From: a virus
IMG/VR virus record: IMGVR_UViG_3300032242_001844
Length of the DNA: 64,000 bases
Direction: 5' to 3' (one strand)
Shown here: positions 1-64,000 of the stretch, piece by piece
How the letters are laid out: every line of letters begins with the position of its first letter
How positions within the stretch are numbered: the stretch's first letter is position 1
The notes under the pieces: model-generated
Told to the model about the DNA's origin: nothing
What the model saw: the letters and a program-made list of their open reading frames with translations, nothing else
Databases searched by the model: none
Translations under genes and position numbers: made by a program

Positions 1-3000
1 ATAACTGCTGCCAATAGTGCAATTTCTACTTTAACAAGTAATGCCGCAAGTCAAGCAAGCGACATCACAATTCTTTATAGCAATGCAGCTACTCAAGCAA
101 ACTTGATCTCTGTAATTAATGCAAATATTACCGCTGCCAATAGTGCAATTCTTACAATTAATAATAATGTCACTGCTGCTAATAGTTCAATTTCTACATT
201 GCAAACACAAGTTTATAGTAATACTAATGTTGCTGCTTACTTACCAACATATAGTGGTAACTTTACCGCAAATAATGTTGTATTGAGCGGTAATCTTACT
301 GTAAATGGTTCAACAACAACCATTAATGCAAACAGTATTATTATTAATGACAACATAATTTATGTTGCAAATAGCAACCCAAGTTATAGCATAGATATTG
401 GTTTTGTTGGTCACTTTACTGCTGGAACATATCAGCATACTGGTCTTGTTCGTCAGGCAAGTAGCAATGTATGGAAGCTGTTTAGTAATATAAGCGCAGA
501 ACCAAGCAGTGTAATTGATTTTACAAATGCAGTTTATGATAGTTTACAGACTGGCGCAATCATCAGTCCAACTATCACTGACATTTATAGCAATCTTGGA
601 ATACTAACAGTAAACGCTGGTGCACAAGCAAATAGTTTAACTACGCTGAACAATTCAGTTGTCACGCTTGCATCTACTGTTGCTACGATTCAAGCAGGAA
701 CTGGTTTTGCTACTACGCAACAAATTCAAGCAGCAAATAGTTCTATTACAACACTAAATGCTAATTTAAACGCTGCTAATATAAACATTACTAATCTTCA
801 AAGTAATACTGGAACTATTGCAAGCAATGTGAATACACTATTCACAAATGTAGGTGGCCTTTCTACAAATATTTCAACACTATTTGCTAATGCGGCAAGT
901 CAAGCAAGCGATATTGCAACACTTTATAGCAATGCTGCAAGCCAAGCAACAACACTTAATACACTTATAAGCAACGCTGCTACACAAGAAAGTGAAATTG
1001 CATTACTTAACGCAAACCTTACAGCAGCAAATAGTGCAGCAGTTACTGCAAACAATGCTGTCACTGCATATGCAAATAGTTTAAACAGTACAATGACTGC
1101 AAACATTGTTTCAACTAACTCTCGTGTAACAGTTCTTGAAGGCAATGTTGTTAGTATCAATAATACACTTGTTGGTCTTGTTGGTGGTGCATTTAGTTAT
1201 GGAAATGCTAATGTTGCTACATACTTGCCACAATATAATGGTAATATAACTGCTGGTAATATTATTGTTAGTGCAAATATTAGTGCTACTAACCTTTTAG
1301 GTAGTGGACAATATCTTACTGGATTGTCAAATAATAGTACGATAACTTCAATCAATGCAAATATAACTGCAGCAAATAGCGCAATTTCTACTTTAACAGG
1401 TAATGCCGCAAGCCAAGCAAACGATATTAATACCCTATATTCAAATGCTGCTACACAAGCTAATTTGATCTCTGTAATTAATGCAAATATAACTGCAGCA
1501 AATAGCGCAATTTCTACTTTAACAGGTAATGCTACAAGCCAAGCAAACGATATTAATACCCTATATTCAAATGCTGCTACACAAGCTAATTTGATCTCTG
1601 TAATTAATGCAAATATAACTGCAGCAAATAGCGCAATTTTTACATTGCAAACTCAGGTTTACAGTAATAGCAATGTTGCTACATACTTGCCAACTTATAG
1701 TGGCAATTCAAATGCTGCTTTTTTCACAGGCAATGGATATTATCTTACAGGTCTACCTGCAACTTATGGTAATACACAAGTAAGTGCTTACTATGTTGCC
1801 AATACTGTTGCAACAGGAAATGTTCAAATCTTGAATAACGGCAATATAAGATTGCCAACTGGTGGTGTTATAAACGAATCTCAAGGAACTGGAACTATTA
1901 CGCTTGTTCCAAATACTACTGCAAGTGCTACTGCGGGTGTTGTAATTGGTGGCAGTGGATACCTATTATCTGCAAATGGTTCAAGAAATGCTACATTAAA
2001 TTATGGTTCAGTTAGTGGACAATTTGGTATCTACCAATTAAATGTTTATGGTAATCAACAAAATGCAATTGTCAATGGTGGTTCAAATAACTATGGCAAC
2101 ATTGGTAGCATAAGCACATTCTTTGGTAATGCTTTTGTATCTAACATTTACTCACAAAACTATTTGTATCCTAATGGAACATCAATACTTTCTGGTATTG
2201 GCGGAACATATAGTAACAGCAATGTTGCAAGTTATCTTCCAACTTATAGTGGTAACTCAAATGCCGCATTTTTTACAGGTAATGGTTATTATCTAACAGG
2301 TATTACAAGTGGTTCAACATATAGCAATACCAATGTTGGTTACTATTTAAACAGCAATGTGATCACAAGTAATATTACAATTCAAGGTAATATCAATACT
2401 ATTGGTAATATTTTTGCAAACACGATCACTGCAACAAACACATTTAATGTTGGAAATATTACAACAACTGGCACTGCTGGTAACTTAACTGGTAGCGGTT
2501 ATGTTGTTGCTGGTAACTTGGTAGCAAATACCAATGTGTATGCTAACGGTTTCTATTGGTTGAACAATGGTGCTGCATTCAGCAGTGGAACAACTTACGG
2601 CAACACACAAGTTGGATATTATTTAAACAGCAATCTTATTACTTCAACTGTTTCTATAACTGGCAATGTTATTGCTAACGCAGTTTATGCTAATAGTTTC
2701 CTTTATAGCAACGGTGTTGCTTATAGTAGTGGTAGTGGTTCAACTTATAGTAATTCTAATGTTGCGGGTTATATGCCAACTTATACAGGCAATGTCAACG
2801 CTGGTAACATTATTCTTACTAATCTTGGAAATATTATAGCAGCTACTAATTCTAACCTATCAATACGCACTTATGGGTTGTATAACATCCTTACAATATA
2901 TAATGTTGCTGGTGGATATAACTCTCCGCCTTACACTAACCAATCACTTACTGGTGGCAATGGTAGCGGTATGCTTGCATCGTATAGCTCGGTTGGAGGT

Positions 3001-4053
3001 TATATCTCAACTATTACTGTAACTAATCCTGGAACTGGCTATAAAAATGGTGATATTTTAACGGTTCCTGGTGGACTTGGTTCTACGGTAATTTTAAGTA
3101 ATTACAACCAAAATGTTACTACAAGTAAAGCATACAACTGGACATTTAGTACATATGATGGGAATATAACTGTTCCTGGTAATATTATAATGCCAAGCAA
3201 TAGTTACATTCTTGGCGATTTTACTAATTCAACATTTGGTTATAGAACAGCATTTCAAACAATAACTGCTAACAGCAGCACAGGTATCTATGCTCTACCA
3301 AGTGGAACAAGTACTGGCGCAAGTTGGCAAGCAGTTGCTAACAGTAACCCAAATAATGCAAGTAAAATCTTCATGGCTACTAACAGCAACATTGATGTTC
3401 AGTTAGGTAGTGGCATCAATGGAACTGGTACATATCTACCATTAAGTTTCTATAATAATAATGCTTCACAGATGGTGATCTATCCAAACGGCAATGTTTA
3501 CATGAGCAATGCTAATCCGATTACTACAAGCGGCAATGTGAGTGTCGGTAACCTTGTTGCAACGGGCAATGTTACTGCAAATTATATTATAACAACTGGT
3601 TCGTATGGTAACATCAGTGGCGCAAATGTTATTACCGCAAATACATTTATTGGAACAACTGCTACGATTAGTGGAAATCTTTATAGCTCAAGTGTTACTG
3701 GTAAGAGTGCCGCAATCGTAGCACAAAATACAGCAGTTACAATGGATAATATTAAAGTTCAATGGTTGAACAATGGTAGTGCTAATGCTAACCAACTACA
3801 AATTGGTAGCTTAAGTGGCACACCAAGTATACTTTACACTTATGTTTACCAATCTGGATTAGGTGGTGGAACAACTGGTGGCAGTAGCAGCACATCATTA
3901 AGCACAACTTATGCTAATATCGGTAGCACAAGCGGAACCGCTGGTGACATGTATATGGTAACTGCAACTGTTGGGACAAATGCTTATCGTGTTAGTGCAA
4001 TTACTGGTAGTGGTTATAGTAATAACCTAATTAGTATTGAGAGATTGGTGTAA
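1..4053 (+). CDS. Long tail-fibre-like protein (coiled-coil N-terminal part, Asn/Thr/Gly-rich beta repeats), 5'-truncated by window
   Basis: Frame is open from base 1; heptad-like NAASQA repeats, then YSNSNVAxYLPTYSGN repeats. Confidence 0.75.
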   Translation: MTAANSAISTLTSNAASQASDITILYSNAATQANLISVINANITAANSAILTINNNVTAANSSISTLQTQVYSNTNVAAYLPTYSGNFTANNVVLSGNLTVNGSTTTINANSIIINDNIIYVANSNPSYSIDIGFVGHFTAGTYQHTGLVRQASSNVWKLFSNISAEPSSVIDFTNAVYDSLQTGAIISPTITDIYSNLGILTVNAGAQANSLTTLNNSVVTLASTVATIQAGTGFATTQQIQAANSSITTLNANLNAANINITNLQSNTGTIASNVNTLFTNVGGLSTNISTLFANAASQASDIATLYSNAASQATTLNTLISNAATQESEIALLNANLTAANSAAVTANNAVTAYANSLNSTMTANIVSTNSRVTVLEGNVVSINNTLVGLVGGAFSYGNANVATYLPQYNGNITAGNIIVSANISATNLLGSGQYLTGLSNNSTITSINANITAANSAISTLTGNAASQANDINTLYSNAATQANLISVINANITAANSAISTLTGNATSQANDINTLYSNAATQANLISVINANITAANSAIFTLQTQVYSNSNVATYLPTYSGNSNAAFFTGNGYYLTGLPATYGNTQVSAYYVANTVATGNVQILNNGNIRLPTGGVINESQGTGTITLVPNTTASATAGVVIGGSGYLLSANGSRNATLNYGSVSGQFGIYQLNVYGNQQNAIVNGGSNNYGNIGSISTFFGNAFVSNIYSQNYLYPNGTSILSGIGGTYSNSNVASYLPTYSGNSNAAFFTGNGYYLTGITSGSTYSNTNVGYYLNSNVITSNITIQGNINTIGNIFANTITATNTFNVGNITTTGTAGNLTGSGYVVAGNLVANTNVYANGFYWLNNGAAFSSGTTYGNTQVGYYLNSNLITSTVSITGNVIANAVYANSFLYSNGVAYSSGSGSTYSNSNVAGYMPTYTGNVNAGNIILTNLGNIIAATNSNLSIRTYGLYNILTIYNVAGGYNSPPYTNQSLTGGNGSGMLASYSSVGGYISTITVTNPGTGYKNGDILTVPGGLGSTVILSNYNQNVTTSKAYNWTFSTYDGNITVPGNIIMPSNSYILGDFTNSTFGYRTAFQTITANSSTGIYALPSGTSTGASWQAVANSNPNNASKIFMATNSNIDVQLGSGINGTGTYLPLSFYNNNASQMVIYPNGNVYMSNANPITTSGNVSVGNLVATGNVTANYIITTGSYGNISGANVITANTFIGTTATISGNLYSSSVTGKSAAIVAQNTAVTMDNIKVQWLNNGSANANQLQIGSLSGTPSILYTYVYQSGLGGGTTGGSSSTSLSTTYANIGSTSGTAGDMYMVTATVGTNAYRVSAITGSGYSNNLISIERLV
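1354..1638 (+). repeat. Tandem 126-bp (42-aa) near-identical coding repeat, ~2.3 copies
   Basis: aatgcaaatataactgcagcaaatagcgca recurs at 1354, 1480, 1606. Confidence 0.9.
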
Positions 4054-4784
4054 TGTCACTTGTAGTTGGACCTGGTATTACGATTGAGGGTGGTATATCC
4101 GTTGCACCAAGTCTTCCATTTACAGGTATAGTTGGCAGTTTACTATTTGCTGGTGGCAGCACAAGTCATGCTGGTTCTTATTTAAGTTTGGTGCCAGGCA
4201 TTACTATTGGTGGTGGTGCGTACTGTATAGAAGGTTGGTTTAGATTACCTAACTTTACACAAGCATATGGTATAATGGGTGCTAATGCCGATTATGGATT
4301 GAGTTTATTCGTTACCAATTCAACAAATATTTCAACAGACAGCTATGGTGGACGAGGATCATTTGCTTATACTGTGCCTACAATGAGTATCAATACTTGG
4401 TATTATTTTGCTCTTACTAGAAATAGTAGTAACAAAGAAACACTATTTTTAGGAAGCACTGCTGGCGGAACTGCTACAAGAAGCACCTCTGGTCTAAACA
4501 CAAATACCTTAAATTATAATACTTCGGGTAATACCACTAACGATATTGCAACATACTATGGTCAAGAGTGGCCAGGTTATCTTACCAACATTCGTGTCAT
4601 AAATGGTTCAACACCATATGATCCTAATTTAACAAGTATAACTGTTCCTAATTCAGCACTTACTGCTATTACAAATACACAATACTTGATGCTTGGTGAT
4701 ACTATTACTGGTGATGCAAGCGGTGTTCAAACTGTTACATCTCACGGAACAGTATCACAAAGTTCATCACAAAAACCGTTTTAA
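4053..4784 (+). CDS. Concanavalin A/LamG-like virion protein
   Basis: CIEGWF, WYYFALTR, GYLTNIRV motifs. Confidence 0.7.
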   Translation: MSLVVGPGITIEGGISVAPSLPFTGIVGSLLFAGGSTSHAGSYLSLVPGITIGGGAYCIEGWFRLPNFTQAYGIMGANADYGLSLFVTNSTNISTDSYGGRGSFAYTVPTMSINTWYYFALTRNSSNKETLFLGSTAGGTATRSTSGLNTNTLNYNTSGNTTNDIATYYGQEWPGYLTNIRVINGSTPYDPNLTSITVPNSALTAITNTQYLMLGDTITGDASGVQTVTSHGTVSQSSSQKPF

Positions 4785-4793
4785 GGATTAACT

Positions 4794-5528
4794 ATGCCAA
4801 ACTTTAACATTGCGGGTGGATGGACAATAGGAAACGGTTGGGGATTACAAAGTTATAGTGGTGGAAATCCTGTTACTGCTGGTCTTGTTATGAACCTTGA
4901 TGCCGCTACCCTATCAGCAAATCCAACAACTTGGACAGATAGCGTAAGTAGTTTGGTATTCACACTTAATAATTCACCTACTTATAGTAGTGCTAATGGT
5001 GGTATATTACAGTTTAATGCTGCAAGTAGTCAGTGGGCATCAAGTCCTAATCAAAGTTTTGGATCACTTTCAAATTGGAGCGTTGAAGTTTGGCATTATT
5101 ATACAGGTAACAATACTGGTCAATTGCCTTGTATTGTTACGGAAACTTTTACTGGTGCAAGTATCAATTTTAACTTGGGTAATGGTAATGGCAGCAGCGG
5201 AAACCTACAAAGTGGTTGGTATAATGGCGGATGGCGAACTACTGCGACTACTTACTCACTGCCCACTACCAATGCTTGGTATCAAATTGTAGGAACTTGG
5301 GATGGTTCAAACAATGTTCTTTATGTAAATAATTCCGTAATAAGCACAGTTGCTGGTTCAGGAACATCATCAAGTAGTGGTAATGGTATAAGATTGATGA
5401 ACCGTTGGGATACTGGTAACTATTGGGACGGAAGTTTAGGCATAGTTCGTATATACAATGGTGCTCTTACTCCTACACAAATTTCACAAAATTATAATGC
5501 TAACAAAACAAGATTTGGTTTGGTATAA
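4794..5528 (+). CDS. LamG-like lectin/glucanase domain virion protein
   Basis: GLVMNLDA, WYQIVGTWDG, RIYNGALT..ISQNYNA motifs. Confidence 0.8.
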   Translation: MPNFNIAGGWTIGNGWGLQSYSGGNPVTAGLVMNLDAATLSANPTTWTDSVSSLVFTLNNSPTYSSANGGILQFNAASSQWASSPNQSFGSLSNWSVEVWHYYTGNNTGQLPCIVTETFTGASINFNLGNGNGSSGNLQSGWYNGGWRTTATTYSLPTTNAWYQIVGTWDGSNNVLYVNNSVISTVAGSGTSSSSGNGIRLMNRWDTGNYWDGSLGIVRIYNGALTPTQISQNYNANKTRFGLV

Positions 5529-5600
5529 CATAAATACCTTTGTCGTTTAAGACTACGGAAAGCCAACCGTTGGCCTAGAACGCCTACAAGGAGAATAAAA

Positions 5601-6407
5601 ATGGCAAAATTTAAGATTCAGAAAAGCGCAACAGTAAACCAATATGCGGACACTAATAATGTTATCGGTGGTACTGGTGGTCTAACAAGTATTAGCGGTA
5701 CTCAAGTTCGTCCTAATGTGTATGTTACTAACGGTGTGGTTAATACTGCTGGCAGCATTCTTCGTTCTAAAGGCAAGAATAAGTTCTTGGTCAACGACAG
5801 TACTTCAATTCAAGACGAATATATTGTCACAGGAAATGCCTATGTAATTACTACTGTAGGCAATACAAATTGGGCAGCACTTGGCGGTCCACAAAGTGCT
5901 GTTGCTGGTGATATTTTCACAGCTACTACAACAATTCCAACATTGACTACTACTGGTGTAGTAAATCTATTAGGTGTTTGCACTCTAGCAAATGTTCCAG
6001 GCGCAAACCTTTCTGCTGGTCAAATGAGCATTGGTGTTGACACTAGCGTTATTTCTTATGGAAATGTTAATGTTTATGTTGGTGGCAGTACTGCCTATGC
6101 ATATGTAACATACTCAACTGCTAATGTTGCTGGTCCAAAAAATCCAGCAGTTGGTGATTATATTCGTGGAACTGGTATTACTGGTAATGTTAAAATTGCA
6201 AGCTTTTCTACAGCAGGTTCATTAGCTAACGCAAATGTTACAATCAATTCACAAACAGTTTCAAATGCTGCTGCTATTTCTAGCATGTATGTTGGTGGGT
6301 ATGCTGCTCGTTTAAGCAACAAGTTTGTTATCGACTTTAATAACAACAAGTATCAGTGGACATTTACTGATCCTACTGCTACAACAGTTCGTATTCCTGG
6401 CATATAA
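5601..6407 (+). CDS. Putative virion structural protein
   Basis: Strong SD (AAGGAG), TAAATA promoter at 5531-5536, own terminator. Confidence 0.6.
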   Translation: MAKFKIQKSATVNQYADTNNVIGGTGGLTSISGTQVRPNVYVTNGVVNTAGSILRSKGKNKFLVNDSTSIQDEYIVTGNAYVITTVGNTNWAALGGPQSAVAGDIFTATTTIPTLTTTGVVNLLGVCTLANVPGANLSAGQMSIGVDTSVISYGNVNVYVGGSTAYAYVTYSTANVAGPKNPAVGDYIRGTGITGNVKIASFSTAGSLANANVTINSQTVSNAAAISSMYVGGYAARLSNKFVIDFNNNKYQWTFTDPTATTVRIPGI

Positions 6408-6429
6408 TTTTAATTAAAATAACAAATAT

Positions 6430-6458
6430 AATAGCAGCCTTCGGGCTGCTATTTTTTT
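6430..6458 (+). terminator. Intrinsic terminator
   Basis: aatagcagcc-ttcg-ggctgctatt hairpin followed by T tract. Confidence 0.9.
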
Positions 6459-6473
6459 ATAAACTTACAATGA

Positions 6474-6481
6474 TATAAATA
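6474..6481 (+). promoter_or_regulatory. T4-type late promoter TATAAATA
   Basis: Exact T4 late consensus; a TAAATA core also precedes genes at 5601, 7978, 11657, 18033, 21701, 26191, 28323, 50763, 53333. Confidence 0.75.
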
Positions 6482-6499
6482 TCCAGTAGGAATTCAAGA

Positions 6500-7198
6500 A
6501 TGACCATTGTTAAAAGAGTTATAGGTAATGACGGCAACCCAGCGCCATATGACATTTACGCTAATGTTGTAACTATTCATGGTAGTTTAAATATTACTGG
6601 CAATACTAGTACCATTGTTACAACTGAAACAAACATTACTGATCATGTCATTACACTAAATGCAGGACTAACTGCAGCAAATGCTCCTAATCCACTTGGC
6701 GCAAGCATCGTGGTTGATCGTGGAACAAGTGCTAATACAGCAATTCAGTGGAGTGAGACAAACGGTTATTGGCAACTTACTAATGATGGCACTACTTATG
6801 CAAAAATTAGTACAGCAGGTACTACGCCAGCGGGTGGTTCCGCCACACAAGTTCAATACAACAATGGTGGATCACTGTTAGGTAATGCAAACTTTACTTT
6901 TAATAATGGAAACTTAAGTGTTTATAACACTATAATTGGTAACGGTAACCTTACTACTGCTGCATCATCAAACCAAGATTTAACTCTTACTGCAGATGGT
7001 ACAGGGCATATCTACATATTAGATGTATTAAAAATTGCATATCAATCTGCTCCAACAAATGTTGCTAGTACAACACAGTTATATGCAAACACTGTAGGTT
7101 CTGGAAACACTGGTTTATATGTGGTAAATAACAATACAACAGATGAATTAATAACTAAAAACCGTGCTTTTGGTCTCGGTTTATTGATGTCATATTAA
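6500..7198 (+). CDS. Tail/baseplate structural protein
   Basis: ITDHVITLN and GGSATQVQYNNGG modules shared with neighbouring fibre proteins. Confidence 0.6.
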   Translation: MTIVKRVIGNDGNPAPYDIYANVVTIHGSLNITGNTSTIVTTETNITDHVITLNAGLTAANAPNPLGASIVVDRGTSANTAIQWSETNGYWQLTNDGTTYAKISTAGTTPAGGSATQVQYNNGGSLLGNANFTFNNGNLSVYNTIIGNGNLTTAASSNQDLTLTADGTGHIYILDVLKIAYQSAPTNVASTTQLYANTVGSGNTGLYVVNNNTTDELITKNRAFGLGLLMSY

Positions 7199-7208
7199 GG
7201 AATAAAAA

Positions 7209-7526
7209 ATGGCAATTGTAAATGCAAATATAGGATTGGCCGCTAATGCAGTTTATACCAGTACTGGTAATACTGTTGTCAGTTTAATGTATTTTTGTAA
7301 TTTTAGTGGCAGCACTAAGATTGCAAATCTTTATCTAGTTCCATCGTCACAAAGCAGTGCTGGTGCACAAAACTATAATCAAGTATATGCTAACTATGCA
7401 ATTACATCAAGTGATACACTTGTAGTAAACCAAGAAAAATTTGTGCTAGGCAATGGCGATGCAATTTATGCTAATGCTAATGCTGCTACTGCAATGACAA
7501 TGACAATAGGATATTTTGCACTATAA
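7209..7526 (+). CDS. Small virion structural protein
   Basis: SD aagga; beta-rich 105 aa in structural operon. Confidence 0.55.
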   Translation: MAIVNANIGLAANAVYTSTGNTVVSLMYFCNFSGSTKIANLYLVPSSQSSAGAQNYNQVYANYAITSSDTLVVNQEKFVLGNGDAIYANANAATAMTMTIGYFAL

Positions 7527-7933
7527 TGGCTACTCTACTTAAAAACGCAACAATTAAATCTGGAAGTGGAGCTGTTCAATTGCCATCAGGCGGAACTGCA
7601 TCTCGTCCAATAAATCCAGTAAACGGTCAAATACGGTATAATACAGATACACAGCGTTTTGAAATTTATTATAATAGTTGGCAAAGCATTGCTATTATTG
7701 GCAATGTAACAATTTATAAAGACACTTTTACTGGTGATGGCGTAACTACTAGTTTTACACTAAGTTATATTCCGCCAAGCAGTTCAAGTATTCTTGTTTT
7801 TGTAGGAAATGTTCCACAAAACCCAGATGATGCATATACTTTAAGTGGTGCAACAATTAATTTTATTACTGCTCCTCCAGCAACACAAAATATTATTATT
7901 TTCCATAAATTTAATTCTACCGACGCCAATTAA
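7526..7933 (+). CDS. Baseplate/tail-fibre-associated protein
   Basis: RPxxPVNGQIRYN and FTGDGVTTSFTLS modules. Confidence 0.6.
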   Translation: MATLLKNATIKSGSGAVQLPSGGTASRPINPVNGQIRYNTDTQRFEIYYNSWQSIAIIGNVTIYKDTFTGDGVTTSFTLSYIPPSSSSILVFVGNVPQNPDDAYTLSGATINFITAPPATQNIIIFHKFNSTDAN

Positions 7934-7977
7934 TTTACATATCTCTAATACCATAAATATCCTGTAAGGTAGTGTAA

Positions 7978-9966
7978 ATGGCAGTTATCGGTAAAATTTC
8001 TGGACAGATGTTGAAAGATAATCTTCTGCGTTATAACACAGATTTGATTATTGACGGCAATTTGATGTATTTTGATACTAACAATCGTCGTGTTGGTATT
8101 CTTAATAATATTCCAGGAAATACTTTATCTGTAAATGGCACGGTTACATTGGGTTGCGTTTATGTAACTGCTGGTAACATTACAAGTTTAAACGGCGATC
8201 TATATCTTGCTAGTATTTACGGAAATGTTAATTTAAATAATAACAGATTAACGAATCTTCCAACTCCATTATATCCTGCCGATGCAGTTACAAAAAGTTA
8301 TGTCGATACTGTTTCTGGCACAGTTGAAGGCAACACTATTATATTAGGATCAAATACTACTGGACAACTAGTTAGTAATGCTGTTAGTTTATCAACTTCA
8401 ACTTATATAACAGATGGCATCGCAAGATTAAATCAAGTTTTAGGAAAACTTGTTCCACCCGCGCCAGGAAATTTTCCTAATAGCGGTGCATTAAGTTTAA
8501 CTGGCCTATCAACTCTTGGTCGTATGACCAACTTTACACAGACCGATAATAGTGGATGGGGCAATTTAAGTGTAGCTGCTGGCACAAGCGTGACCAGCGG
8601 TATTAGAACAAATACCATGACCACTAATACATTTTCTCGCCAAGGACCAGGCGACAGTGGCAATGTTCAAGTTATTGTAAATGGCGTGGCTACTGGCTAT
8701 CGTACAATGGCATCTGGTAACAATAATAACGGAACTTATGGTCAACTTATTATAACTTTAAACCAAGATTATAGTGTTTTAAGTGGCAGTGCTGGTGGAT
8801 TCTGGAGTAGTTTTTCTGCTCAAGGAAGCGGCAGTAACGCAACTGCAGGATGGAATCAAGTATACCTAACTGATTCGGCTGGTGCAAACACCAATGCAGT
8901 TAGTTGGTATTATGATAATAATACGCCTGGCGCACCTGTGTGGAGCAATGCAAGTATTGCTTTAATTTCCAATAGTTCAACTTTTAGTTCAACCGTTCCG
9001 CATCTTAATAGCAGTTCATCTTGGCGTTTAGTTGGAAATGTAGCAAAACTCAGTGGTGATACATATTATACAAGCGATACATTTATTGTTGGTTCTGCTG
9101 GCGGCGCATTTCAGGCACCAACCAGCGTAACTTATACTCAAGCTGGCGTGACAACTCCGCTGGTTCGCAATGCTTATGTATCTAGTGGAAGCGCATATTT
9201 TACAACAACTGCGGCTGGAGTTACTGGATTTGGTAGCAGTTCAACGGGTCCAAGTATGACTGCTTATAATAGTTATAGCACGGCTGCACAGACATTTTCA
9301 CCTGGCGTAACTGTTCTATATAAAACTGGAACATCCACCCAAATTGAAGAATCAAGTTTGACTAATGCGCTATCTACAACTGTATTTCGTATCGTTAATC
9401 CAGATGGCGGAACAGCAAGCGATACTCCAGCATTTACTGGCAGTGAAAGTGCATTTAATAGTCAAACTGGTCCATTTTATACTACTGATGCTACTGTTGT
9501 TGCAACTGTTCTTAAATTTGATCAAACAAATTATAGTTCAGGTTATCAACCAGTGGGTCCAAATTTAAGTGGTCAAGGTGCTGCACAATATTTTACATTT
9601 AAATTTACTAAAGCCGCGCTTGCAAAATTTAACATTCAGTATAGCGGAACAATTGCTGGTCTTTGGGTAGCATTGCCAGGAATATCACCAACTTATAGTA
9701 CATTAAACGGTTGGTATACCATGGGAACTGCATATGCAGGCAGTGGTATTCCAGGCGCAGGCGGCGGTGGAAATGGTTCAAATGGATGTGCGGTCGGTGG
9801 CAATGCTGTATTTGGATCACTTGTTTCAAACGGCAGTTATACTGCAACATTTGGAACAGTTAATACAAGTACCGCTGGAAATATAGGCAATGAAGTTTAT
9901 GTTCGTGTAAAATTAACCAGCGGTCAAAGTTTGACTGCGTTGAGCATACAGGTGGCAACTAACTAA
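7978..9966 (+). CDS. Virion structural (baseplate wedge/tail) protein
   Basis: DAVTKSYVD motif; Ser/Thr/Gly-rich; late promoter upstream. Confidence 0.6.
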   Translation: MAVIGKISGQMLKDNLLRYNTDLIIDGNLMYFDTNNRRVGILNNIPGNTLSVNGTVTLGCVYVTAGNITSLNGDLYLASIYGNVNLNNNRLTNLPTPLYPADAVTKSYVDTVSGTVEGNTIILGSNTTGQLVSNAVSLSTSTYITDGIARLNQVLGKLVPPAPGNFPNSGALSLTGLSTLGRMTNFTQTDNSGWGNLSVAAGTSVTSGIRTNTMTTNTFSRQGPGDSGNVQVIVNGVATGYRTMASGNNNNGTYGQLIITLNQDYSVLSGSAGGFWSSFSAQGSGSNATAGWNQVYLTDSAGANTNAVSWYYDNNTPGAPVWSNASIALISNSSTFSSTVPHLNSSSSWRLVGNVAKLSGDTYYTSDTFIVGSAGGAFQAPTSVTYTQAGVTTPLVRNAYVSSGSAYFTTTAAGVTGFGSSSTGPSMTAYNSYSTAAQTFSPGVTVLYKTGTSTQIEESSLTNALSTTVFRIVNPDGGTASDTPAFTGSESAFNSQTGPFYTTDATVVATVLKFDQTNYSSGYQPVGPNLSGQGAAQYFTFKFTKAALAKFNIQYSGTIAGLWVALPGISPTYSTLNGWYTMGTAYAGSGIPGAGGGGNGSNGCAVGGNAVFGSLVSNGSYTATFGTVNTSTAGNIGNEVYVRVKLTSGQSLTALSIQVATN

Positions 9967-11561
9967 TGGCTATTTCACAAACACAGATTGTTGATTATTT
10001 GCTGAAAAAAGTTGGTTATGGTGTTGCCAAGACTGATACTAGTACAGCTAAAGGTCCAAGTAACGAATCTAATGCTAGTCCACTATTAAGTCCTGGCTCT
10101 ACTATTTGGCAACAGGATTTTTTAATTCCAAGTGTTAGTACATTGCCAACATCAAATAGTGCAGTTGTTACAGTTTATAGTGATACTCTTTCTACTACTG
10201 TTCAATCAGTAAACTTAGCAGAAAGCACCACTAATCAAACTTGGGCAACTGGGTTAACAAACTGGATTCCAACGCAATATGGTTCTGGATATCAATTAAA
10301 ACTATATGCAGCACCAAGTGGTAATAGTGCACCACAAACATATGGTGTATCTCTTCCACAAGCAGGTAGCGGAAACAGTGATAGCTGGTATTTTGATTAT
10401 CAATCGGGTATTCTTAATTTTGCAGATACAAATGTTCCTACTGCAGTAACTTGGAATGGATCGACTGGAAATGTTGTTTATGTTGTTGGTGCTAGATATA
10501 CAGGCGCAAGCGGTATAACTACATTTGCATCGCCAATTACTTTCAGCAACACGGTAACATTCAATGGAAATGTTGTTGCAGCAAATATAGCGGCAAATTA
10601 TATTAATGCCAATTTAATTACTAATAACATAACAACATATGGAACTAATGGAAATATTAATATTAACCCGCCTGGTTCTGGGATAACTGCAATTTATAGC
10701 AACACTGGATTGCTTGTTCCAGTAGGTACTACTTCAAACTATCCATCAACTAATGTGACTGGGCTAATTCGTTGGAATACAACTTATGGATGGTTAGAAG
10801 CATATAATGGTATTTCATGGAGTCAGGTTGGTGCGAGTAGTAGCACTATTGTTACTAGTGATATCTTCACTGGTGATGGTAGCACAACTGCATTTACATT
10901 AAGTCAGTCTAATACTACACAAGGTGTTTTGGTTAGTATTAACGGTGTTATCCAAATCCCAACAACCAGCTATATAGTATCTGGAACTACGCTAACTCTT
11001 AACGAAGCCCCACTCAGCACTGATATTATCGAAGCAAGAAGTTATACTACAACTAGTCAGATAACCAGTATAGTCAACAATCCTGCGTCAGTTACTGCAT
11101 ATAGTAATGGAAATGTTGCTATTGGCGGAAATGTAACAGTAAGTGGTTCATATGGTATCACTATTCCAAATCGTCCAGCATGTCGTGTGTATGGCGTTAA
11201 TAGTTATGCTTGGTCTAGCACTATCAGTGGTGTGGCTATAGATTATAATCAAGGTAGTTATTATAACAATAATACTGGTCAATTTACAGCACCAATTACT
11301 GGATTATATCAAGTATATTTTAATGCTCGTGCGGGGTCAACAGCATCTCTTAGTCAAGCGGGTGTGTTTAAAAATGGACTTACATCATCGGGTAATATTG
11401 CTGTATTTTGGGAAATTACTACTAATGCTACTCAAACAACACACTTTGGTGGGTCAAGTGTTGTTAAATTAACAGCAGGTGATTATCTTGTTGCAAAGTG
11501 CATTACTGGAACTGTTAATTTTGATGGGAGTGATAACTGGGGTGTAGCTTACATTGGCTAA
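9966..11561 (+). CDS. Tail protein with C-terminal C1q/TNF-like domain
   Basis: GQFTAPITGLYQVYF and VVKLTAGDY C1q-type motifs. Confidence 0.7.
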   Translation: MAISQTQIVDYLLKKVGYGVAKTDTSTAKGPSNESNASPLLSPGSTIWQQDFLIPSVSTLPTSNSAVVTVYSDTLSTTVQSVNLAESTTNQTWATGLTNWIPTQYGSGYQLKLYAAPSGNSAPQTYGVSLPQAGSGNSDSWYFDYQSGILNFADTNVPTAVTWNGSTGNVVYVVGARYTGASGITTFASPITFSNTVTFNGNVVAANIAANYINANLITNNITTYGTNGNININPPGSGITAIYSNTGLLVPVGTTSNYPSTNVTGLIRWNTTYGWLEAYNGISWSQVGASSSTIVTSDIFTGDGSTTAFTLSQSNTTQGVLVSINGVIQIPTTSYIVSGTTLTLNEAPLSTDIIEARSYTTTSQITSIVNNPASVTAYSNGNVAIGGNVTVSGSYGITIPNRPACRVYGVNSYAWSSTISGVAIDYNQGSYYNNNTGQFTAPITGLYQVYFNARAGSTASLSQAGVFKNGLTSSGNIAVFWEITTNATQTTHFGGSSVVKLTAGDYLVAKCITGTVNFDGSDNWGVAYIG

Positions 11562-11656
11562 CAACATAGTTATAAAATGAACTGATTATTAAATACTGAT
11601 ATTGCACAGTATTTCAAACTAATATAGTGCTAAATATCTTAGTCAGGAGCATATAA

Positions 11657-14600
11657 ATGTCGTATACTATTACCCACGCAAATGGAACCAATCCTATTGT
11701 AATCGCAGATGGTACAGTGGATACAAGTACTAGCATTGCATTGGTGGGAAAAAATACTCCAAGCTATGGTCAGTACCTAGATCAAAATTTCCTTAATATG
11801 TTAGAAAATTTTGCTAACACAACATCGCCAATTAGTCCAATAACTGGGCAAATTTGGTATGATGCTGGAAATGCAGTATTAAAAGTTTATAATGGCTCCG
11901 TTTTTAAAAATATTGCATCTGCAACAGCAAGTGCCTCTGCCCCAGTTAATCCAGTTATCGGTGATCTTTGGTTTAATACAACAAATAATCCAAATCAGTT
12001 AAATTGCTATAATGGTAGTTCTTGGGTCACAATTGGTCCTGTTACGGGAACTGGACAGGTGCAAGGTGAAATTCTTTATGAAAGTAACGCAACCGCACAT
12101 AATGTTATTAGTTTCTTTATTGGTAGTTCAAGATATGCAATCTTAAACAAAGATCAAGCATTTACTCCTAATGTTTCTATTAGCGGATTTAGTATCGTTA
12201 ATCCCGGTCTTAATATAGCAAGTTCTGCTACGGTTTCAAACAATAAATTTTGGGGACAATCAAGCGATAGTGCTGCTCTTGGTGGCGTTACTGCAGCTAG
12301 CTTTATGCGCGCTGATCAGCTTACTAGTACTGTAGGCACTTTAAGTGTTCTTAATAACACAGGTTTATATATTGGTGCTACAAGTCAAGCATCGCTTGGG
12401 ATTTCAAGCAATGAATTTCGTATTGATAATACGCTAAACAATGGTGTAATCAGACTTCGTAACAGAACAAGCGTTGGCGCGGTGCAAAACGCTTTTGATG
12501 TTCTTGGCAACGGATATTCTTCAGTAAATTATGATTTATTAGTTTCTGGTAATTTATCATTAACAAATACAAGTAGCAATTTGCGAATGGCAGCTACTAC
12601 TATAAGCACAAATACAACAACTGGCGCGATTACAGTAGCTGGTGGTGTAGGTATAGTTGGACAGTTAAATGTTGGTGGAGCCACAAATATATTTGGTGGA
12701 ACAATATCTGCAACTGGAATTAGTAGCAGCGGTACAGCTACAGTAACAGGAAATGTTACGGCTGGAAATGTTAATACTGGAAATATAGCGGCAACTGGTA
12801 ATATTACAACAAGCGGTTATATAGTTGGCACTATTATTGGTTCTATTTCAACCCCATCAATTGACAATACTCCAATTGGACAATTAGGACCAGCAGCGGG
12901 TAAGTTTACTACTCTTGTTGCAACTACTAGTACAACTTCTTATGGAACAATTGCTGGTCCAACTCTAAATGCACAAACCATTGGTAACAGTGGTGCTAAC
13001 TTTACTGGTGCTACGGTGGTTCTTACTGGTGGTATGGCACTTAATAGCAATGCTACTATTACTACAGACCAAGCAACTGCTCAAGTATTTAATTTAAGTT
13101 CAACCACTGTAAATATGGGCGGTGCAGCAACTTCGGTGAACATTGGTTCAGCAACTGGAACAACTACTGTTAATAATAACTTAAAAGCATCAAGTTTAAC
13201 TGCAACGAGTGGTGGACAGCATATTGGTTATCACACTGGTGCAATAGGTGCAAATGGCGCAAACAGCGGTTCATTTACAACCGTTGTAACAACTGGTAAC
13301 ACATATAGTGGCGGTAACATTATTGCTGCTAGTGGAACAGGCAGTTCAAGCACTACTACTGGCGCACTTGTTGTTAGTGGTGGCGCAGGTGTTAGCGGAT
13401 CGGTAGTTGCTGGCGCAATTGTGTCGGCTAACATTGGTCCTGCAACAAGCACACAGTTAAAATTTGGAATAAATGGACAAACACCAGTCTATATTGATAC
13501 AACTGGTAACTTGAATGTTGTTGGTAATACTACACTTATATCAACTGGCGCTGGTACGCTATTTGTAAAAGATTCAACAGGTGCTGGCAGCGGTACAATT
13601 AATTCATCTGCAACTGCAGTTGGTATAGGCAGTTATACAAATACTCAGTATAACCTATTACAAAATAACCAAACAAGAGCATTTATTGATACACAGGGAA
13701 ATGTTAATATATCTACAAACCTAGTTGTTAATGGTCAATTACAAGTTCTTGGCACAATAACTTCCGCTGGAAGTAGCACTATTACTACTTCAAATAAAAA
13801 CCTTACACTTGCTAATAACCAAAGTACAACAACTGGTGTTGATGGTGCTGGTATATATCTAGGCAATACTGGTGTATCACCTTATCCTGGAGTGGTTAAC
13901 TGGACATTTAGTTTTGCAAATCTTGCTTGGGTAAGCACCAATCATATAATACCTACTCTTAATAGCACTTATAATTTAGGATCAGCAAGTTATAGTTGGA
14001 ACTCAATATATGGAACTATAGCAACTGCGGCACAACCAAGCATTACAAGCGTTGGTACACTAACCAGTGCAACAGTAAGTGGAACAACTAACCTACAGGG
14101 CACAACAAACGGCGCTACTATCAATGCTACTAATTTGCTTGCAACAACAATAGGCAACACTGCCGCTGCAATTAATGGTAACTTAGCTAATTTTTCTGCG
14201 GTTTATGCTGGAACAATTGGCAACACTGGCGCAAATCACTTTGGTGCTACTGTTGTAACAACGGGAAATGTGTACAGCGGCGGTAATATTATTGCTGCGG
14301 CAACCACATTAAGTAGTTCTACGACAACTGGTTCTATTGTTGCCAAGGGTGGTGTTGGTATTGCTGGTGACTTAAACCTCGGTGGAAATGCTAAATTTGG
14401 TGGAGCATATTCAGAATATGTGACTATAAACCTATCTGCTGGCGCAACATATACTGTTGATTGGTCAGCAAGCAATGTATTTGAAGTACAACTTAATAAT
14501 AATACCACTTTTTCATTTACTAATCCACCAGCAAGCGGGTATGCACAAACAGTTACTATTATTTTAAAGCAAGATAGTGTTGGTGGAAGAACAGCAACTT

Positions 14601-14743
14601 GGCCATCTAGTGTTCGATGGTCTGGCGGTTCAGCACCAGTATTAACAACCAGCCCATATTATTATGATGTAGTTACATTCATTACATTTAATGGCGGTAC
14701 AACTTATCTTGGTGCGTTCTCAATGTCAAGCGTTGCTCAATAA
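11657..14743 (+). CDS. Tail fibre protein
   Basis: N-terminal LVGKN..YG..NFLNMLENFA module typical of large-phage fibres; STTTGALVVxGG repeats. Confidence 0.7.
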   Translation: MSYTITHANGTNPIVIADGTVDTSTSIALVGKNTPSYGQYLDQNFLNMLENFANTTSPISPITGQIWYDAGNAVLKVYNGSVFKNIASATASASAPVNPVIGDLWFNTTNNPNQLNCYNGSSWVTIGPVTGTGQVQGEILYESNATAHNVISFFIGSSRYAILNKDQAFTPNVSISGFSIVNPGLNIASSATVSNNKFWGQSSDSAALGGVTAASFMRADQLTSTVGTLSVLNNTGLYIGATSQASLGISSNEFRIDNTLNNGVIRLRNRTSVGAVQNAFDVLGNGYSSVNYDLLVSGNLSLTNTSSNLRMAATTISTNTTTGAITVAGGVGIVGQLNVGGATNIFGGTISATGISSSGTATVTGNVTAGNVNTGNIAATGNITTSGYIVGTIIGSISTPSIDNTPIGQLGPAAGKFTTLVATTSTTSYGTIAGPTLNAQTIGNSGANFTGATVVLTGGMALNSNATITTDQATAQVFNLSSTTVNMGGAATSVNIGSATGTTTVNNNLKASSLTATSGGQHIGYHTGAIGANGANSGSFTTVVTTGNTYSGGNIIAASGTGSSSTTTGALVVSGGAGVSGSVVAGAIVSANIGPATSTQLKFGINGQTPVYIDTTGNLNVVGNTTLISTGAGTLFVKDSTGAGSGTINSSATAVGIGSYTNTQYNLLQNNQTRAFIDTQGNVNISTNLVVNGQLQVLGTITSAGSSTITTSNKNLTLANNQSTTTGVDGAGIYLGNTGVSPYPGVVNWTFSFANLAWVSTNHIIPTLNSTYNLGSASYSWNSIYGTIATAAQPSITSVGTLTSATVSGTTNLQGTTNGATINATNLLATTIGNTAAAINGNLANFSAVYAGTIGNTGANHFGATVVTTGNVYSGGNIIAAATTLSSSTTTGSIVAKGGVGIAGDLNLGGNAKFGGAYSEYVTINLSAGATYTVDWSASNVFEVQLNNNTTFSFTNPPASGYAQTVTIILKQDSVGGRTATWPSSVRWSGGSAPVLTTSPYYYDVVTFITFNGGTTYLGAFSMSSVAQ

Positions 14744-14758
14744 TAAAGGAAGTTACCG

Positions 14759-16096
14759 ATGGTTAGAGCAATTCTTCTTAATACTAGAGTAAATGGCGGA
14801 TCAGCAACTTTTAATACTAGCTCAACTTGGACTGCCCCATTCAAGGTTACTAAGGTAACTCTTACTGGTCGTGGCGGCAATGGTGGCAGTGGCGGTTATG
14901 GTGGCAACGGTGGTTATGGCGGACAAGGTGGAACTGGCAGCACGGGCGCTCCTGGAAATATAGGAAATGCGGGTGTTGGTGGTCCTGGAGGTATCGGCGG
15001 CAAAGGTGGCGGTGGTGGTGGCGGTGGATCAAACGCTGGTGCGCCTGGCGGAGCAGGTGGAGAAACTGGCGGAAATGCTGGTGGGTCAGGTCATTCGGTT
15101 GACAACGACTTTACCTATCAGAACGGCGGAACTGGCGGTTCTACTGGATATAGTACAGGTGGAAATGGCGGCAGGGGCGGTGATGCAGGTAACAACACAC
15201 CCAGAAGTTATTTTCAAGGTGGCGGCGGTGGTGGCGGTGGCGCAGGTAGCCCAGCACCAAATAGTTGGACAGGACAAGCGGGAACTGCTGGTACTGCAGG
15301 TGCAAGTGGTAATGTTGGATCGGTTGGAATAGTCGGTGGAACTGCACAGCCTGGCAGTGTTGGTGGCGCAGGAAATGCAACTAATTTTGGACAAAATGTT
15401 AGTTTTCCTGGCGGTACTGGCGGAAATGCAGGTGCTGCTGGTACAGGTGGAACTGCAGGAACTGCTGGCGGGGCTGGCAGTGGTGGTGCTGCTGGCAATG
15501 CAGGAACGCCTGGAAATGCAGGTTCACCAGGCGGCGCGGGTGGCGGTGGTGGAGGAGGAGGCGTTGGACTCAGTGATTTAGGTCGTGGTGATCCAGGTCG
15601 AATTGGCGTACCTGGAAACGCTGGTGCTCAAAATACTGGCGTAGGTGCCAGTGGAAATGGCGGCAGCGGTGGAATAGGCATTGAAGATGGAAGTCCTGGC
15701 GCTCCTGGCGCTCCTGGAAATGCTGGAACAGCAGGTGCGCCTGGAAACGCAGGAACGCCTGGCACAACATTTGGTCTAGGAACTGCAGGAAATGCTGGCG
15801 GTGCTGGCGGTGCAGGTAATTCTGGCGGAGCTGGCGGAGCTGGCGGAAATTCACCAAGTAATACTAATAATAACAATGTAACACCATTTACTACATATGC
15901 AGTTACTATTGGCACTGGTGGAAATGCAGGAACAGGTGGTGCTGGTGGCAATGGCGGTGCTGGTGGACCTGGCGGTACATCTGTTGTAAATACAGGTGCA
16001 ACTGGAGCGCCTGGCGCTGCTGGAAATCAAGGATCAGCAGGAAATGCAGGAAACAGTGGCACAATAACAATTTCATGGGCTAATCAAGGTCCATAA
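14759..16096 (+). CDS. Glycine-rich, G-X-Y (collagen/PGRS-like) repeat protein
   Basis: Long GNAGTPGNAGSPG-type triplet runs. Confidence 0.7.
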   Translation: MVRAILLNTRVNGGSATFNTSSTWTAPFKVTKVTLTGRGGNGGSGGYGGNGGYGGQGGTGSTGAPGNIGNAGVGGPGGIGGKGGGGGGGGSNAGAPGGAGGETGGNAGGSGHSVDNDFTYQNGGTGGSTGYSTGGNGGRGGDAGNNTPRSYFQGGGGGGGGAGSPAPNSWTGQAGTAGTAGASGNVGSVGIVGGTAQPGSVGGAGNATNFGQNVSFPGGTGGNAGAAGTGGTAGTAGGAGSGGAAGNAGTPGNAGSPGGAGGGGGGGGVGLSDLGRGDPGRIGVPGNAGAQNTGVGASGNGGSGGIGIEDGSPGAPGAPGNAGTAGAPGNAGTPGTTFGLGTAGNAGGAGGAGNSGGAGGAGGNSPSNTNNNNVTPFTTYAVTIGTGGNAGTGGAGGNGGAGGPGGTSVVNTGATGAPGAAGNQGSAGNAGNSGTITISWANQGP

Positions 16097-16115
16097 ACAT
16101 AACACGGAGAGACAT

Positions 16116-16424
16116 ATGAGTATCACAAAAATTAAAGACATTTATCTTTGCACAGGTCTGTATGAAGACAACAATGAAAATAGAAAATCATATGATTGGT
16201 TAAAGGCAAATAATATTGAATTTACTCATCTTTCATATTGGGACCCGGTGCAACATGCAGACCTTTTTGCAAATTATAGTACTTGGATACCGGGGTTAGT
16301 TGTTGACAAATTTCCATTTGTACATTATACTGAAGTTACTGATGATTCTACCAATAAACCAGTTTTTCTAATAGGGTATGATGCATTGGCTAGCAGCAAT
16401 TTAATTGAACTCACTCAACTTTAA
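16116..16424 (+). CDS. Hypothetical protein, possible glutaredoxin-like fold
   Basis: SD ggaga; WLKANNIEF...FPFV pattern. Confidence 0.4.
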   Translation: MSITKIKDIYLCTGLYEDNNENRKSYDWLKANNIEFTHLSYWDPVQHADLFANYSTWIPGLVVDKFPFVHYTEVTDDSTNKPVFLIGYDALASSNLIELTQL

Positions 16425-16639
16425 TGGTAAATACCCATGAGTTTGATGCACATAGAATGATGATTGTCATGAAGTGTTTTGATAAACTTCCTGCAGAATT
16501 GCGAGAATGGGTCTCAAATCTTCACTTTTCACTTCATGACGATCATATACTTCGCGGTGAAAAAGAAATAAGAAACTGCAAAGCATATGTTGAATCAAAT
16601 GGTACCATTACATACAGACAAGGCAATGGTCAAAACTGA
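16424..16639 (+). CDS. Hypothetical protein (DUF6525-like)
   Basis: FDKLPAELREW motif. Confidence 0.45.
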   Translation: MVNTHEFDAHRMMIVMKCFDKLPAELREWVSNLHFSLHDDHILRGEKEIRNCKAYVESNGTITYRQGNGQN

Positions 16640-16654
16640 TGAAAGTATTCAACT

Positions 16655-17374
16655 ATGCTAAAATCGTTCTTTGGAAAGAACAATCAAATAAAATTTATTT
16701 GTCATGAAGAAGATTGGGGCGTAATTCCTAAGCCTTATTCAAGTAAAAAATATATACCTGATTGGTTCAAGCATCTTCCGATGCGAGTTAACGAAGAAGA
16801 AAAATTAAAAAATTCAACAGTAAAACGCTGCATACCATTCTTAGATGCAATGAGCATTGGTTATATTATTCCACTTGCAGCGGATGTTGAAATTGTAACT
16901 AATGAAGATGCAAGTGGTGTTGAATATAAAACAAATTTTTATAAAGAAATAATAACAAATCATAATAAAAAACAAGTAACTACTAGAAAAACACCAGCCC
17001 CCCACTCAGATTTTCCACCAATGAAATTTATGAATTACTGGTTGATTCAAACTCCGCCAGGCTGGAGTACGCTGTTTATTCCGCCTATTAATCGCGAAGA
17101 TTCTAACTTTACTTGCTTTGGTGGATTAGTAGATACTGACAAATATTTTGAATTTATAAATTTCCCATTTATTTTTAAAAAACCAAACTTTACTGGTATA
17201 TTGCAAGCTGGAACGCCGTTAGTTCAAGCTATACCTATTAAAAGAAGTGAATTACTAAACAAAAATGAAATTGCTAAATTTAGTAAAAAAGATTATGATA
17301 AACAAAAATTAGTTCAACGACAAATGGCTTCGCACGAAAGTTACTATCGTGATCAATTAGTGGAGAAAAAATAA
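16655..17374 (+). CDS. Conserved phage protein (DUF6065-like beta-barrel)
   Basis: TVKRCIPFLDAM, TPPGWSTLF, GTPLVQAIP motifs. Confidence 0.55.
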   Translation: MLKSFFGKNNQIKFICHEEDWGVIPKPYSSKKYIPDWFKHLPMRVNEEEKLKNSTVKRCIPFLDAMSIGYIIPLAADVEIVTNEDASGVEYKTNFYKEIITNHNKKQVTTRKTPAPHSDFPPMKFMNYWLIQTPPGWSTLFIPPINREDSNFTCFGGLVDTDKYFEFINFPFIFKKPNFTGILQAGTPLVQAIPIKRSELLNKNEIAKFSKKDYDKQKLVQRQMASHESYYRDQLVEKK

Positions 17375-17973
17375 TGTATACCTTTTTACCATCGCCGTCA
17401 TTCGCATTGGCAACATCATTTGCAACTTGGGAAAAAGGTTTCAATGACGATGAAATTGATGAAATAATTCGTCTTGGTGAAATTCGTAGACCAAATGAAG
17501 CAAAAGTTGGTAGCACTGACGATCTCAAAGTCAATGAAACTGTTCGTAAAAGTAAAGTAAGTTGGCTTACAAATGAAGATGAAACACTATGGGTATACGA
17601 TAGATTGGCTTTTATAGCTAGAAAGTTAAATGGTCAATTTTTTAATTTTGATCTATTTGGTTTTGCTGAAGCACTACAATATACGATATATGATGGAACA
17701 GAAAACGGTCACTATGATGCGCATGTCGATATTTCAGGGCCAGGCGGTGATTTGCCACAACGAAAGCTAAGTTTAGTCTTACAGCTTAGCGATCCTGAAA
17801 AGTATGAAGGCGGCGAGCTACAAATATATTCAGATACTGAACCAACTAGTGTTAAGAAGCAAAAAGGGTTAGTTGTAGCATTTCCAAGCTATCTGCTACA
17901 TAAAGTTACGCCAGTTACAAGCGGAGTTCGTAGAACTTTGGTTACTTGGACAAGTGGACCAGCCTTTCGCTAA
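17374..17973 (+). CDS. 2OG-Fe(II) oxygenase, prolyl-4-hydroxylase/PKHD type
   Basis: HVD...RKLS...YEGGEL...FPSYLLHKVTPVTSGVRRTLV. Confidence 0.9.
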   Translation: MYTFLPSPSFALATSFATWEKGFNDDEIDEIIRLGEIRRPNEAKVGSTDDLKVNETVRKSKVSWLTNEDETLWVYDRLAFIARKLNGQFFNFDLFGFAEALQYTIYDGTENGHYDAHVDISGPGGDLPQRKLSLVLQLSDPEKYEGGELQIYSDTEPTSVKKQKGLVVAFPSYLLHKVTPVTSGVRRTLVTWTSGPAFR

Positions 17974-18032
17974 GTTTAACTTAATAAAAATAGTTCTGAG
18001 ACCATAAATACTTCTATCGGAGTATATGGATA

Positions 18033-21000
18033 ATGGCGCTCACAAGAGTAAGAAATAACCAAGTTTATAACAGTGATATCAATGCTGCCACTAAACTTCA
18101 GCCAGCCAGCATAACAGGCGGCTTATTAGCATCAAACTTTACATATAGTGGAAACCTAACTGTTGGAAATTTAACAGTTAATGGTCTTACTACAACAGTT
18201 GATACTACAAACTTGGTAATTGCCGATCCATTAGTTGTTGTTAATAGAAACCAAAGCGGTAGTCCAAGCTATGATCTTGGGTTTATTTTTGGTCGTGGTA
18301 ACCAAACAAATACTGCTATGATTTGGGAAGAAGCTGCGCAGCAGTTTCAGCTACAGTATACAAGTGAATCTACTGCTGGTACAACCTTTGGTACAATCAA
18401 TAATAGTGGATTTGCTAACCTTCAAGTTTATGGTTTAGCTGCAGGTAATGCTACTATTACATCGGTAAACTTTACAAACGCAACTTTACCAAATGTTCGT
18501 ATTACTGGTGGATATATTGATGGTACTGCAATTGGCGCAAATACTCCAAACACTGTTGTTGCTACATCAGTAACAACAAGCAGTGGTGGACAAATATCTG
18601 GTTATCTAACAGGCGCAATTGGTGCCAATAGTGCAAATACTGGTGCGTTTTCAACATTAACTACTACTAGCACAATAATTTCACAGGGAACTATCACTGG
18701 CGCTGGCCAAGTTATTGCTTATTTTAATGGTGCAATCGGCGCAAATGGCGCAAACACTGGTTCATTTACAACTGTTGTAACAACTGGTAATACATATAGT
18801 GGCGGTAACATTATTGCTGCATCTACTACTGCAGCTACAACTATAACAACTGGTTCACTTGTTGCTAAAGGTGGTGCTGGCATCGCTGGACAGCTTGTAG
18901 TTGGCACTGGTCTTGGTCTTGCTGGCAACGGCACAATTTATACAAGCAGTACAACTGCAACTGTATTCAATACTATTTCTACAACTGTAAACGCATTTGG
19001 TGCTGCAACTACTGCAAGTATCGGCGCAACAACTGGTACTACAACAATTAATAATAACTTAAAAGCACCTAGCTTTACAGCAAGTGCTGGTGGTAACATA
19101 GCTGGTTATTTTATTGGTGCAATTGGTGCTAATACTGCAAACAGCGGAGCATTTACAACTGTTACTACTACAGGTGGTATTGCTCTCAATACCAACGCTA
19201 GCATCGTGACAGACCAAACTACAGCAAGTGTATTCAATACTGGCGTGACAACACTTAATCTTGGTCAAGCTGCAACTACAATTAATATGGGTCTTAACGG
19301 TGCAAGTTCTGTATATGTTGCTGGTACTGCAAACTCTTATGGCAGTGGCCAAGGCGCATTACAAATCACAGGTGGATTCTATGCTGGCGGTGATTCTTAT
19401 ATTGCAGGTAATCTTGTGGTTGCTAACCTAACAAGTCTTGGTTATACTGCATTGAGTGTTAACTCACCAATGGTATATCTTGATGCAACAGGTATCACTA
19501 ATTACAATTATGAAATTGGTTTTTATAGCCACAAATATGATGCGATTGAAGGATATAACCATACTGGTTTGCTAAGAAACCACATTGACAATGCTTGGTA
19601 TTTCTTCAGCAATCTTCGCAGTGAACCTACTGGTTCTGCTGATCTTGCAAACTCATATCTGATATATGATACTGTAAAAGTTGGTAACCTTATTGCACTT
19701 AGTGGAAATGCAGCAACTTCTACCACAACTGGCGCGTTAGTTATCAGTGGCGGCGCTGGTATTTCTGGTTCTCTGTATGCTGGAAGCATCCAAAATACAC
19801 CAATTGGTTCTACTACTGCATCAACTGGTGCATTTACTACAATTACAACAACCAGCACTATTAATTCACAAGGAACAGTGAGTGCTCCTACTGTCAACGC
19901 TGGTACATTTGGCAACAGTGGCGCAGTGTTTACTGGCGCAAGCCAAACTCTTACTGGAAATGTTAATGCACAGAACTTTAATGGTGGTAACGCTGCTACT
20001 GTTGGCTATCTTATTGCCAATAGTGGAACAAATAGCACATCTACTGGTACTGGTGCACTGCAAGTTCAAGGCGGCGTAGGCGTTACTGGTAACATTTATC
20101 TTGGCAGCAATGTGTTTGCTGGCACACTTTCATATAGCGATACGAACATCAAGTATGTGGGACAACAGAATTATAATGGTTATATTCAAAGCATTTTACA
20201 AAATACTAACAATGGTTCATCAGCAAGTAGTGACTTTATCGTAAACAACGATCAAAGCACTGCATCAACATACTATGGTGACTTTGGTATAAACAGCAGT
20301 GGATTTAGCGGAAGCGGTTCACTTAGTGCCCCAAACAATGTTTATCTAACCGCAACTAGCAGTGATCTTGTTCTAGGAACAACCACTAGCAACGCTATTC
20401 GTTTTGTTATAAACGGCGGAACTACCGACTCACTTATCATTGATACAACTGGCAATGTCGTAGTTCAAGATAACACAGCATCTACAAGTTCAACAACTGG
20501 TGCGCTTGTTGTTCAAGGCGGTGCTGGTATAGTTGGAAGTATCTATAGCGGAGCAAATATCACTGCTGCAACGGCTACTATTGCGCCAACTGCGTATGCA
20601 AGCAGTATGTATCCATATGCAAATACAGGCGATATAAGTGTTTATACAGTTGGCAATTCTAATTTAAATGTTAACTTTAACCAGTTTGCTGCAAACCTTG
20701 TTGTACATGGCGCTAGTGCATCTGGATATCAAAATCTGCTTGTTACAAACGGTGTAACTGGACAGGTTGGTATCAAGATTGCGCCAAACCAAATAACTGG
20801 TAACGCTAGCTTACAAATAAATTCAACCGATAGTATTATATTGCCCAACGGTTCAACTGCACAGCGTCCAAGTAATGGCGTTGCAGGTATGTTCCGTTAT
20901 AATAATAACACTAACCAGTTAGAATATTATAGTTCAGGTTCATCTTCTTGGGTAAGTTCAAGTGGTGCATTTACAACTGTATCAGAAGATAGCTTTACTG

Positions 21001-21647
21001 GTGATGGATCAACTGTTGCATTTACATTGAGCCAAAGCGGAACAACAAACAGCGTTATCGTTTCTGTTAACGGTCTGGTACAGATTCCAATTACTGCATA
21101 TAGTGTAAGTGGAACAACATTAACCTTTACTGAAGCTCCGCTAGCAACTGATATTGTTGATGCTAGAACAATTGTTTCTACATCTGTTGTTACTAGCATT
21201 GCAACAGGCACAAGTGCTGTTGGCTTACAAGATAGTGGCGCTGGCACAGGCAATGCTTATATAAACACTAACGGAACTTATCGTTATATTGCAAACACTG
21301 CAACTGGTGGTAGCAACTATTTCCGTGGTGGTATTGCGCCAATGATGAATCCAGTGGCACTTACAAATGGTGCAAATACTATAGTTGATTCGTTTAGTGC
21401 AAGCACATTTACTGGCGCAAAGTATGTTGTTAAAATGGTTGCAAATAGTGGCGCTATCCAAAGTACAGAATTGCTAGTAGTATCAAACGCTACGGTATCA
21501 AATTATTCAGTAGTAAGCAATGTTTATATTGGTGCTGGTGTTGCAACAGTTGGTGCTAATGTCAGCGGCGGAACAGTTTATATTGTTGCAAAAGCATCTA
21601 CTAATAACGCTACTGCTACATTTATGCCAACATATATGCCAATCTAA
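18033..21647 (+). CDS. Long tail fibre protein
   Basis: MALTR N-terminus, STTTGAL repeats, FTGDGST module. Confidence 0.7.
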   Translation: MALTRVRNNQVYNSDINAATKLQPASITGGLLASNFTYSGNLTVGNLTVNGLTTTVDTTNLVIADPLVVVNRNQSGSPSYDLGFIFGRGNQTNTAMIWEEAAQQFQLQYTSESTAGTTFGTINNSGFANLQVYGLAAGNATITSVNFTNATLPNVRITGGYIDGTAIGANTPNTVVATSVTTSSGGQISGYLTGAIGANSANTGAFSTLTTTSTIISQGTITGAGQVIAYFNGAIGANGANTGSFTTVVTTGNTYSGGNIIAASTTAATTITTGSLVAKGGAGIAGQLVVGTGLGLAGNGTIYTSSTTATVFNTISTTVNAFGAATTASIGATTGTTTINNNLKAPSFTASAGGNIAGYFIGAIGANTANSGAFTTVTTTGGIALNTNASIVTDQTTASVFNTGVTTLNLGQAATTINMGLNGASSVYVAGTANSYGSGQGALQITGGFYAGGDSYIAGNLVVANLTSLGYTALSVNSPMVYLDATGITNYNYEIGFYSHKYDAIEGYNHTGLLRNHIDNAWYFFSNLRSEPTGSADLANSYLIYDTVKVGNLIALSGNAATSTTTGALVISGGAGISGSLYAGSIQNTPIGSTTASTGAFTTITTTSTINSQGTVSAPTVNAGTFGNSGAVFTGASQTLTGNVNAQNFNGGNAATVGYLIANSGTNSTSTGTGALQVQGGVGVTGNIYLGSNVFAGTLSYSDTNIKYVGQQNYNGYIQSILQNTNNGSSASSDFIVNNDQSTASTYYGDFGINSSGFSGSGSLSAPNNVYLTATSSDLVLGTTTSNAIRFVINGGTTDSLIIDTTGNVVVQDNTASTSSTTGALVVQGGAGIVGSIYSGANITAATATIAPTAYASSMYPYANTGDISVYTVGNSNLNVNFNQFAANLVVHGASASGYQNLLVTNGVTGQVGIKIAPNQITGNASLQINSTDSIILPNGSTAQRPSNGVAGMFRYNNNTNQLEYYSSGSSSWVSSSGAFTTVSEDSFTGDGSTVAFTLSQSGTTNSVIVSVNGLVQIPITAYSVSGTTLTFTEAPLATDIVDARTIVSTSVVTSIATGTSAVGLQDSGAGTGNAYINTNGTYRYIANTATGGSNYFRGGIAPMMNPVALTNGANTIVDSFSASTFTGAKYVVKMVANSGAIQSTELLVVSNATVSNYSVVSNVYIGAGVATVGANVSGGTVYIVAKASTNNATATFMPTYMPI

Positions 21648-21652
21648 ACCCA

Positions 21653-21698
21653 TTAATCTCTCTGTGAACTATCAATAAATACTACACATAGAGATTAA
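21653..21698 (+). promoter_or_regulatory. Hairpin enclosing late promoter and sequestering RBS
   Basis: ttaatctct.tgtg ... caca.agagattaa arms around TAAATA, just before ATG 21701. Confidence 0.55.
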
Positions 21699-21700
21699 AC

Positions 21701-24586
21701 ATGGCCTTAACAAGACTTCGTGCTTTTGACATCCTTGATAGCGATTTTAAAAATAATTGTAGAGTAACTTCTACTAGTAATATCACATCGCTATATACTG
21801 GTGCTCCAAATATAGTAGATGGTGTAACTTTAGTAGTAGGGGATCGTGTTCTTGTTCAAGGACAAGCTACCACTTCTCAAAACGGCATCTATCGTGTAAC
21901 AGTTGTTGGTACTGGTACTAACGGAACTTGGGTGCGTGATACAGATGCTGCACAGCCATATAGTCTTTCTGCTGGTGCAATGACATATGTTGCTGAAGGA
22001 ACAACTTATTCTAATAAATTTTACTATGTTACCACGCTTGGTAACATTATTATTGATACGACTGGTATAACTTTTACTAGTTTAACTGCTGCAGTTGGTG
22101 CAACAAATCCTGGCGGTTCTAATACTTTTGTTCAGTTTAATGATGGCGGTATTTTTGGTGGCGCTGCCTATCTACAATATAATAAAACAAGTGGTAATCT
22201 TGTAAGCAATAGTACTACTGTTAGTACATCTACTACAACTGGCGCTATAGTTACTCCAAGTATTGGCGTAACTGGTAACATAAATGCAAATGCGTATTAC
22301 GGAAATTATTATCTTTATAGCAACGGTAATCCTATCACTACTCCTGCGGGTGGTGGCAATAGTATGGTTCAATTTAATAGCAGTGGATCATTTACTGGTG
22401 CAACCTATCTACAATATAACTTAATAAGTGGTAACCTTGTATCTAATAGTACTACAACATCTACTAGTACTACGACTGGTGCAGTCGTTGTTCCTAGTGC
22501 TGGTATAAGCGGTAACTTGTATGTTGGTAATATTGTAACAACGAGTGGCATCTATTATCCAAACGGCGCAACGGCTGGTGGCGGAGCAAGTGGTGGCGGA
22601 AACACCATGATACAATTCAGCAATGCTGGTGTATTTGGTGGTGCAACTTACCTACAATACAACTATGTTAGTGGTAATTTAGTATCTAACAGTGCAACAA
22701 CATCTACATCTACAACAACTGGCGCACTAGTTATTGGCGGCGGTGTTGGTGTTGGTGGTAACATAAATGCTAGTGGGTATTCAGTTGCAAGTGGTTCCTT
22801 TAATGAAACCGCTTCAACATCTGGCGTTTATTCTGGTATTGTTGCTGCAACACCAAGAATTGCTTTAATAAATGGCAATGCATCTGCTACTTGGGAAATT
22901 GACAATAGTCTTGGCACTTTTAGAATTTTTAATCCTAATATTCTTAGAATGAGTATAGATTATTTTGGTAATTTATCACTTCCTGGCGCAATGTCTATCA
23001 CCAATACTTCTGTTAGTACTTCCGCAACTACGGGTGCTATTGTAATCAGTGGTGGTATGGGTGTTGGTGGTGCAGTATATGCAAACAATTTCAATGCTGT
23101 GTCTCTATATGCTGGAACAATTGGCAATACGGGATCAACCTTAACTGGAGCGTTATCGACCGCAGCACAAACTAATATTACTTCACTTGGTTCACTAACC
23201 AGTTTAACTATGGCAGGTGCTATTAATGGACAAACCATCAATGGTACTTCAATACTTGGAACTACAATCGGTAATACCGCAAGTGCCGTTAACGGTAACT
23301 TAGTAACTGCTGCAGCAATTTATGCAGGTACCATAGGTAATACTGGTGCAGTACACACAGGTGCTAGTGCAACATTTTCGGGCACAACTAATACAAGTGG
23401 TCTTGGAACAGGCGCACTTATTATTAGCCAAGGTGGTGCTGCAATTCAACAAGATTTGTATGTTGGTGGCAATATCTACGCAGCTAATATTATCTCACAA
23501 ACATCGCAACAGCTTGTTGTCAGTGATCCGTTAATTTACTTAAGCGCAAATGCTGGGTCATACAATTATGAAATAGGTTTTTATAGTCACTTTGTTGGCG
23601 GCAATGTTAACAATTATCAACATACTGGTCTTACTCGTAACCATATTAATAATCAATGGTATTTGTTTTCTAACTTACCAGAACCAAGTGGCGGCGTAGT
23701 TGATCTAGCAAATACAAATATTGTATATGATACTATCAGACTTGGTTCAGTTTTAATACAAAACACAACTACTGCAAGCAGCACCACCAGCGGCGCTCTT
23801 CAAGTTGCAGGTGGTGCAAGCATCGTTGGCGCATTGTACGCAAACAACTTTAATGGAACTGCTGTATATGCGGGTACGATTGGTAACACAGGCACAACAT
23901 TAACAGGCACACTATCAACTGCAGCACAGACCAATATTACTTCACTTGGTGCATTAACTAGTTTAACTATGGCAGGTGCTATTAATGGACAAACCATCAA
24001 TGGTACTTCAATATTAGGCACAACTATTGGTAACACAGCAAGTGCCATTAATGGTAACTTAGTAACTGCTGCTGCTATATATGCAGGTACCATAGGCAAC
24101 ACAAGTGCTTCTCTAGTTGGAACTATTTCTACTGCAGCACAGACCAATATTACTTCACTTGGTGCATTAACTAGTTTAACTATGGCAGGTGCTATAAATG
24201 GACAAACCATCAATGGTACTTCAATACTTGGAACTACAATCGGTAATACCGCAAGTGCCGTTAACGGTAACATTCATACTGGTAGTGCAATATATGCTGG
24301 TACCATAGGTAATAGCGGTGCAAATCATTACGGTGCTACTGTTGTTACAACAGGAAACATTTATAGTGGCGGTAATATTGTTGCTGCAAGCGGAACTGCT
24401 ACTAATAGTACAACAACAGGTGCTATCGTTGTAACTGGTGGTGTAGGTGTTAGCGCAAATGTGTATACAGGTGGAAATATCTATACACAGCAACGCCAAG
24501 GATTTACTTACAGTGGCAACAATACTAGTGTGGCTTACACATATTATAACGCTACGACCAATAGTTTAGATACGGTATTTGGATAA
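21701..24586 (+). CDS. Tail fibre protein
   Basis: DGVTLVVGDRVLV..QNGIY fibre N-terminal domain; 71-aa repeats. Confidence 0.75.
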   Translation: MALTRLRAFDILDSDFKNNCRVTSTSNITSLYTGAPNIVDGVTLVVGDRVLVQGQATTSQNGIYRVTVVGTGTNGTWVRDTDAAQPYSLSAGAMTYVAEGTTYSNKFYYVTTLGNIIIDTTGITFTSLTAAVGATNPGGSNTFVQFNDGGIFGGAAYLQYNKTSGNLVSNSTTVSTSTTTGAIVTPSIGVTGNINANAYYGNYYLYSNGNPITTPAGGGNSMVQFNSSGSFTGATYLQYNLISGNLVSNSTTTSTSTTTGAVVVPSAGISGNLYVGNIVTTSGIYYPNGATAGGGASGGGNTMIQFSNAGVFGGATYLQYNYVSGNLVSNSATTSTSTTTGALVIGGGVGVGGNINASGYSVASGSFNETASTSGVYSGIVAATPRIALINGNASATWEIDNSLGTFRIFNPNILRMSIDYFGNLSLPGAMSITNTSVSTSATTGAIVISGGMGVGGAVYANNFNAVSLYAGTIGNTGSTLTGALSTAAQTNITSLGSLTSLTMAGAINGQTINGTSILGTTIGNTASAVNGNLVTAAAIYAGTIGNTGAVHTGASATFSGTTNTSGLGTGALIISQGGAAIQQDLYVGGNIYAANIISQTSQQLVVSDPLIYLSANAGSYNYEIGFYSHFVGGNVNNYQHTGLTRNHINNQWYLFSNLPEPSGGVVDLANTNIVYDTIRLGSVLIQNTTTASSTTSGALQVAGGASIVGALYANNFNGTAVYAGTIGNTGTTLTGTLSTAAQTNITSLGALTSLTMAGAINGQTINGTSILGTTIGNTASAINGNLVTAAAIYAGTIGNTSASLVGTISTAAQTNITSLGALTSLTMAGAINGQTINGTSILGTTIGNTASAVNGNIHTGSAIYAGTIGNSGANHYGATVVTTGNIYSGGNIVAASGTATNSTTTGAIVVTGGVGVSANVYTGGNIYTQQRQGFTYSGNNTSVAYTYYNATTNSLDTVFG

Positions 24587-27500
24587 TGGCAGTAGCATCT
24601 CGGTTGAATACTAATGGAAACCTTCAAGTAGGTGGATCATTTGATGAACTAAGTCTTGGCGTAGGTTCTATAAGTTTGAATGGGACAAGTCAGTATTTAA
24701 TTGCTCCCAGCAGTACAGACTTTGCTTTAGGTACAGGAGATTTTACAGTTGAATGCTGGATATATCCGACAGCATGGACTAATGATAATGGTACTTTTAT
24801 AGATTTTAGACAGGGTACTGGCGTTAATAATCAAGTAAAAATAAGATTATTTTTAACTGGCGGAACATTAACTTTATATGTTAGTTTAGTTAATCAAATT
24901 ACAACTACTCTTGCCTCTCTTAATACATGGTATCATATAGCATTGGTAAGGTTATCTGGGTCTACAAAGCTTTATGTAAATGGTGTTCAAGGTGGTTCAA
25001 CTTACACCGATGCAAACGATTACGGTTCGGTTGCTCAAGATATGGTTATAGGACAAGTTGGTGATCTGCGAGCTTTTGGTACAGGGTATTTTGCTGGTTA
25101 TATCTCAAATGTAAGAATAGTAAAAGGAACGGCGGTATACACCGCTGCATTTACACCATCACAATCATTGTTACCTAATATAACAAATACGAAGTTATTA
25201 TTGAATGTAATAAGCTCAACTACTTTTATTAAAGATAATAGTACAAATAATTATACGCTAACAAATGTTGGAACGGCTACATGGATCGCAACGGGACCAT
25301 TTAATAGGGGTAATACTGCATTAAAACAAAGATTGCTCAGTGATGGTACATTTCAGATAGCAAATACATTTGATGAAGTTACAATAAATCCAATTACTGC
25401 TGGGCTAGCTCAGAAACTTTTTGCAAATGGAACTTTACAGATTGCTGGAATATTTGATGAGTGGACAGGTGCTCCTGTTGTAGATAGCAGTTTAATGGTA
25501 TGGCTAGATGCTGGTCAACCTTCAAGTTATAGTGGTAGCGGAGCAACTTGGACAGATTTAAGCGGAAACGGTAAAAATTATACACTATCTAATGGTCCAA
25601 CTTTTAACAGTGGTGCTAAAAGCACAACTGGTGGCACTTTAACATTTACGACCGCAAGTAGTCAATATGCTACAAGTGCATCTTCCCTATTCAATTCTAC
25701 TACCTATAATACATTTACAATGAACATTTGGATATATCCAACAAGTTCAGGAAATATTATTCAAATTGATGGTCAGGCGGCGCTTGCTACTGGTTATCAT
25801 GCCAGTGCCATAGAAATTACTGCTGCTGGAGTTATTTCATTTGGACTATGGACAGGCAGTCTTACAACTATTGCAACCTCTACGCAAAGTTTAAATGCTT
25901 GGTATAATTTAGTTATCACTTATAACGGAACAACTGCAACTGCGTATGTAAATGGTGCCAGTGTTGGTTCATCTAATATAACATGGTCTGCACCAGGTAC
26001 AAACACATTTATGGCACTAATGGCAGCAGACGGCACTAATATGGGAACTAATGCATATACTAGTGGTAATCTTGGTGCGTTTATGGTATACAATCGTAGT
26101 TTGACAGTAGACGAAGTAACTTCAAACTATAACGCACTTCGAAGAAGATATGGTCGTTAAGATAGGTCTAAATATACAGTGGGATAATTAATGGCAAAAT
26201 TAGTAGACGGCACACGCATTTATGGTAACGCAACGATTGATGGCAACCTTGTTATCTCTGGTGGTTATGCTGCGACTAGTACTACAACAGGCAGTTTGCA
26301 GTTAACGGGTGGTGCTGGCGTTAGTGGTGCTATATATGCAAATAATTTCAATGCCGTATCTCTATATGCAGGTACCATAGGCAACACAGGTGCTTCTTTA
26401 GTTGGCACTATATCAACCGCAGCACAGACCAATATTACTTCGGTAGGTGCACTAACCAGTTTAACTATGGCAGGTGCTATAAATGGACAGGCTATTAATG
26501 GTACCTCTGTTCTTGGCACTACGATTGGTAATACGGCAAGTGCCATTAATGGTAACTTAGTAACTGCTGCTGCAGTATATGCAGGTACTATAGGTAACAC
26601 AAGTGCTTCTCTAGTTGGAACAATATCAACCGCAGCACAAACAAATATTACTTCACTTGGTTCACTAACCAGTTTAACTATGGCAGGTGCTATAAATGGA
26701 CAGGCTATTAATGGTACTTCAATATTAGGCACAACTATAGGCAATGTTGCTTCTGCCGTTAACGGTAACATTCATACTGGTAGTGCAATTTATGCAGGTA
26801 CCATAGGCAACACAGGTGCTTCTCTAGTTGGAACCTTAACAACTGCTTCTCAGACCAGTATTACTTCCGTTGGTACACTAACTTCAATAACAGTAAGTGG
26901 CAACACTACATTAAACAATTATGCAAACATTTATATCGCAACTGGTAGCACATCACAAACAAGTGCGCTAACAGTTGTTGGTAACATCTATGGTCAAGGT
27001 GGTACAGGATATCTTGATTTTCTCAAATTACAAAACACTTATAGTGCCGCAACTAACCCAAACAAGTATTTCCGCTTAAATCCTACTGGTGGTTTTGAAG
27101 TTGTTAACAGTGCATACACTCAAACTATTTTCATATTGAGTGACACAGGCTCTATCACTATTCCAACTGCAGCCACAGCAACTATAGGAAATCTTATCAC
27201 TACAAATGGCGTCTATTATCCAAACGGAACTGCATATAGTAGTGGTGGCGGAAGTGGTGTAACAAGTGTTGCTGCTGGAACAGGCGTTACTGTCAGTGGC
27301 ACTGGTGCTGGTCCTTACACTGGTGCGGTTACAGTAAACATTGGTCAGGCAGTTGGTACAGGTAATACGCCAACATTTGCTGGTTTAGTATTAAGCGGTA
27401 CTTTAAATGGACAGGCTATTAATGGTACCTCTGTTCTTGGTACAACTATAGGCAATACTGCAAGTGCCATTAATGGTAACTTAGTAACTGCTGCTGCTAT

Positions 27501-27660
27501 ATATGCAGGTACCATAGGCAACACAAGTGCTTCTCTAGTTGGAACTATTTCTACTGCAGCACAGACAAATATTACTTCACTTGGTGCATTAACTAGCTTA
27601 ACTATGGCAGGTGCTATAAATGGACAAACCATTAATGGTACTAGCATTTTAGCAACAACG
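23162..27660 (+). repeat. Dispersed ~213-bp (71-aa) near-identical module, six copies across two fibre genes
   Basis: gcagcaca(a/g)ac..aatattacttc starts at 23162, 23921, 24134, 26419, 26632, 27556; tandem pairs are 213 bp apart. Confidence 0.85.
24586..26160 (+). CDS. Double LamG-domain virion protein
   Basis: GDFTVECWIY, WYHIALVR, WLDAG, WYNLVITYNG motifs. Confidence 0.8.
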   Translation: MAVASRLNTNGNLQVGGSFDELSLGVGSISLNGTSQYLIAPSSTDFALGTGDFTVECWIYPTAWTNDNGTFIDFRQGTGVNNQVKIRLFLTGGTLTLYVSLVNQITTTLASLNTWYHIALVRLSGSTKLYVNGVQGGSTYTDANDYGSVAQDMVIGQVGDLRAFGTGYFAGYISNVRIVKGTAVYTAAFTPSQSLLPNITNTKLLLNVISSTTFIKDNSTNNYTLTNVGTATWIATGPFNRGNTALKQRLLSDGTFQIANTFDEVTINPITAGLAQKLFANGTLQIAGIFDEWTGAPVVDSSLMVWLDAGQPSSYSGSGATWTDLSGNGKNYTLSNGPTFNSGAKSTTGGTLTFTTASSQYATSASSLFNSTTYNTFTMNIWIYPTSSGNIIQIDGQAALATGYHASAIEITAAGVISFGLWTGSLTTIATSTQSLNAWYNLVITYNGTTATAYVNGASVGSSNITWSAPGTNTFMALMAADGTNMGTNAYTSGNLGAFMVYNRSLTVDEVTSNYNALRRRYGR

Positions 27661-28296
27661 ATAGGTAACACAAATACTGTTCATTATGGTACAACATTTG
27701 GTGCTACAACTGCTTTCTTACCAACAGCAAACAACGCAGTAAGTCTTGCAAACGCCACCAACTATATGAGCAGTGTCTACTCAGTAAACTATTATGTAGG
27801 CAATGTGATATTGCCAATAGCTAACCTTAACCCAAGCATAGGAACTGCACAGGCAACATTTAACAATGTGTATGCAGTAACTTTTCTTGGAACTTCAACC
27901 ACTGCAAAATACGCTGACTTAGCCGAAATGTATTTGGCAGATGCACAATATCAGCCAGGAACTGTTTTGATATTTGGAGGTGATGATGAAGTAACTACCA
28001 CAGATATATCGCATGATCCTCGCGTTGCTGGCATCGTTTCTACAAACCCAGCTTATCTTATGAATGATAATTTTGAAGATGGTTATTATGTTCCTGTTGG
28101 ACTAACAGGTCGCTTGCCTTGTTTTGTGCAAGGTCCAGTAAAAAAAGGTGATATTTTAGTTGCAAGCAGTATAAAAGGCGTTGCCCAAAAACTATCAGAT
28201 AGCAAATACCGTGTAGGTTGCGTAATTGGTAAGTGTCTTCAGGATCATGATCTAGATACCATAAAGAAAATAGAAGTAGTGGTTGGTAGGTTCTAA
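26191..28296 (+). CDS. Tail fibre with C-terminal intramolecular-chaperone (peptidase G2-like) domain
   Basis: YADLAEMY, GIVSTNPAYLMN, GLTGRLPC, VVVGRF. Confidence 0.75.
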   Translation: MAKLVDGTRIYGNATIDGNLVISGGYAATSTTTGSLQLTGGAGVSGAIYANNFNAVSLYAGTIGNTGASLVGTISTAAQTNITSVGALTSLTMAGAINGQAINGTSVLGTTIGNTASAINGNLVTAAAVYAGTIGNTSASLVGTISTAAQTNITSLGSLTSLTMAGAINGQAINGTSILGTTIGNVASAVNGNIHTGSAIYAGTIGNTGASLVGTLTTASQTSITSVGTLTSITVSGNTTLNNYANIYIATGSTSQTSALTVVGNIYGQGGTGYLDFLKLQNTYSAATNPNKYFRLNPTGGFEVVNSAYTQTIFILSDTGSITIPTAATATIGNLITTNGVYYPNGTAYSSGGGSGVTSVAAGTGVTVSGTGAGPYTGAVTVNIGQAVGTGNTPTFAGLVLSGTLNGQAINGTSVLGTTIGNTASAINGNLVTAAAIYAGTIGNTSASLVGTISTAAQTNITSLGALTSLTMAGAINGQTINGTSILATTIGNTNTVHYGTTFGATTAFLPTANNAVSLANATNYMSSVYSVNYYVGNVILPIANLNPSIGTAQATFNNVYAVTFLGTSTTAKYADLAEMYLADAQYQPGTVLIFGGDDEVTTTDISHDPRVAGIVSTNPAYLMNDNFEDGYYVPVGLTGRLPCFVQGPVKKGDILVASSIKGVAQKLSDSKYRVGCVIGKCLQDHDLDTIKKIEVVVGRF

Positions 28297-28322
28297 TAAA
28301 TATATCTAACAGGAACTCATAA

Positions 28323-29036
28323 ATGCCAACCTTAAGTCAGCAATATTATCGAAGAAATTATAGCGGCGAGTCTATCACACATGTTGAAAACAACGAATTA
28401 AAAAGCGTATTTGTCGCTCCTCGTGAATTTCCATACGATTTTAATACTAGAACTGCTATTGTTTTAGGAAATGGGCTAGGCAGAACTACTCCAGAGGTTC
28501 AACTTTTATTAAAACAAAATAATGGCAGAGTTGCTGAAGGATATAAACTTACATATGCATGTAACGCTGCTCATCGTGACACTGCGGCTGACTATTATAT
28601 TTTAAAAAATAATATATTTTTTGGAGATATTTCATTAACTAATTATAATAAAATGTTTGTTCCAAATGACATGTGGTTTAATTATCGTGATGCAAACTTA
28701 CTTCCTTTTGTATATCACATGGATGCTGGAGCAAGTGCTGCTTATCTTGCTTGTTTTGATGGCGCAAAGAAAGTATTTTTATTTGGTTTTGATGGCACAG
28801 ACGGCGTAACCAGTGAAAATATATACGCTGATACTATGGGATATAGCAGCGCAGAGACAATAGAAGATTTTAATAAGTTTAATATGAATTTATACATGGT
28901 AATGTTTAGATATTCAGATACTGAATTTTATAGAGTTAGAAATCAACATAGCCATGATTTTTATTCAAGTTTAAAAAATCTTCCAAACTATCACGAAGTA
29001 ACTGTGCGTGATGCAGTAATTTTAGGCGATTTCTAA
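28323..29036 (+). CDS. Maf/MptE-like (glycosyltransferase-related) protein
   Basis: AIVLGNG, YACNA, GASAAYLA, VFLFGFD motifs. Confidence 0.5.
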   Translation: MPTLSQQYYRRNYSGESITHVENNELKSVFVAPREFPYDFNTRTAIVLGNGLGRTTPEVQLLLKQNNGRVAEGYKLTYACNAAHRDTAADYYILKNNIFFGDISLTNYNKMFVPNDMWFNYRDANLLPFVYHMDAGASAAYLACFDGAKKVFLFGFDGTDGVTSENIYADTMGYSSAETIEDFNKFNMNLYMVMFRYSDTEFYRVRNQHSHDFYSSLKNLPNYHEVTVRDAVILGDF

Positions 29037-29459
29037 TAATTCGTGAATTGTTTTAAGTTTTTCTTGTATAACACGGTTATTAAAACTATTATATAAACCA
29101 GGATGAAGGGGCTTTGGTGTATTGTTTAAATTGCACCATGCATAGCCTTTGTGTTCATTGCTTAGATTAGGTATGAACTCAGTTTTTACCAGTAACACAA
29201 AGGTATGATAATTAAAATGACCATCTGGCGATGAAAACAATTCAAGAGGAATAGTTTTTAATACTGGCGGAATAAACCCAATTTCTTCAGAAACTTCGCG
29301 CAATAGACCTTGTTGAATAGTTTCATCTTTTTCTAGTTGACCGCCAACCAATCCCCAAGTTCCGCTATATGTATCTTGATCTCGCAACAGAAATAAACCA
29401 CGACCAGTTTTTGTGCTTATAAAAAGCGCACCAGCAGCAGTTAGATCACTATGCTCCAA
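29022..29459 (-). CDS. NUDIX hydrolase (likely TTG start 29459)
   Basis: Nudix box GGQLEKDETIQQGLLREVSEEIG. Confidence 0.85.
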   Translation of the reverse strand: MEHSDLTAAGALFISTKTGRGLFLLRDQDTYSGTWGLVGGQLEKDETIQQGLLREVSEEIGFIPPVLKTIPLELFSSPDGHFNYHTFVLLVKTEFIPNLSNEHKGYAWCNLNNTPKPLHPGLYNSFNNRVIQEKLKTIHELLEIA

Positions 29460-30835
29460 TACCCTTCTTGATACAAACCTTCCCAGCTTTTTTGCCATTG
29501 CGATACATTCCAAACATATTGAATTCTAGTATGTGTGTTAGTAACATACTGGTTGATGCTGTTACTTAGCGGATGAAAACTAACTACCCAATTTGTTCCA
29601 TTATAAGATATAATATCATTTGCTTTTGCTGTTAAACTTGAACCATCTCTATTTTGCCATACCGCTGCTCCATTGCCAATAGCATTTGTAGCAGCACCTA
29701 AATCATTAACTATCAGATATCTTTGTCCTGTTGCCGCTGCGGGTAAACCAATTCCTGGACCATTTACAGTAGGATCAACAATAGCATCTACGCTTTGTAA
29801 AGTATTTGATGGTATTGTATTTGGATCAACTGTAAAAAACAATTGAGTTGGGTCATGTGGGTTATATGTTACGGTTCCAGTTACCAATCGTTGAGTATCA
29901 GGGTTCGTAAGATATAACAAACTATATGCACCTACTATTTCACCAAAACTTGCAATAACTGGTTGCCATGCAATAGGAGTTCCTAGTGTAGTTGGTATAT
30001 CCAAGTTAGTATTGTTTATTTCTGGTCCTCCTCTATTGACCAGCGTAGCAATGCCATCATTAACAATAACTTGATAACCAGTTGGAGTAAAAAATTGACG
30101 AGAACCTAGTAAATTAACTTGGTCAACTAGTGACTGAGCAAGGTTTCCTTGTGCATCATACACACTAGCAACAACACTTTGAATAACACCAAGGCGTTTT
30201 AGTTTAGCAGGAGTAGTAATCCATATAGGAAGTTCAAAAGTAAGAGTAGCAATATCAATTGGATCATCGCTCATGACTGGAATATTTCTAGTAGTCCAAT
30301 TAGTATCAACTAGCAGTATATAACTTAAACTAGTCCAATCAAGGTAATTGTCACCATTTTGAATTTCCATATCTGGATTAAACTGGCTGCAGATTTGTTC
30401 CCATAACTGTAATTTTTGGTCAAAGTTACTGGTCCATAGTTCCATCTTTACTGTTAATCTATATGGAACAGGCATCAATCTTTCTAAACTAAAATTGTTT
30501 CCTTGAGTTATTGGTGCCGCATTTCCTGTTAGTGGATTAATTGCTCGTTGACGAAGTGCAATGTTATCAACATGGTGCGGTTCTTGTATTCTAGTTCTGT
30601 CATACTTGGCATCAGTTATGTAAACAACAATCATTGGAACATTGTTAATGCTATTATCGCTGTTATTTTTCAAAATAGCAGCCGCTTGTCTATTCGTGTC
30701 TGCATATCTGCATGGCACACGATATAAAACTTGATTACCATTAACATCATTTCCAAATTCAACAAATGTATTTGAAAAAATTCTTACAAATTGATTCATA
30801 AATCTGCGTATTTGTTTATCGTAAAAGAACTCCAC
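29441..30835 (-). CDS. Tail sheath stabiliser/tail terminator (T4 gp15-like) with C-terminal extension
   Basis: FYDKQIRR..F..IFSN N-terminus, PVPYRL, QI..QFNP motifs. Confidence 0.65.
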   Translation of the reverse strand: MEFFYDKQIRRFMNQFVRIFSNTFVEFGNDVNGNQVLYRVPCRYADTNRQAAAILKNNSDNSINNVPMIVVYITDAKYDRTRIQEPHHVDNIALRQRAINPLTGNAAPITQGNNFSLERLMPVPYRLTVKMELWTSNFDQKLQLWEQICSQFNPDMEIQNGDNYLDWTSLSYILLVDTNWTTRNIPVMSDDPIDIATLTFELPIWITTPAKLKRLGVIQSVVASVYDAQGNLAQSLVDQVNLLGSRQFFTPTGYQVIVNDGIATLVNRGGPEINNTNLDIPTTLGTPIAWQPVIASFGEIVGAYSLLYLTNPDTQRLVTGTVTYNPHDPTQLFFTVDPNTIPSNTLQSVDAIVDPTVNGPGIGLPAAATGQRYLIVNDLGAATNAIGNGAAVWQNRDGSSLTAKANDIISYNGTNWVVSFHPLSNSINQYVTNTHTRIQYVWNVSQWQKSWEGLYQEGYWSIVI

Positions 30836-30839
30836 TTGA

Positions 30840-31922
30840 TTATCCTAATTTGTCTGGTTGTATCTTTAACAGAGAACTTAATGCCTGTCGTTGAGGTATT
30901 ACAGCACCATTGGCTAACTTTGTTGTAGCTACATTGTTTACAAATGTTCCTCGTTGGGTACCATTTAGATTGCCAGTAATAGCAGTCCGTTGTACATCTT
31001 CAATTGCAACCCATTTTTTGCCATCGTATCTAAACAATCTATGTGGTACATAGTCTGTTCTAAGAACATATTGCCCTGTTGTCGGTGATAGCGGAAATGC
31101 TGGATCAGCAGTAACTGGATATCCGTCTGGCGGTGCTCCGCTTCCAGTCAAGTATCCTGGCATGCTAATAATAGGAGATATGCCATCAACTGCTGGCAGC
31201 ACATATAGACTATTAACATTGTATCCACTTTGCGGTACATCTGTTTCAGCTTGTGCAACAATTGCATCATTAATTTGCAAGTTCTTGTTATAAGAACTTA
31301 ACAAATCATTAAGAGTAGAATTTGATGAATCTGATACTTGTTGGTTAAGAATATCTTTATACTCTTGTCCGTCTACCATTGGCACAATCTTACAGCGCCA
31401 AAGATGTGACCACCAAGTTTGAGAATATCCTTCTGCAGCACGAGTTGCTTCTTGTACCACATAAAATTTCTTTAGTGCGACTGGTATAGTTTCATCTAGT
31501 GGATAATAATCTTGTAGATGCGGCATTTCAAATACATCGCCAGGCATAATTTTTCTACCAAGTCTAGCAACCATATCTGTAGTATGAAAAGTTACATATA
31601 GCGTGTCATTGTTAATGAATAGCCCAAATTGACTTAAGTTAAAGTCAGTGTCTTGAATAGTATAATGTCCACGAAGATCATATACATCTTTGTCATATTT
31701 TCTATCACGATTTTCTAAGAACAGTAAGTCTTGAATATTTTGTTCACTTTGATTTGCATATTGTGGTTCAGTCAAATCAGTGGTTGTGCCAGTATTTGCT
31801 GGTCCAAGATACTTGTGAATATTAATTCCGACACAACTAATAGTAAACATTTCAGAGATACGGCGATCTTGAAATTTATAGTCGTTGCTATGATTTTCTC
31901 TATATAAACTTAATCTTGGCAT
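30840..31922 (-). CDS. Neck/head-closure protein (T4 gp14-like)
   Basis: DLLFLENRDRKY, LSQFGLF, PGDVFEMPH; adjacent to gp15-like gene. Confidence 0.55.
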   Translation of the reverse strand: MPRLSLYRENHSNDYKFQDRRISEMFTISCVGINIHKYLGPANTGTTTDLTEPQYANQSEQNIQDLLFLENRDRKYDKDVYDLRGHYTIQDTDFNLSQFGLFINNDTLYVTFHTTDMVARLGRKIMPGDVFEMPHLQDYYPLDETIPVALKKFYVVQEATRAAEGYSQTWWSHLWRCKIVPMVDGQEYKDILNQQVSDSSNSTLNDLLSSYNKNLQINDAIVAQAETDVPQSGYNVNSLYVLPAVDGISPIISMPGYLTGSGAPPDGYPVTADPAFPLSPTTGQYVLRTDYVPHRLFRYDGKKWVAIEDVQRTAITGNLNGTQRGTFVNNVATTKLANGAVIPQRQALSSLLKIQPDKLG

Positions 31923-31923
31923 G

Positions 31924-31957
31924 GATAATCCTACAACATATTTATTGTAGGATTATC
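31924..31957 (-). promoter_or_regulatory. 13-bp hairpin with late promoter in the loop and RBS in the 3' arm
   Basis: Minus strand GATAATCCTACAA-TAAATATG-TTGTAGGATTATC-C-ATG. Confidence 0.75.
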
Positions 31958-31964
31958 TATCGTG

Positions 31965-32705
31965 TCAAGGCTTTTTAAAAACAAAGTAGAAACGGTCGCC
32001 GTTATCTTGCTTCCAAGTTTCTAACTTGACATTATTTTCTTCTGCAATACGAACTGCGGTATCAAAATCCCAATGGTATGGGTCAATCCACTCATTATCT
32101 GGACCAGTGCTAAATGGATTGGCGCGACAAAAAACTGTTCCGCCTGGAACCAATAATTCAAAAACTCTGCCAAATCTTTCTGCTACCCATTCGTAGCTAT
32201 AGAAATTTATACTACCAAATACGATTATTGCATCAAAACTTTCTGGTTTCCATTTAAAATCCATAATTTCAACCATATAATCTGCGTTTGGATTATAACG
32301 ATCAATACCAATTAAGTTTGGAATTTGTGCTTTAAATTGATTAAACCCACATCCAACATCTAATACAGCACGAGGTTTAAGATCATTTACATCTTTGACA
32401 ATATTCCAACCTGTAAAACGATATACTTCTGTGCGAGGTTTCCACATCTCGCCGCCCCACACACGGCATTGATACTTGTAATCAACATGATTAGTAAATT
32501 CTTGTAAGGTTCCTTTAAATTCTATATCAACTCCTTGAAAAGTATCGCTGATATCTTTTTTAAACTTTTCCCAACGCTTTAAAGTCCATGGAAATTCGTT
32601 TATATTAGTATTTTCATTAATACTATTACGAATTTCTGTATATCTTTCTAATTTAAATGAATCATTTAAATTTTTTAGTAAGAAGGCATAAATTTTCTTG
32701 TTCAT
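31965..32705 (-). CDS. Class I SAM-dependent methyltransferase
   Basis: VLDVGCG motif I, FDAIIVFGSINF, LVPGG. Confidence 0.8.
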   Translation of the reverse strand: MNKKIYAFLLKNLNDSFKLERYTEIRNSINENTNINEFPWTLKRWEKFKKDISDTFQGVDIEFKGTLQEFTNHVDYKYQCRVWGGEMWKPRTEVYRFTGWNIVKDVNDLKPRAVLDVGCGFNQFKAQIPNLIGIDRYNPNADYMVEIMDFKWKPESFDAIIVFGSINFYSYEWVAERFGRVFELLVPGGTVFCRANPFSTGPDNEWIDPYHWDFDTAVRIAEENNVKLETWKQDNGDRFYFVFKKP

Positions 32706-32784
32706 CTAATTTTTTCCCAACTTTGATAAATAATTTTAAGATATCTAATTTTTTTACTAAATATTTATGATTTAGGAAACATGT

Positions 32785-33468
32785 ATGAATTTTTCTGAGA
32801 ATAATAAAAAAAATAAGATGTTGTTGATTTTTGGACCACAGGGCAGCGGAAATCATCTTTTTAGTAAAATTTTTACCCTGCATCCAGATGTTCATGGATG
32901 GGAAGAATTATTAGATAACAGTAATGAAGACAATTACTTTGTTCCTCATTGGCGTGAACCAAATAATCAAATTTGGAATAATATTGATTCAATAACCTTA
33001 GACATTATGGGTGGAAAAAATTATGCAGTACTAAGCGCAAGCGTTCCATTTTGGAATAAAGATGAGTTACAAGTTCCGCCAATCAATAAATTAATGGCTA
33101 AATTACAAAGTTTAGATATAGAAGTTCAGCCAGTAATAATTGGGCGTGATAAAACTATCTTAACAAACCAACAAACTAGACTTCGTGGTGGACCAACTTG
33201 GGGAAATATGACTCAAGTAATAAGATGGCTTGATGTTACGCCTTTTTATGTTAGCACTGAATTAGCGTATTTGTATAAAAAAGTTTATATTCGTGATATT
33301 GGAAAGTGGTTATCTTTCCCTGTTGCGTATACTGATCCTGCAATAGACAGCATTCTAGATGAAGACTCAAATGAAAAATATATTAAAAATGCTGATAACC
33401 CTTGGTTAGATGATATTGTTCGTAGAACGGGATATCCTGTAGCAGTACAGAAGAAAACCCCGTTTTGA
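32785..33468 (+). CDS. P-loop sulfotransferase-like protein
   Basis: LLIFGPQGSGNHL...HPDV and IIGRD resemble sulfotransferase 5'-PSB/3'-PB motifs. Confidence 0.5.
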   Translation: MNFSENNKKNKMLLIFGPQGSGNHLFSKIFTLHPDVHGWEELLDNSNEDNYFVPHWREPNNQIWNNIDSITLDIMGGKNYAVLSASVPFWNKDELQVPPINKLMAKLQSLDIEVQPVIIGRDKTILTNQQTRLRGGPTWGNMTQVIRWLDVTPFYVSTELAYLYKKVYIRDIGKWLSFPVAYTDPAIDSILDEDSNEKYIKNADNPWLDDIVRRTGYPVAVQKKTPF

Positions 33469-33473
33469 ACGGC

Positions 33474-33513
33474 GTGGTTGTCTAGTTTAATCCCACTAAC
33501 ACTAGACAACCAC
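33474..33513. repeat. Perfect 13-bp inverted repeat
   Basis: gtggttgtctagt ... actagacaaccac. Confidence 0.8.
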
Positions 33514-33584
33514 ACATATATTACTACACATACAAAAAGTTGTTGACGCTTGTGGGAAAAATATGATATTGTTATTATAAGGAA

Positions 33585-34292
33585 ATGAAAATGGAAGATT
33601 ATAAAACCGCAAAAAGTGCATGGGAATTTGGTAAAAATCGCAGTAGCTATCACTTTGATACAAAGATAACTGATATGCGATGGGATACCGTTCAGGGTCT
33701 TGGAAAATTTTCTGGAAATTGGGCAGAAGAATTAGAACAGCAAATTGCTGACGCCGTTCCAGTAAATATTGCTACCCGCAGAAATCAATGGCAGCGTGAT
33801 CGTGGAATTGAACACAATAAAGTAAAATTACATACTGCAGAAACTAACGACTTCATAAATGTTGGTGCTGATCCAGAAATGACTATCTTTAGGGTTCAGC
33901 ATGACCTATCTCCTACTTTTCAGAAAATGGTAGAAGCAATTGGTCTAGAACAAAATGAAAGTCGTCTTCATATACAGTACCCAGGAGAAGCATTCTTAGG
34001 ACATGTTGACAGATTTGATTTAAATTATCCTGGAGTAGATCAAGATGATCTTATGAGAATTGGAATAATGCTAAAAGATTACGAGCAAGGGCATTTTTTT
34101 CAATTTGGCAATCATCTTTACCAGCATTGGAGAGCAGGTGATATTCATACATTTGATTATCGTCATGTTCCACATTATACTGCTAATAGTGGGTTGTCAC
34201 CTCGTGTAACACTGTTTACTACTGGAATTATTACAGATAAAACTCGTGCCTTCTTGAAACAAGCAAGACACGCAACCGAAATTCAAATTTAA
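33585..34292 (+). CDS. Fe(II)/2OG hydroxylase (Asp/Asn beta-hydroxylase-like cupin)
   Basis: QYPG...HVD...HYTANSG..PRVTL. Confidence 0.6.
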   Translation: MKMEDYKTAKSAWEFGKNRSSYHFDTKITDMRWDTVQGLGKFSGNWAEELEQQIADAVPVNIATRRNQWQRDRGIEHNKVKLHTAETNDFINVGADPEMTIFRVQHDLSPTFQKMVEAIGLEQNESRLHIQYPGEAFLGHVDRFDLNYPGVDQDDLMRIGIMLKDYEQGHFFQFGNHLYQHWRAGDIHTFDYRHVPHYTANSGLSPRVTLFTTGIITDKTRAFLKQARHATEIQI

Positions 34293-34307
34293 AAAAAGGA
34301 AAATAAA

Positions 34308-35762
34308 ATGGATATTCAAAAATTATTTCCAATTTTTGATCCAACCACTGGATTGGCAATTATTGGAATTTATGCAGTTTTTGTTTTTTTCTTAACCAAT
34401 TTTTTTGCTAAAGGTTTTGATAAAAACAAGGAAAGTTTTCTAGTTGCTAATCGTGAGATTGGTTTTTGGCAAGGTTCGTTCTCAGCAGGTGCTGCGTGGA
34501 TTCACGCACCAGGACTGTTTGTAGCAGCGCAGCAGGGCTATAACAACGGTTGGCCAGGCGTTCTATGGTTTAGTTTCGGTAACTTTTTTAGTTACATTGT
34601 TTTTGCTTATTTTATTAATAAGTTTAGAAATGAAAACGGAAAGCTATTCACGCTAAGTGAGTATTTCAAAGGAAAATGGGGTGGATTTATCAGTCTGCTT
34701 ATTGTAGTTCAGATGTTATTATTAACACTGCAATCATTAACTATTGATTTATTTGCTGGATCGCAAAGTGTTGCCATTGTAACTGGATTAAGTCCAATTT
34801 TAGTTTCGGCACTACTGGTTGGCATTGCGCTTACATATTCACTTCGTGGTGGCATTAAAGCATCTATCATTACTGATGTTGTAAAGATTGTAATGATATT
34901 TGTAGGCGTTGCCGTAGTTGGATATTCTGTGTACAGCGTAACAGGTGTACAGCCAATTATAGACGGCATTGCAGGTAAAGCAGGTAAAGGAACATCTCTA
35001 TGGAGTGATAGTTTTGCGTTAGGTTTATTATTTGGATTTGGCGTACCAACTGTTATTGGGCACTTTGCAAGTGCATGGACAACCAATGAAGGATTCCAAA
35101 ATGCTTTTAGTATGAAACCTAATGTTGCATTAAAAGCTTATATCGCTGCGCCATTTTACTGGTTAGTTCTTCAACTTATTGGTGGACCACTTGGTATGAT
35201 TGCTGCTTCAATGCATATTGATGCTGGTACTAAATCTGGGTTTGTTAACTTAATGGTAATGGCAAGTGTAGTAGGACCATGGTTAACCCTTGTATTCTTG
35301 ATTACTGTATTTGCTGGTCTTATTAGTATCATTGATACAATGTTAATCAATAGTGCAAATATTTTTGGTAGTGATATTCACGATTATTTCAAAGGAAAAA
35401 ATCCTGTATTGTGGAGTCGTATTGCTATGATTGGATTTGCTGCAGTAGGAATTACATTAGCAAATATTCCAGGACTTGATTTAAATACTATTTTCTTGTT
35501 CGGCAAAACATTTCAATTGTGTTTCTTTATCCCAGTCGTAATGGGCATTCTTGCACCACACTTCCTTACAAAGTGGGGATTTATTAGTGGTGCCGCTGTA
35601 GGATCACTAATTGGTTCTCCGATATATGTTTGGGGATTGTTGCTTGGCGGTGGTCCTATTATTCAAGTAACTGGAACACTTATTCAAGTATTTGGTGCTG
35701 GTATTGTTTGTTATGTTGTTAGCAAAATAACTGCGCCACAACAAATTGCCGTTGCAGTATGA
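34308..35762 (+). CDS. Sodium:solute symporter family transporter (DUR3/PutP-like)
   Basis: ~13 TM segments; ESFLVANR, YSLRGGIKASIITD SSS motifs. Confidence 0.85.
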   Translation: MDIQKLFPIFDPTTGLAIIGIYAVFVFFLTNFFAKGFDKNKESFLVANREIGFWQGSFSAGAAWIHAPGLFVAAQQGYNNGWPGVLWFSFGNFFSYIVFAYFINKFRNENGKLFTLSEYFKGKWGGFISLLIVVQMLLLTLQSLTIDLFAGSQSVAIVTGLSPILVSALLVGIALTYSLRGGIKASIITDVVKIVMIFVGVAVVGYSVYSVTGVQPIIDGIAGKAGKGTSLWSDSFALGLLFGFGVPTVIGHFASAWTTNEGFQNAFSMKPNVALKAYIAAPFYWLVLQLIGGPLGMIAASMHIDAGTKSGFVNLMVMASVVGPWLTLVFLITVFAGLISIIDTMLINSANIFGSDIHDYFKGKNPVLWSRIAMIGFAAVGITLANIPGLDLNTIFLFGKTFQLCFFIPVVMGILAPHFLTKWGFISGAAVGSLIGSPIYVWGLLLGGGPIIQVTGTLIQVFGAGIVCYVVSKITAPQQIAVAV

Positions 35763-36232
35763 ATAAAAAAATACTAATAATGGGCTTGCCAGGGTCGGGT
35801 AAAACTACTCTGGCGAAAGCCTTGGCACCAAAATTGAAAGCAGTTCACTGGAATGCAGACGCTGTTCGTGCTAATATCAACAGTCATCTTGGTTTCAGTG
35901 AAGCAGATCGTATAGAACAAGCTAGACGAATGGGTTGGCTATGCGATCAAGTTGTGGCAGCAGGTTCATGGGTGATAGCTGATTTTGTATGTCCTACACC
36001 AGCCACTCGTGCAGCCTTTGGACCTGCTACTGTTATTTGGGTTGATACGATTAAAGAAGGCAGATTTGAGGATACGAACAAGTTGTTTGTAAATCCAGAA
36101 CCAGGCAGTTATTACTTTCGTGTAGATACACAAGATGCGCTATTCTGGTCAAAGTATATCATGGAAGAACTTGACTTTGATACGCATCCAACTTGGATTA
36201 AAGCAATGATTAAAGGATTAAAATTATCATGA
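35759..36232 (+). CDS. cysC: Adenylylsulfate (APS) kinase-like
   Basis: GLPGSGKTT, NADAVR, LGFSEADR, DFVCP. Confidence 0.75.
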   Translation: MNKKILIMGLPGSGKTTLAKALAPKLKAVHWNADAVRANINSHLGFSEADRIEQARRMGWLCDQVVAAGSWVIADFVCPTPATRAAFGPATVIWVDTIKEGRFEDTNKLFVNPEPGSYYFRVDTQDALFWSKYIMEELDFDTHPTWIKAMIKGLKLS

Positions 36233-36594
36233 CAAAATGGAATAATCAAGCACCGACTGTGCAGATGTTGGGGCGATGGCAACCATGGCACGATGGGCAT
36301 CTTGCACTCTTTAAACGAGCACATGCTAAAACAGGACAAGTTATGATTATGGTTCGTGATGTTGGCGGCAGTGAAAATAATCCATTTGATTATGGATTTG
36401 TTAAAGAACGCATTATCAAAGAACTAGAAGCACAAGGTTATAAATCAAATCGGGATTTCCTTGTAAATCTTGTTCCTAATATTGTTAATATTACATATGG
36501 GCGTGATGTTGGATACAAGATTGAGCAGGAAGTGTTTGATGATGAAACACATGCTATTAGCGCAACTAAGATTCGCAAAGAAATGGGTCTTTAA
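36229..36594 (+). CDS. HxGH cytidyltransferase-like nucleotidyltransferase
   Basis: GRWQPWHDGH, NPF, ISATKIR. Confidence 0.8.
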   Translation: MTKWNNQAPTVQMLGRWQPWHDGHLALFKRAHAKTGQVMIMVRDVGGSENNPFDYGFVKERIIKELEAQGYKSNRDFLVNLVPNIVNITYGRDVGYKIEQEVFDDETHAISATKIRKEMGL

Positions 36595-36878
36595 TTCTTT
36601 TTAAATCGCATCATAAAGATATTAACATCTTCGCTGCTGCTAAAAAGCAGCGACCAGTATGGATCGCCGCTGTTAAATCTAAAATTTAATGAATAATCGT
36701 GAGAGAAACAATCATCACACCATTGCTTTAGTGGTTGCTGTATTGTTTCTTTTAAAAAATCAGTACCTAATGGGGGGAAATGTGGCAACCCTATATTGGG
36801 ATAAACTCTAACCAAGTATTTGTCTGGTGCAAGGGAGGTAATAGAACTTACTTCAATATTATCTATTGTTGGGTTCAT
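36591..36878 (-). CDS. Small hypothetical protein (RFNSGxPYW / FxxRF family)
   Basis: Paralogous to 61346..61573. Confidence 0.6.
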   Translation of the reverse strand: MNPTIDNIEVSSITSLAPDKYLVRVYPNIGLPHFPPLGTDFLKETIQQPLKQWCDDCFSHDYSLNFRFNSGDPYWSLLFSSSEDVNIFMMRFKKN

Positions 36879-37036
36879 TTATGAACTTTGCGTATCTCAT
36901 CGATACGCTGTGTCATATACTCTATTATAGTAAGTCTCTTGTCATCGGGCATATCGTATGTCTTAGTTTTTAATTCGTTGTTGATTATATATGTAAAAGC
37001 AAACTCAATCATTTTTGCAATTGAATAATTTAACAT
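36875..37036 (-). CDS. 53-aa hypothetical protein (not in ORF track)
   Basis: MLNYSIAKMIEFAF...RKVHK; TAAATA 5 nt upstream; ATGA overlap with next gene. Confidence 0.5.
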   Translation of the reverse strand: MLNYSIAKMIEFAFTYIINNELKTKTYDMPDDKRLTIIEYMTQRIDEIRKVHK

Positions 37037-37076
37037 AATAATATTTATTGCAATTTTATGACTGTAGAAAAAATAT

Positions 37077-37150
37077 TGGAGCGGAGTAGGAGAATCGAAC
37101 TCCTCGCATCAGATTGGAAATCTGAGGTATTGCCACTATACGAACTCCGC
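37077..37150 (-). tRNA. tRNA-Gly(TCC)
   Basis: Cloverleaf, loop TTTCCAA, encoded CCA. Confidence 0.95.
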
Positions 37151-37444
37151 TTATCTTTTATTATCAGGAGTATTTGCTACCCAATTTGCAATTCCTGATT
37201 TATTTACACCCCATGCAGTTCCCATAGAATGTCTCATTTCTGTTTTTTCAGAAGCTTTCCAAAATGTTTTGCCATATCCACTGCTTGATACATCTGTTTT
37301 TGGAAGTGGAATATTATTTTCTAGCATATAAATTTCTTGTTGTATTCTTTCATTGCGTCGTTGCCAAGTAAATTCATTTACTTTTCTTGGTTTGCATTCT
37401 TTTAATTGATTTTTTAATTTAGTAAGTTTATCTTGTTTTTTCAT
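37151..37444 (-). CDS. Basic hypothetical protein
   Basis: ORF between tRNAs with TAAATA upstream. Confidence 0.5.
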   Translation of the reverse strand: MKKQDKLTKLKNQLKECKPRKVNEFTWQRRNERIQQEIYMLENNIPLPKTDVSSSGYGKTFWKASEKTEMRHSMGTAWGVNKSGIANWVANTPDNKR

Positions 37445-37586
37445 GTCTATATTATTTAATTAAACTGTGGATATCAAAATCAGTTAAAAGCCATTTGACC
37501 AATAGTACAAGCCAAAGGATTCTAACAGATTCGTCTACAAACCGTCTATAAAACTTATACATCTTAGTCTACTTTCTTTTCTGTGT

Positions 37587-37676
37587 TGGCGGAAGAGGTG
37601 AGATTCGAACTCACGGTAGGCTTTCACCTACGCTAGTTTTCAAGACTAGAGCCATAAACCACTCGGCCACCCTTCC
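37587..37676 (-). tRNA. tRNA-Ser(TGA)
   Basis: Long variable arm, loop CTTGAAA, CCA. Confidence 0.95.
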
Positions 37677-37681
37677 AATAA

Positions 37682-37756
37682 TGGTGCTGTTAGAGAGAAT
37701 CGAACTCCCGATCTATTGATTACTAATCAATTGCCTTACCACTCGGCTATAACAGC
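37682..37756 (-). tRNA. tRNA-Thr(AGT)
   Basis: attga-TTAGTAA-tcaat anticodon arm; GCTGTTA/TAACAGC acceptor; CCA. Confidence 0.9.
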
Positions 37757-37758
37757 AT

Positions 37759-37836
37759 TGGTGCCCCGCCCCCGATTCGAACGGGGAACCTCTTGATTCT
37801 AAGTCAAGTACCTCTAACCAGTTGGGCTAGCGGGGC
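37759..37836 (-). tRNA. tRNA-Leu(TAG), short variable loop
   Basis: cttga-CTTAGAA-tcaag; CCA. Confidence 0.9.
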
Positions 37837-37928
37837 ATCATTTAATTATATTACAATAAATAGTTATGCTTGTCAACAACAAATTTGTCTTTTCAAAAAA
37901 TAAAATTATCTTTTATAAGGACATTTGC

Positions 37929-38429
37929 ATGGTTATGGACCCAAAAAGTGCTGCTAAATTAGGTGAAGCCTATGGCAAAGGCGTTACAGATGCTGTATTT
38001 GGCATCGTAGATGTTGTTAGAAATGCACCTACACAAAAAGCTGCTAACAATCAGCGTGTGATTAATCAAAATAAAATCACTGAAATAAACAACCAAGTTA
38101 TTAGGAATAACAATGCGCTGCGTGAACAAGCTATGCGTGAAATTGCTGCAGAGCAAGAAGCAGCGATGATATCAAGATTGTCTCCAGCACAACGCCAAGC
38201 GTTTTATCAGGCAAGAGCAGATGCAGCCAAAGAAGCACATAGGGCCAAAGTAGCTGCAGAAAGAAAAAAAGAAGAATTTTGGGAAATGTTCTGGGCTTTG
38301 TTCTTTATATTCGGTGTTCTTCCATTTCTTATATGGATAGGATTACTTATATGGGGTATTTCTGATGTGATGGCTTGCTATAGTATGAAATCAATAGTTC
38401 CGTTAATGAAAGCAATCTGTGGTCGCTAA
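37929..38429 (+). CDS. Coiled-coil membrane protein
   Basis: SD taagga before ATG 37929; C-terminal hydrophobic helix. Confidence 0.55.
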   Translation: MVMDPKSAAKLGEAYGKGVTDAVFGIVDVVRNAPTQKAANNQRVINQNKITEINNQVIRNNNALREQAMREIAAEQEAAMISRLSPAQRQAFYQARADAAKEAHRAKVAAERKKEEFWEMFWALFFIFGVLPFLIWIGLLIWGISDVMACYSMKSIVPLMKAICGR

Positions 38430-38704
38430 TGGTTGAACCAGTGAGCAGCGAGGATATAAGCAATCATCCTTGGTTAAGTGCATGGAATAAAATAGATGAA
38501 AGTGGAAAAATAGATATATTAAGAGCAAAAGTTACTGAACTAGAAGATTTATTAGGGACGGCATCGATAATCTTAATCATTCTTGTAAGTATTTTATTGT
38601 TCATTGCCATTGTATTTTTTTTAAATATGTTTGGAAGTGGCTCAATATCTATGAGTCAAGTAGGTCAAATTAGCGGAATGATCAAGCAATTTACAGGAAG
38701 GTAA
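38429..38704 (+). CDS. Small membrane protein
   Basis: One TM helix; coupled to upstream gene. Confidence 0.55.
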   Translation: MVEPVSSEDISNHPWLSAWNKIDESGKIDILRAKVTELEDLLGTASIILIILVSILLFIAIVFFLNMFGSGSISMSQVGQISGMIKQFTGR

Positions 38705-38752
38705 TTATCAAAAGAGTTGGGTACACTACTAAAAACATTAGTAGGAAGATAA

Positions 38753-38827
38753 TGGCTGCGTTGGCAGGATTCGAACCTGCGACCAAGTGATTAACAGTCA
38801 CCTGCGCTACCGCTGCGCCACAACGCA
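38753..38827 (-). tRNA. tRNA-Asn(GTT)
   Basis: Loop CTGTTAA; CCA. Confidence 0.95.
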
Positions 38828-38866
38828 TCAGCCTTATTATTAATATACTTATATTTTCTTATTTTG

Positions 38867-39913
38867 TCAAGCAAAAAATTCAACTAAATTTAACTTTTCA
38901 TATGGCTTGTGATAAAATATATTTTGGTTATGTACTATTAGCTGCAAATTGTCATCCCAAAATTGTCGCCAATCTTCTAAAGAAATAGATAGTAATCTAT
39001 TGATTTCTTCTTTATATGCCAAGAACCTTGAATCATCGTCTTTTATATTATCATAACTATAATCTATGAAAGTTGGAAATATAAAACCTAAATTTTTCAA
39101 GTGTTGAATATAACCACAATTGCTGAATGGCAATATAAAATGACCTTTGATTAATGGTTCATATGTTTTTTCACTTGGGGTATATCCTTCGCCCCATTCA
39201 CAAATTTCACCAAAAATGCTTATAAAAGTATTTTCGTAATATAAGATATGCGGTGGACTATACCCAAATCCAGGATAATCACCCATGGTTTTAGATTCTA
39301 AAAAATTTATATCTTTGCATTTTGGTAATATTTTTTGTGGTATCAAGAAATTTTTATTATCGCCTTCTATATAACTAACATATCCTAATTTATTGTTATA
39401 TGGTTTTAAAAAATTTGAAATTTGAGGGCGGTATCTTAATGATTTTCTATAACTAAAAGTAGGCGAAAGAAATATTTTGTTTTTTGTTTTAGCATTTAGA
39501 TTATTAGTTAGTACATAAGAATTTTTGTACCACATCCATTTAATAGTATCATTTGAAAATTTAAAGTTAGTATAATATGCTTTTGTTCTGTTGAATAAAA
39601 AATCATGATATAAAACGCGACTATGTTGGCGATTTAGATCATATTGGTTTATAATATAATATAAACCATTATTTTTACATTCTTCTATTGTGTCTCTTGC
39701 TAAGTTTTCGTTTGAAAAAAATATACAAAGGTCAAGTTTTGTTTTAGATTTGACATTATCATTGAAATTGTATGAGTGCCACTGCGAACGAACATTTATG
39801 TCTACTATGTCATTTTCATTTGTCGTAATAGTATAATCATCGCCATTTAAATCAAAAAACATCCTAACATCATATAGCGTAGGATCACCATCAAAGTATA
39901 TTTTAAAACTCAT
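38867..39913 (-). CDS. Putative glycosyltransferase-like protein (SEKTxxP family)
   Basis: SEKTYEPL..GH.FI, IDYSYD motifs; start trimmed to avoid tRNA-Arg. Confidence 0.45.
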   Translation of the reverse strand: MSFKIYFDGDPTLYDVRMFFDLNGDDYTITTNENDIVDINVRSQWHSYNFNDNVKSKTKLDLCIFFSNENLARDTIEECKNNGLYYIINQYDLNRQHSRVLYHDFLFNRTKAYYTNFKFSNDTIKWMWYKNSYVLTNNLNAKTKNKIFLSPTFSYRKSLRYRPQISNFLKPYNNKLGYVSYIEGDNKNFLIPQKILPKCKDINFLESKTMGDYPGFGYSPPHILYYENTFISIFGEICEWGEGYTPSEKTYEPLIKGHFILPFSNCGYIQHLKNLGFIFPTFIDYSYDNIKDDDSRFLAYKEEINRLLSISLEDWRQFWDDNLQLIVHNQNIFYHKPYEKLNLVEFFA

Positions 39914-39931
39914 GCTATATTTAAGAAGGTT

Positions 39932-40008
39932 TGGTGCCCACAGAGAGATTTGAACTCCCAACCTACGGTTTCGAAGACCGCCGCTCTATCCAGTTGAACT
40001 ATGTAGGC
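39932..40008 (-). tRNA. tRNA-Arg(TCG)
   Basis: Loop CTTCGAA; CCA. Confidence 0.9.
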
Positions 40009-40744
40009 TATACTTTTTATAAAAATTTTCAGCAATTTCTTGAGATGTTTGACTACCAAAGTGAACCCCATCTCTTGCTAAATCACCAATTTTTTTTAAT
40101 TTTTCAAAATCATGATTGAAAAATCTGTCATAAGTTATTAATTCATTATAATATTCATCGCATTTATATAAATCATCAAAGTATGGATTTGCACTACATA
40201 ATACAGGAATTTTTTTAGAATCATATTGTTTAAATTTTTTTAATGCATAGTCAAATTGATCTTTTAGAAAACTTCTTTGAGAATGTTCTAATTTTGCAAC
40301 TTGTCTTCTCGGCCATTCATAAAAAACTTTGTCATCTTTAAAAGATGTGTCATAAAAATTAAACCCAAACATTGCAAAAATAGATTTAGGTTGGCACGAT
40401 ACAATATAATCTAAAACTTTTGTCATCCAAAAATTAGAAGCACCATCTGACGCAACAATATAAATTCTTTCTCCAATTAATTTTTCAAGATAGCAGGGCC
40501 ATCTTTCATCTTTTGGTTGACCAATCCCGTTAGAAAAACTAGAACCAATAACAACATTTTTATTTTTAAAATTTGGAAATTCTTCTTCTCTAAATCCATG
40601 AGAATTAAACTCATACGAAATGGGCGTAGTATAATTTAAAAAATAATCTTTGTCTTTTGCTTCTGATAAACTATCTTTTCCAAGAAACTCAAAAGTTTTA
40701 AATCTTCTATCTTGTTGTTCTATAGGTAAAAAATTAATTAACAT
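39986..40744 (-). CDS. SGNH/GDSL-like protein
   Basis: FNSHGFR, VIGSSFSNGIG, GASN, DGVHFG. Confidence 0.6.
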   Translation of the reverse strand: MLINFLPIEQQDRRFKTFEFLGKDSLSEAKDKDYFLNYTTPISYEFNSHGFREEEFPNFKNKNVVIGSSFSNGIGQPKDERWPCYLEKLIGERIYIVASDGASNFWMTKVLDYIVSCQPKSIFAMFGFNFYDTSFKDDKVFYEWPRRQVAKLEHSQRSFLKDQFDYALKKFKQYDSKKIPVLCSANPYFDDLYKCDEYYNELITYDRFFNHDFEKLKKIGDLARDGVHFGSQTSQEIAENFYKKYSLHSSTG

Positions 40745-40758
40745 AATAATATTTATTG

Positions 40759-40835
40759 TGGTAGACGCTCTGGGATTCGAACCCAGCACCTATGGTTTAA
40801 AAGACCATTGCTCTAACCAAATGAGCTAAGCGTCC
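40759..40835 (-). tRNA. tRNA-Lys(TTT)
   Basis: Loop CTTTTAA; CCA. Confidence 0.95.
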
Positions 40836-40844
40836 AAAATTTCA

Positions 40845-40930
40845 AAGTCAGTGTGCAGCCCCCATCTATCGCCCACACCGTGACACATCCCATCGCCATT
40901 GCGGATTGTTTACTGTGCCTTACCGTCTCT
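40845..40930 (-). ncRNA. Putative structured ncRNA between tRNA-Pro and tRNA-Lys
   Basis: GC-rich spacer with GGCAC/GTGTC, ATCC/GGAT and GTGTG/CACAC pairings. Confidence 0.4.
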
Positions 40931-40935
40931 TATAT

Positions 40936-41011
40936 TGGTCTCCGTGTCTGGCGCTGCCCCAGATTCCCCGCAGTCCAAGTGCGGTATTAATCTTACCCTA
41001 ACTCCACAGAG
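40936..41011 (-). tRNA. tRNA-Pro(TGG), atypical T-loop GGCAGCG
   Basis: ccgca-CTTGGAC-tgcgg; CTCTGTG/CACGGAG acceptor; CCA. Confidence 0.8.
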
Positions 41012-41016
41012 ATAAA

Positions 41017-41144
41017 CTATGAAGGTTCCGATAGCCACCCATCGTCACCTACAACCGTTGGTAGTGATAGTTCTAGTTATTCCATCACCACATTTGTTCT
41101 TAAGAAGGTTCCCAGTCATATACAGGTCACCTACAACCCTCTTA
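41017..41144 (-). ncRNA. Putative ncRNA with duplicated GGTT-GTAGGTGA-[hairpin]-G-AACC motif
   Basis: Two copies with identical bulge and different inner stems. Confidence 0.55.
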
Positions 41145-41149
41145 CCTAA

Positions 41150-41253
41150 TTGCCTGTCGTATGGGGATCGAACCCATCTCTCAACCGACTCCGCAGTTGT
41201 ATCCTATTCCCATAGACGAACGACCAGTAGGTTTGCAACCCTACTGTTGGCAA
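41150..41253 (-). ncRNA. tRNA-like RNA with 8-nt pseudo-anticodon loop, extra 5' hairpin, no CCA
   Basis: D-arm, T-arm atggg-TTCGATC-cccat, GTCGT/ACGAC stem. Confidence 0.6.
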
Positions 41254-41256
41254 ACT

Positions 41257-41329
41257 TGGTTGCGGTCGCTGGTGACGCTCCAGTTCTGTTGGTTATGAGC
41301 CAACCGTGGCACTTTTCCACTACCCCGCA
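41257..41329 (-). tRNA. tRNA-Met(CAT), initiator-like 5' end, atypical T-loop
   Basis: TGCGGGG start, loop CTCATAA, T-loop AGCGTCA, CCA. Confidence 0.7.
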
Positions 41330-41336
41330 ATAATTT

Positions 41337-41424
41337 TGGTGGGACGGGTTGGATTCGAACCAACTCCGTTTCTATGTAACGGGTTTACAGCCCGCCGCCC
41401 ATCCGCCGTCTGAGCAGCCGTCCC
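41337..41424 (-). tRNA. tRNA-Tyr(GTA)
   Basis: Loop CTGTAAA, long variable region, CCA. Confidence 0.9.
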
Positions 41425-41469
41425 AATATCTTTACATTACCACATTTAAATTATTTGTCAAGCACTATT

Positions 41470-41784
41470 TTAGCTTGGATTTTCTGGTTTCTTTTCTTGG
41501 TATTTTTCAAATTTTTTCTGATCAGCAGGTTCAAACTTTGTACCGCTAGCAACACCACAGAATCTGCCATCACTTTGCTCTAGTAGAACTGTCCATGTGC
41601 TTGTTTTAGGACTTACCAACATTATCATATGGCGATTTTGAGGATCAAGAAATTCAGCAAAAGGTATTTCACCATATTGAGAATTTAAATATCCAAATAT
41701 TTTCTCACCAACTGCACAAAGTGGGCCGTTTTCTTGCGCCAAAGCCGTGGTTGAAATTAATAATAGCGGTAATAGATATTTCAT
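41470..41784 (-). CDS. Secreted hypothetical protein
   Basis: Signal peptide ending ALA; two Cys. Confidence 0.6.
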   Translation of the reverse strand: MKYLLPLLLISTTALAQENGPLCAVGEKIFGYLNSQYGEIPFAEFLDPQNRHMIMLVSPKTSTWTVLLEQSDGRFCGVASGTKFEPADQKKFEKYQEKKPENPS

Positions 41785-41814
41785 TTTTTTCCCTTTATTA
41801 GGTATTTAATAAAA

Positions 41815-41889
41815 TGGTACCGTCTACTGGTATCGATCCAGTTCTACGAGTGCCACAAACTCGTGTGCAACCTTTAACACTTAGACGGC
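41815..41889 (-). tRNA. tRNA-His(GTG), alphaproteobacterial type
   Basis: Loop TTGTGGC; G1:U72, A73, no G-1. Confidence 0.9.
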
Positions 41890-41900
41890 ATTAAACTAAA

Positions 41901-41928
41901 AAGTCATGATCATTACTGACCATGACTT
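41901..41928 (-). terminator. Probable intrinsic terminator
   Basis: aagtcatggtca-gtaa-tgatcatgactt followed by TTT on minus strand. Confidence 0.5.
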
Positions 41929-41966
41929 AATATACCATATTATTTTACACTGTCAAGCGTTTTTAA

Positions 41967-42614
41967 TTAAGCGTAGGTACCGAGACTAGGGTTAGCAATT
42001 ATAGGCGGTAGATACTTTTGATTATTTGCCTTTGCGTTAGATTGTGTATTTTTAACAATCGTGTTTAATGTTGCTTGATGTTTTATAAGATCACTTGAGG
42101 TTTGAAATTGGTTAGCAATTACTTTTTTAAATTTATTAGCGCCAAATGTTTTAAATTGCTGTTGAAACGCTTGATCAGTTGGAAGCATTCCATCATTAAC
42201 ATTATTAGTTGCACGAGGAACATACCAAGATTGGCCAGTTACTGTGTTAGTAAATTGTTCTACGATGTATTGTGGCGGAGGCATATAAGTTCCGCCAAAC
42301 TGTGGAGGAACAGCGCCAATATTTTGTAATGGAAGAGGACCAATATTTGGAGGACCAGCGTCACCGTTTCCAAAGTTTCCAATACCACCACCAAAACCTT
42401 GTGGAGGATTTGCTCCGCCTAATCCACCTATTGCACCTATTCCTAGTGCTCCTATAAAATTAGCAAAACCGCCACCAACTGGTGGAAGATAGTTAGAAAT
42501 TGACTGACCACCGCCACCTGCAAGACCTACTCCATTAACGGGAGTAGCTGGTGCTGCGGCAATACCGCCAATTGAACCAAGTCCACCATAGACGCTATTT
42601 ACAACTGCAACCAT
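41967..42614 (-). CDS. Gly/Pro-rich hypothetical late protein
   Basis: TATAAATA and GGAGA upstream. Confidence 0.55.
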   Translation of the reverse strand: MVAVVNSVYGGLGSIGGIAAAPATPVNGVGLAGGGGQSISNYLPPVGGGFANFIGALGIGAIGGLGGANPPQGFGGGIGNFGNGDAGPPNIGPLPLQNIGAVPPQFGGTYMPPPQYIVEQFTNTVTGQSWYVPRATNNVNDGMLPTDQAFQQQFKTFGANKFKKVIANQFQTSSDLIKHQATLNTIVKNTQSNAKANNQKYLPPIIANPSLGTYA

Positions 42615-42670
42615 TTAAAAATCTCCATTTCTTTAATAGTATTTATAACAGTTAAAGAAAATAGCATCGC

Positions 42671-43150
42671 CTATGCTGAGTATTTTAAAGCTATTGTAAT
42701 TCTAGGTTGATTTCTATAGCTAGTAGCGCGATGTCTAATTTTTCCATCAAACATAACCAATCTAGCTGGGTAATTTAAAACACCAGTAATCTTGTCATCT
42801 ATTAAAAATTGTGTTTCGCCACCCATATCACTATCATATCCTTGTGTAATATAAAAAAGACAAGTTAGTACATTGCCGTCGCTATGAAAATATGGATTTT
42901 CAGATGGAAAAAACAAATTTATATATGCTCTTTTAATTTTCATATCTAATACCGATGGGTTTTTTGAAACTATAATATTATGTAAGGTTTTAAACAACGC
43001 TTCATCTGGCAACAACTCATCAATCATGCCAGTAGGCGGAGTAAGAGCAGTATCTGTTTCGCCATATCTAAACTTTCGGTCATTTAACACATGGTTGTAT
43101 ATGTTAATATTATCTTCATAGCTCATTACTTTGTCATAAATGTCTAACAT
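42671..43150 (-). CDS. 2OG-Fe(II) oxygenase
   Basis: HSD, GGETQF, HRAT..R.TIALK. Confidence 0.8.
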   Translation of the reverse strand: MLDIYDKVMSYEDNINIYNHVLNDRKFRYGETDTALTPPTGMIDELLPDEALFKTLHNIIVSKNPSVLDMKIKRAYINLFFPSENPYFHSDGNVLTCLFYITQGYDSDMGGETQFLIDDKITGVLNYPARLVMFDGKIRHRATSYRNQPRITIALKYSA

Positions 43151-43167
43151 GCTAATCTTTCTAACGG

Positions 43168-43764
43168 TTAACTAATTTTTAAATTAAATGCAATAGAAAT
43201 TCTTGTATCATCTGTTTTGTTTGGTTCAACTCTATGTGTTAACCAACTTGGAAAAAGAACAATTTTTCCTATTCTTGGTTTATAATAAATGCTTTTACTA
43301 AAACTATTAGATGGAAATCGTTGTAATTTAGTAGATACATTTGGATTTGAAAATACAATATTGCCATCGTTGGCATTTGTTTGATAGTAATATACGCCGC
43401 TTATATCGCCAGTATGTTCATGATCAAATTGATAATCATTTTTATTATAAAAATTAATCCAACTTTCTATCATTTTAATTTTATAATCAGTATTTCCAGT
43501 TCCATCATATTTTACATCATTGCAAAATTCTATTGCACATTTTTCAATTATTTTATACAAGTGTGTTAGTGCAAACTCACTGACAACATCGTTGATCATG
43601 CCATGTTTAAATGTTGTTTTTACTGTATCATTGAATGGATTTGATAAATCTTTTAAAGTCATTCTTTCAAGATTTTCAAATATTTCTTGTTGTATTGGTG
43701 AGTATTCATCAAATACAAGATCATTATAGTACACTGGAGTAGGAAACCAATTCTCAACAGTCAT
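43168..43764 (-). CDS. 2OG-Fe(II) oxygenase (TIGR02466-like)
   Basis: ESWIN, HEH, SGVYY, LFPSWLTHRV, RISIAFN; start trimmed to avoid tRNA. Confidence 0.85.
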   Translation of the reverse strand: MTVENWFPTPVYYNDLVFDEYSPIQQEIFENLERMTLKDLSNPFNDTVKTTFKHGMINDVVSEFALTHLYKIIEKCAIEFCNDVKYDGTGNTDYKIKMIESWINFYNKNDYQFDHEHTGDISGVYYYQTNANDGNIVFSNPNVSTKLQRFPSNSFSKSIYYKPRIGKIVLFPSWLTHRVEPNKTDDTRISIAFNLKIS

Positions 43765-43779
43765 AATAACCTTAAATGT

Positions 43780-43854
43780 TGGAGCGGACGAAGGGGGTCG
43801 AACCCTCGACATCGACCTTGGCAAGGTCGCGCTCTACCACTGAGCTACATCCGC
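43780..43854 (-). tRNA. tRNA-Gly(GCC)
   Basis: Loop TTGCCAA; CCA. Confidence 0.95.
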
Positions 43855-43864
43855 ATTTATACTA

Positions 43865-44521
43865 TTATATAGTATTTTCTATATATGTCCACATAATTAT
43901 TGCTTGTTTTTCATTTATACCATTTGCAATATAATTATCGCTGCTATGAAATTTTGCACGATTGCTAGCAAACAATGAACCAGCTTCCCATTTAAAAATT
44001 TCATCAAGTGTTAAGAATTTTAATAATATTTTTTCCTCATGCGAAAGATATTTTTGATGAAATACAGCATCTAATTCTTTCTTATCTGGTTTAATTTTGT
44101 TTTCTTTTGCCCATTGTTTAACTCTCTTAATATATGGGCTTATCTCATTAAACACTATTGTATGACTATTGTATGTTTCTAGAGGTATAATAAAAGTCCA
44201 AGCTGGTGTTCTATTATTAGGATATGCTCCGCCAGTGATATGATCAAATTCACCACTAAGAACATCGCTGTGTATGCCATATGGTATCATACTATGTAAC
44301 ATGTGTGCATGCTCAATCTTGACAGATTTGTCAAAATGTTCTTCAATTTTTTCACTAAAATAATCTATTGCATCATTGGTACATAACTTAGTTTTAGCAT
44401 CAATGTTTCCAGTATATGGATTTTTATATTCAACAAACGGTATATGTAAAATTTTGTTTTTAAATTCTTCGATTTCAGACAAAGATATAAAATTTGAAAT
44501 AGTTTTATTTTTTATTTCCAT
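43865..44521 (-). CDS. Hypothetical protein, possible 2OG-Fe(II) oxygenase
   Basis: HSD ... FHSS; TAAATA 5 nt before ATG 44521. Confidence 0.5.
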   Translation of the reverse strand: MEIKNKTISNFISLSEIEEFKNKILHIPFVEYKNPYTGNIDAKTKLCTNDAIDYFSEKIEEHFDKSVKIEHAHMLHSMIPYGIHSDVLSGEFDHITGGAYPNNRTPAWTFIIPLETYNSHTIVFNEISPYIKRVKQWAKENKIKPDKKELDAVFHQKYLSHEEKILLKFLTLDEIFKWEAGSLFASNRAKFHSSDNYIANGINEKQAIIMWTYIENTI

Positions 44522-44575
44522 GACAATATTTATTGGGTCTTTTTCAATAAATATTTTTTTAGGGAGATGGCAACT

Positions 44576-44737
44576 ATGGCTAAGGCAAAAGGTGGCGCTA
44601 ATGGCGCAGCAAAAGTTACCTTCAGTAAAAGCAGCGTTAAAAAACGCACTAGTATTGGTAATGGTAAAGCAAGTCGCCCTAAAAATAAAAGTGTTCGCCG
44701 TTCTACTAAAGCATATGTTGGTCAAGGTAAACCATAA
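44576..44737 (+). CDS. 53-aa highly basic late protein (not in ORF track)
   Basis: MAKAKGG...KKRTSIGNGK...KAYVGQGKP; TAAATA and GGAG upstream. Confidence 0.7.
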   Translation: MAKAKGGANGAAKVTFSKSSVKKRTSIGNGKASRPKNKSVRRSTKAYVGQGKP

Positions 44738-44740
44738 ATT

Positions 44741-44815
44741 TGGTGCTCTCCCCAAGATTCGAACTTGGAACTGAAGTTTCGTAGACTTCGGTGATATCCA
44801 TTTCACCAAGAGAGC
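44741..44815 (-). tRNA. tRNA-Arg(ACG)
   Basis: Loop CTACGAA; CCA. Confidence 0.9.
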
Positions 44816-44819
44816 ATAA

Positions 44820-44895
44820 TGGTAGACCGTGAGGGATTTGAACCCCCGACAAAGTGATTAAGAGTCACCTGCTCTACCAACTGAGCTAACGGTCC
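44820..44895 (-). tRNA. tRNA-Lys(CTT)
   Basis: Loop CTCTTAA; CCA. Confidence 0.95.
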
Positions 44896-44902
44896 ACAAA
44901 TT

Positions 44903-44979
44903 TGGTGCTGCTGACTGTACTCGAAACAGTTTAAACCACCTTATGAGAGTGGTGCGATAGCCGCTACCGCCCCAGCAGC
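44903..44979 (-). tRNA. tRNA-Met/Ile2(CAT)
   Basis: Loop CTCATAA; GCTGCTG/CAGCAGC acceptor; CCA. Confidence 0.8.
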
Positions 44980-44985
44980 ATTGTT

Positions 44986-45060
44986 TGGTTGGCAAAGGCG
45001 GGATCGAACCGCCACTCTTTCCCTTATCAGGAGAATGCTTTACCATTAAGCTACTTGCCA
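44986..45060 (-). tRNA. tRNA-Ile(GAT)
   Basis: Loop CTGATAA; CCA. Confidence 0.9.
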
Positions 45061-45066
45061 GTAATT

Positions 45067-45140
45067 TGGTGCTCCCAACGGGAGTTGAACCCGTCTCTGC
45101 AGATTGAAAGTCTGTTATCCTTCCGATAGACGATGGGAGC
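45067..45140 (-). tRNA. tRNA-Glu(TTC)
   Basis: Loop CTTTCAA; CCA. Confidence 0.9.
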
Positions 45141-45146
45141 ATAATT

Positions 45147-45208
45147 TGAGCGGCAGCGGGGAATCGAACCCCGTGGTTGTTAGTTAAAGCACCCATGCAA
45201 ACCACCGC
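45147..45208 (-). ncRNA. Anticodon-less mini-tRNA or tRNA pseudogene
   Basis: GCGGTGG/CTGCCGC acceptor, perfect T-arm, only 28 nt between, ends TCAA. Confidence 0.6.
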
Positions 45209-45220
45209 ATTAAATTGTGT

Positions 45221-45295
45221 TGGCGACTCCAGAGGGGATTGAACCCTCATCCCCTGATAGACAGTCAAGGATAATAGCCATTATAAGATGGAGCC
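45221..45295 (-). tRNA. tRNA-Asp(GTC)
   Basis: Loop CTGTCTA; GCCA end. Confidence 0.9.
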
Positions 45296-45515
45296 TTTTG
45301 TTTTTATCTCAATAAAGTAGTCTCGTTTATCATAGTATAGACCATCAGGTTCGTCTTTTACTTCTTTGAAGAACCGCCAGTTTTGTAAATTAAACATAAC
45401 GCCCCATTCCTCTTTTGAATATATGGTGTATGTCTTTGTTAAAGTATGCAGACCGCCTATTACATAAACAGTAATATCAATGCGTTCATCTTTTGTTTCT
45501 AAGTACAGTCCCGTT

Positions 45516-45767
45516 TCACTTGTTTTTTCCTTTTTTAATGTTATATTTTACACCAACCCATGTTCCTGCAAATGCACCTAAACACGCAGGAAGCAGTAAC
45601 CAGTGATTATCTACATATCCAATCGTTGCAATACTAGCAACAAAGAATACAAAAGTTGCCATAGATGATGCATGAAGTGCTTTGTTATTTTCAATGCTTT
45701 TAAGATAAATCGCATAGAAAATATCAACTACAAACATTGACGCAAATACTAATACAGCTTCTATCAT
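45516..45767 (-). CDS. Small membrane protein
   Basis: SD aagga before ATG 45767; three hydrophobic segments. Confidence 0.65.
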   Translation of the reverse strand: MIEAVLVFASMFVVDIFYAIYLKSIENNKALHASSMATFVFFVASIATIGYVDNHWLLLPACLGAFAGTWVGVKYNIKKGKNK

Positions 45768-45784
45768 AGTTAATCCTTTTATAA

Positions 45785-45861
45785 TGGTGCCCAAAGTCAG
45801 ACTCGAACTGACAACATTCCGATTTTGAGTCGGACGCCTCTACCAATTGGACTATTCGGGC
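45785..45861 (-). tRNA. tRNA-Leu(CAA), short variable loop
   Basis: Loop CTCAAAA; CCA. Confidence 0.9.
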
Positions 45862-45866
45862 ATTAA

Positions 45867-45942
45867 TGGTGCAAAGTCTTGGGATCGAACCAAGTTGGCT
45901 GGATTTTCAGTCCAGTGCAATGACCACATTTGCTAACTTTGC
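45867..45942 (-). tRNA. tRNA-Phe(GAA)
   Basis: Loop CTGAAAA; CCA. Confidence 0.9.
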
Positions 45943-45950
45943 ATTTAAGT

Positions 45951-46028
45951 TGGAGGGGAAGGTGGGACTTGAACCCACATTATCAGGTTTTGCAGACCTT
46001 GGCGTAACCGTTCCGCGCACACTTCCCC
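45951..46028 (-). tRNA. tRNA-Cys(GCA)
   Basis: Loop CTGCAAA; U73; CCA. Confidence 0.9.
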
Positions 46029-46030
46029 AA

Positions 46031-46663
46031 TTATAGTTTATCTACGAACTCACGCAACATTGCATGATGACGACCACCATGCCAGTAATCTGGCATATAC
46101 TGCCATGCATCAAACCAATACTGTTGGCTCTCAGGATGACAACCAATGATACCTACATTGCCTTGCTTGATAGCCATAGCATCGCCGTTAGCATAGGTAG
46201 CAACCGTCTCAAACTTGCGTTTGTTACCTACCAATGCACACCCATCATAGAAGTACATAGAGTCGCGTTTGCCCTTCCATGTAACATCTGCGACCGTGCC
46301 ATATGAACGAGCAATGTCGGTATTAGGGCGTTTGATATACTGGACAGCATCTACGCTATCAAGCAAATCAAAATAGTGGCTACCCGCCCAATATGCGCCC
46401 ATACAGATACCAAGGTACTTGCCGCCATGCGCAACAAAATCTTGGATCATCTCTACTTTGTCGCCAAGCAAGTAATCAAATGATTGGCTATCACCGATAC
46501 CGCCAGGAAATGCTACAATATCAGCTTCACCTAAGACAGCGCCAAAGTCATCATCTACCCGAAAGGTCTCAACATCATAAGCACCACTTAAGGCGGCAAT
46601 CATGCCATTTACGCAGTCGCGTGAGCACACTGGATGATGAGAAAAAAGAGCAATTTTACGCAT
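46031..46663 (-). CDS. BPL-N / class I glutamine amidotransferase-like protein
   Basis: FPGG, GGKYLGICMGAY, HPE catalytic motifs. Confidence 0.8.
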   Translation of the reverse strand: MRKIALFSHHPVCSRDCVNGMIAALSGAYDVETFRVDDDFGAVLGEADIVAFPGGIGDSQSFDYLLGDKVEMIQDFVAHGGKYLGICMGAYWAGSHYFDLLDSVDAVQYIKRPNTDIARSYGTVADVTWKGKRDSMYFYDGCALVGNKRKFETVATYANGDAMAIKQGNVGIIGCHPESQQYWFDAWQYMPDYWHGGRHHAMLREFVDKL

Positions 46664-46722
46664 GGATTTCTCCTAAACTGTTTATATTTTTAATATATCA
46701 CAGATTTAAAACTTGTCAACTG

Positions 46723-46959
46723 TCAATTTTTTGACACTTTTTGGTACTGATCGTGCCAGAATTTAGAGGCTGTCCGCAACTTAAAGTTGCTTTCCCGTAC
46801 ATATTCTAGCAGTGCTCTGGCTAAGGTTTCCTGTTCGGATCGCCAAGCAGCGTCAGGCTCAGTAGCCATCTTATCAAGCAGTCCCTGAGCCATATCAATA
46901 TATGGACAAGTATCTTCGGGAATAACAGGTTTGTCAAGTGGTTTAGGAGTTCTAGCCAT
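46723..46959 (-). CDS. Hypothetical protein
   Basis: TTGACA-17-TATATT promoter 6 nt before ATG. Confidence 0.6.
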   Translation of the reverse strand: MARTPKPLDKPVIPEDTCPYIDMAQGLLDKMATEPDAAWRSEQETLARALLEYVRESNFKLRTASKFWHDQYQKVSKN

Positions 46960-47003
46960 ATTACTAATATATCATGTTTTTTTAAGGTTGTCAAGAGAAA
47001 AAT

Positions 47004-47077
47004 TGGCACCACCGCTAGGATTTGAACCCAGACCAAAGGTTTTGGAGACCCTTACGCTACCATTACGCCACGGTGAT
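47004..47077 (-). tRNA. tRNA-Trp(CCA)
   Basis: Loop CTCCAAA; G73; CCA. Confidence 0.9.
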
Positions 47078-47175
47078 GTATTAAATTTTGCCTTGCTGAA
47101 ACCACCTGCATCCATTTGGAGCCAGTACTAGTCAAGGGCTACTCTTATGCTTGGGGAGTAGCGTCCCGTAGATAT

Positions 47176-47206
47176 AAAAAAACCCCCGAAACTTTCGTTT
47201 CAGGGG
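47176..47206 (-). terminator. Intrinsic terminator (attenuator) upstream of tRNA array
   Basis: CCCCTGAAAC-GAAA-GTTTCGGGGG-T7. Confidence 0.9.
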
Positions 47207-47250
47207 CAAGTGCATACTCTAATGTGCGATCACATTAGGCACACGCCCCC
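47202..47250 (-). promoter_or_regulatory. Antiterminator hairpin overlapping leader stop codon and terminator 5' arm
   Basis: GGGGGCGTGTGC pairs with GCACTTGCCCCT and encloses CTAATGTG-ATCG-CACATTAG. Confidence 0.75.
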
Positions 47251-47315
47251 TCAATCCAGAAACCTTCTGGCATGCGGCAAATGTTATAATCATTATGTTT
47301 AGGCGTGTTAGTCAT
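47235..47315 (-). CDS. Leader peptide MTNTPKHNDYNICRMPEGFWIEGACA (not in ORF track)
   Basis: GAGAG SD, ATG, 26 codons, TAA inside antiterminator. Confidence 0.7.
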   Translation of the reverse strand: MTNTPKHNDYNICRMPEGFWIEGACA

Positions 47316-47337
47316 GTTTGCTCTCAATTTGTAGTTC

Positions 47338-47367
47338 TATTTATACACGATAAAAAATATTTGTCAA
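47338..47367 (-). promoter_or_regulatory. Composite promoter (TTGACA-16-TATAAA overlapping TATAAATA late box)
   Basis: TTGACA 47367-47362; TATAAATA 47345-47338. Confidence 0.65.
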
Positions 47368-47370
47368 GAA

Positions 47371-48300
47371 TTATTTTATGCTTGCCCAAACTTTTTTTAC
47401 ATCACTCTTTTGTGCAGTAGTTAGCGGAACATAATCTAGTTCTTCTGCCATCTTGTCATTAGCATAGCCAAATTCAAAAAACTTGATTGCAGCCTTTGAA
47501 GCATCACTATCGCTTGGTGCTTTATACATTACGATATAAGAAGTAGCAACCATTGGCCAAGTAGTTTGGAAAGCCTTTAGGCTTGGAGAAACTGCCTTGC
47601 CATCGCTACCAATCATATTAGCTGTAGTAAGATCATTCTGCTTTGCATATGCATATTCTACATAACCAATTGAACCATTGGTTTGTTGAACATTAGCTGC
47701 AACGCCAGCGTTACCATTAGCGCCAATAGCACCGCCTATCCATTCAATTGATTGTCCAAAGTTATATGTCTTCTTCCAATCGGCATTTGCTTCTGCAAGG
47801 AAGCGTGTGAAATTCCAAGTAGTACCGCTACCATCACTACGACGAATCTTAATGATTGGAAGATCAGGTAGTGCAACACCAGGATTGATTGCTGCAATTT
47901 CCTTGTCATTCCAACGCTTGATCTTTTCCATATAGATTTTAGCAAGGATATCGGTTGAAAGCGTTAGCTTGCCACTTGCAACTTCTTTGAGATTTACAAC
48001 TGGAACAATACCACCAACGATCATAGGGAACTGTACTTGACCTTTCTTTTCTAGGTCTTCTGGCTTTACTGGAATGTCAGTAGCACCAAATGTAACTGTT
48101 TTAGCTTCAATCTGCTTCATACCTGCGCCACTACCGATTGATTGATAGTTTAGTGTATTGCCTGAACTCTTCTTATAAGCATCTGCCCATTTTGCATAGA
48201 TTGGATATGGGAAGGTAGCACCTGCACCTGTAATTTCAGCAGCATAAGCTGCTGTACCAATAATCGTTGCTGCTGCAACTGCGAGTAGTCTGGTTAGCAT
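47371..48300 (-). CDS. pstS: Phosphate ABC transporter substrate-binding protein PstS
   Basis: ITGAGATFPYP, YQSIGSGAG, RSDGSGTT, IGYVEYAY. Confidence 0.95.
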   Translation of the reverse strand: MLTRLLAVAAATIIGTAAYAAEITGAGATFPYPIYAKWADAYKKSSGNTLNYQSIGSGAGMKQIEAKTVTFGATDIPVKPEDLEKKGQVQFPMIVGGIVPVVNLKEVASGKLTLSTDILAKIYMEKIKRWNDKEIAAINPGVALPDLPIIKIRRSDGSGTTWNFTRFLAEANADWKKTYNFGQSIEWIGGAIGANGNAGVAANVQQTNGSIGYVEYAYAKQNDLTTANMIGSDGKAVSPSLKAFQTTWPMVATSYIVMYKAPSDSDASKAAIKFFEFGYANDKMAEELDYVPLTTAQKSDVKKVWASIK

Positions 48301-48329
48301 ATGGTTTTCTCCTTTGAAATGCTAAACAT

Positions 48330-48363
48330 AATTTATCATACTATTATGACAGTATTATGACAC
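48330..48363 (-). promoter_or_regulatory. Pho box promoter of pstS
   Basis: GTGTCAT-AATA-CTGTCAT, 10 nt, then TAAATT. Confidence 0.8.
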
Positions 48364-49215
48364 TAACTTCATTCCATAATTATTAATTTGATCTGGTATT
48401 ACTAGTCCTGTTTTTTTTATTAGTTTGTTATTTTTAAATGGACGATAATCAACATGGTGGTGCCAACGATTAAAACGCCATACTACTTTGGCAACATCTG
48501 GATGTAAATCAGCTAACATCTGAGATTTTGCCATCGTGCCTTCTTGTTTGTAAAAGTCAGCAGTATTGCCACCTGCCATCCGCTGTGTAGTAACTTTTCC
48601 AGCTAAGAAAGTATTAAATTGGATAGTACAAAACCCATCTTTTAATACTCGTAACGATAGATCGGTGTCTTCATTGTATCGTCCACGCCAACGATATGGT
48701 ATATCGTTTTGTATAAGAAGAATAGAATAAATTCTAGTATTCAGTACAAATGGCGGTACCGCATCCGTTGCTTTGCAGAAACTATAGTAATTAAATCCAC
48801 TTATTGGAACATTTTCATATCTGTCTACAAAATCTTCTGCAATTTTAAATATTGTTCCGCTTTTAACTTCTGCTTTAACATTGCGATTAAAACGATGAAA
48901 CGCATCAAAGTTATCATCCAATACCCAATGTTTAGTTGCGCCTTGGCTTATACTATGTTCCCATGCAAAGTTTCTAGCAGCGCCAGGCCCTTTGCTCTTA
49001 GTGCTTCCAAGATTGTCACATGTATCATATTCATCTAGATATTTTTGGTCAAGTACAAGAATTTTTTTAGGATCAATGACAGCGGCATATTTGTCATATT
49101 CACTTGCTTCGACTACAATATGATATGGCACATTAATTTCTTCTAGTGCTTTACTGGTTAGCCTAGATTCCCATCTGCCTTTAGATACTATATAAACTGG
49201 ATGATTAGGATTCAT
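48355..49215 (-). CDS. GREB1-like/TET-associated glycosyltransferase (TAGT)
   Basis: VYIVSKGR, GAARN, WVLDDN, NEDTDLSLRVL, MAGGNT. Confidence 0.75.
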   Translation of the reverse strand: MNPNHPVYIVSKGRWESRLTSKALEEINVPYHIVVEASEYDKYAAVIDPKKILVLDQKYLDEYDTCDNLGSTKSKGPGAARNFAWEHSISQGATKHWVLDDNFDAFHRFNRNVKAEVKSGTIFKIAEDFVDRYENVPISGFNYYSFCKATDAVPPFVLNTRIYSILLIQNDIPYRWRGRYNEDTDLSLRVLKDGFCTIQFNTFLAGKVTTQRMAGGNTADFYKQEGTMAKSQMLADLHPDVAKVVWRFNRWHHHVDYRPFKNNKLIKKTGLVIPDQINNYGMKLVS

Positions 49216-49471
49216 CTACCCACCGCTTGCTTGCGTTAAGCCCACGAACTAATTGAGGATGCCAAATACTTTTTGTTTTTGGAGTAAGTTTTTGACCAAT
49301 TAATTTACTAAATTCTTCTAATGCTTCTGCGCTGTCAAATCTTACAATGATCTTAGCAAATGGTTCTTGCTTTTCCTGCACAAATTCAGGCATGTTTTTC
49401 CATTCATCGCGTGGATTAAATGTATGAGTTTCCTCTTCTTCAAACAAGTTGTTATCAAGCTGCTTGGTCAT
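49205..49471 (-). CDS. Small protein coupled to the TAGT gene
   Basis: EWKNMPEF...KSIWHP; overlaps both neighbours. Confidence 0.65.
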   Translation of the reverse strand: MTKQLDNNLFEEEETHTFNPRDEWKNMPEFVQEKQEPFAKIIVRFDSAEALEEFSKLIGQKLTPKTKSIWHPQLVRGLNASKRWVDES

Positions 49472-50694
49472 TATTCTTCCTCAAATAAATTATTAAACAC
49501 AGTATTAATTTTAGCTTCTTCTCTTTTTTCAACGATTGCAATACGAGCACGAGCAATATCAATATACTCTTGGCTCATCTCAATACCGATAAAGTTAAAT
49601 CCACCAAGCATTGCACCACGACCAGTAGAACCACTGCCCATAAATGGATCAAGAACAGTCCCGTTGGGTGGTGTCACCATCTTGCACAAGTAAATCATTA
49701 AATCAGTTGGTTTTACTGTTGGATGTGTATTTTTTCTAACAGTTGCGCCGCGCTGATAAGCGTTGTTAGCATCTACCTTGCGACCGTCATTTGTTTTTCC
49801 ACCTTCAAAATCATCTAATCCATCATTGCGATCTTGTGGACTTGCTTTTGCGCCATAGAAAAACTTTGACCATTCTGTTTCTATGCTGCCATCATGAATA
49901 AAGTTTGCTGGCCAACGACCAAGATCATTTGGTTTGTACTCTACGCCATTTTGATCTGTATAATATGCGTTAGGACGAAAACCATGCTCGGCGTTTTTCT
50001 TATCTTGTGCCGCCCATCCAGTTCCTATCATAGCTTTTGGTAGTTCGCCTTCAACACGAGTAGCATCAATATTCAGTGCACCTGTGCCATGTTTTAACAC
50101 ATTTTCTGCAACAGTTTTTTCACCCAACGGTTTTCTTGCTACGCAAATTGGTTCATGCGATGGTTTAAGTGCAGTTCCCCATCCGCTCCATTGTTGCGCT
50201 TCTGGCGTTGCGGGATTATCATTTGTAATTCCACCTTTGCGTTCATCGCTCATAACGCCATTATTTGGAAGAGTTGCTGTTTCTCTGCTTTCGCCAGGCC
50301 GCTGTTCAATTGCAGATTTAATATTTTTACTATGTGAACCGCCTGTTAATATCTTGGCATCAATTGCTTTACTAACATCATGATTCTTTGGAAACCCTGT
50401 GCCATACACCCACATAATTTGGTCACGAATTTCAAAACCAGCATCTTCAATGGCAACCGTCATACGATGATATGTGCGTGAACCGCTAAACGCAAGCATA
50501 TGTCCGCCTGGTTTTAACACACGCAGAACTTCACGCCACATATCCGTATTATACGCAATGCCACTGGCATCCCAACTTTTACCCATAAATCCAAGTTCAT
50601 ACGGTGGATCGGTTACAATGCTATCAACGCTATTGTCAGGTAGAGTTTTGAGTTGAACACGACAGTCGCCGTGCAGTAATGTTACATTTGCCAT
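49471..50694 (-). CDS. DNA amino-methyltransferase (N6A/N4C, beta class)
   Basis: TDPPY before VLDPFMGSGST; HPTVKP. Confidence 0.9.
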   Translation of the reverse strand: MANVTLLHGDCRVQLKTLPDNSVDSIVTDPPYELGFMGKSWDASGIAYNTDMWREVLRVLKPGGHMLAFSGSRTYHRMTVAIEDAGFEIRDQIMWVYGTGFPKNHDVSKAIDAKILTGGSHSKNIKSAIEQRPGESRETATLPNNGVMSDERKGGITNDNPATPEAQQWSGWGTALKPSHEPICVARKPLGEKTVAENVLKHGTGALNIDATRVEGELPKAMIGTGWAAQDKKNAEHGFRPNAYYTDQNGVEYKPNDLGRWPANFIHDGSIETEWSKFFYGAKASPQDRNDGLDDFEGGKTNDGRKVDANNAYQRGATVRKNTHPTVKPTDLMIYLCKMVTPPNGTVLDPFMGSGSTGRGAMLGGFNFIGIEMSQEYIDIARARIAIVEKREEAKINTVFNNLFEEE

Positions 50695-50762
50695 ACATAT
50701 AATTTACCATTTCGTATAACTACTGTCAAGATAAATATTCTTATAGATTCGGGGAATCATAA

Positions 50763-51062
50763 ATGTCAGTTCTTTTAAGAAAAGGTGCCTATGCAGTAGC
50801 AAATGCACAAACAATCACCACGGGCAGCAGTAGCAACTCAACGGCTGCATTTAGTAGCGTAGCAAGTATACTTCGTGTAACAACAAATGCAGACACATAT
50901 ATTGCTTGGGGTGCTAATCCTACTGCTTTCAATACTGGAAATTGTATGCTAATCGTAGGCGGTGGTGTTGAATTTATCGCTGTCAATGGCGGTGACAAAG
51001 TAGCAGCAATTCAAAGTACCACTAGCGGTCTTTGCAATGTTCTTGAATTAAAGAGCCAGTAA
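50763..51062 (+). CDS. Small virion-type protein
   Basis: TAAATA and GGGGA upstream; beta-rich. Confidence 0.55.
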   Translation: MSVLLRKGAYAVANAQTITTGSSSNSTAAFSSVASILRVTTNADTYIAWGANPTAFNTGNCMLIVGGGVEFIAVNGGDKVAAIQSTTSGLCNVLELKSQ

Positions 51063-51355
51063 TGCCTGGTTTACATAAGGGTTTGCTACGCCCACATAGC
51101 ACAAGTGCAACAACTACCGCTCAAACCAATGGCGTAATTGCTGTTGCTAATGGCAGTAGTTTGCGCAGTGCGACGGTAAAGAAAAGCGATTTTAAAAGCG
51201 GAATGCCAACCAACGGTATGAAGATCACCGTTGCTGGTGGAACTGGCACTATTAGCGGTGTTTCCACGAGTGGTGCTAATTATGTAATTACATATAGTGG
51301 CGGCAATGCTTTTACTGGTGGTCTAGGAAATCCATATACGGTTTATCGTGGATAA
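51062..51355 (+). CDS. Small virion-type protein
   Basis: Coupled ORF, Gly/Thr-rich. Confidence 0.5.
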   Translation: MPGLHKGLLRPHSTSATTTAQTNGVIAVANGSSLRSATVKKSDFKSGMPTNGMKITVAGGTGTISGVSTSGANYVITYSGGNAFTGGLGNPYTVYRG

Positions 51356-53310
51356 TGACGCATTATCAAGAATTAAAAAATTTTTTAGATAAATTACCTC
51401 CGCCTTGGCAAATTTACGATTATCTTGATCCTATCAATACTATAAAAAATAAATTCAACACTAATGAATATCCTATTGTTAATATAAGCAATGATTTAGA
51501 ATTTTCAACCACTCAAGATATAGTTAACGAAATTGAAAAAATTTATGACAAATTTTTAATTTTATCAGGAAATTTACAATATTGGTATAAACCAACAAAT
51601 AATATAGTTTATTTTCCTTGGTTCTTGTATACAACCTCATCTGACAACTTTGATACTAACTTAATTAAAAATTCACAAAGAAAATATCTAGTATCTTGTT
51701 TAAATGGTCGCAGTAGACCGCATCGTGTAGAAAATTTTGTTAAAATGTCTACTAAATCATGGTTTGATAAAACATATTATACTATCTTCAACAATTATAA
51801 TCATGCACATGAAAGCAATGAAACAGAAGTGCAATATGCCAATAAAAACATATTGCCTACATTTTTAAATTTAATAAAAGATAAACCTAGCACTTATCCA
51901 TCAGCGATGACTGTTAGTAATCCTGCTTGGAGAAACAGTTATATAAGTTTAATTACAGATGCTTCTGTTAGTAATTCATCGCATTTTATATCTGAAAAAA
52001 CATATAAACCATTAAAATGCGGCATGATTCCTCTTTATATAACAGGTGTAGAAATTGTAAAATTTTTACGAGAAATTGGATTTGATATGTTTGATGATAT
52101 CATAGATCATAGTTATGACACAGAATCAGATTGGCATAAACGAATCGATATGGTACACGACCAAATAGATAAAGTAAGTGGTTATGATTGGCCTAAAATT
52201 TATGAAGATACATTTGAGCGCAGACTTGCTAATAGTAAATTATTCTATAGCGAAGATTTGCTAAAGAAATTAACTAAACATATAACTTTAGATACATCGT
52301 TACCAAATATAAACATAAGTCAGCCAAAAATAGTTGAACATAAAAAATATTGGAATTTTATAGAAAATTCTATTTCATTTTGGAATTTGTTTGATTTTGA
52401 AAAAACTAAGAAATTTGATATGGACACAGATAAAATAAAATCTGGTATTAAAAATGATAAGTTAATCATAGATTTATCAAATTGTCCATATAATGATACC
52501 ACAGAAAAAATAGTTCCTGAACTATCAAAAACATTTGATGATTTTTTAATACTAACTGGTGATGTAAAATATCTTAATAACGCATTAGATAAAGCTGCGT
52601 ATTTTCCATATTGTTATCTTCAATCGCATGACCATAAATCATCTTCACTTTTAGTTACAAATTCTTATAGACACTATCCTATATCTTGTTTAAATGGTCG
52701 CAGTAGACCGCATAGAATAGAAAATTTTGTAAAGTTAGTAAAAAAACCATGGTTTAATAAGCTGCGTTTTTCAATGTATAATAACTTTGATGAGGCACAA
52801 GAAAAAACAGAAAGGCCTGGATTGCATTTTTGTGACGATACTATATTTCCAACTTATCTAAGTTTATGCGATAGACTTCCAGAAAAATATCCTATTGATT
52901 ATTCTGTTCAAGATGAAGCTTATCATAACTCATATATTAATCTTGTTACTGAGACAACCGTTAATACTATAGATTTATATGTCAGTGAAAAAAGTTGGAA
53001 GCCATTTCGTGCTGGACAGATGCCAATATTTCTTGGCAATCCAACGCTTGTTAATTTTTTTCGTGACCTTGGGTTTGATGTATTTGATGATATCATAGAT
53101 CATAGCTATGATCTTGAAAAAAATTGGCACAAGAGAATTGACATGATTCATGAACAACTTGATACAATTGTAGATTATAACTGGAAAAAGATATTTAAAG
53201 ATACAGAAGAACGCCGATTGGCAAACTATAACCTGTTTTACAGTCAAGAATTGTTAGATAAACTTACTGCACAATTAGATTATGATCATTGGATTGGCAA
53301 CAATAACTAA
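51355..53310 (+). CDS. Tandem-duplicated glycosyltransferase-like protein (SEKT/S family)
   Basis: SCLNGRSRPHR, SEKTYKP/SEKSWKP, FDDIIDHSYD each occur twice. Confidence 0.55.
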   Translation: MTHYQELKNFLDKLPPPWQIYDYLDPINTIKNKFNTNEYPIVNISNDLEFSTTQDIVNEIEKIYDKFLILSGNLQYWYKPTNNIVYFPWFLYTTSSDNFDTNLIKNSQRKYLVSCLNGRSRPHRVENFVKMSTKSWFDKTYYTIFNNYNHAHESNETEVQYANKNILPTFLNLIKDKPSTYPSAMTVSNPAWRNSYISLITDASVSNSSHFISEKTYKPLKCGMIPLYITGVEIVKFLREIGFDMFDDIIDHSYDTESDWHKRIDMVHDQIDKVSGYDWPKIYEDTFERRLANSKLFYSEDLLKKLTKHITLDTSLPNINISQPKIVEHKKYWNFIENSISFWNLFDFEKTKKFDMDTDKIKSGIKNDKLIIDLSNCPYNDTTEKIVPELSKTFDDFLILTGDVKYLNNALDKAAYFPYCYLQSHDHKSSSLLVTNSYRHYPISCLNGRSRPHRIENFVKLVKKPWFNKLRFSMYNNFDEAQEKTERPGLHFCDDTIFPTYLSLCDRLPEKYPIDYSVQDEAYHNSYINLVTETTVNTIDLYVSEKSWKPFRAGQMPIFLGNPTLVNFFRDLGFDVFDDIIDHSYDLEKNWHKRIDMIHEQLDTIVDYNWKKIFKDTEERRLANYNLFYSQELLDKLTAQLDYDHWIGNNN

Positions 53311-53332
53311 ATATCTAAAACAGGATTTACCT

Positions 53333-53686
53333 ATGGAAGCCGCAGAACTCATCCGCAAACTAATAGATGTTTTAACACAAATTAACGAACCAGCACAGGC
53401 TGCTGCTCCGCAAGGTGCTAAACTTACAGCAGTTCTTGCTCCACAGCCTACTGGCGATTTCCCAGAAGATGAACATACCAACGATGAAACTGGCGGTGTA
53501 ATGGTGCCTCCACTGCAGCAGAAGATGGAATTACTTAAAAAAATAAGTGGTGTTGATAGCGTTTATGATCAAGGTGAATCTAGCGAAGAGTCACAAGAAG
53601 ATGAATTATCAATCATCAAGCGTAATGCTGGTATTCCAATGTTAACAATGGTAGCCAGTGAAGATAACGACGCATTGGAGAACTAA
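53333..53686 (+). CDS. Acidic hypothetical late protein
   Basis: TAAATA and AGGA before ATG 53333. Confidence 0.6.
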   Translation: MEAAELIRKLIDVLTQINEPAQAAAPQGAKLTAVLAPQPTGDFPEDEHTNDETGGVMVPPLQQKMELLKKISGVDSVYDQGESSEESQEDELSIIKRNAGIPMLTMVASEDNDALEN

Positions 53687-55213
53687 TTGTCTATCCGCAA
53701 ACTACGAGCAGGTAGAGTTCCAAATGTTTATGCTAACAATTGGGTTGGTGAAACGGGAACACTATTCTATGATGAAACCACTGGACAATTTAAGATTGCT
53801 GATGGCGTGACGCCAGGTGGACACTTTGTAAATATCGTAGTTGCAAGTAATGTTCAAGTTGGTGGTATTAAAGCGGGTGCTGGTGCTAACATAGGAACAG
53901 ATGGTACACTTACAATTGACACAACTGGTCTGCCGCTAAGTGTTGCAGATTTCTCGTTTACAGGCGGAAATCTTTCAGTAGTAAATTCAAATGAAAATAT
54001 GAATTTGATTACCAATGGCAGAGGTAATGTTAATATTATTGGTAATTTACAGTTATTTTCTACAAATAATGGTTATGCTTATCCTAATACACCAATATTT
54101 ACTGTATTAAATAGCGGTAATGCTATAGTTAACGGTAATTTAATTACTAATGGTAATACTAATGCTATCGGAACTTTTACCTTTGTTGGACCAGCAATAC
54201 ATTATGGTAACTTAACAATAAATGGCAACACTATTAATAATGGTTCAACCATTAATAATGGCGCATTGATTCAAAATGGTAATTTAAGAGCAGTTGGACA
54301 ATCAACTCATATTGTGGCTAATATTGCTACAACTACAACTGCAGGATTTATTATAACTGGAAATGCGTTAGGTCTTTCACAGGCACCTATAAACACTGGC
54401 GTTGGTCTACATGTTAGCGGTTATGATGATGGTAATACACCTAGTAGAATTTATGTGGATAGTATTGGTCAATATGCTGTAATCGCAGGTCGTAGATTTA
54501 ATGGCAATATCGGCACACCCACGCAAGTTTTAGCAAATCAAGACATTGTTCGTTATGCTGGTACTCCCTATACATCTGGTGGTTGGCCAACTATTGGACC
54601 TGCTCGTATGACATTTACAGCAAGTGAAGATATTAGTAGCACTAACCAAGGTGGTCGCATTGAATTTTGGGCAACATCTAATGGCACAGTTGCATCAACA
54701 AATATTCAACGCATTGCAACTGTTGATGCTGGTGTTGGTATTACAAGTAATTTAAATGTTACCGCAGTTGGTAATATTATATCAGCAGGTGCAAATATTG
54801 GCAATATTACTGTCACTAATAATGCAACTGTTAATAATAACCTAACAACTACTAATGCTTTTGCACAAAATTATAACATTGCAAGTAATGGTATTCGCAA
54901 TCTTGGGCCAAATACTTCACCAACTATTAATTTTGCAACTGATAGTTTAGTGCTAATTTATAATCCTGGCGGAACTGTTACATTTAGTTTAACAAACTTT
55001 ATTGCGGGCAGTTATATTAAAGCACTTGTAGCACTTACTGCAAATAGAACTATCAATTTTGGCGTTGCTAATGCTATGCACAGCACAAGTGGCGCAACAA
55101 GTGTTACATTTGGTGGAGGAGGTAATCCAACCGCACCATCAACACTTTCATTAGAATATGTTTGCGTTGATGGCACATTGGCAAATACCTATGTTATTGT
55201 AAATTATATCTAA
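53687..55213 (+). CDS. Tail-fibre-like structural protein
   Basis: GETGTLFYD..FKIADGVTPGG N-terminal fibre module. Confidence 0.65.
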   Translation: MSIRKLRAGRVPNVYANNWVGETGTLFYDETTGQFKIADGVTPGGHFVNIVVASNVQVGGIKAGAGANIGTDGTLTIDTTGLPLSVADFSFTGGNLSVVNSNENMNLITNGRGNVNIIGNLQLFSTNNGYAYPNTPIFTVLNSGNAIVNGNLITNGNTNAIGTFTFVGPAIHYGNLTINGNTINNGSTINNGALIQNGNLRAVGQSTHIVANIATTTTAGFIITGNALGLSQAPINTGVGLHVSGYDDGNTPSRIYVDSIGQYAVIAGRRFNGNIGTPTQVLANQDIVRYAGTPYTSGGWPTIGPARMTFTASEDISSTNQGGRIEFWATSNGTVASTNIQRIATVDAGVGITSNLNVTAVGNIISAGANIGNITVTNNATVNNNLTTTNAFAQNYNIASNGIRNLGPNTSPTINFATDSLVLIYNPGGTVTFSLTNFIAGSYIKALVALTANRTINFGVANAMHSTSGATSVTFGGGGNPTAPSTLSLEYVCVDGTLANTYVIVNYI

Positions 55214-56037
55214 ACTTCCACTGTAAATTGTGGATTCCATCCTGAATATTCAGATGGATATCCACGAGGATTACAGACTACACGAGTTTTACCAATAGTG
55301 TAATCAAACACATTGTGCACATGACCTGCACACCACAGTTTTATCTGCGGATGATCTATAATAAAATCATCAAGGTTACTACAAAACGCTCCGTTCATAA
55401 TAATTTGCGTTTTATAATTTTCATGAACACTGCGGAAACTTGGCTGATGATGTGTAACCACCACCACCTTGCGGTCTTTTAGCAAAGATAGTTGAGTGCG
55501 CAACCAATCCAAGTCACTGTTATGTTTGGCAAAAGTGGTGACTGGACGCAACTTATGATATATTCCTTCCTTTGGATTTTCAGTAATGGCATGATAATCA
55601 CTCATTAAATCTTTTACTGACATCATAGTAAGAGGATCACCATTATTGAAATTAGTCCAGAGGCTTGCTCCGAGAAATGTTACATCACCAATATCAACAC
55701 GATCCTGATCACAGAATGAGATATTTGGATAGTGCTGCGTTTCTTCACGCATAATGCCAGTAACTTTTTCCCAATCACCGCTATAAAACTCGTGATTTCC
55801 CGCAACCATAATAACTTTTTCCCAATTATCGCTGCAATACTGTAAGAACTCACGATATAGCGCAGCCTTGTGACCGTTTTCGGCATTGTTGGGAAGAGAA
55901 CCACGAGGATGACGATATAGATGATGTGCTACACAAATATCGCCAGCAAGAACAAGAACATCACTGCCTATATTCTTGATAGGTGGGAGTTCTTTTCTAA
56001 ACTCCATATGTAAATCACTTACTATTTGAATTCTCAT
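55210..56037 (-). CDS. Metallophosphoesterase (calcineurin-like)
   Basis: SDLH, LAGD, GNHE, GHVH motifs. Confidence 0.9.
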   Translation of the reverse strand: MRIQIVSDLHMEFRKELPPIKNIGSDVLVLAGDICVAHHLYRHPRGSLPNNAENGHKAALYREFLQYCSDNWEKVIMVAGNHEFYSGDWEKVTGIMREETQHYPNISFCDQDRVDIGDVTFLGASLWTNFNNGDPLTMMSVKDLMSDYHAITENPKEGIYHKLRPVTTFAKHNSDLDWLRTQLSLLKDRKVVVVTHHQPSFRSVHENYKTQIIMNGAFCSNLDDFIIDHPQIKLWCAGHVHNVFDYTIGKTRVVCNPRGYPSEYSGWNPQFTVEV

Positions 56038-56221
56038 GACATACTTTCACATCTTTGCCATTTTCACTCTTAAACCAGCATCCACTTTCAAGCCAATCAC
56101 GATGCGGCACAGTAAGCGGCTTGCGTTCTGCTGCAACAGGAGATTGCGGCAAAACATAATCAGTGGTCTTCATACAACTACATAATAGCATAGCAGCAAC
56201 GATTGTCAATGCGTATTTCAT
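56015..56221 (-). CDS. Small putative lipoprotein
   Basis: Signal peptide with LCSC lipobox-like site. Confidence 0.5.
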   Translation of the reverse strand: MKYALTIVAAMLLCSCMKTTDYVLPQSPVAAERKPLTVPHRDWLESGCWFKSENGKDVKVCHENSNSK

Positions 56222-56946
56222 TTTAAATTTTCCTCGTAATAATCAATTATCCAAGTTGACATGATTTTTTTTAAATTTTCATCTACTACTGGATGACATA
56301 CATCTCTGGTTATAATTTTTAAATTTTCAGGGTCTGGTTCTACGCCATTATCAAACAACCAACGATTCATTTGAAAATTTTTTAAATCAACAAATCCTGC
56401 ATTTTTCTCAAATAATGCATTATAATTTGGATTTTGTTTTAAAAATTTTGGATATCCACCATCTGCAAAGTTAAAGATGATATGTTCATGGTTATTTTTC
56501 GCAAGCCACCCGCTGATATAACTTAAATCACGGAAATGTTTTTCTATATATTGATCAGTTATATAGGTTTTATGTTTAAACAACTGTTCTGGTAAAAATT
56601 TTAATTCATCATGATGAAATCCAAAGTCCCTTGCCATTGAATTTTGAATTATGCTACTAGGATTAAATTGGATATAATCAACCGTTCGACGATCTTTGAT
56701 ATCACGATAACCAAGTTCAAACCTATGCCAGAAACTCAATCCCCATATAATAAGTGCTTTTTCTGGTTTATCTATTAACATGCGATTGAAAAGGTTTCGT
56801 TCATGATAGTCAAACCCAGTGCCAGCTTTGGTTATGTCAACCAATTCTCCGCTAAAGTAATCTGTAATTTGTGTTAGTGGATTGGTTGCAGCATAACTGT
56901 TCATATAGCTGCAACCTACCAAATAGATATGACTAAACTTTTTCAA
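56218..56946 (-). CDS. SGNH-like hypothetical protein
   Basis: YLVGCSY N-terminus, C-terminal CHP. Confidence 0.45.
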   Translation of the reverse strand: MKKFSHIYLVGCSYMNSYAATNPLTQITDYFSGELVDITKAGTGFDYHERNLFNRMLIDKPEKALIIWGLSFWHRFELGYRDIKDRRTVDYIQFNPSSIIQNSMARDFGFHHDELKFLPEQLFKHKTYITDQYIEKHFRDLSYISGWLAKNNHEHIIFNFADGGYPKFLKQNPNYNALFEKNAGFVDLKNFQMNRWLFDNGVEPDPENLKIITRDVCHPVVDENLKKIMSTWIIDYYEENLK

Positions 56947-57112
56947 TATCTTCTTTCTTTTTCAAAACAATTTTATTATCTACGGTAATTTCCCAACAGA
57001 TAACCGTGCCTTCTTCCCAATCCATAAGTTTTAACACATCCTCTGGAAAAGGCAGCAATAAGTCTTTTGTATCAGGGTCTTCTTGTAATTCAACTGTCCA
57101 AGTCTTCGGCAT
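56933..57112 (-). CDS. AbrB/SpoVT/MazE-type DNA-binding protein (59 aa, not in ORF track)
   Basis: MPKTWTVELQED...LLPFPEDVLKLMDWEEG..I.W...KIVLKK. Confidence 0.7.
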   Translation of the reverse strand: MPKTWTVELQEDPDTKDLLLPFPEDVLKLMDWEEGTVICWEITVDNKIVLKKKEDIEKV

Positions 57113-57350
57113 TGGTTAACTCCATTAGTTGTGCAATTGTTATTTTAGCACTATGACGAATTGCTTCGGCTGGCACTGCTTCATTCATTTCACTTATAAT
57201 GGTAAATTCTCGCATTGCCAACTCAATGATGCGAGCGGCTTTCCATTCAACAGTGGTTTCTTTTGGCCAAGTAGAAATGCCACTCACTGGTGAACGCTCG
57301 CCCCACTCACAATTTTCTGCAATTTCATCAAGTTTCTCAACAATCTTCAT
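57090..57350 (-). CDS. Hypothetical protein
   Basis: Tightly packed early-type ORF. Confidence 0.55.
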   Translation of the reverse strand: MKIVEKLDEIAENCEWGERSPVSGISTWPKETTVEWKAARIIELAMREFTIISEMNEAVPAEAIRHSAKITIAQLMELTNAEDLDS

Positions 57351-57592
57351 GCTTCACCAATAATTGCTTCTGCATCACTTAGTGGCAGATAATAACCAAG
57401 CATAACCTTTATAGCTTCAAAGTACTGCTTGTTATTTTCAAGGTCTTCTTGTTCAAAAGGTTTCAATTCTCCCTTTTCAACTGCACGATTAGTCAAGTCA
57501 TAGATATCGTTACGAATACGGCGATAATCTTCAACAAGAATATCACGGAACATACTTTCTGCGGTTTCAGTACTAATTTCAATTTTGTACAT
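57347..57592 (-). CDS. Hypothetical protein
   Basis: Start set at MYKIEI. Confidence 0.55.
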   Translation of the reverse strand: MYKIEISTETAESMFRDILVEDYRRIRNDIYDLTNRAVEKGELKPFEQEDLENNKQYFEAIKVMLGYYLPLSDAEAIIGEA

Positions 57593-58073
57593 CGTCTTCG
57601 CCTTCTTCTTCTTCGGTTGGAGTATAAACATATGGAACATATTCGCCTAAATTTTCTATGTCTAGCGGACCACTGAACACCAATATACTGTCATGTTGAT
57701 CCCAGCCTAAAACATCAACTAGTGCACCGTATGCACTGCCATCCTCTTCTACGGCTTCGTCAATGGCAGCAATAGCCTCATCATCAAGGTCACCATAATC
57801 CCAATCATCCCAACAGCCATCGTCCATTTCACGGTCATTGATATCATAACCAAGACCATCAATTTCAACTTCTTCGTTATTTTCTGCATCAAGTTCAGCA
57901 GCTAAATCAACGCCTTGCGGAACAAGTAGCGTCACATACCCCCAACGCCAACCTGTGCTATAAGAAATAGTTTTGCCATCTTTTACAAAGTATTCAATTT
58001 CTGTAACACTTTTTTTATGGCGAGTTGATACTTTGTGTTCAATTAACTTTGGGGTTGCTTCATCGTCAGTCAT
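57579..58073 (-). CDS. Highly acidic hypothetical protein
   Basis: D/E-rich; GWRWG and DGCW motifs. Confidence 0.65.
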   Translation of the reverse strand: MTDDEATPKLIEHKVSTRHKKSVTEIEYFVKDGKTISYSTGWRWGYVTLLVPQGVDLAAELDAENNEEVEIDGLGYDINDREMDDGCWDDWDYGDLDDEAIAAIDEAVEEDGSAYGALVDVLGWDQHDSILVFSGPLDIENLGEYVPYVYTPTEEEEGEDDVQN

Positions 58074-58296
58074 TTTGTTTTGCTCTTTCTAAGTAAGTTT
58101 GCATTCTACGGTCAATATATTCGTCAAGATGTTCTTTAAAAGTTTCTTTAACTTGTGGCAAAATATTATGGCGAATATTATCTGCACTTCGCCACTCGCC
58201 CTCGTCATTGTGGTGCCATTCATCATCTAGAGTATCAATAAGTTTCTCTAGCGAGTTAATAAAATCTTCAATAATTTCACTGCTTTTTCTGACCAT
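58066..58296 (-). CDS. Hypothetical protein
   Basis: ATG directly after upstream stop. Confidence 0.55.
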   Translation of the reverse strand: MVRKSSEIIEDFINSLEKLIDTLDDEWHHNDEGEWRSADNIRHNILPQVKETFKEHLDEYIDRRMQTYLERAKQND

Positions 58297-58297
58297 T

Positions 58298-58915
58298 TTA
58301 TTCAGATTCTTCTTCGCTGTCGTTATCTTCGGCATCGTCCATGCCAAATTCGTCTTCTTCTTCTGCCATGTCTTCTAGGAACATAGAAATACTCCAGTGG
58401 TCATCGATGTCTAGCGGAATGTTTTCTCGCACCCAATCAGCATCTTTGTCGCTGTATTCGTAAAAATCATCATCGTCTTCTGATGTATACTTGCCACAGA
58501 ACGCCATACCTTCTTCATTATAATATGCTTCAACTTCAAAATCAAATTCATCGGTCATTGTGCGATACCATTCGATTGGTGGTGCCCACGCTGTGTCGAA
58601 TGATAGAGAAATTTCAGTAGCGCCATCAGTCAAGTCAGCGTCTTGATCCTCGGTATTGGCATCCCACTTGGTTCCCCAATTGTTAATATTCCATTGGTAC
58701 CAATCTTTGTAACCAAATTTTTCTTCGTTTTCTTTTTCACGAGCCGCATTACGCTCAACATAATTCTCGCCAACAGGCTCTCCTTCAAGCAATTCTGGCG
58801 GAGTTGGAGCAAACTCGCTAAACAATTTTCCTTCATTAAACCCCTTTGCAACTCGTGCAACCATTGCAGGGTCTTTATGCGTAAACTTTGCACTGTTATA
58901 GCACCAATTAGGCAT
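58298..58915 (-). CDS. YubB/DUF1281 ferredoxin-like domain protein
   Basis: MPNWCYN, WYQWNINNWGTKWD, FDTAWAPP. Confidence 0.75.
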   Translation of the reverse strand: MPNWCYNSAKFTHKDPAMVARVAKGFNEGKLFSEFAPTPPELLEGEPVGENYVERNAAREKENEEKFGYKDWYQWNINNWGTKWDANTEDQDADLTDGATEISLSFDTAWAPPIEWYRTMTDEFDFEVEAYYNEEGMAFCGKYTSEDDDDFYEYSDKDADWVRENIPLDIDDHWSISMFLEDMAEEEDEFGMDDAEDNDSEEESE

Positions 58916-59045
58916 GGAATTTCTCTTTCTTTTTTGCTAACTTTTCTCGAACTTCAATTAGAATTTGAACAAATGGCCGAAATTCGGACAGATGTCCGTG
59001 ACTTTTTAACAATTCATCTATCTGTTCTATTAGACTATCTTTCAT
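58908..59045 (-). CDS. 45-aa hypothetical protein (not in ORF track)
   Basis: MKDSLIEQIDELLK...; TTGACA-16-TATTAT promoter upstream. Confidence 0.45.
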   Translation of the reverse strand: MKDSLIEQIDELLKSHGHLSEFRPFVQILIEVREKLAKKKEKFHA

Positions 59046-59102
59046 ATTAATAATAATACTATATTTTTAAAAAATGTCAAATACTTTTTTGTAAATATTG
59101 TC

Positions 59103-59831
59103 ATGCATATATTAATAAGCGGTGACAGATATGGTCTTGGTGAATGGGCAAATTCTAAAATTGACTCTGTTACAAAAAAAATAGTAAAAGAAAAAAACAT
59201 TTCTCATCGTGGATTAGAAGCGTACTTTCGTAACATTGGGTGCAGCGTAAACAATATATCATCATACTATGCAACAAATTTGGATAGTTATAATGCTATC
59301 AGAGCAGCTTTTCCAATACCTTTTGAGCGTGATCCAGATACGGGAGAAATTAGATATACCCAATGGCTTTATTTCAATGGAAGAAAAGTTCAAAGACATT
59401 TATTAGATGGTGGAACAAAACCAATATATTTTAAATATACTGATAAAGAAGAATTTATGAAAGACTGGCTCAATGAAGAGTTAGATGATCTTTTTTGGTG
59501 GAATAAATCAGTTCCTAGAATTGATACTATTGATTGGGATGCAGAACCTAGAATGACTATTTGGTTTCAATCAGAAACCAATGAACCACTAGATGAAATA
59601 TATAGCAAATTAAACAGCATTTATATGCCTATTCATTGTATAGGCGGTGGTGGTAAATTAGATTTAAATCTTATGAAAAATTACAAATATCTTATTCCAG
59701 TAGTTGAATCATTACACGATTTTTTATCAGATGACATAGTAAATAATTTTACAAAAAACAGTGAACCAAACAGGATTGGTTTTCGTAAACTATTTGATTA
59801 TATAGTTACTAACTTCATGCCTAAAAGTTAA
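59103..59831 (+). CDS. Hypothetical protein (degenerate SGNH-like)
   Basis: ILISGD.YG.GEW N-terminus. Confidence 0.45.
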   Translation: MHILISGDRYGLGEWANSKIDSVTKKIVKEKNISHRGLEAYFRNIGCSVNNISSYYATNLDSYNAIRAAFPIPFERDPDTGEIRYTQWLYFNGRKVQRHLLDGGTKPIYFKYTDKEEFMKDWLNEELDDLFWWNKSVPRIDTIDWDAEPRMTIWFQSETNEPLDEIYSKLNSIYMPIHCIGGGGKLDLNLMKNYKYLIPVVESLHDFLSDDIVNNFTKNSEPNRIGFRKLFDYIVTNFMPKS

Positions 59832-60954
59832 TAATATTACAATTTGGTATTGATAAATTTTTACGCCAAGGATCAATTATGATACTATTAGGAATAAAGT
59901 TATAATCCTTTAACCAATCATGATGATAACTTACAAGATATACAACTGGTTTGCTGCCGCTATATTTGATGTTATTGAGCGGATCATGATAGCTAACTCC
60001 ATCTATATAATGTCCAACAAGCAACGCATAACTTCCATCATTCTGCGCAATGTTTTCCTTAAATCCGCACCCTAATATAACAACTGGCAATCCATAACTA
60101 GATAGCTTATCAGCTAGGTTTTTAGCTTGAATTTCACGGATTTGGCTTAGATTGCCAAACAAATCATAGCCAAGATTAATACTTTGACTAAACCAATTCA
60201 TTGCAATAATATCACGAGGATGGCAAGGGCCACCAACACCCATGCCAGCAGTCATATAGGCTGGTGCGCTTATCTTACGAGTGCAATTAGCTAGACCATC
60301 CGTTACAATATCACTATTCCCATGACCAAGTTTTTGAACCATGTCATGAATTGTGTTAGCAAGTGTGATTTTATAAGTTAAAAATGTATTATAGAATATT
60401 TTTGTAAGTTCAGCATCTTCCCATTCGCCTTCAACAAGATGAACACCTTCACCATTAATACTGCGATAGAATTGCGCTAGTTTAGCACGGTTTGGATTGC
60501 TTGGCTCACCACCTACAATTACAATCTCAGGATTTTCAAAATCTTTGGCAACAGTGCCTTGCGCAATTACAGTTGGATTATATAAAATATTAGGAATGAT
60601 TGTTGCCAATTCACGGCGAGTTGTGCCTGGCATAACAGTGCAAATTACGCATACTTGTTGCACTGGTTCAAGGTATTTTGCAACTTCTGTTAAAACATTT
60701 TTTAATATAGTGTAGTCAAAATCTTTTGGTGGTAAGTGACTGGTAGGATTGCTTCCACTATACTCACTATGGTGTGATGTAGGAACCGCTACAAAAATAA
60801 ATTCACTATTTTTTATAGCATCTTTTATGGTATTGACCACTGGAAATGGTGCTACCACGGTATTAATATCATACCCTATAACCGAATAACTTTTATTAAT
60901 AACTTTGGCTGCTTCTAGTCCAAGTTTACCCAAACCAATCATTGATATTTTCAT
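59821..60954 (-). CDS. ugd: UDP-glucose/GDP-mannose 6-dehydrogenase family
   Basis: GLGKLG, FVAVPT, AELTKIFYN, GGPCHPRD. Confidence 0.85.
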   Translation of the reverse strand: MKISMIGLGKLGLEAAKVINKSYSVIGYDINTVVAPFPVVNTIKDAIKNSEFIFVAVPTSHHSEYSGSNPTSHLPPKDFDYTILKNVLTEVAKYLEPVQQVCVICTVMPGTTRRELATIIPNILYNPTVIAQGTVAKDFENPEIVIVGGEPSNPNRAKLAQFYRSINGEGVHLVEGEWEDAELTKIFYNTFLTYKITLANTIHDMVQKLGHGNSDIVTDGLANCTRKISAPAYMTAGMGVGGPCHPRDIIAMNWFSQSINLGYDLFGNLSQIREIQAKNLADKLSSYGLPVVILGCGFKENIAQNDGSYALLVGHYIDGVSYHDPLNNIKYSGSKPVVYLVSYHHDWLKDYNFIPNSIIIDPWRKNLSIPNCNIINF

Positions 60955-60962
60955 GGAAATAT

Positions 60963-61331
60963 TTATTTTACAACAATATCAGTAATTAAAACTTCTTTAA
61001 TGCCACCAAAGCGTACCTTGTTCATCAATGTTTTATTAATAATAGTACATATTTTTTCAGCAAGAATAAGACGATTCTGAACTTTAAATTCTGATTCTTG
61101 GCTTTCACTCAATGTTTCAACAACGGCATTGCGAATTACTAGGTTGTGTTTCTTTACATTGTCATATATGCGTGGCTCGTATTCACTGATTAATGTAAGA
61201 TTTATTTGAACTATTTTTGGTGAACCACTTATAGAAACTAAAAAAGGACTAGGAAATGAATAGTACGAGATATCTTCTGCGTAGGCAGCAGATGCAAACA
61301 ATAAAAATAATATTGTAAACAAAGTTCTCAT
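60963..61331 (-). CDS. fliL: FliL-like flagellar basal body-associated protein
   Basis: N-terminal hydrophobic helix; YY..P.PFLV, VQI.L.L, H..VIRNAVV..LS, I.EVLITD.VV pattern. Confidence 0.65.
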   Translation of the reverse strand: MRTLFTILFLLFASAAYAEDISYYSFPSPFLVSISGSPKIVQINLTLISEYEPRIYDNVKKHNLVIRNAVVETLSESQESEFKVQNRLILAEKICTIINKTLMNKVRFGGIKEVLITDIVVK

Positions 61332-61345
61332 AAGATTATTTACAA

Positions 61346-61573
61346 TCACTCGCCGCCCCAACGCATTGCAATAAATGCCTGATCCGCTTGATCGCCACCA
61401 CGCAGTTCCCAATATGGTTCGCCACTATTAAATCTGTGTATGCAAAGGCAATCTGGATAGTTGTCAGCCATCCACTTCTTAAACTCCCAATTTACGCTGC
61501 CATCTTTGTTATTAAACCACACACTCATATGCCAGCGAGTTGATCCTAATTCATGGACCCTCATTTTAGCCAT
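61346..61573 (-). CDS. Small hypothetical protein (FxxRW family)
   Basis: HRFNSGEPYW...FIAMRWG. Confidence 0.6.
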   Translation of the reverse strand: MAKMRVHELGSTRWHMSVWFNNKDGSVNWEFKKWMADNYPDCLCIHRFNSGEPYWELRGGDQADQAFIAMRWGGE

Positions 61574-61833
61574 TACGAAAATCTCATTATAAAAAAAGTA
61601 TAATCTTCTGGTGTATTAAAACGCACAAACCATTGGTCATCCTCACCATCTTCGTCATCGCCAGTATAACGCTGTGCTTTTGCATTAAACTCAGTCAGCA
61701 AAATAACTTCGTTAAAATCGCCTTTACTACGACAATACGCATTGAAATTTCTCCATATAGAATAGGATGTAGATTTTCTGTCTTGCCAATCTTGCGGAAT
61801 CCAAAAACCATTTTTAAAATTTAAATCAATCAT
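61573..61833 (-). CDS. Small hypothetical protein (FxxRF family)
   Basis: VRFNTPEDYTFFIMRFS. Confidence 0.6.
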   Translation of the reverse strand: MIDLNFKNGFWIPQDWQDRKSTSYSIWRNFNAYCRSKGDFNEVILLTEFNAKAQRYTGDDEDGEDDQWFVRFNTPEDYTFFIMRFS

Positions 61834-62048
61834 GCCGACCATCGTGCTACAAATAATGCCGCTATTTCATCATTAGGAAATGTAATATAATATTTGTGTC
61901 CAGTAAAAGTATCTACTTTCCAATCCCTGCCATATACATAACCTTGCTCTTCCATCCAACGAATAATATCTGGAATTGGATGAAACTGTTCAAACCCAGT
62001 TTCATAATATAACCATTTATGAACCATATCTTTTGGCACTTCAAACAT
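61830..62048 (-). CDS. Small hypothetical protein (FxxRW family)
   Basis: ITFPNDEIAALFVARWS. Confidence 0.55.
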   Translation of the reverse strand: MFEVPKDMVHKWLYYETGFEQFHPIPDIIRWMEEQGYVYGRDWKVDTFTGHKYYITFPNDEIAALFVARWSA

Positions 62049-62259
62049 TTTTAATTACCCAATTTAGGTGCTCGTTTTCATCATGCCAACGATATTCAAT
62101 TAACTTACCTGTCCAACCGCTCATGCTGTGTTCCCCATGCATGCCATATTTTAACCAAATGATATTGCCTGATAATTTGCAACGGTGTGGCATAAAGGCA
62201 AACTTGCGTTTCCATATATAAGTTACTGCAATATCGTTTTTTATAGGTTTCATACCCAC
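62041..62259 (-). CDS. Hypothetical protein
   Basis: FAFMPHRCKLSG.IIWL motif. Confidence 0.55.
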   Translation of the reverse strand: MGMKPIKNDIAVTYIWKRKFAFMPHRCKLSGNIIWLKYGMHGEHSMSGWTGKLIEYRWHDENEHLNWVIKNV

Positions 62260-62507
62260 CTCAGTGCAAAATATAAAATAATACCTTCATCAACGGTGTC
62301 ATCAAACTCGCAAAAAAGCCCAGTGGCAACTCGTTGTCCTTTGGGTGTCATTGTTGAATGTTTAAGTCTCCAATGCACACCCTCTGGCATACGGTCTAGA
62401 CCTTCAGTTATGAGTCCGCCATTGGTGACTGGACCAACATTGCGTTCCAGCCATTCTATAACTTTGGTTAAATTGTGCGTTTGATCAATTACTATTACAC
62501 GACTCAT
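62250..62507 (-). CDS. Small hypothetical protein (FxLRW family)
   Basis: WLERNVG...YFALRWV; TTGACA-16-TATAAT upstream. Confidence 0.6.
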   Translation of the reverse strand: MSRVIVIDQTHNLTKVIEWLERNVGPVTNGGLITEGLDRMPEGVHWRLKHSTMTPKGQRVATGLFCEFDDTVDEGIILYFALRWV

Positions 62508-62521
62508 ATCATTATTATAAC

Positions 62522-63901
62522 TTAAAGGTCATAACTGTCAAGTGCTATTTTTAAATTGGTAAAATTTATATGTGGAATATATTTGTTATAAATGTATTCA
62601 GAAACTTCTCTATTTTTTATAAACCTATCAATATTTTTTTGCTTATATGCAACACAATCTTCTAAACTCCACTGACAAATTTTCTCTAATTGGTCTATAA
62701 CTAATTTTATTCTAGTCATTGGGTCGGATTCATTATCATAGCTATGATCTATAATATCATCAAACAAATCAAATCCTAATTCTCTTATTGCAGATAAACT
62801 TCCTTGCATAGTATTAAATATCGGAACTTGTCCCCATATAAAAGGTTTAGTACTTTTCTCTGTAATAAACGGAACATTCCATGTTCGTGGATTAATATCA
62901 TAATCAAAACTTGTTTCGTGCACAAGATTAACAAATGCGTGAGTCAAGCGTACATCTTCGCCCCTCCATTGCAAATGGTGTGTTCCATGTGCTATCGTTC
63001 CATCGATTATCAATGGCATACGATCTTTGTGCCGTTCTGGAACCATCCGCAAATCAAAATTTTCATTGCTATCATTATACCATCCGCTTCCTAAACTTAT
63101 ATGACCAAACTTATCTAATTTACGATCTAATATTTCAACTGTTGCATAAATTCTATGTGGTCTGGCAATTCTAGCTAAACTAACATAATGATATAACGGA
63201 TCATATGTTGCTAATGTTTTTCCAAATGAGAAATCGTGTATTGCGCAGATTAAATTGTTAACATGTTTTATTCTTTTATCGTTTTGATATTGTGCACCAC
63301 TATAAATCATAATATTTTCAAGTGGTATATCATACAATTCCGATATACAATCACAAAACCCATTTAGATTATATTTGTAAGTAGGTGCTTCATATATCGC
63401 GTTGATTAAGACTATAAATTTTTTTCCAGAATTATCACATTTATTTTTAAATTCTTTTATTTTTAATAATAACCCTTGGTGATTTTCTATTAATTGACTA
63501 TGAGATTTGTTACAAATATCAATAAAATTTGTAATAAAAACAAATTTGCCGTTCATATCGATTTGATTTAGTAAACTAAGTGTGACTCTAGTACTATTAG
63601 ATTCATCATATGCATAATATTTTTCAGTTTCGTTTTCTGTATAGTCTAGTATTTTTTGATAGGTAGCATATCCTGCAGCGGCTTTGTTTGGAGCAATGCC
63701 TATCTTTGCTGGAAAGATACTATTATTATTTTCTATGTTGATTATTATTGGCTTGTTAAATTTTTCAGGATCAACTAATTCTAAAGTTTCTTTTAATGTT
63801 TTGTTTTCTTTTATTATTTGTTGTATATATTCTATGCAGTCCCAATAAAAAGGGTCTTGTGTTTTTTTTGCAATAGCATTTATTTTTTCTAAAAAATCCA
63901 T
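62522..63901 (-). CDS. Glycosyltransferase-like protein (TEKS family)
   Basis: RPHR, ITEKSTKPF, FDDIIDHSYD. Confidence 0.5.
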   Translation of the reverse strand: MDFLEKINAIAKKTQDPFYWDCIEYIQQIIKENKTLKETLELVDPEKFNKPIIINIENNNSIFPAKIGIAPNKAAAGYATYQKILDYTENETEKYYAYDESNSTRVTLSLLNQIDMNGKFVFITNFIDICNKSHSQLIENHQGLLLKIKEFKNKCDNSGKKFIVLINAIYEAPTYKYNLNGFCDCISELYDIPLENIMIYSGAQYQNDKRIKHVNNLICAIHDFSFGKTLATYDPLYHYVSLARIARPHRIYATVEILDRKLDKFGHISLGSGWYNDSNENFDLRMVPERHKDRMPLIIDGTIAHGTHHLQWRGEDVRLTHAFVNLVHETSFDYDINPRTWNVPFITEKSTKPFIWGQVPIFNTMQGSLSAIRELGFDLFDDIIDHSYDNESDPMTRIKLVIDQLEKICQWSLEDCVAYKQKNIDRFIKNREVSEYIYNKYIPHINFTNLKIALDSYDL

Positions 63902-63915
63902 GAAAGTATTTACAT

Positions 63916-63940
63916 AAAAATAAACCCCCTTTCGGGGGAT
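63916..63940 (-). terminator. Intrinsic terminator
   Basis: CCCCC-GAAA-GGGGG-TTTATTTTT on minus strand. Confidence 0.8.
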
Positions 63941-63944
63941 TATT

Positions 63945-64000
63945 TTACCATTCTTGAACTGAGAGAATATCTTGCGGTCGAAAACCCATTTGGTTTTGTT
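63945..64000 (-). CDS. 3' end of a gene truncated by the window
   Basis: ...QMGFRPQDILSVQEW* ahead of terminator. Confidence 0.4.
   Translation of the reverse strand, partial: QNQMGFRPQDILSVQEW

Follow-up and report, generated by a model that had tools for sequence, protein, structure and literature searches.

How is a phage tRNA gene transcribed when a strong intrinsic terminator stands between it and the closest upstream promoter, and why should the short transcript ending at that terminator contain a small ORF? This question is raised by a locus in an uncultured freshwater myophage (IMG/VR record IMGVR_UViG_3300032242_001844), from which a stretch of 64,000 nt, hereafter called the window, was analysed. 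The window carries tail sheath and baseplate genes, has a GC content of ~36%, and also encodes a PstS-like phosphate-binding protein, a TET-associated glycosyltransferase and a DNA methylase. A search of INPHARED matched only the tRNA-Trp portion of the locus and identified no cultured relative among the INPHARED phages. We tentatively read the promoter, ORF and terminator as a cassette forming a ribosome-gated leader-ORF transcription attenuator, present in a clade of uncultured freshwater myophages; we favour this reading while stopping just short of calling it probable.

Anatomy of the Cassette

The cassette lies on the minus strand behind a PstS-like gene and ahead of a tRNA array, and its features, with those of its neighbours, are as follows (all on the minus strand).

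Ends at 47371: PstS-like gene, upstream of the cassette
47340-47367: sigma-70-type early promoter, TTGACA at 47367-47362 and TATAAA (TATAAA(T), with TG upstream) at 47345-47340
47321-47325: Shine-Dalgarno-like GAGAG, 5 nt before the ATG; invariant while the flanking 5' UTR varies
47235-47315: leader ORF of 26 codons (MTNTPKHNDYNICRMPEGFWIEGACA) plus stop, ATG at 47315 and TAA at 47237-47235
47302-47308: region 1, ACACGCC, codons 3-5; the upstream partner of region 2, 7 bp in the minimum free energy (MFE) fold
47283-47297: NAY codon run CAT AAT GAT TAT AAC (His-Asn-Asp-Tyr-Asn), candidate control codons
47256-47270: internal hairpin CCAGAA-GGT-TTCTGG, codons 16-20 (Pro-Glu-Gly-Phe-Trp), invariant in 18 variants
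47239-47250: region 2 (GGGGGCGTGTGC), codons 22-26; the strand common to both alternative helices, able to join either region 1 or region 3
47219-47238: stop-codon hairpin, CTAATGTG-ATCG-CACATTAG, a perfect 8 bp overlying the stop codon
Between the stop-codon hairpin and region 3: spacer AGAGTAT
47203-47213: region 3, GCAC-TT-GCCCC (GCACTTGCCCC), the other partner of region 2; the terminator stem has this same GCCCC at its base
47176-47207: intrinsic terminator, GCCCCTGAAAC-GAAA-GTTTCGGGGGT followed by seven Ts; 11-bp stem (-18.6 kcal/mol) and GAAA loop
47089-47168: element 2, a GC-richer, two-stem structured RNA of ~80 nt directly after the terminator
47004-47077: tRNA-Trp (CCA); it heads the tRNAs that follow the cassette, and no further gene lies between it and the next promoter
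46966-46994: next early promoter, TTGACA-17-TATATT, matching 11 of 12 consensus positions; it ends the unit that the cassette can gate

The original prediction had described a promoter, a GAGAG ribosome-binding site and a 26-codon ORF with 23 distinct codons, a strong terminator with a GAAA loop and T7 (47207-47176), and complementarity between the last codons (GGGGGCGTGTGC, 47250-47239) and the region of the terminator's 5' arm (GCACTTGCCCC, 47213-47203) that makes the two folds mutually exclusive, and we found all of these in place. It had thereby captured the 2:3 and 3:4 half of the switch layout, 3:4 being the terminator stem, and had missed the 1:2 pairing and the stop-codon hairpin.

Conservation in Related Phages

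The cassette was collected from ~40 IMG/VR and JGI contigs and one MAG contig, which were reached from a neighbouring 78-aa gene and by DNA searches with exact, degenerate and terminator patterns, and which yielded 20 distinct variants. A further set of pattern hits (L073-L079) proved to be unrelated GC-rich sequences and was discarded as false positives. Mean pairwise nucleotide identity is 93% for the cassette, 65% for the 78-aa gene, 62% for tRNA-Trp and 54% for the third positions of the 78-aa gene; no other stretch of the region is as well conserved as the cassette, not even the tRNA-Trp that it precedes, and because of this the function of the cassette would appear to be indispensable to these phages. 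Third positions vary at 7 of 26 leader codons, as against 71 of 80 in the adjacent gene. The patterns for codons 12-20 and 23-26 were free at third positions and recovered just one identical nucleotide string; likewise, region 2 has zero third-position changes in 20/20 variants, though the search patterns had left its third positions free. By profile search (nhmmer) the cassette is present as a single copy per contig, with one copy in the 64-kb window and none found elsewhere in the window or at distant loci. Its upstream context differs between relatives. Distant relatives of the 78-aa gene have neither the cassette nor an adjoining Trp/Cys-type tRNA array, a co-absence that is confounded by phylogeny; in two of them there is only a tRNA-Met/Leu, ~2 kb downstream.

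The sites that do vary are codons 2, 7, 8, 10, 11, 21 and 22, the 5' UTR and the promoter spacer, the loops of the hairpins, the spacer that separates the stop-codon hairpin from region 3, and the linker of region 3 (TT, TTA or TTAA). Both promoter hexamers are invariant in 18 variants around a variable spacer, and the GCAC and GCCCC of region 3 are conserved despite the length-variable linker between them. Within regions 1, 2 and 3 and in the stems, every base is either fixed or changed with pairing preserved. Thus the stop-codon hairpin, whose loop varies, shows one compensatory pair (A-U to G-C) in six variants, and the terminator stem shows only one-sided, pairing-preserving changes (U.G/C-G and A-U/G.U). 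The 1:2 and 2:3 helices are almost invariant: L060 has one G-C to G.U change in the 2:3 helix; in L072 region 1 reads ACAUGCC, which turns a C-G into a U.G pair of the 1:2 helix and keeps the pairing; and in L071, the divergent variant, region 1 is rewritten and still pairs with region 2. Region 1 is paired, and unchanged, in 18/18 variants. The internal hairpin has an A-U to G.U change in L072 and an altered loop in L071. The sole double change is therefore that in the stop-codon hairpin, and near-invariant 1:2 and 2:3 stems give no true proof by covariation, which counts against the attenuator model. It had been proposed that a short ORF with a covarying antiterminator and terminator should be found upstream of tRNA arrays in related phages; the ORF and both alternative pairings are kept in 20/20 variants, whereas covariation in the 1:2 and 2:3 helices was not seen.

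The reading frame is equally well kept. The ORF is open in 20/20 variants, its only internal indel is of 3 nt and in frame, and in six variants the stop codon is shifted two codons downstream, together with the compensatory pair of the hairpin that overlies it. The conserved core of the predicted peptide is Ile-Cys..Arg.Pro-Glu.Phe-Trp..Gly-Ala-Cys-Ala. L071 rewrites codons 4-16 and keeps Met-Thr-Asn, Ile-Cys, Arg, Pro-Glu.Phe-Trp and Gly-Ala-Cys-Ala; its conserved Ile, Cys and Arg codons are changed synonymously, and L071 and L072 together show ACT to ACA, TGC to TGT, CGC to CGT, CCT to CCC and GAA to GAG at conserved residues. Codons 7-10 stay NAY in 19/20 variants (a mixed His-Asn/Tyr-Asp-Tyr), the run being absent in L071. 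This combination indicates that selection maintains both the pairings of the RNA and the peptide (or the act of translating it), and such a double constraint would account for coding stems that do not covary; in these contigs the non-coding element 2, by contrast, shows free covariation. The attenuator model gives no explanation for the third positions of Ile12, Cys13, Arg14 and Gly18, which are frozen though unpaired in both folds.

Two other causes of the conservation were considered. Open antisense stretches exist, but an antisense ORF was rejected, as its frame would be broken by the 1-2-nt indels of the promoter spacer, the linker of region 3 and the hairpin loop. Recent horizontal spread is an unlikely source of the high identity, as the lineages are deeply split, in like manner, in element 2, the promoter spacer and the 5' UTR, around a fixed core.

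Alternative Folds of the Leader Transcript

The leader transcript is strongly structured (fold z-score = -5.0). Its MFE fold consists of a 1:2 helix, in which region 1 (ACACGCC) is bound to GGCGUGU near the end of the ORF (region 2), followed by the CCAGAA-GGU-UUCUGG hairpin, the stop-codon hairpin and the terminator. The competing 2:3 pairing is best drawn as GGGGC:GCCCC and GUGC:GCAC around an internal loop, enclosing the stop-codon hairpin, and it removes the five terminator-stem base pairs closest to the U-run. Before the terminator is made the two folds are nearly isoenergetic, at -37.0 kcal/mol with the 1:2 pairing and -35.5 kcal/mol with the 2:3 pairing (a gap of 1.5), and the hairpin from region 2 to region 3, at -23 to -25 kcal/mol, rivals the terminator at -18.6 to -20.8 kcal/mol. 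The mutually exclusive 1:2, 2:3 and 3:4 pairings all form in silico and are 100% pairable in the 18 aligned variants; as modelled, this layout is the complete classical attenuator topology.

The sequential folding that had been proposed as a check gave the following order of events. The 1:2 pairing forms once region 2 emerges, in the window as well as in L044 and the divergent L071; when region 3 has emerged the MFE flips to the 2:3 pairing in L044 and L071, and not in the window; and at full length the optimum is back to the 1:2 pairing plus terminator. For the full-length transcript the terminator fold is always the thermodynamic winner. This counts against the attenuator model, and on account of it any switch must be kinetic. 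Blocking the footprint of a ribosome in silico left 10 bp of 2:3 pairing with the P-site at codons 1-17, and 4 bp or fewer with the P-site at codon 18 or later; in the same footprint model a ribosome on the NAY run would mask region 1.

From these models we propose the following mechanism. With no ribosome on the leader, region 1 would pair with region 2 first and the terminator would form. A ribosome at codon 18 or beyond, or at the stop codon, would cover region 2, again allowing the terminator to form. Only a ribosome delayed on approximately codons 1-17 would mask region 1 and leave region 2 free to capture region 3, whereupon RNA polymerase would read through into element 2 and, in most lineages, tRNA-Trp, so that a short unit would be gated and not the whole array. 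The original prediction of an attenuator is thus partly supported: its structural core, in which the 3' end of a putatively translated leader is the antiterminator strand competing with the terminator, survives and is strengthened by the comparative data, whereas a broad tRNA-depletion sensor controlling the supply of the whole array is not supported.

Sequence Beyond the Terminator

All lineages that carry the cassette also have element 2. Of the 22 pairs predicted in its consensus, nine show compensatory changes, and its G.U pairs fix its strand as that of the tRNA; by comparative sequence analysis it is a new covarying structured RNA. Rfam covariance models matched neither the cassette nor element 2 at E<=1 across 36000-48500, and at E<=10 across 47000-47380 they gave only far sub-threshold noise, tRNA-Trp excepted.

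We found no promoter-like site between the terminator and element 2 or tRNA-Trp. In the L032-type relatives, a 52-aa ORF with an AAGGAG SD is inserted ~21 nt after the terminator stem, which leaves no room for a promoter, and the order is terminator, 52-aa ORF, element 2 and tRNA-Trp. On inspection, a promoter hidden in the L032 terminator and T-run could be dismissed, as its -35 would be AAACGA and its start site would lie inside the SD. Because element 2 follows the terminator without a promoter of its own, read-through must occur, and termination at this site is probably partial or regulated; functional sequence without a promoter, placed beyond a strong terminator, is the main argument for this view.

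The two internal TTGACA promoters that had been noted as possible sources of downstream tRNA transcripts were confirmed (46994 and 46719), and with those at 41956, 38870 and 37876 at least five strong promoters feed the rest of the array. tRNA-Trp follows the cassette in most relatives; in L071 there is no tRNA-Trp behind it. As the rest of the array has its own promoters, and in view of L071, the cassette would gate only element 2 and, usually, tRNA-Trp.

What the Leader May Respond To

The leader has no repeated run of a control codon, unlike the trp, his and phe leaders, and this counts against the attenuator model. Its conserved peptide is also untypical of classical leaders, and would fit a functional microprotein or an arrest peptide equally well. 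A Trp-specific sensor was rejected: the lone TGG is codon 20, and a ribosome there would cover the GGGGC of region 2, favouring the terminator.

A more speculative version of the attenuator, which we regard as a long shot, is that the gate opens only when elongation falters early in infection, e.g., when Lys or His/Asn/Asp/Tyr tRNAs are cut by host anticodon nucleases, and that this releases element 2, which would then act on transcription or processing of the tRNA region (e.g., as a put-like antitermination RNA). If true, this would be a two-step circuit in which a failure of translation is sensed and the tRNA supply is boosted.

Alternative Explanations

The conserved ORF could instead mean that the cassette is a stand-alone early gene for a microprotein of 26-29 aa, with hairpins that stabilise a short mRNA, a leaky terminator and an overlap of the arms that regulates nothing. 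Leaky (partial) terminators are found in many phage early regions, the cassette has its own promoter, SD, ATG and terminator, and the small genes nearby are likewise preceded by TTGACA promoters of their own; all 20 variants retain the ORF, with residues conserved through the synonymous changes in L071 and L072. We nevertheless consider this unlikely: coding constraint alone cannot explain zero synonymous change at 13 codons in 18 variants, as against 71/80 next door, and it leaves unexplained the non-coding GCAC and GCCCC that are conserved around a length-variable linker. In addition, a PHROGs search with the peptide gave no family, and the peptide has neither a signal peptide nor a membrane segment. 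Another alternative is that the product is a phage small RNA of ~155 nt, possibly dual-function with the small ORF, that is transcribed from the strong early promoter as far as the terminator and base-pairs with or binds a host or phage target, element 2 then being a separate RNA. Nucleotide conservation above that of the adjacent tRNA, a strong structure (the z-score given above), a terminator hairpin with U-tail typical of sRNAs, and invariant unpaired segments that might serve as a seed (AUUUGCCGCAUG, for example) all fit such an RNA. Against it, the invariant SD and ATG, the maintained frame and the in-frame indel indicate translation, there is no match to an Rfam family, and element 2 requires transcription through the terminator, which together make a small RNA distinctly unlikely.

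The remaining alternative is the interpretation that had originally been placed on the leader, namely that it samples many codons matched to the tRNAs of the array, so that loss or cleavage of any tRNA (e.g., by PrrC, colicin E5 or PARIS) stalls the ribosome and leads to an anti-defence tRNA supply; that phage tRNAs counter anticodon nucleases is established (PMC11464382). The codon diversity that suggested this idea is real, with 23/26 codons distinct, in the upper 1-2% of samples of the same size (P ~0.013-0.022), which is mild for a post hoc observation. A tRNA for each of the 15 amino acids of codons 1-23 had also been claimed, and this was not confirmed in that form: ARAGORN and Rfam identified 20 tRNAs for 16 amino acids in the window with no canonical tRNA-Pro, and for Pro there is just an odd tRNA-like sequence with UGG (41012-40936, T-loop GGCAGCG) called by neither program, whereas a canonical tRNA-Pro(UGG) is present in the relatives L032, L036 and L071. 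Counting this odd Pro-like tRNA, the array covers each of residues 2-20 (P=0.023 in the window) and 27/27 distinct residue states across the family; without it, coverage of residues has P=0.18. The Lys codon and the His-Asn/Tyr-Asp-Tyr run after it also sit where a stalled ribosome would mask region 1. However, the array decodes 21/26 codons against a baseline of 65% (P=0.06), and composition is a confound, AT-rich codons being tRNA-covered anyway (100% of those with no G/C, 80% of those with one). Leu and Ser tRNAs have no codon among codons 1-26 of the window-type leader, although codon 2 encodes Ser in L034 and L062, and the leader of six variants has an extra Leu at its C terminus. The proposed absence of Gln and Val from both leader and array breaks down in relatives, as GTG (Val) occurs in many leaders of phages in which no tRNA-Val was identified in the stretch retrieved, and in L034 a tRNA-Gln goes with a leader that contains no Gln codon. 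L071 lacks the His-Asn-Asp-Tyr run as well as a tRNA-Trp behind its cassette; the frozen synonymous sites that are read by the same tRNA (ATT, TGC, CGC, GGT) are not predicted by sensing; and the rest of the array has the strong promoters of its own listed above. On balance the codon-sampling, whole-array interpretation is not supported, sensing the loss of any tRNA is weakly supported, and we judge the sensor as originally formulated to be very unlikely.

Comparison with Known Regulatory Leaders

The leader-ORF attenuator that we favour has its closest counterparts in the enterobacterial leader-peptide transcription attenuators of the trp/his type (trpL, hisL, pheL, thrL, ilvL and pheM). Like these, the cassette has a short ORF, predicted to be translated, with a ribosome-binding site between promoter and intrinsic terminator; it has three mutually exclusive pairings, with an ORF that begins just before region 1 and ends at region 2; and it has no promoter between the terminator and the downstream sequence. 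Unlike these, it is a phage cassette with no run of a single control codon and with a peptide whose own sequence is conserved, its downstream products are a structured RNA and a tRNA instead of biosynthesis or synthetase genes, and it has an extra stop-codon hairpin nested in the antiterminator. No published attenuator upstream of phage tRNA genes came up in full-text literature searches; a switch that works in the way proposed here would be a phage use of trp-style ribosome-mediated attenuation for non-coding RNA and tRNA genes. As the promoter is of the ordinary sigma-70 type and the terminator intrinsic, E. coli extracts or reporters should suffice for testing the device, with no need of its own host.

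The TnaC, SecM and Erm leaders are nascent-peptide sensors that act through Rho access or SD unmasking. The cassette resembles them in having a very short ORF of conserved sequence, with an invariant Trp, upstream of the regulated region, and in that the position of the ribosome would control a downstream event; it differs in being an intrinsic terminator switch and in having no recognisable arrest motif. A further likeness is to the PeSL cassettes of T4-type phages, which consist of an early promoter and a stem-loop, occur in many copies per genome and serve as recombination linkers. Here, too, an early promoter and a stem-loop flank a small ORF in a plastic region of the genome; unlike PeSLs, the cassette is single-copy in each contig, is much longer and contains a conserved ORF.

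Element 2 and the sequences on either side of the cassette

The cassette of promoter, leader ORF and switchable terminator is flanked in the window by the following features:

47371-50694, minus strand, genes upstream of the cassette
47089-47168, minus strand, element 2, a two-stem RNA directly after the cassette terminator
47004-47077, minus strand, tRNA-Trp beside the cassette
46723-46994, minus strand, conserved 78-aa gene with its promoter

Element 2, whose two stems contain nine covarying pairs, was carried by all 20 cassette lineages, and it matched no family in Rfam. It may serve as a processing signal, persist as a stable RNA, or act in antitermination as a put-like element. It is immediately adjoined by tRNA-Trp in the window and in the related loci L055, L057 and L032. 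This tRNA gene was unusually divergent among related contigs, with a mean identity of 62% as compared to 93% for the adjoining cassette, and it is absent from the related locus L071. In some relatives a further ORF follows the cassette terminator:

L032 5230-5388, plus strand, ORF of 52 aa preceded by a strong SD, inserted after the cassette terminator and ahead of element 2

Counterparts at the equivalent position in L005/L037-type loci bring this ORF to three variant groups in total, and a family search with it returned no match.

The start codon of the 78-aa gene lies only 6 nt past the -10 hexamer (TATATT-AGTAAT-ATG), and because of this spacing its mRNA looks leaderless. Homologs to this gene were identified in 28 viral contigs, and for some of these phages the stretch fetched around the gene contained no tRNA genes. 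On the other side, the genes lying upstream of the cassette comprise a PstS-like phosphate-binding protein, a TET-associated glycosyltransferase, an 88-aa ORF and an N6/N4 DNA methylase.

The sole match in the species-genome collection was L069 (RGPR01000083.1), an 8.4-kb contig binned within a freshwater "Gammaproteobacteria" MAG; it may be a mis-binned phage contig, or it may point to the host.

Other tRNA genes and tRNA-like sequences

45150-45208, minus strand, weak tRNA-like (mascRNA-type) match (E=0.6) between tRNA-Asp and tRNA-Glu
41901-41956, minus strand, promoter (TTGACA-16-TATATT) and hairpin just upstream of tRNA-His
41889-41815, minus strand, tRNA-His
about 41257-41329, minus strand, Met(CAT)-like sequence, detected only at a relaxed ARAGORN threshold
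40936-41012, minus strand, Pro(UGG)-like sequence with T-loop GGCAGCG

Neither the Met(CAT)-like nor the Pro(UGG)-like sequence was called by default ARAGORN or Rfam; their places are occupied in the related loci L032 and L036 by canonical tRNA-Met and tRNA-Pro. Right after the promoter upstream of tRNA-His comes a hairpin of 12 bp whose tail is T-rich; this makes a second promoter-hairpin-tRNA arrangement in the window that, unlike the cassette, has no ORF.
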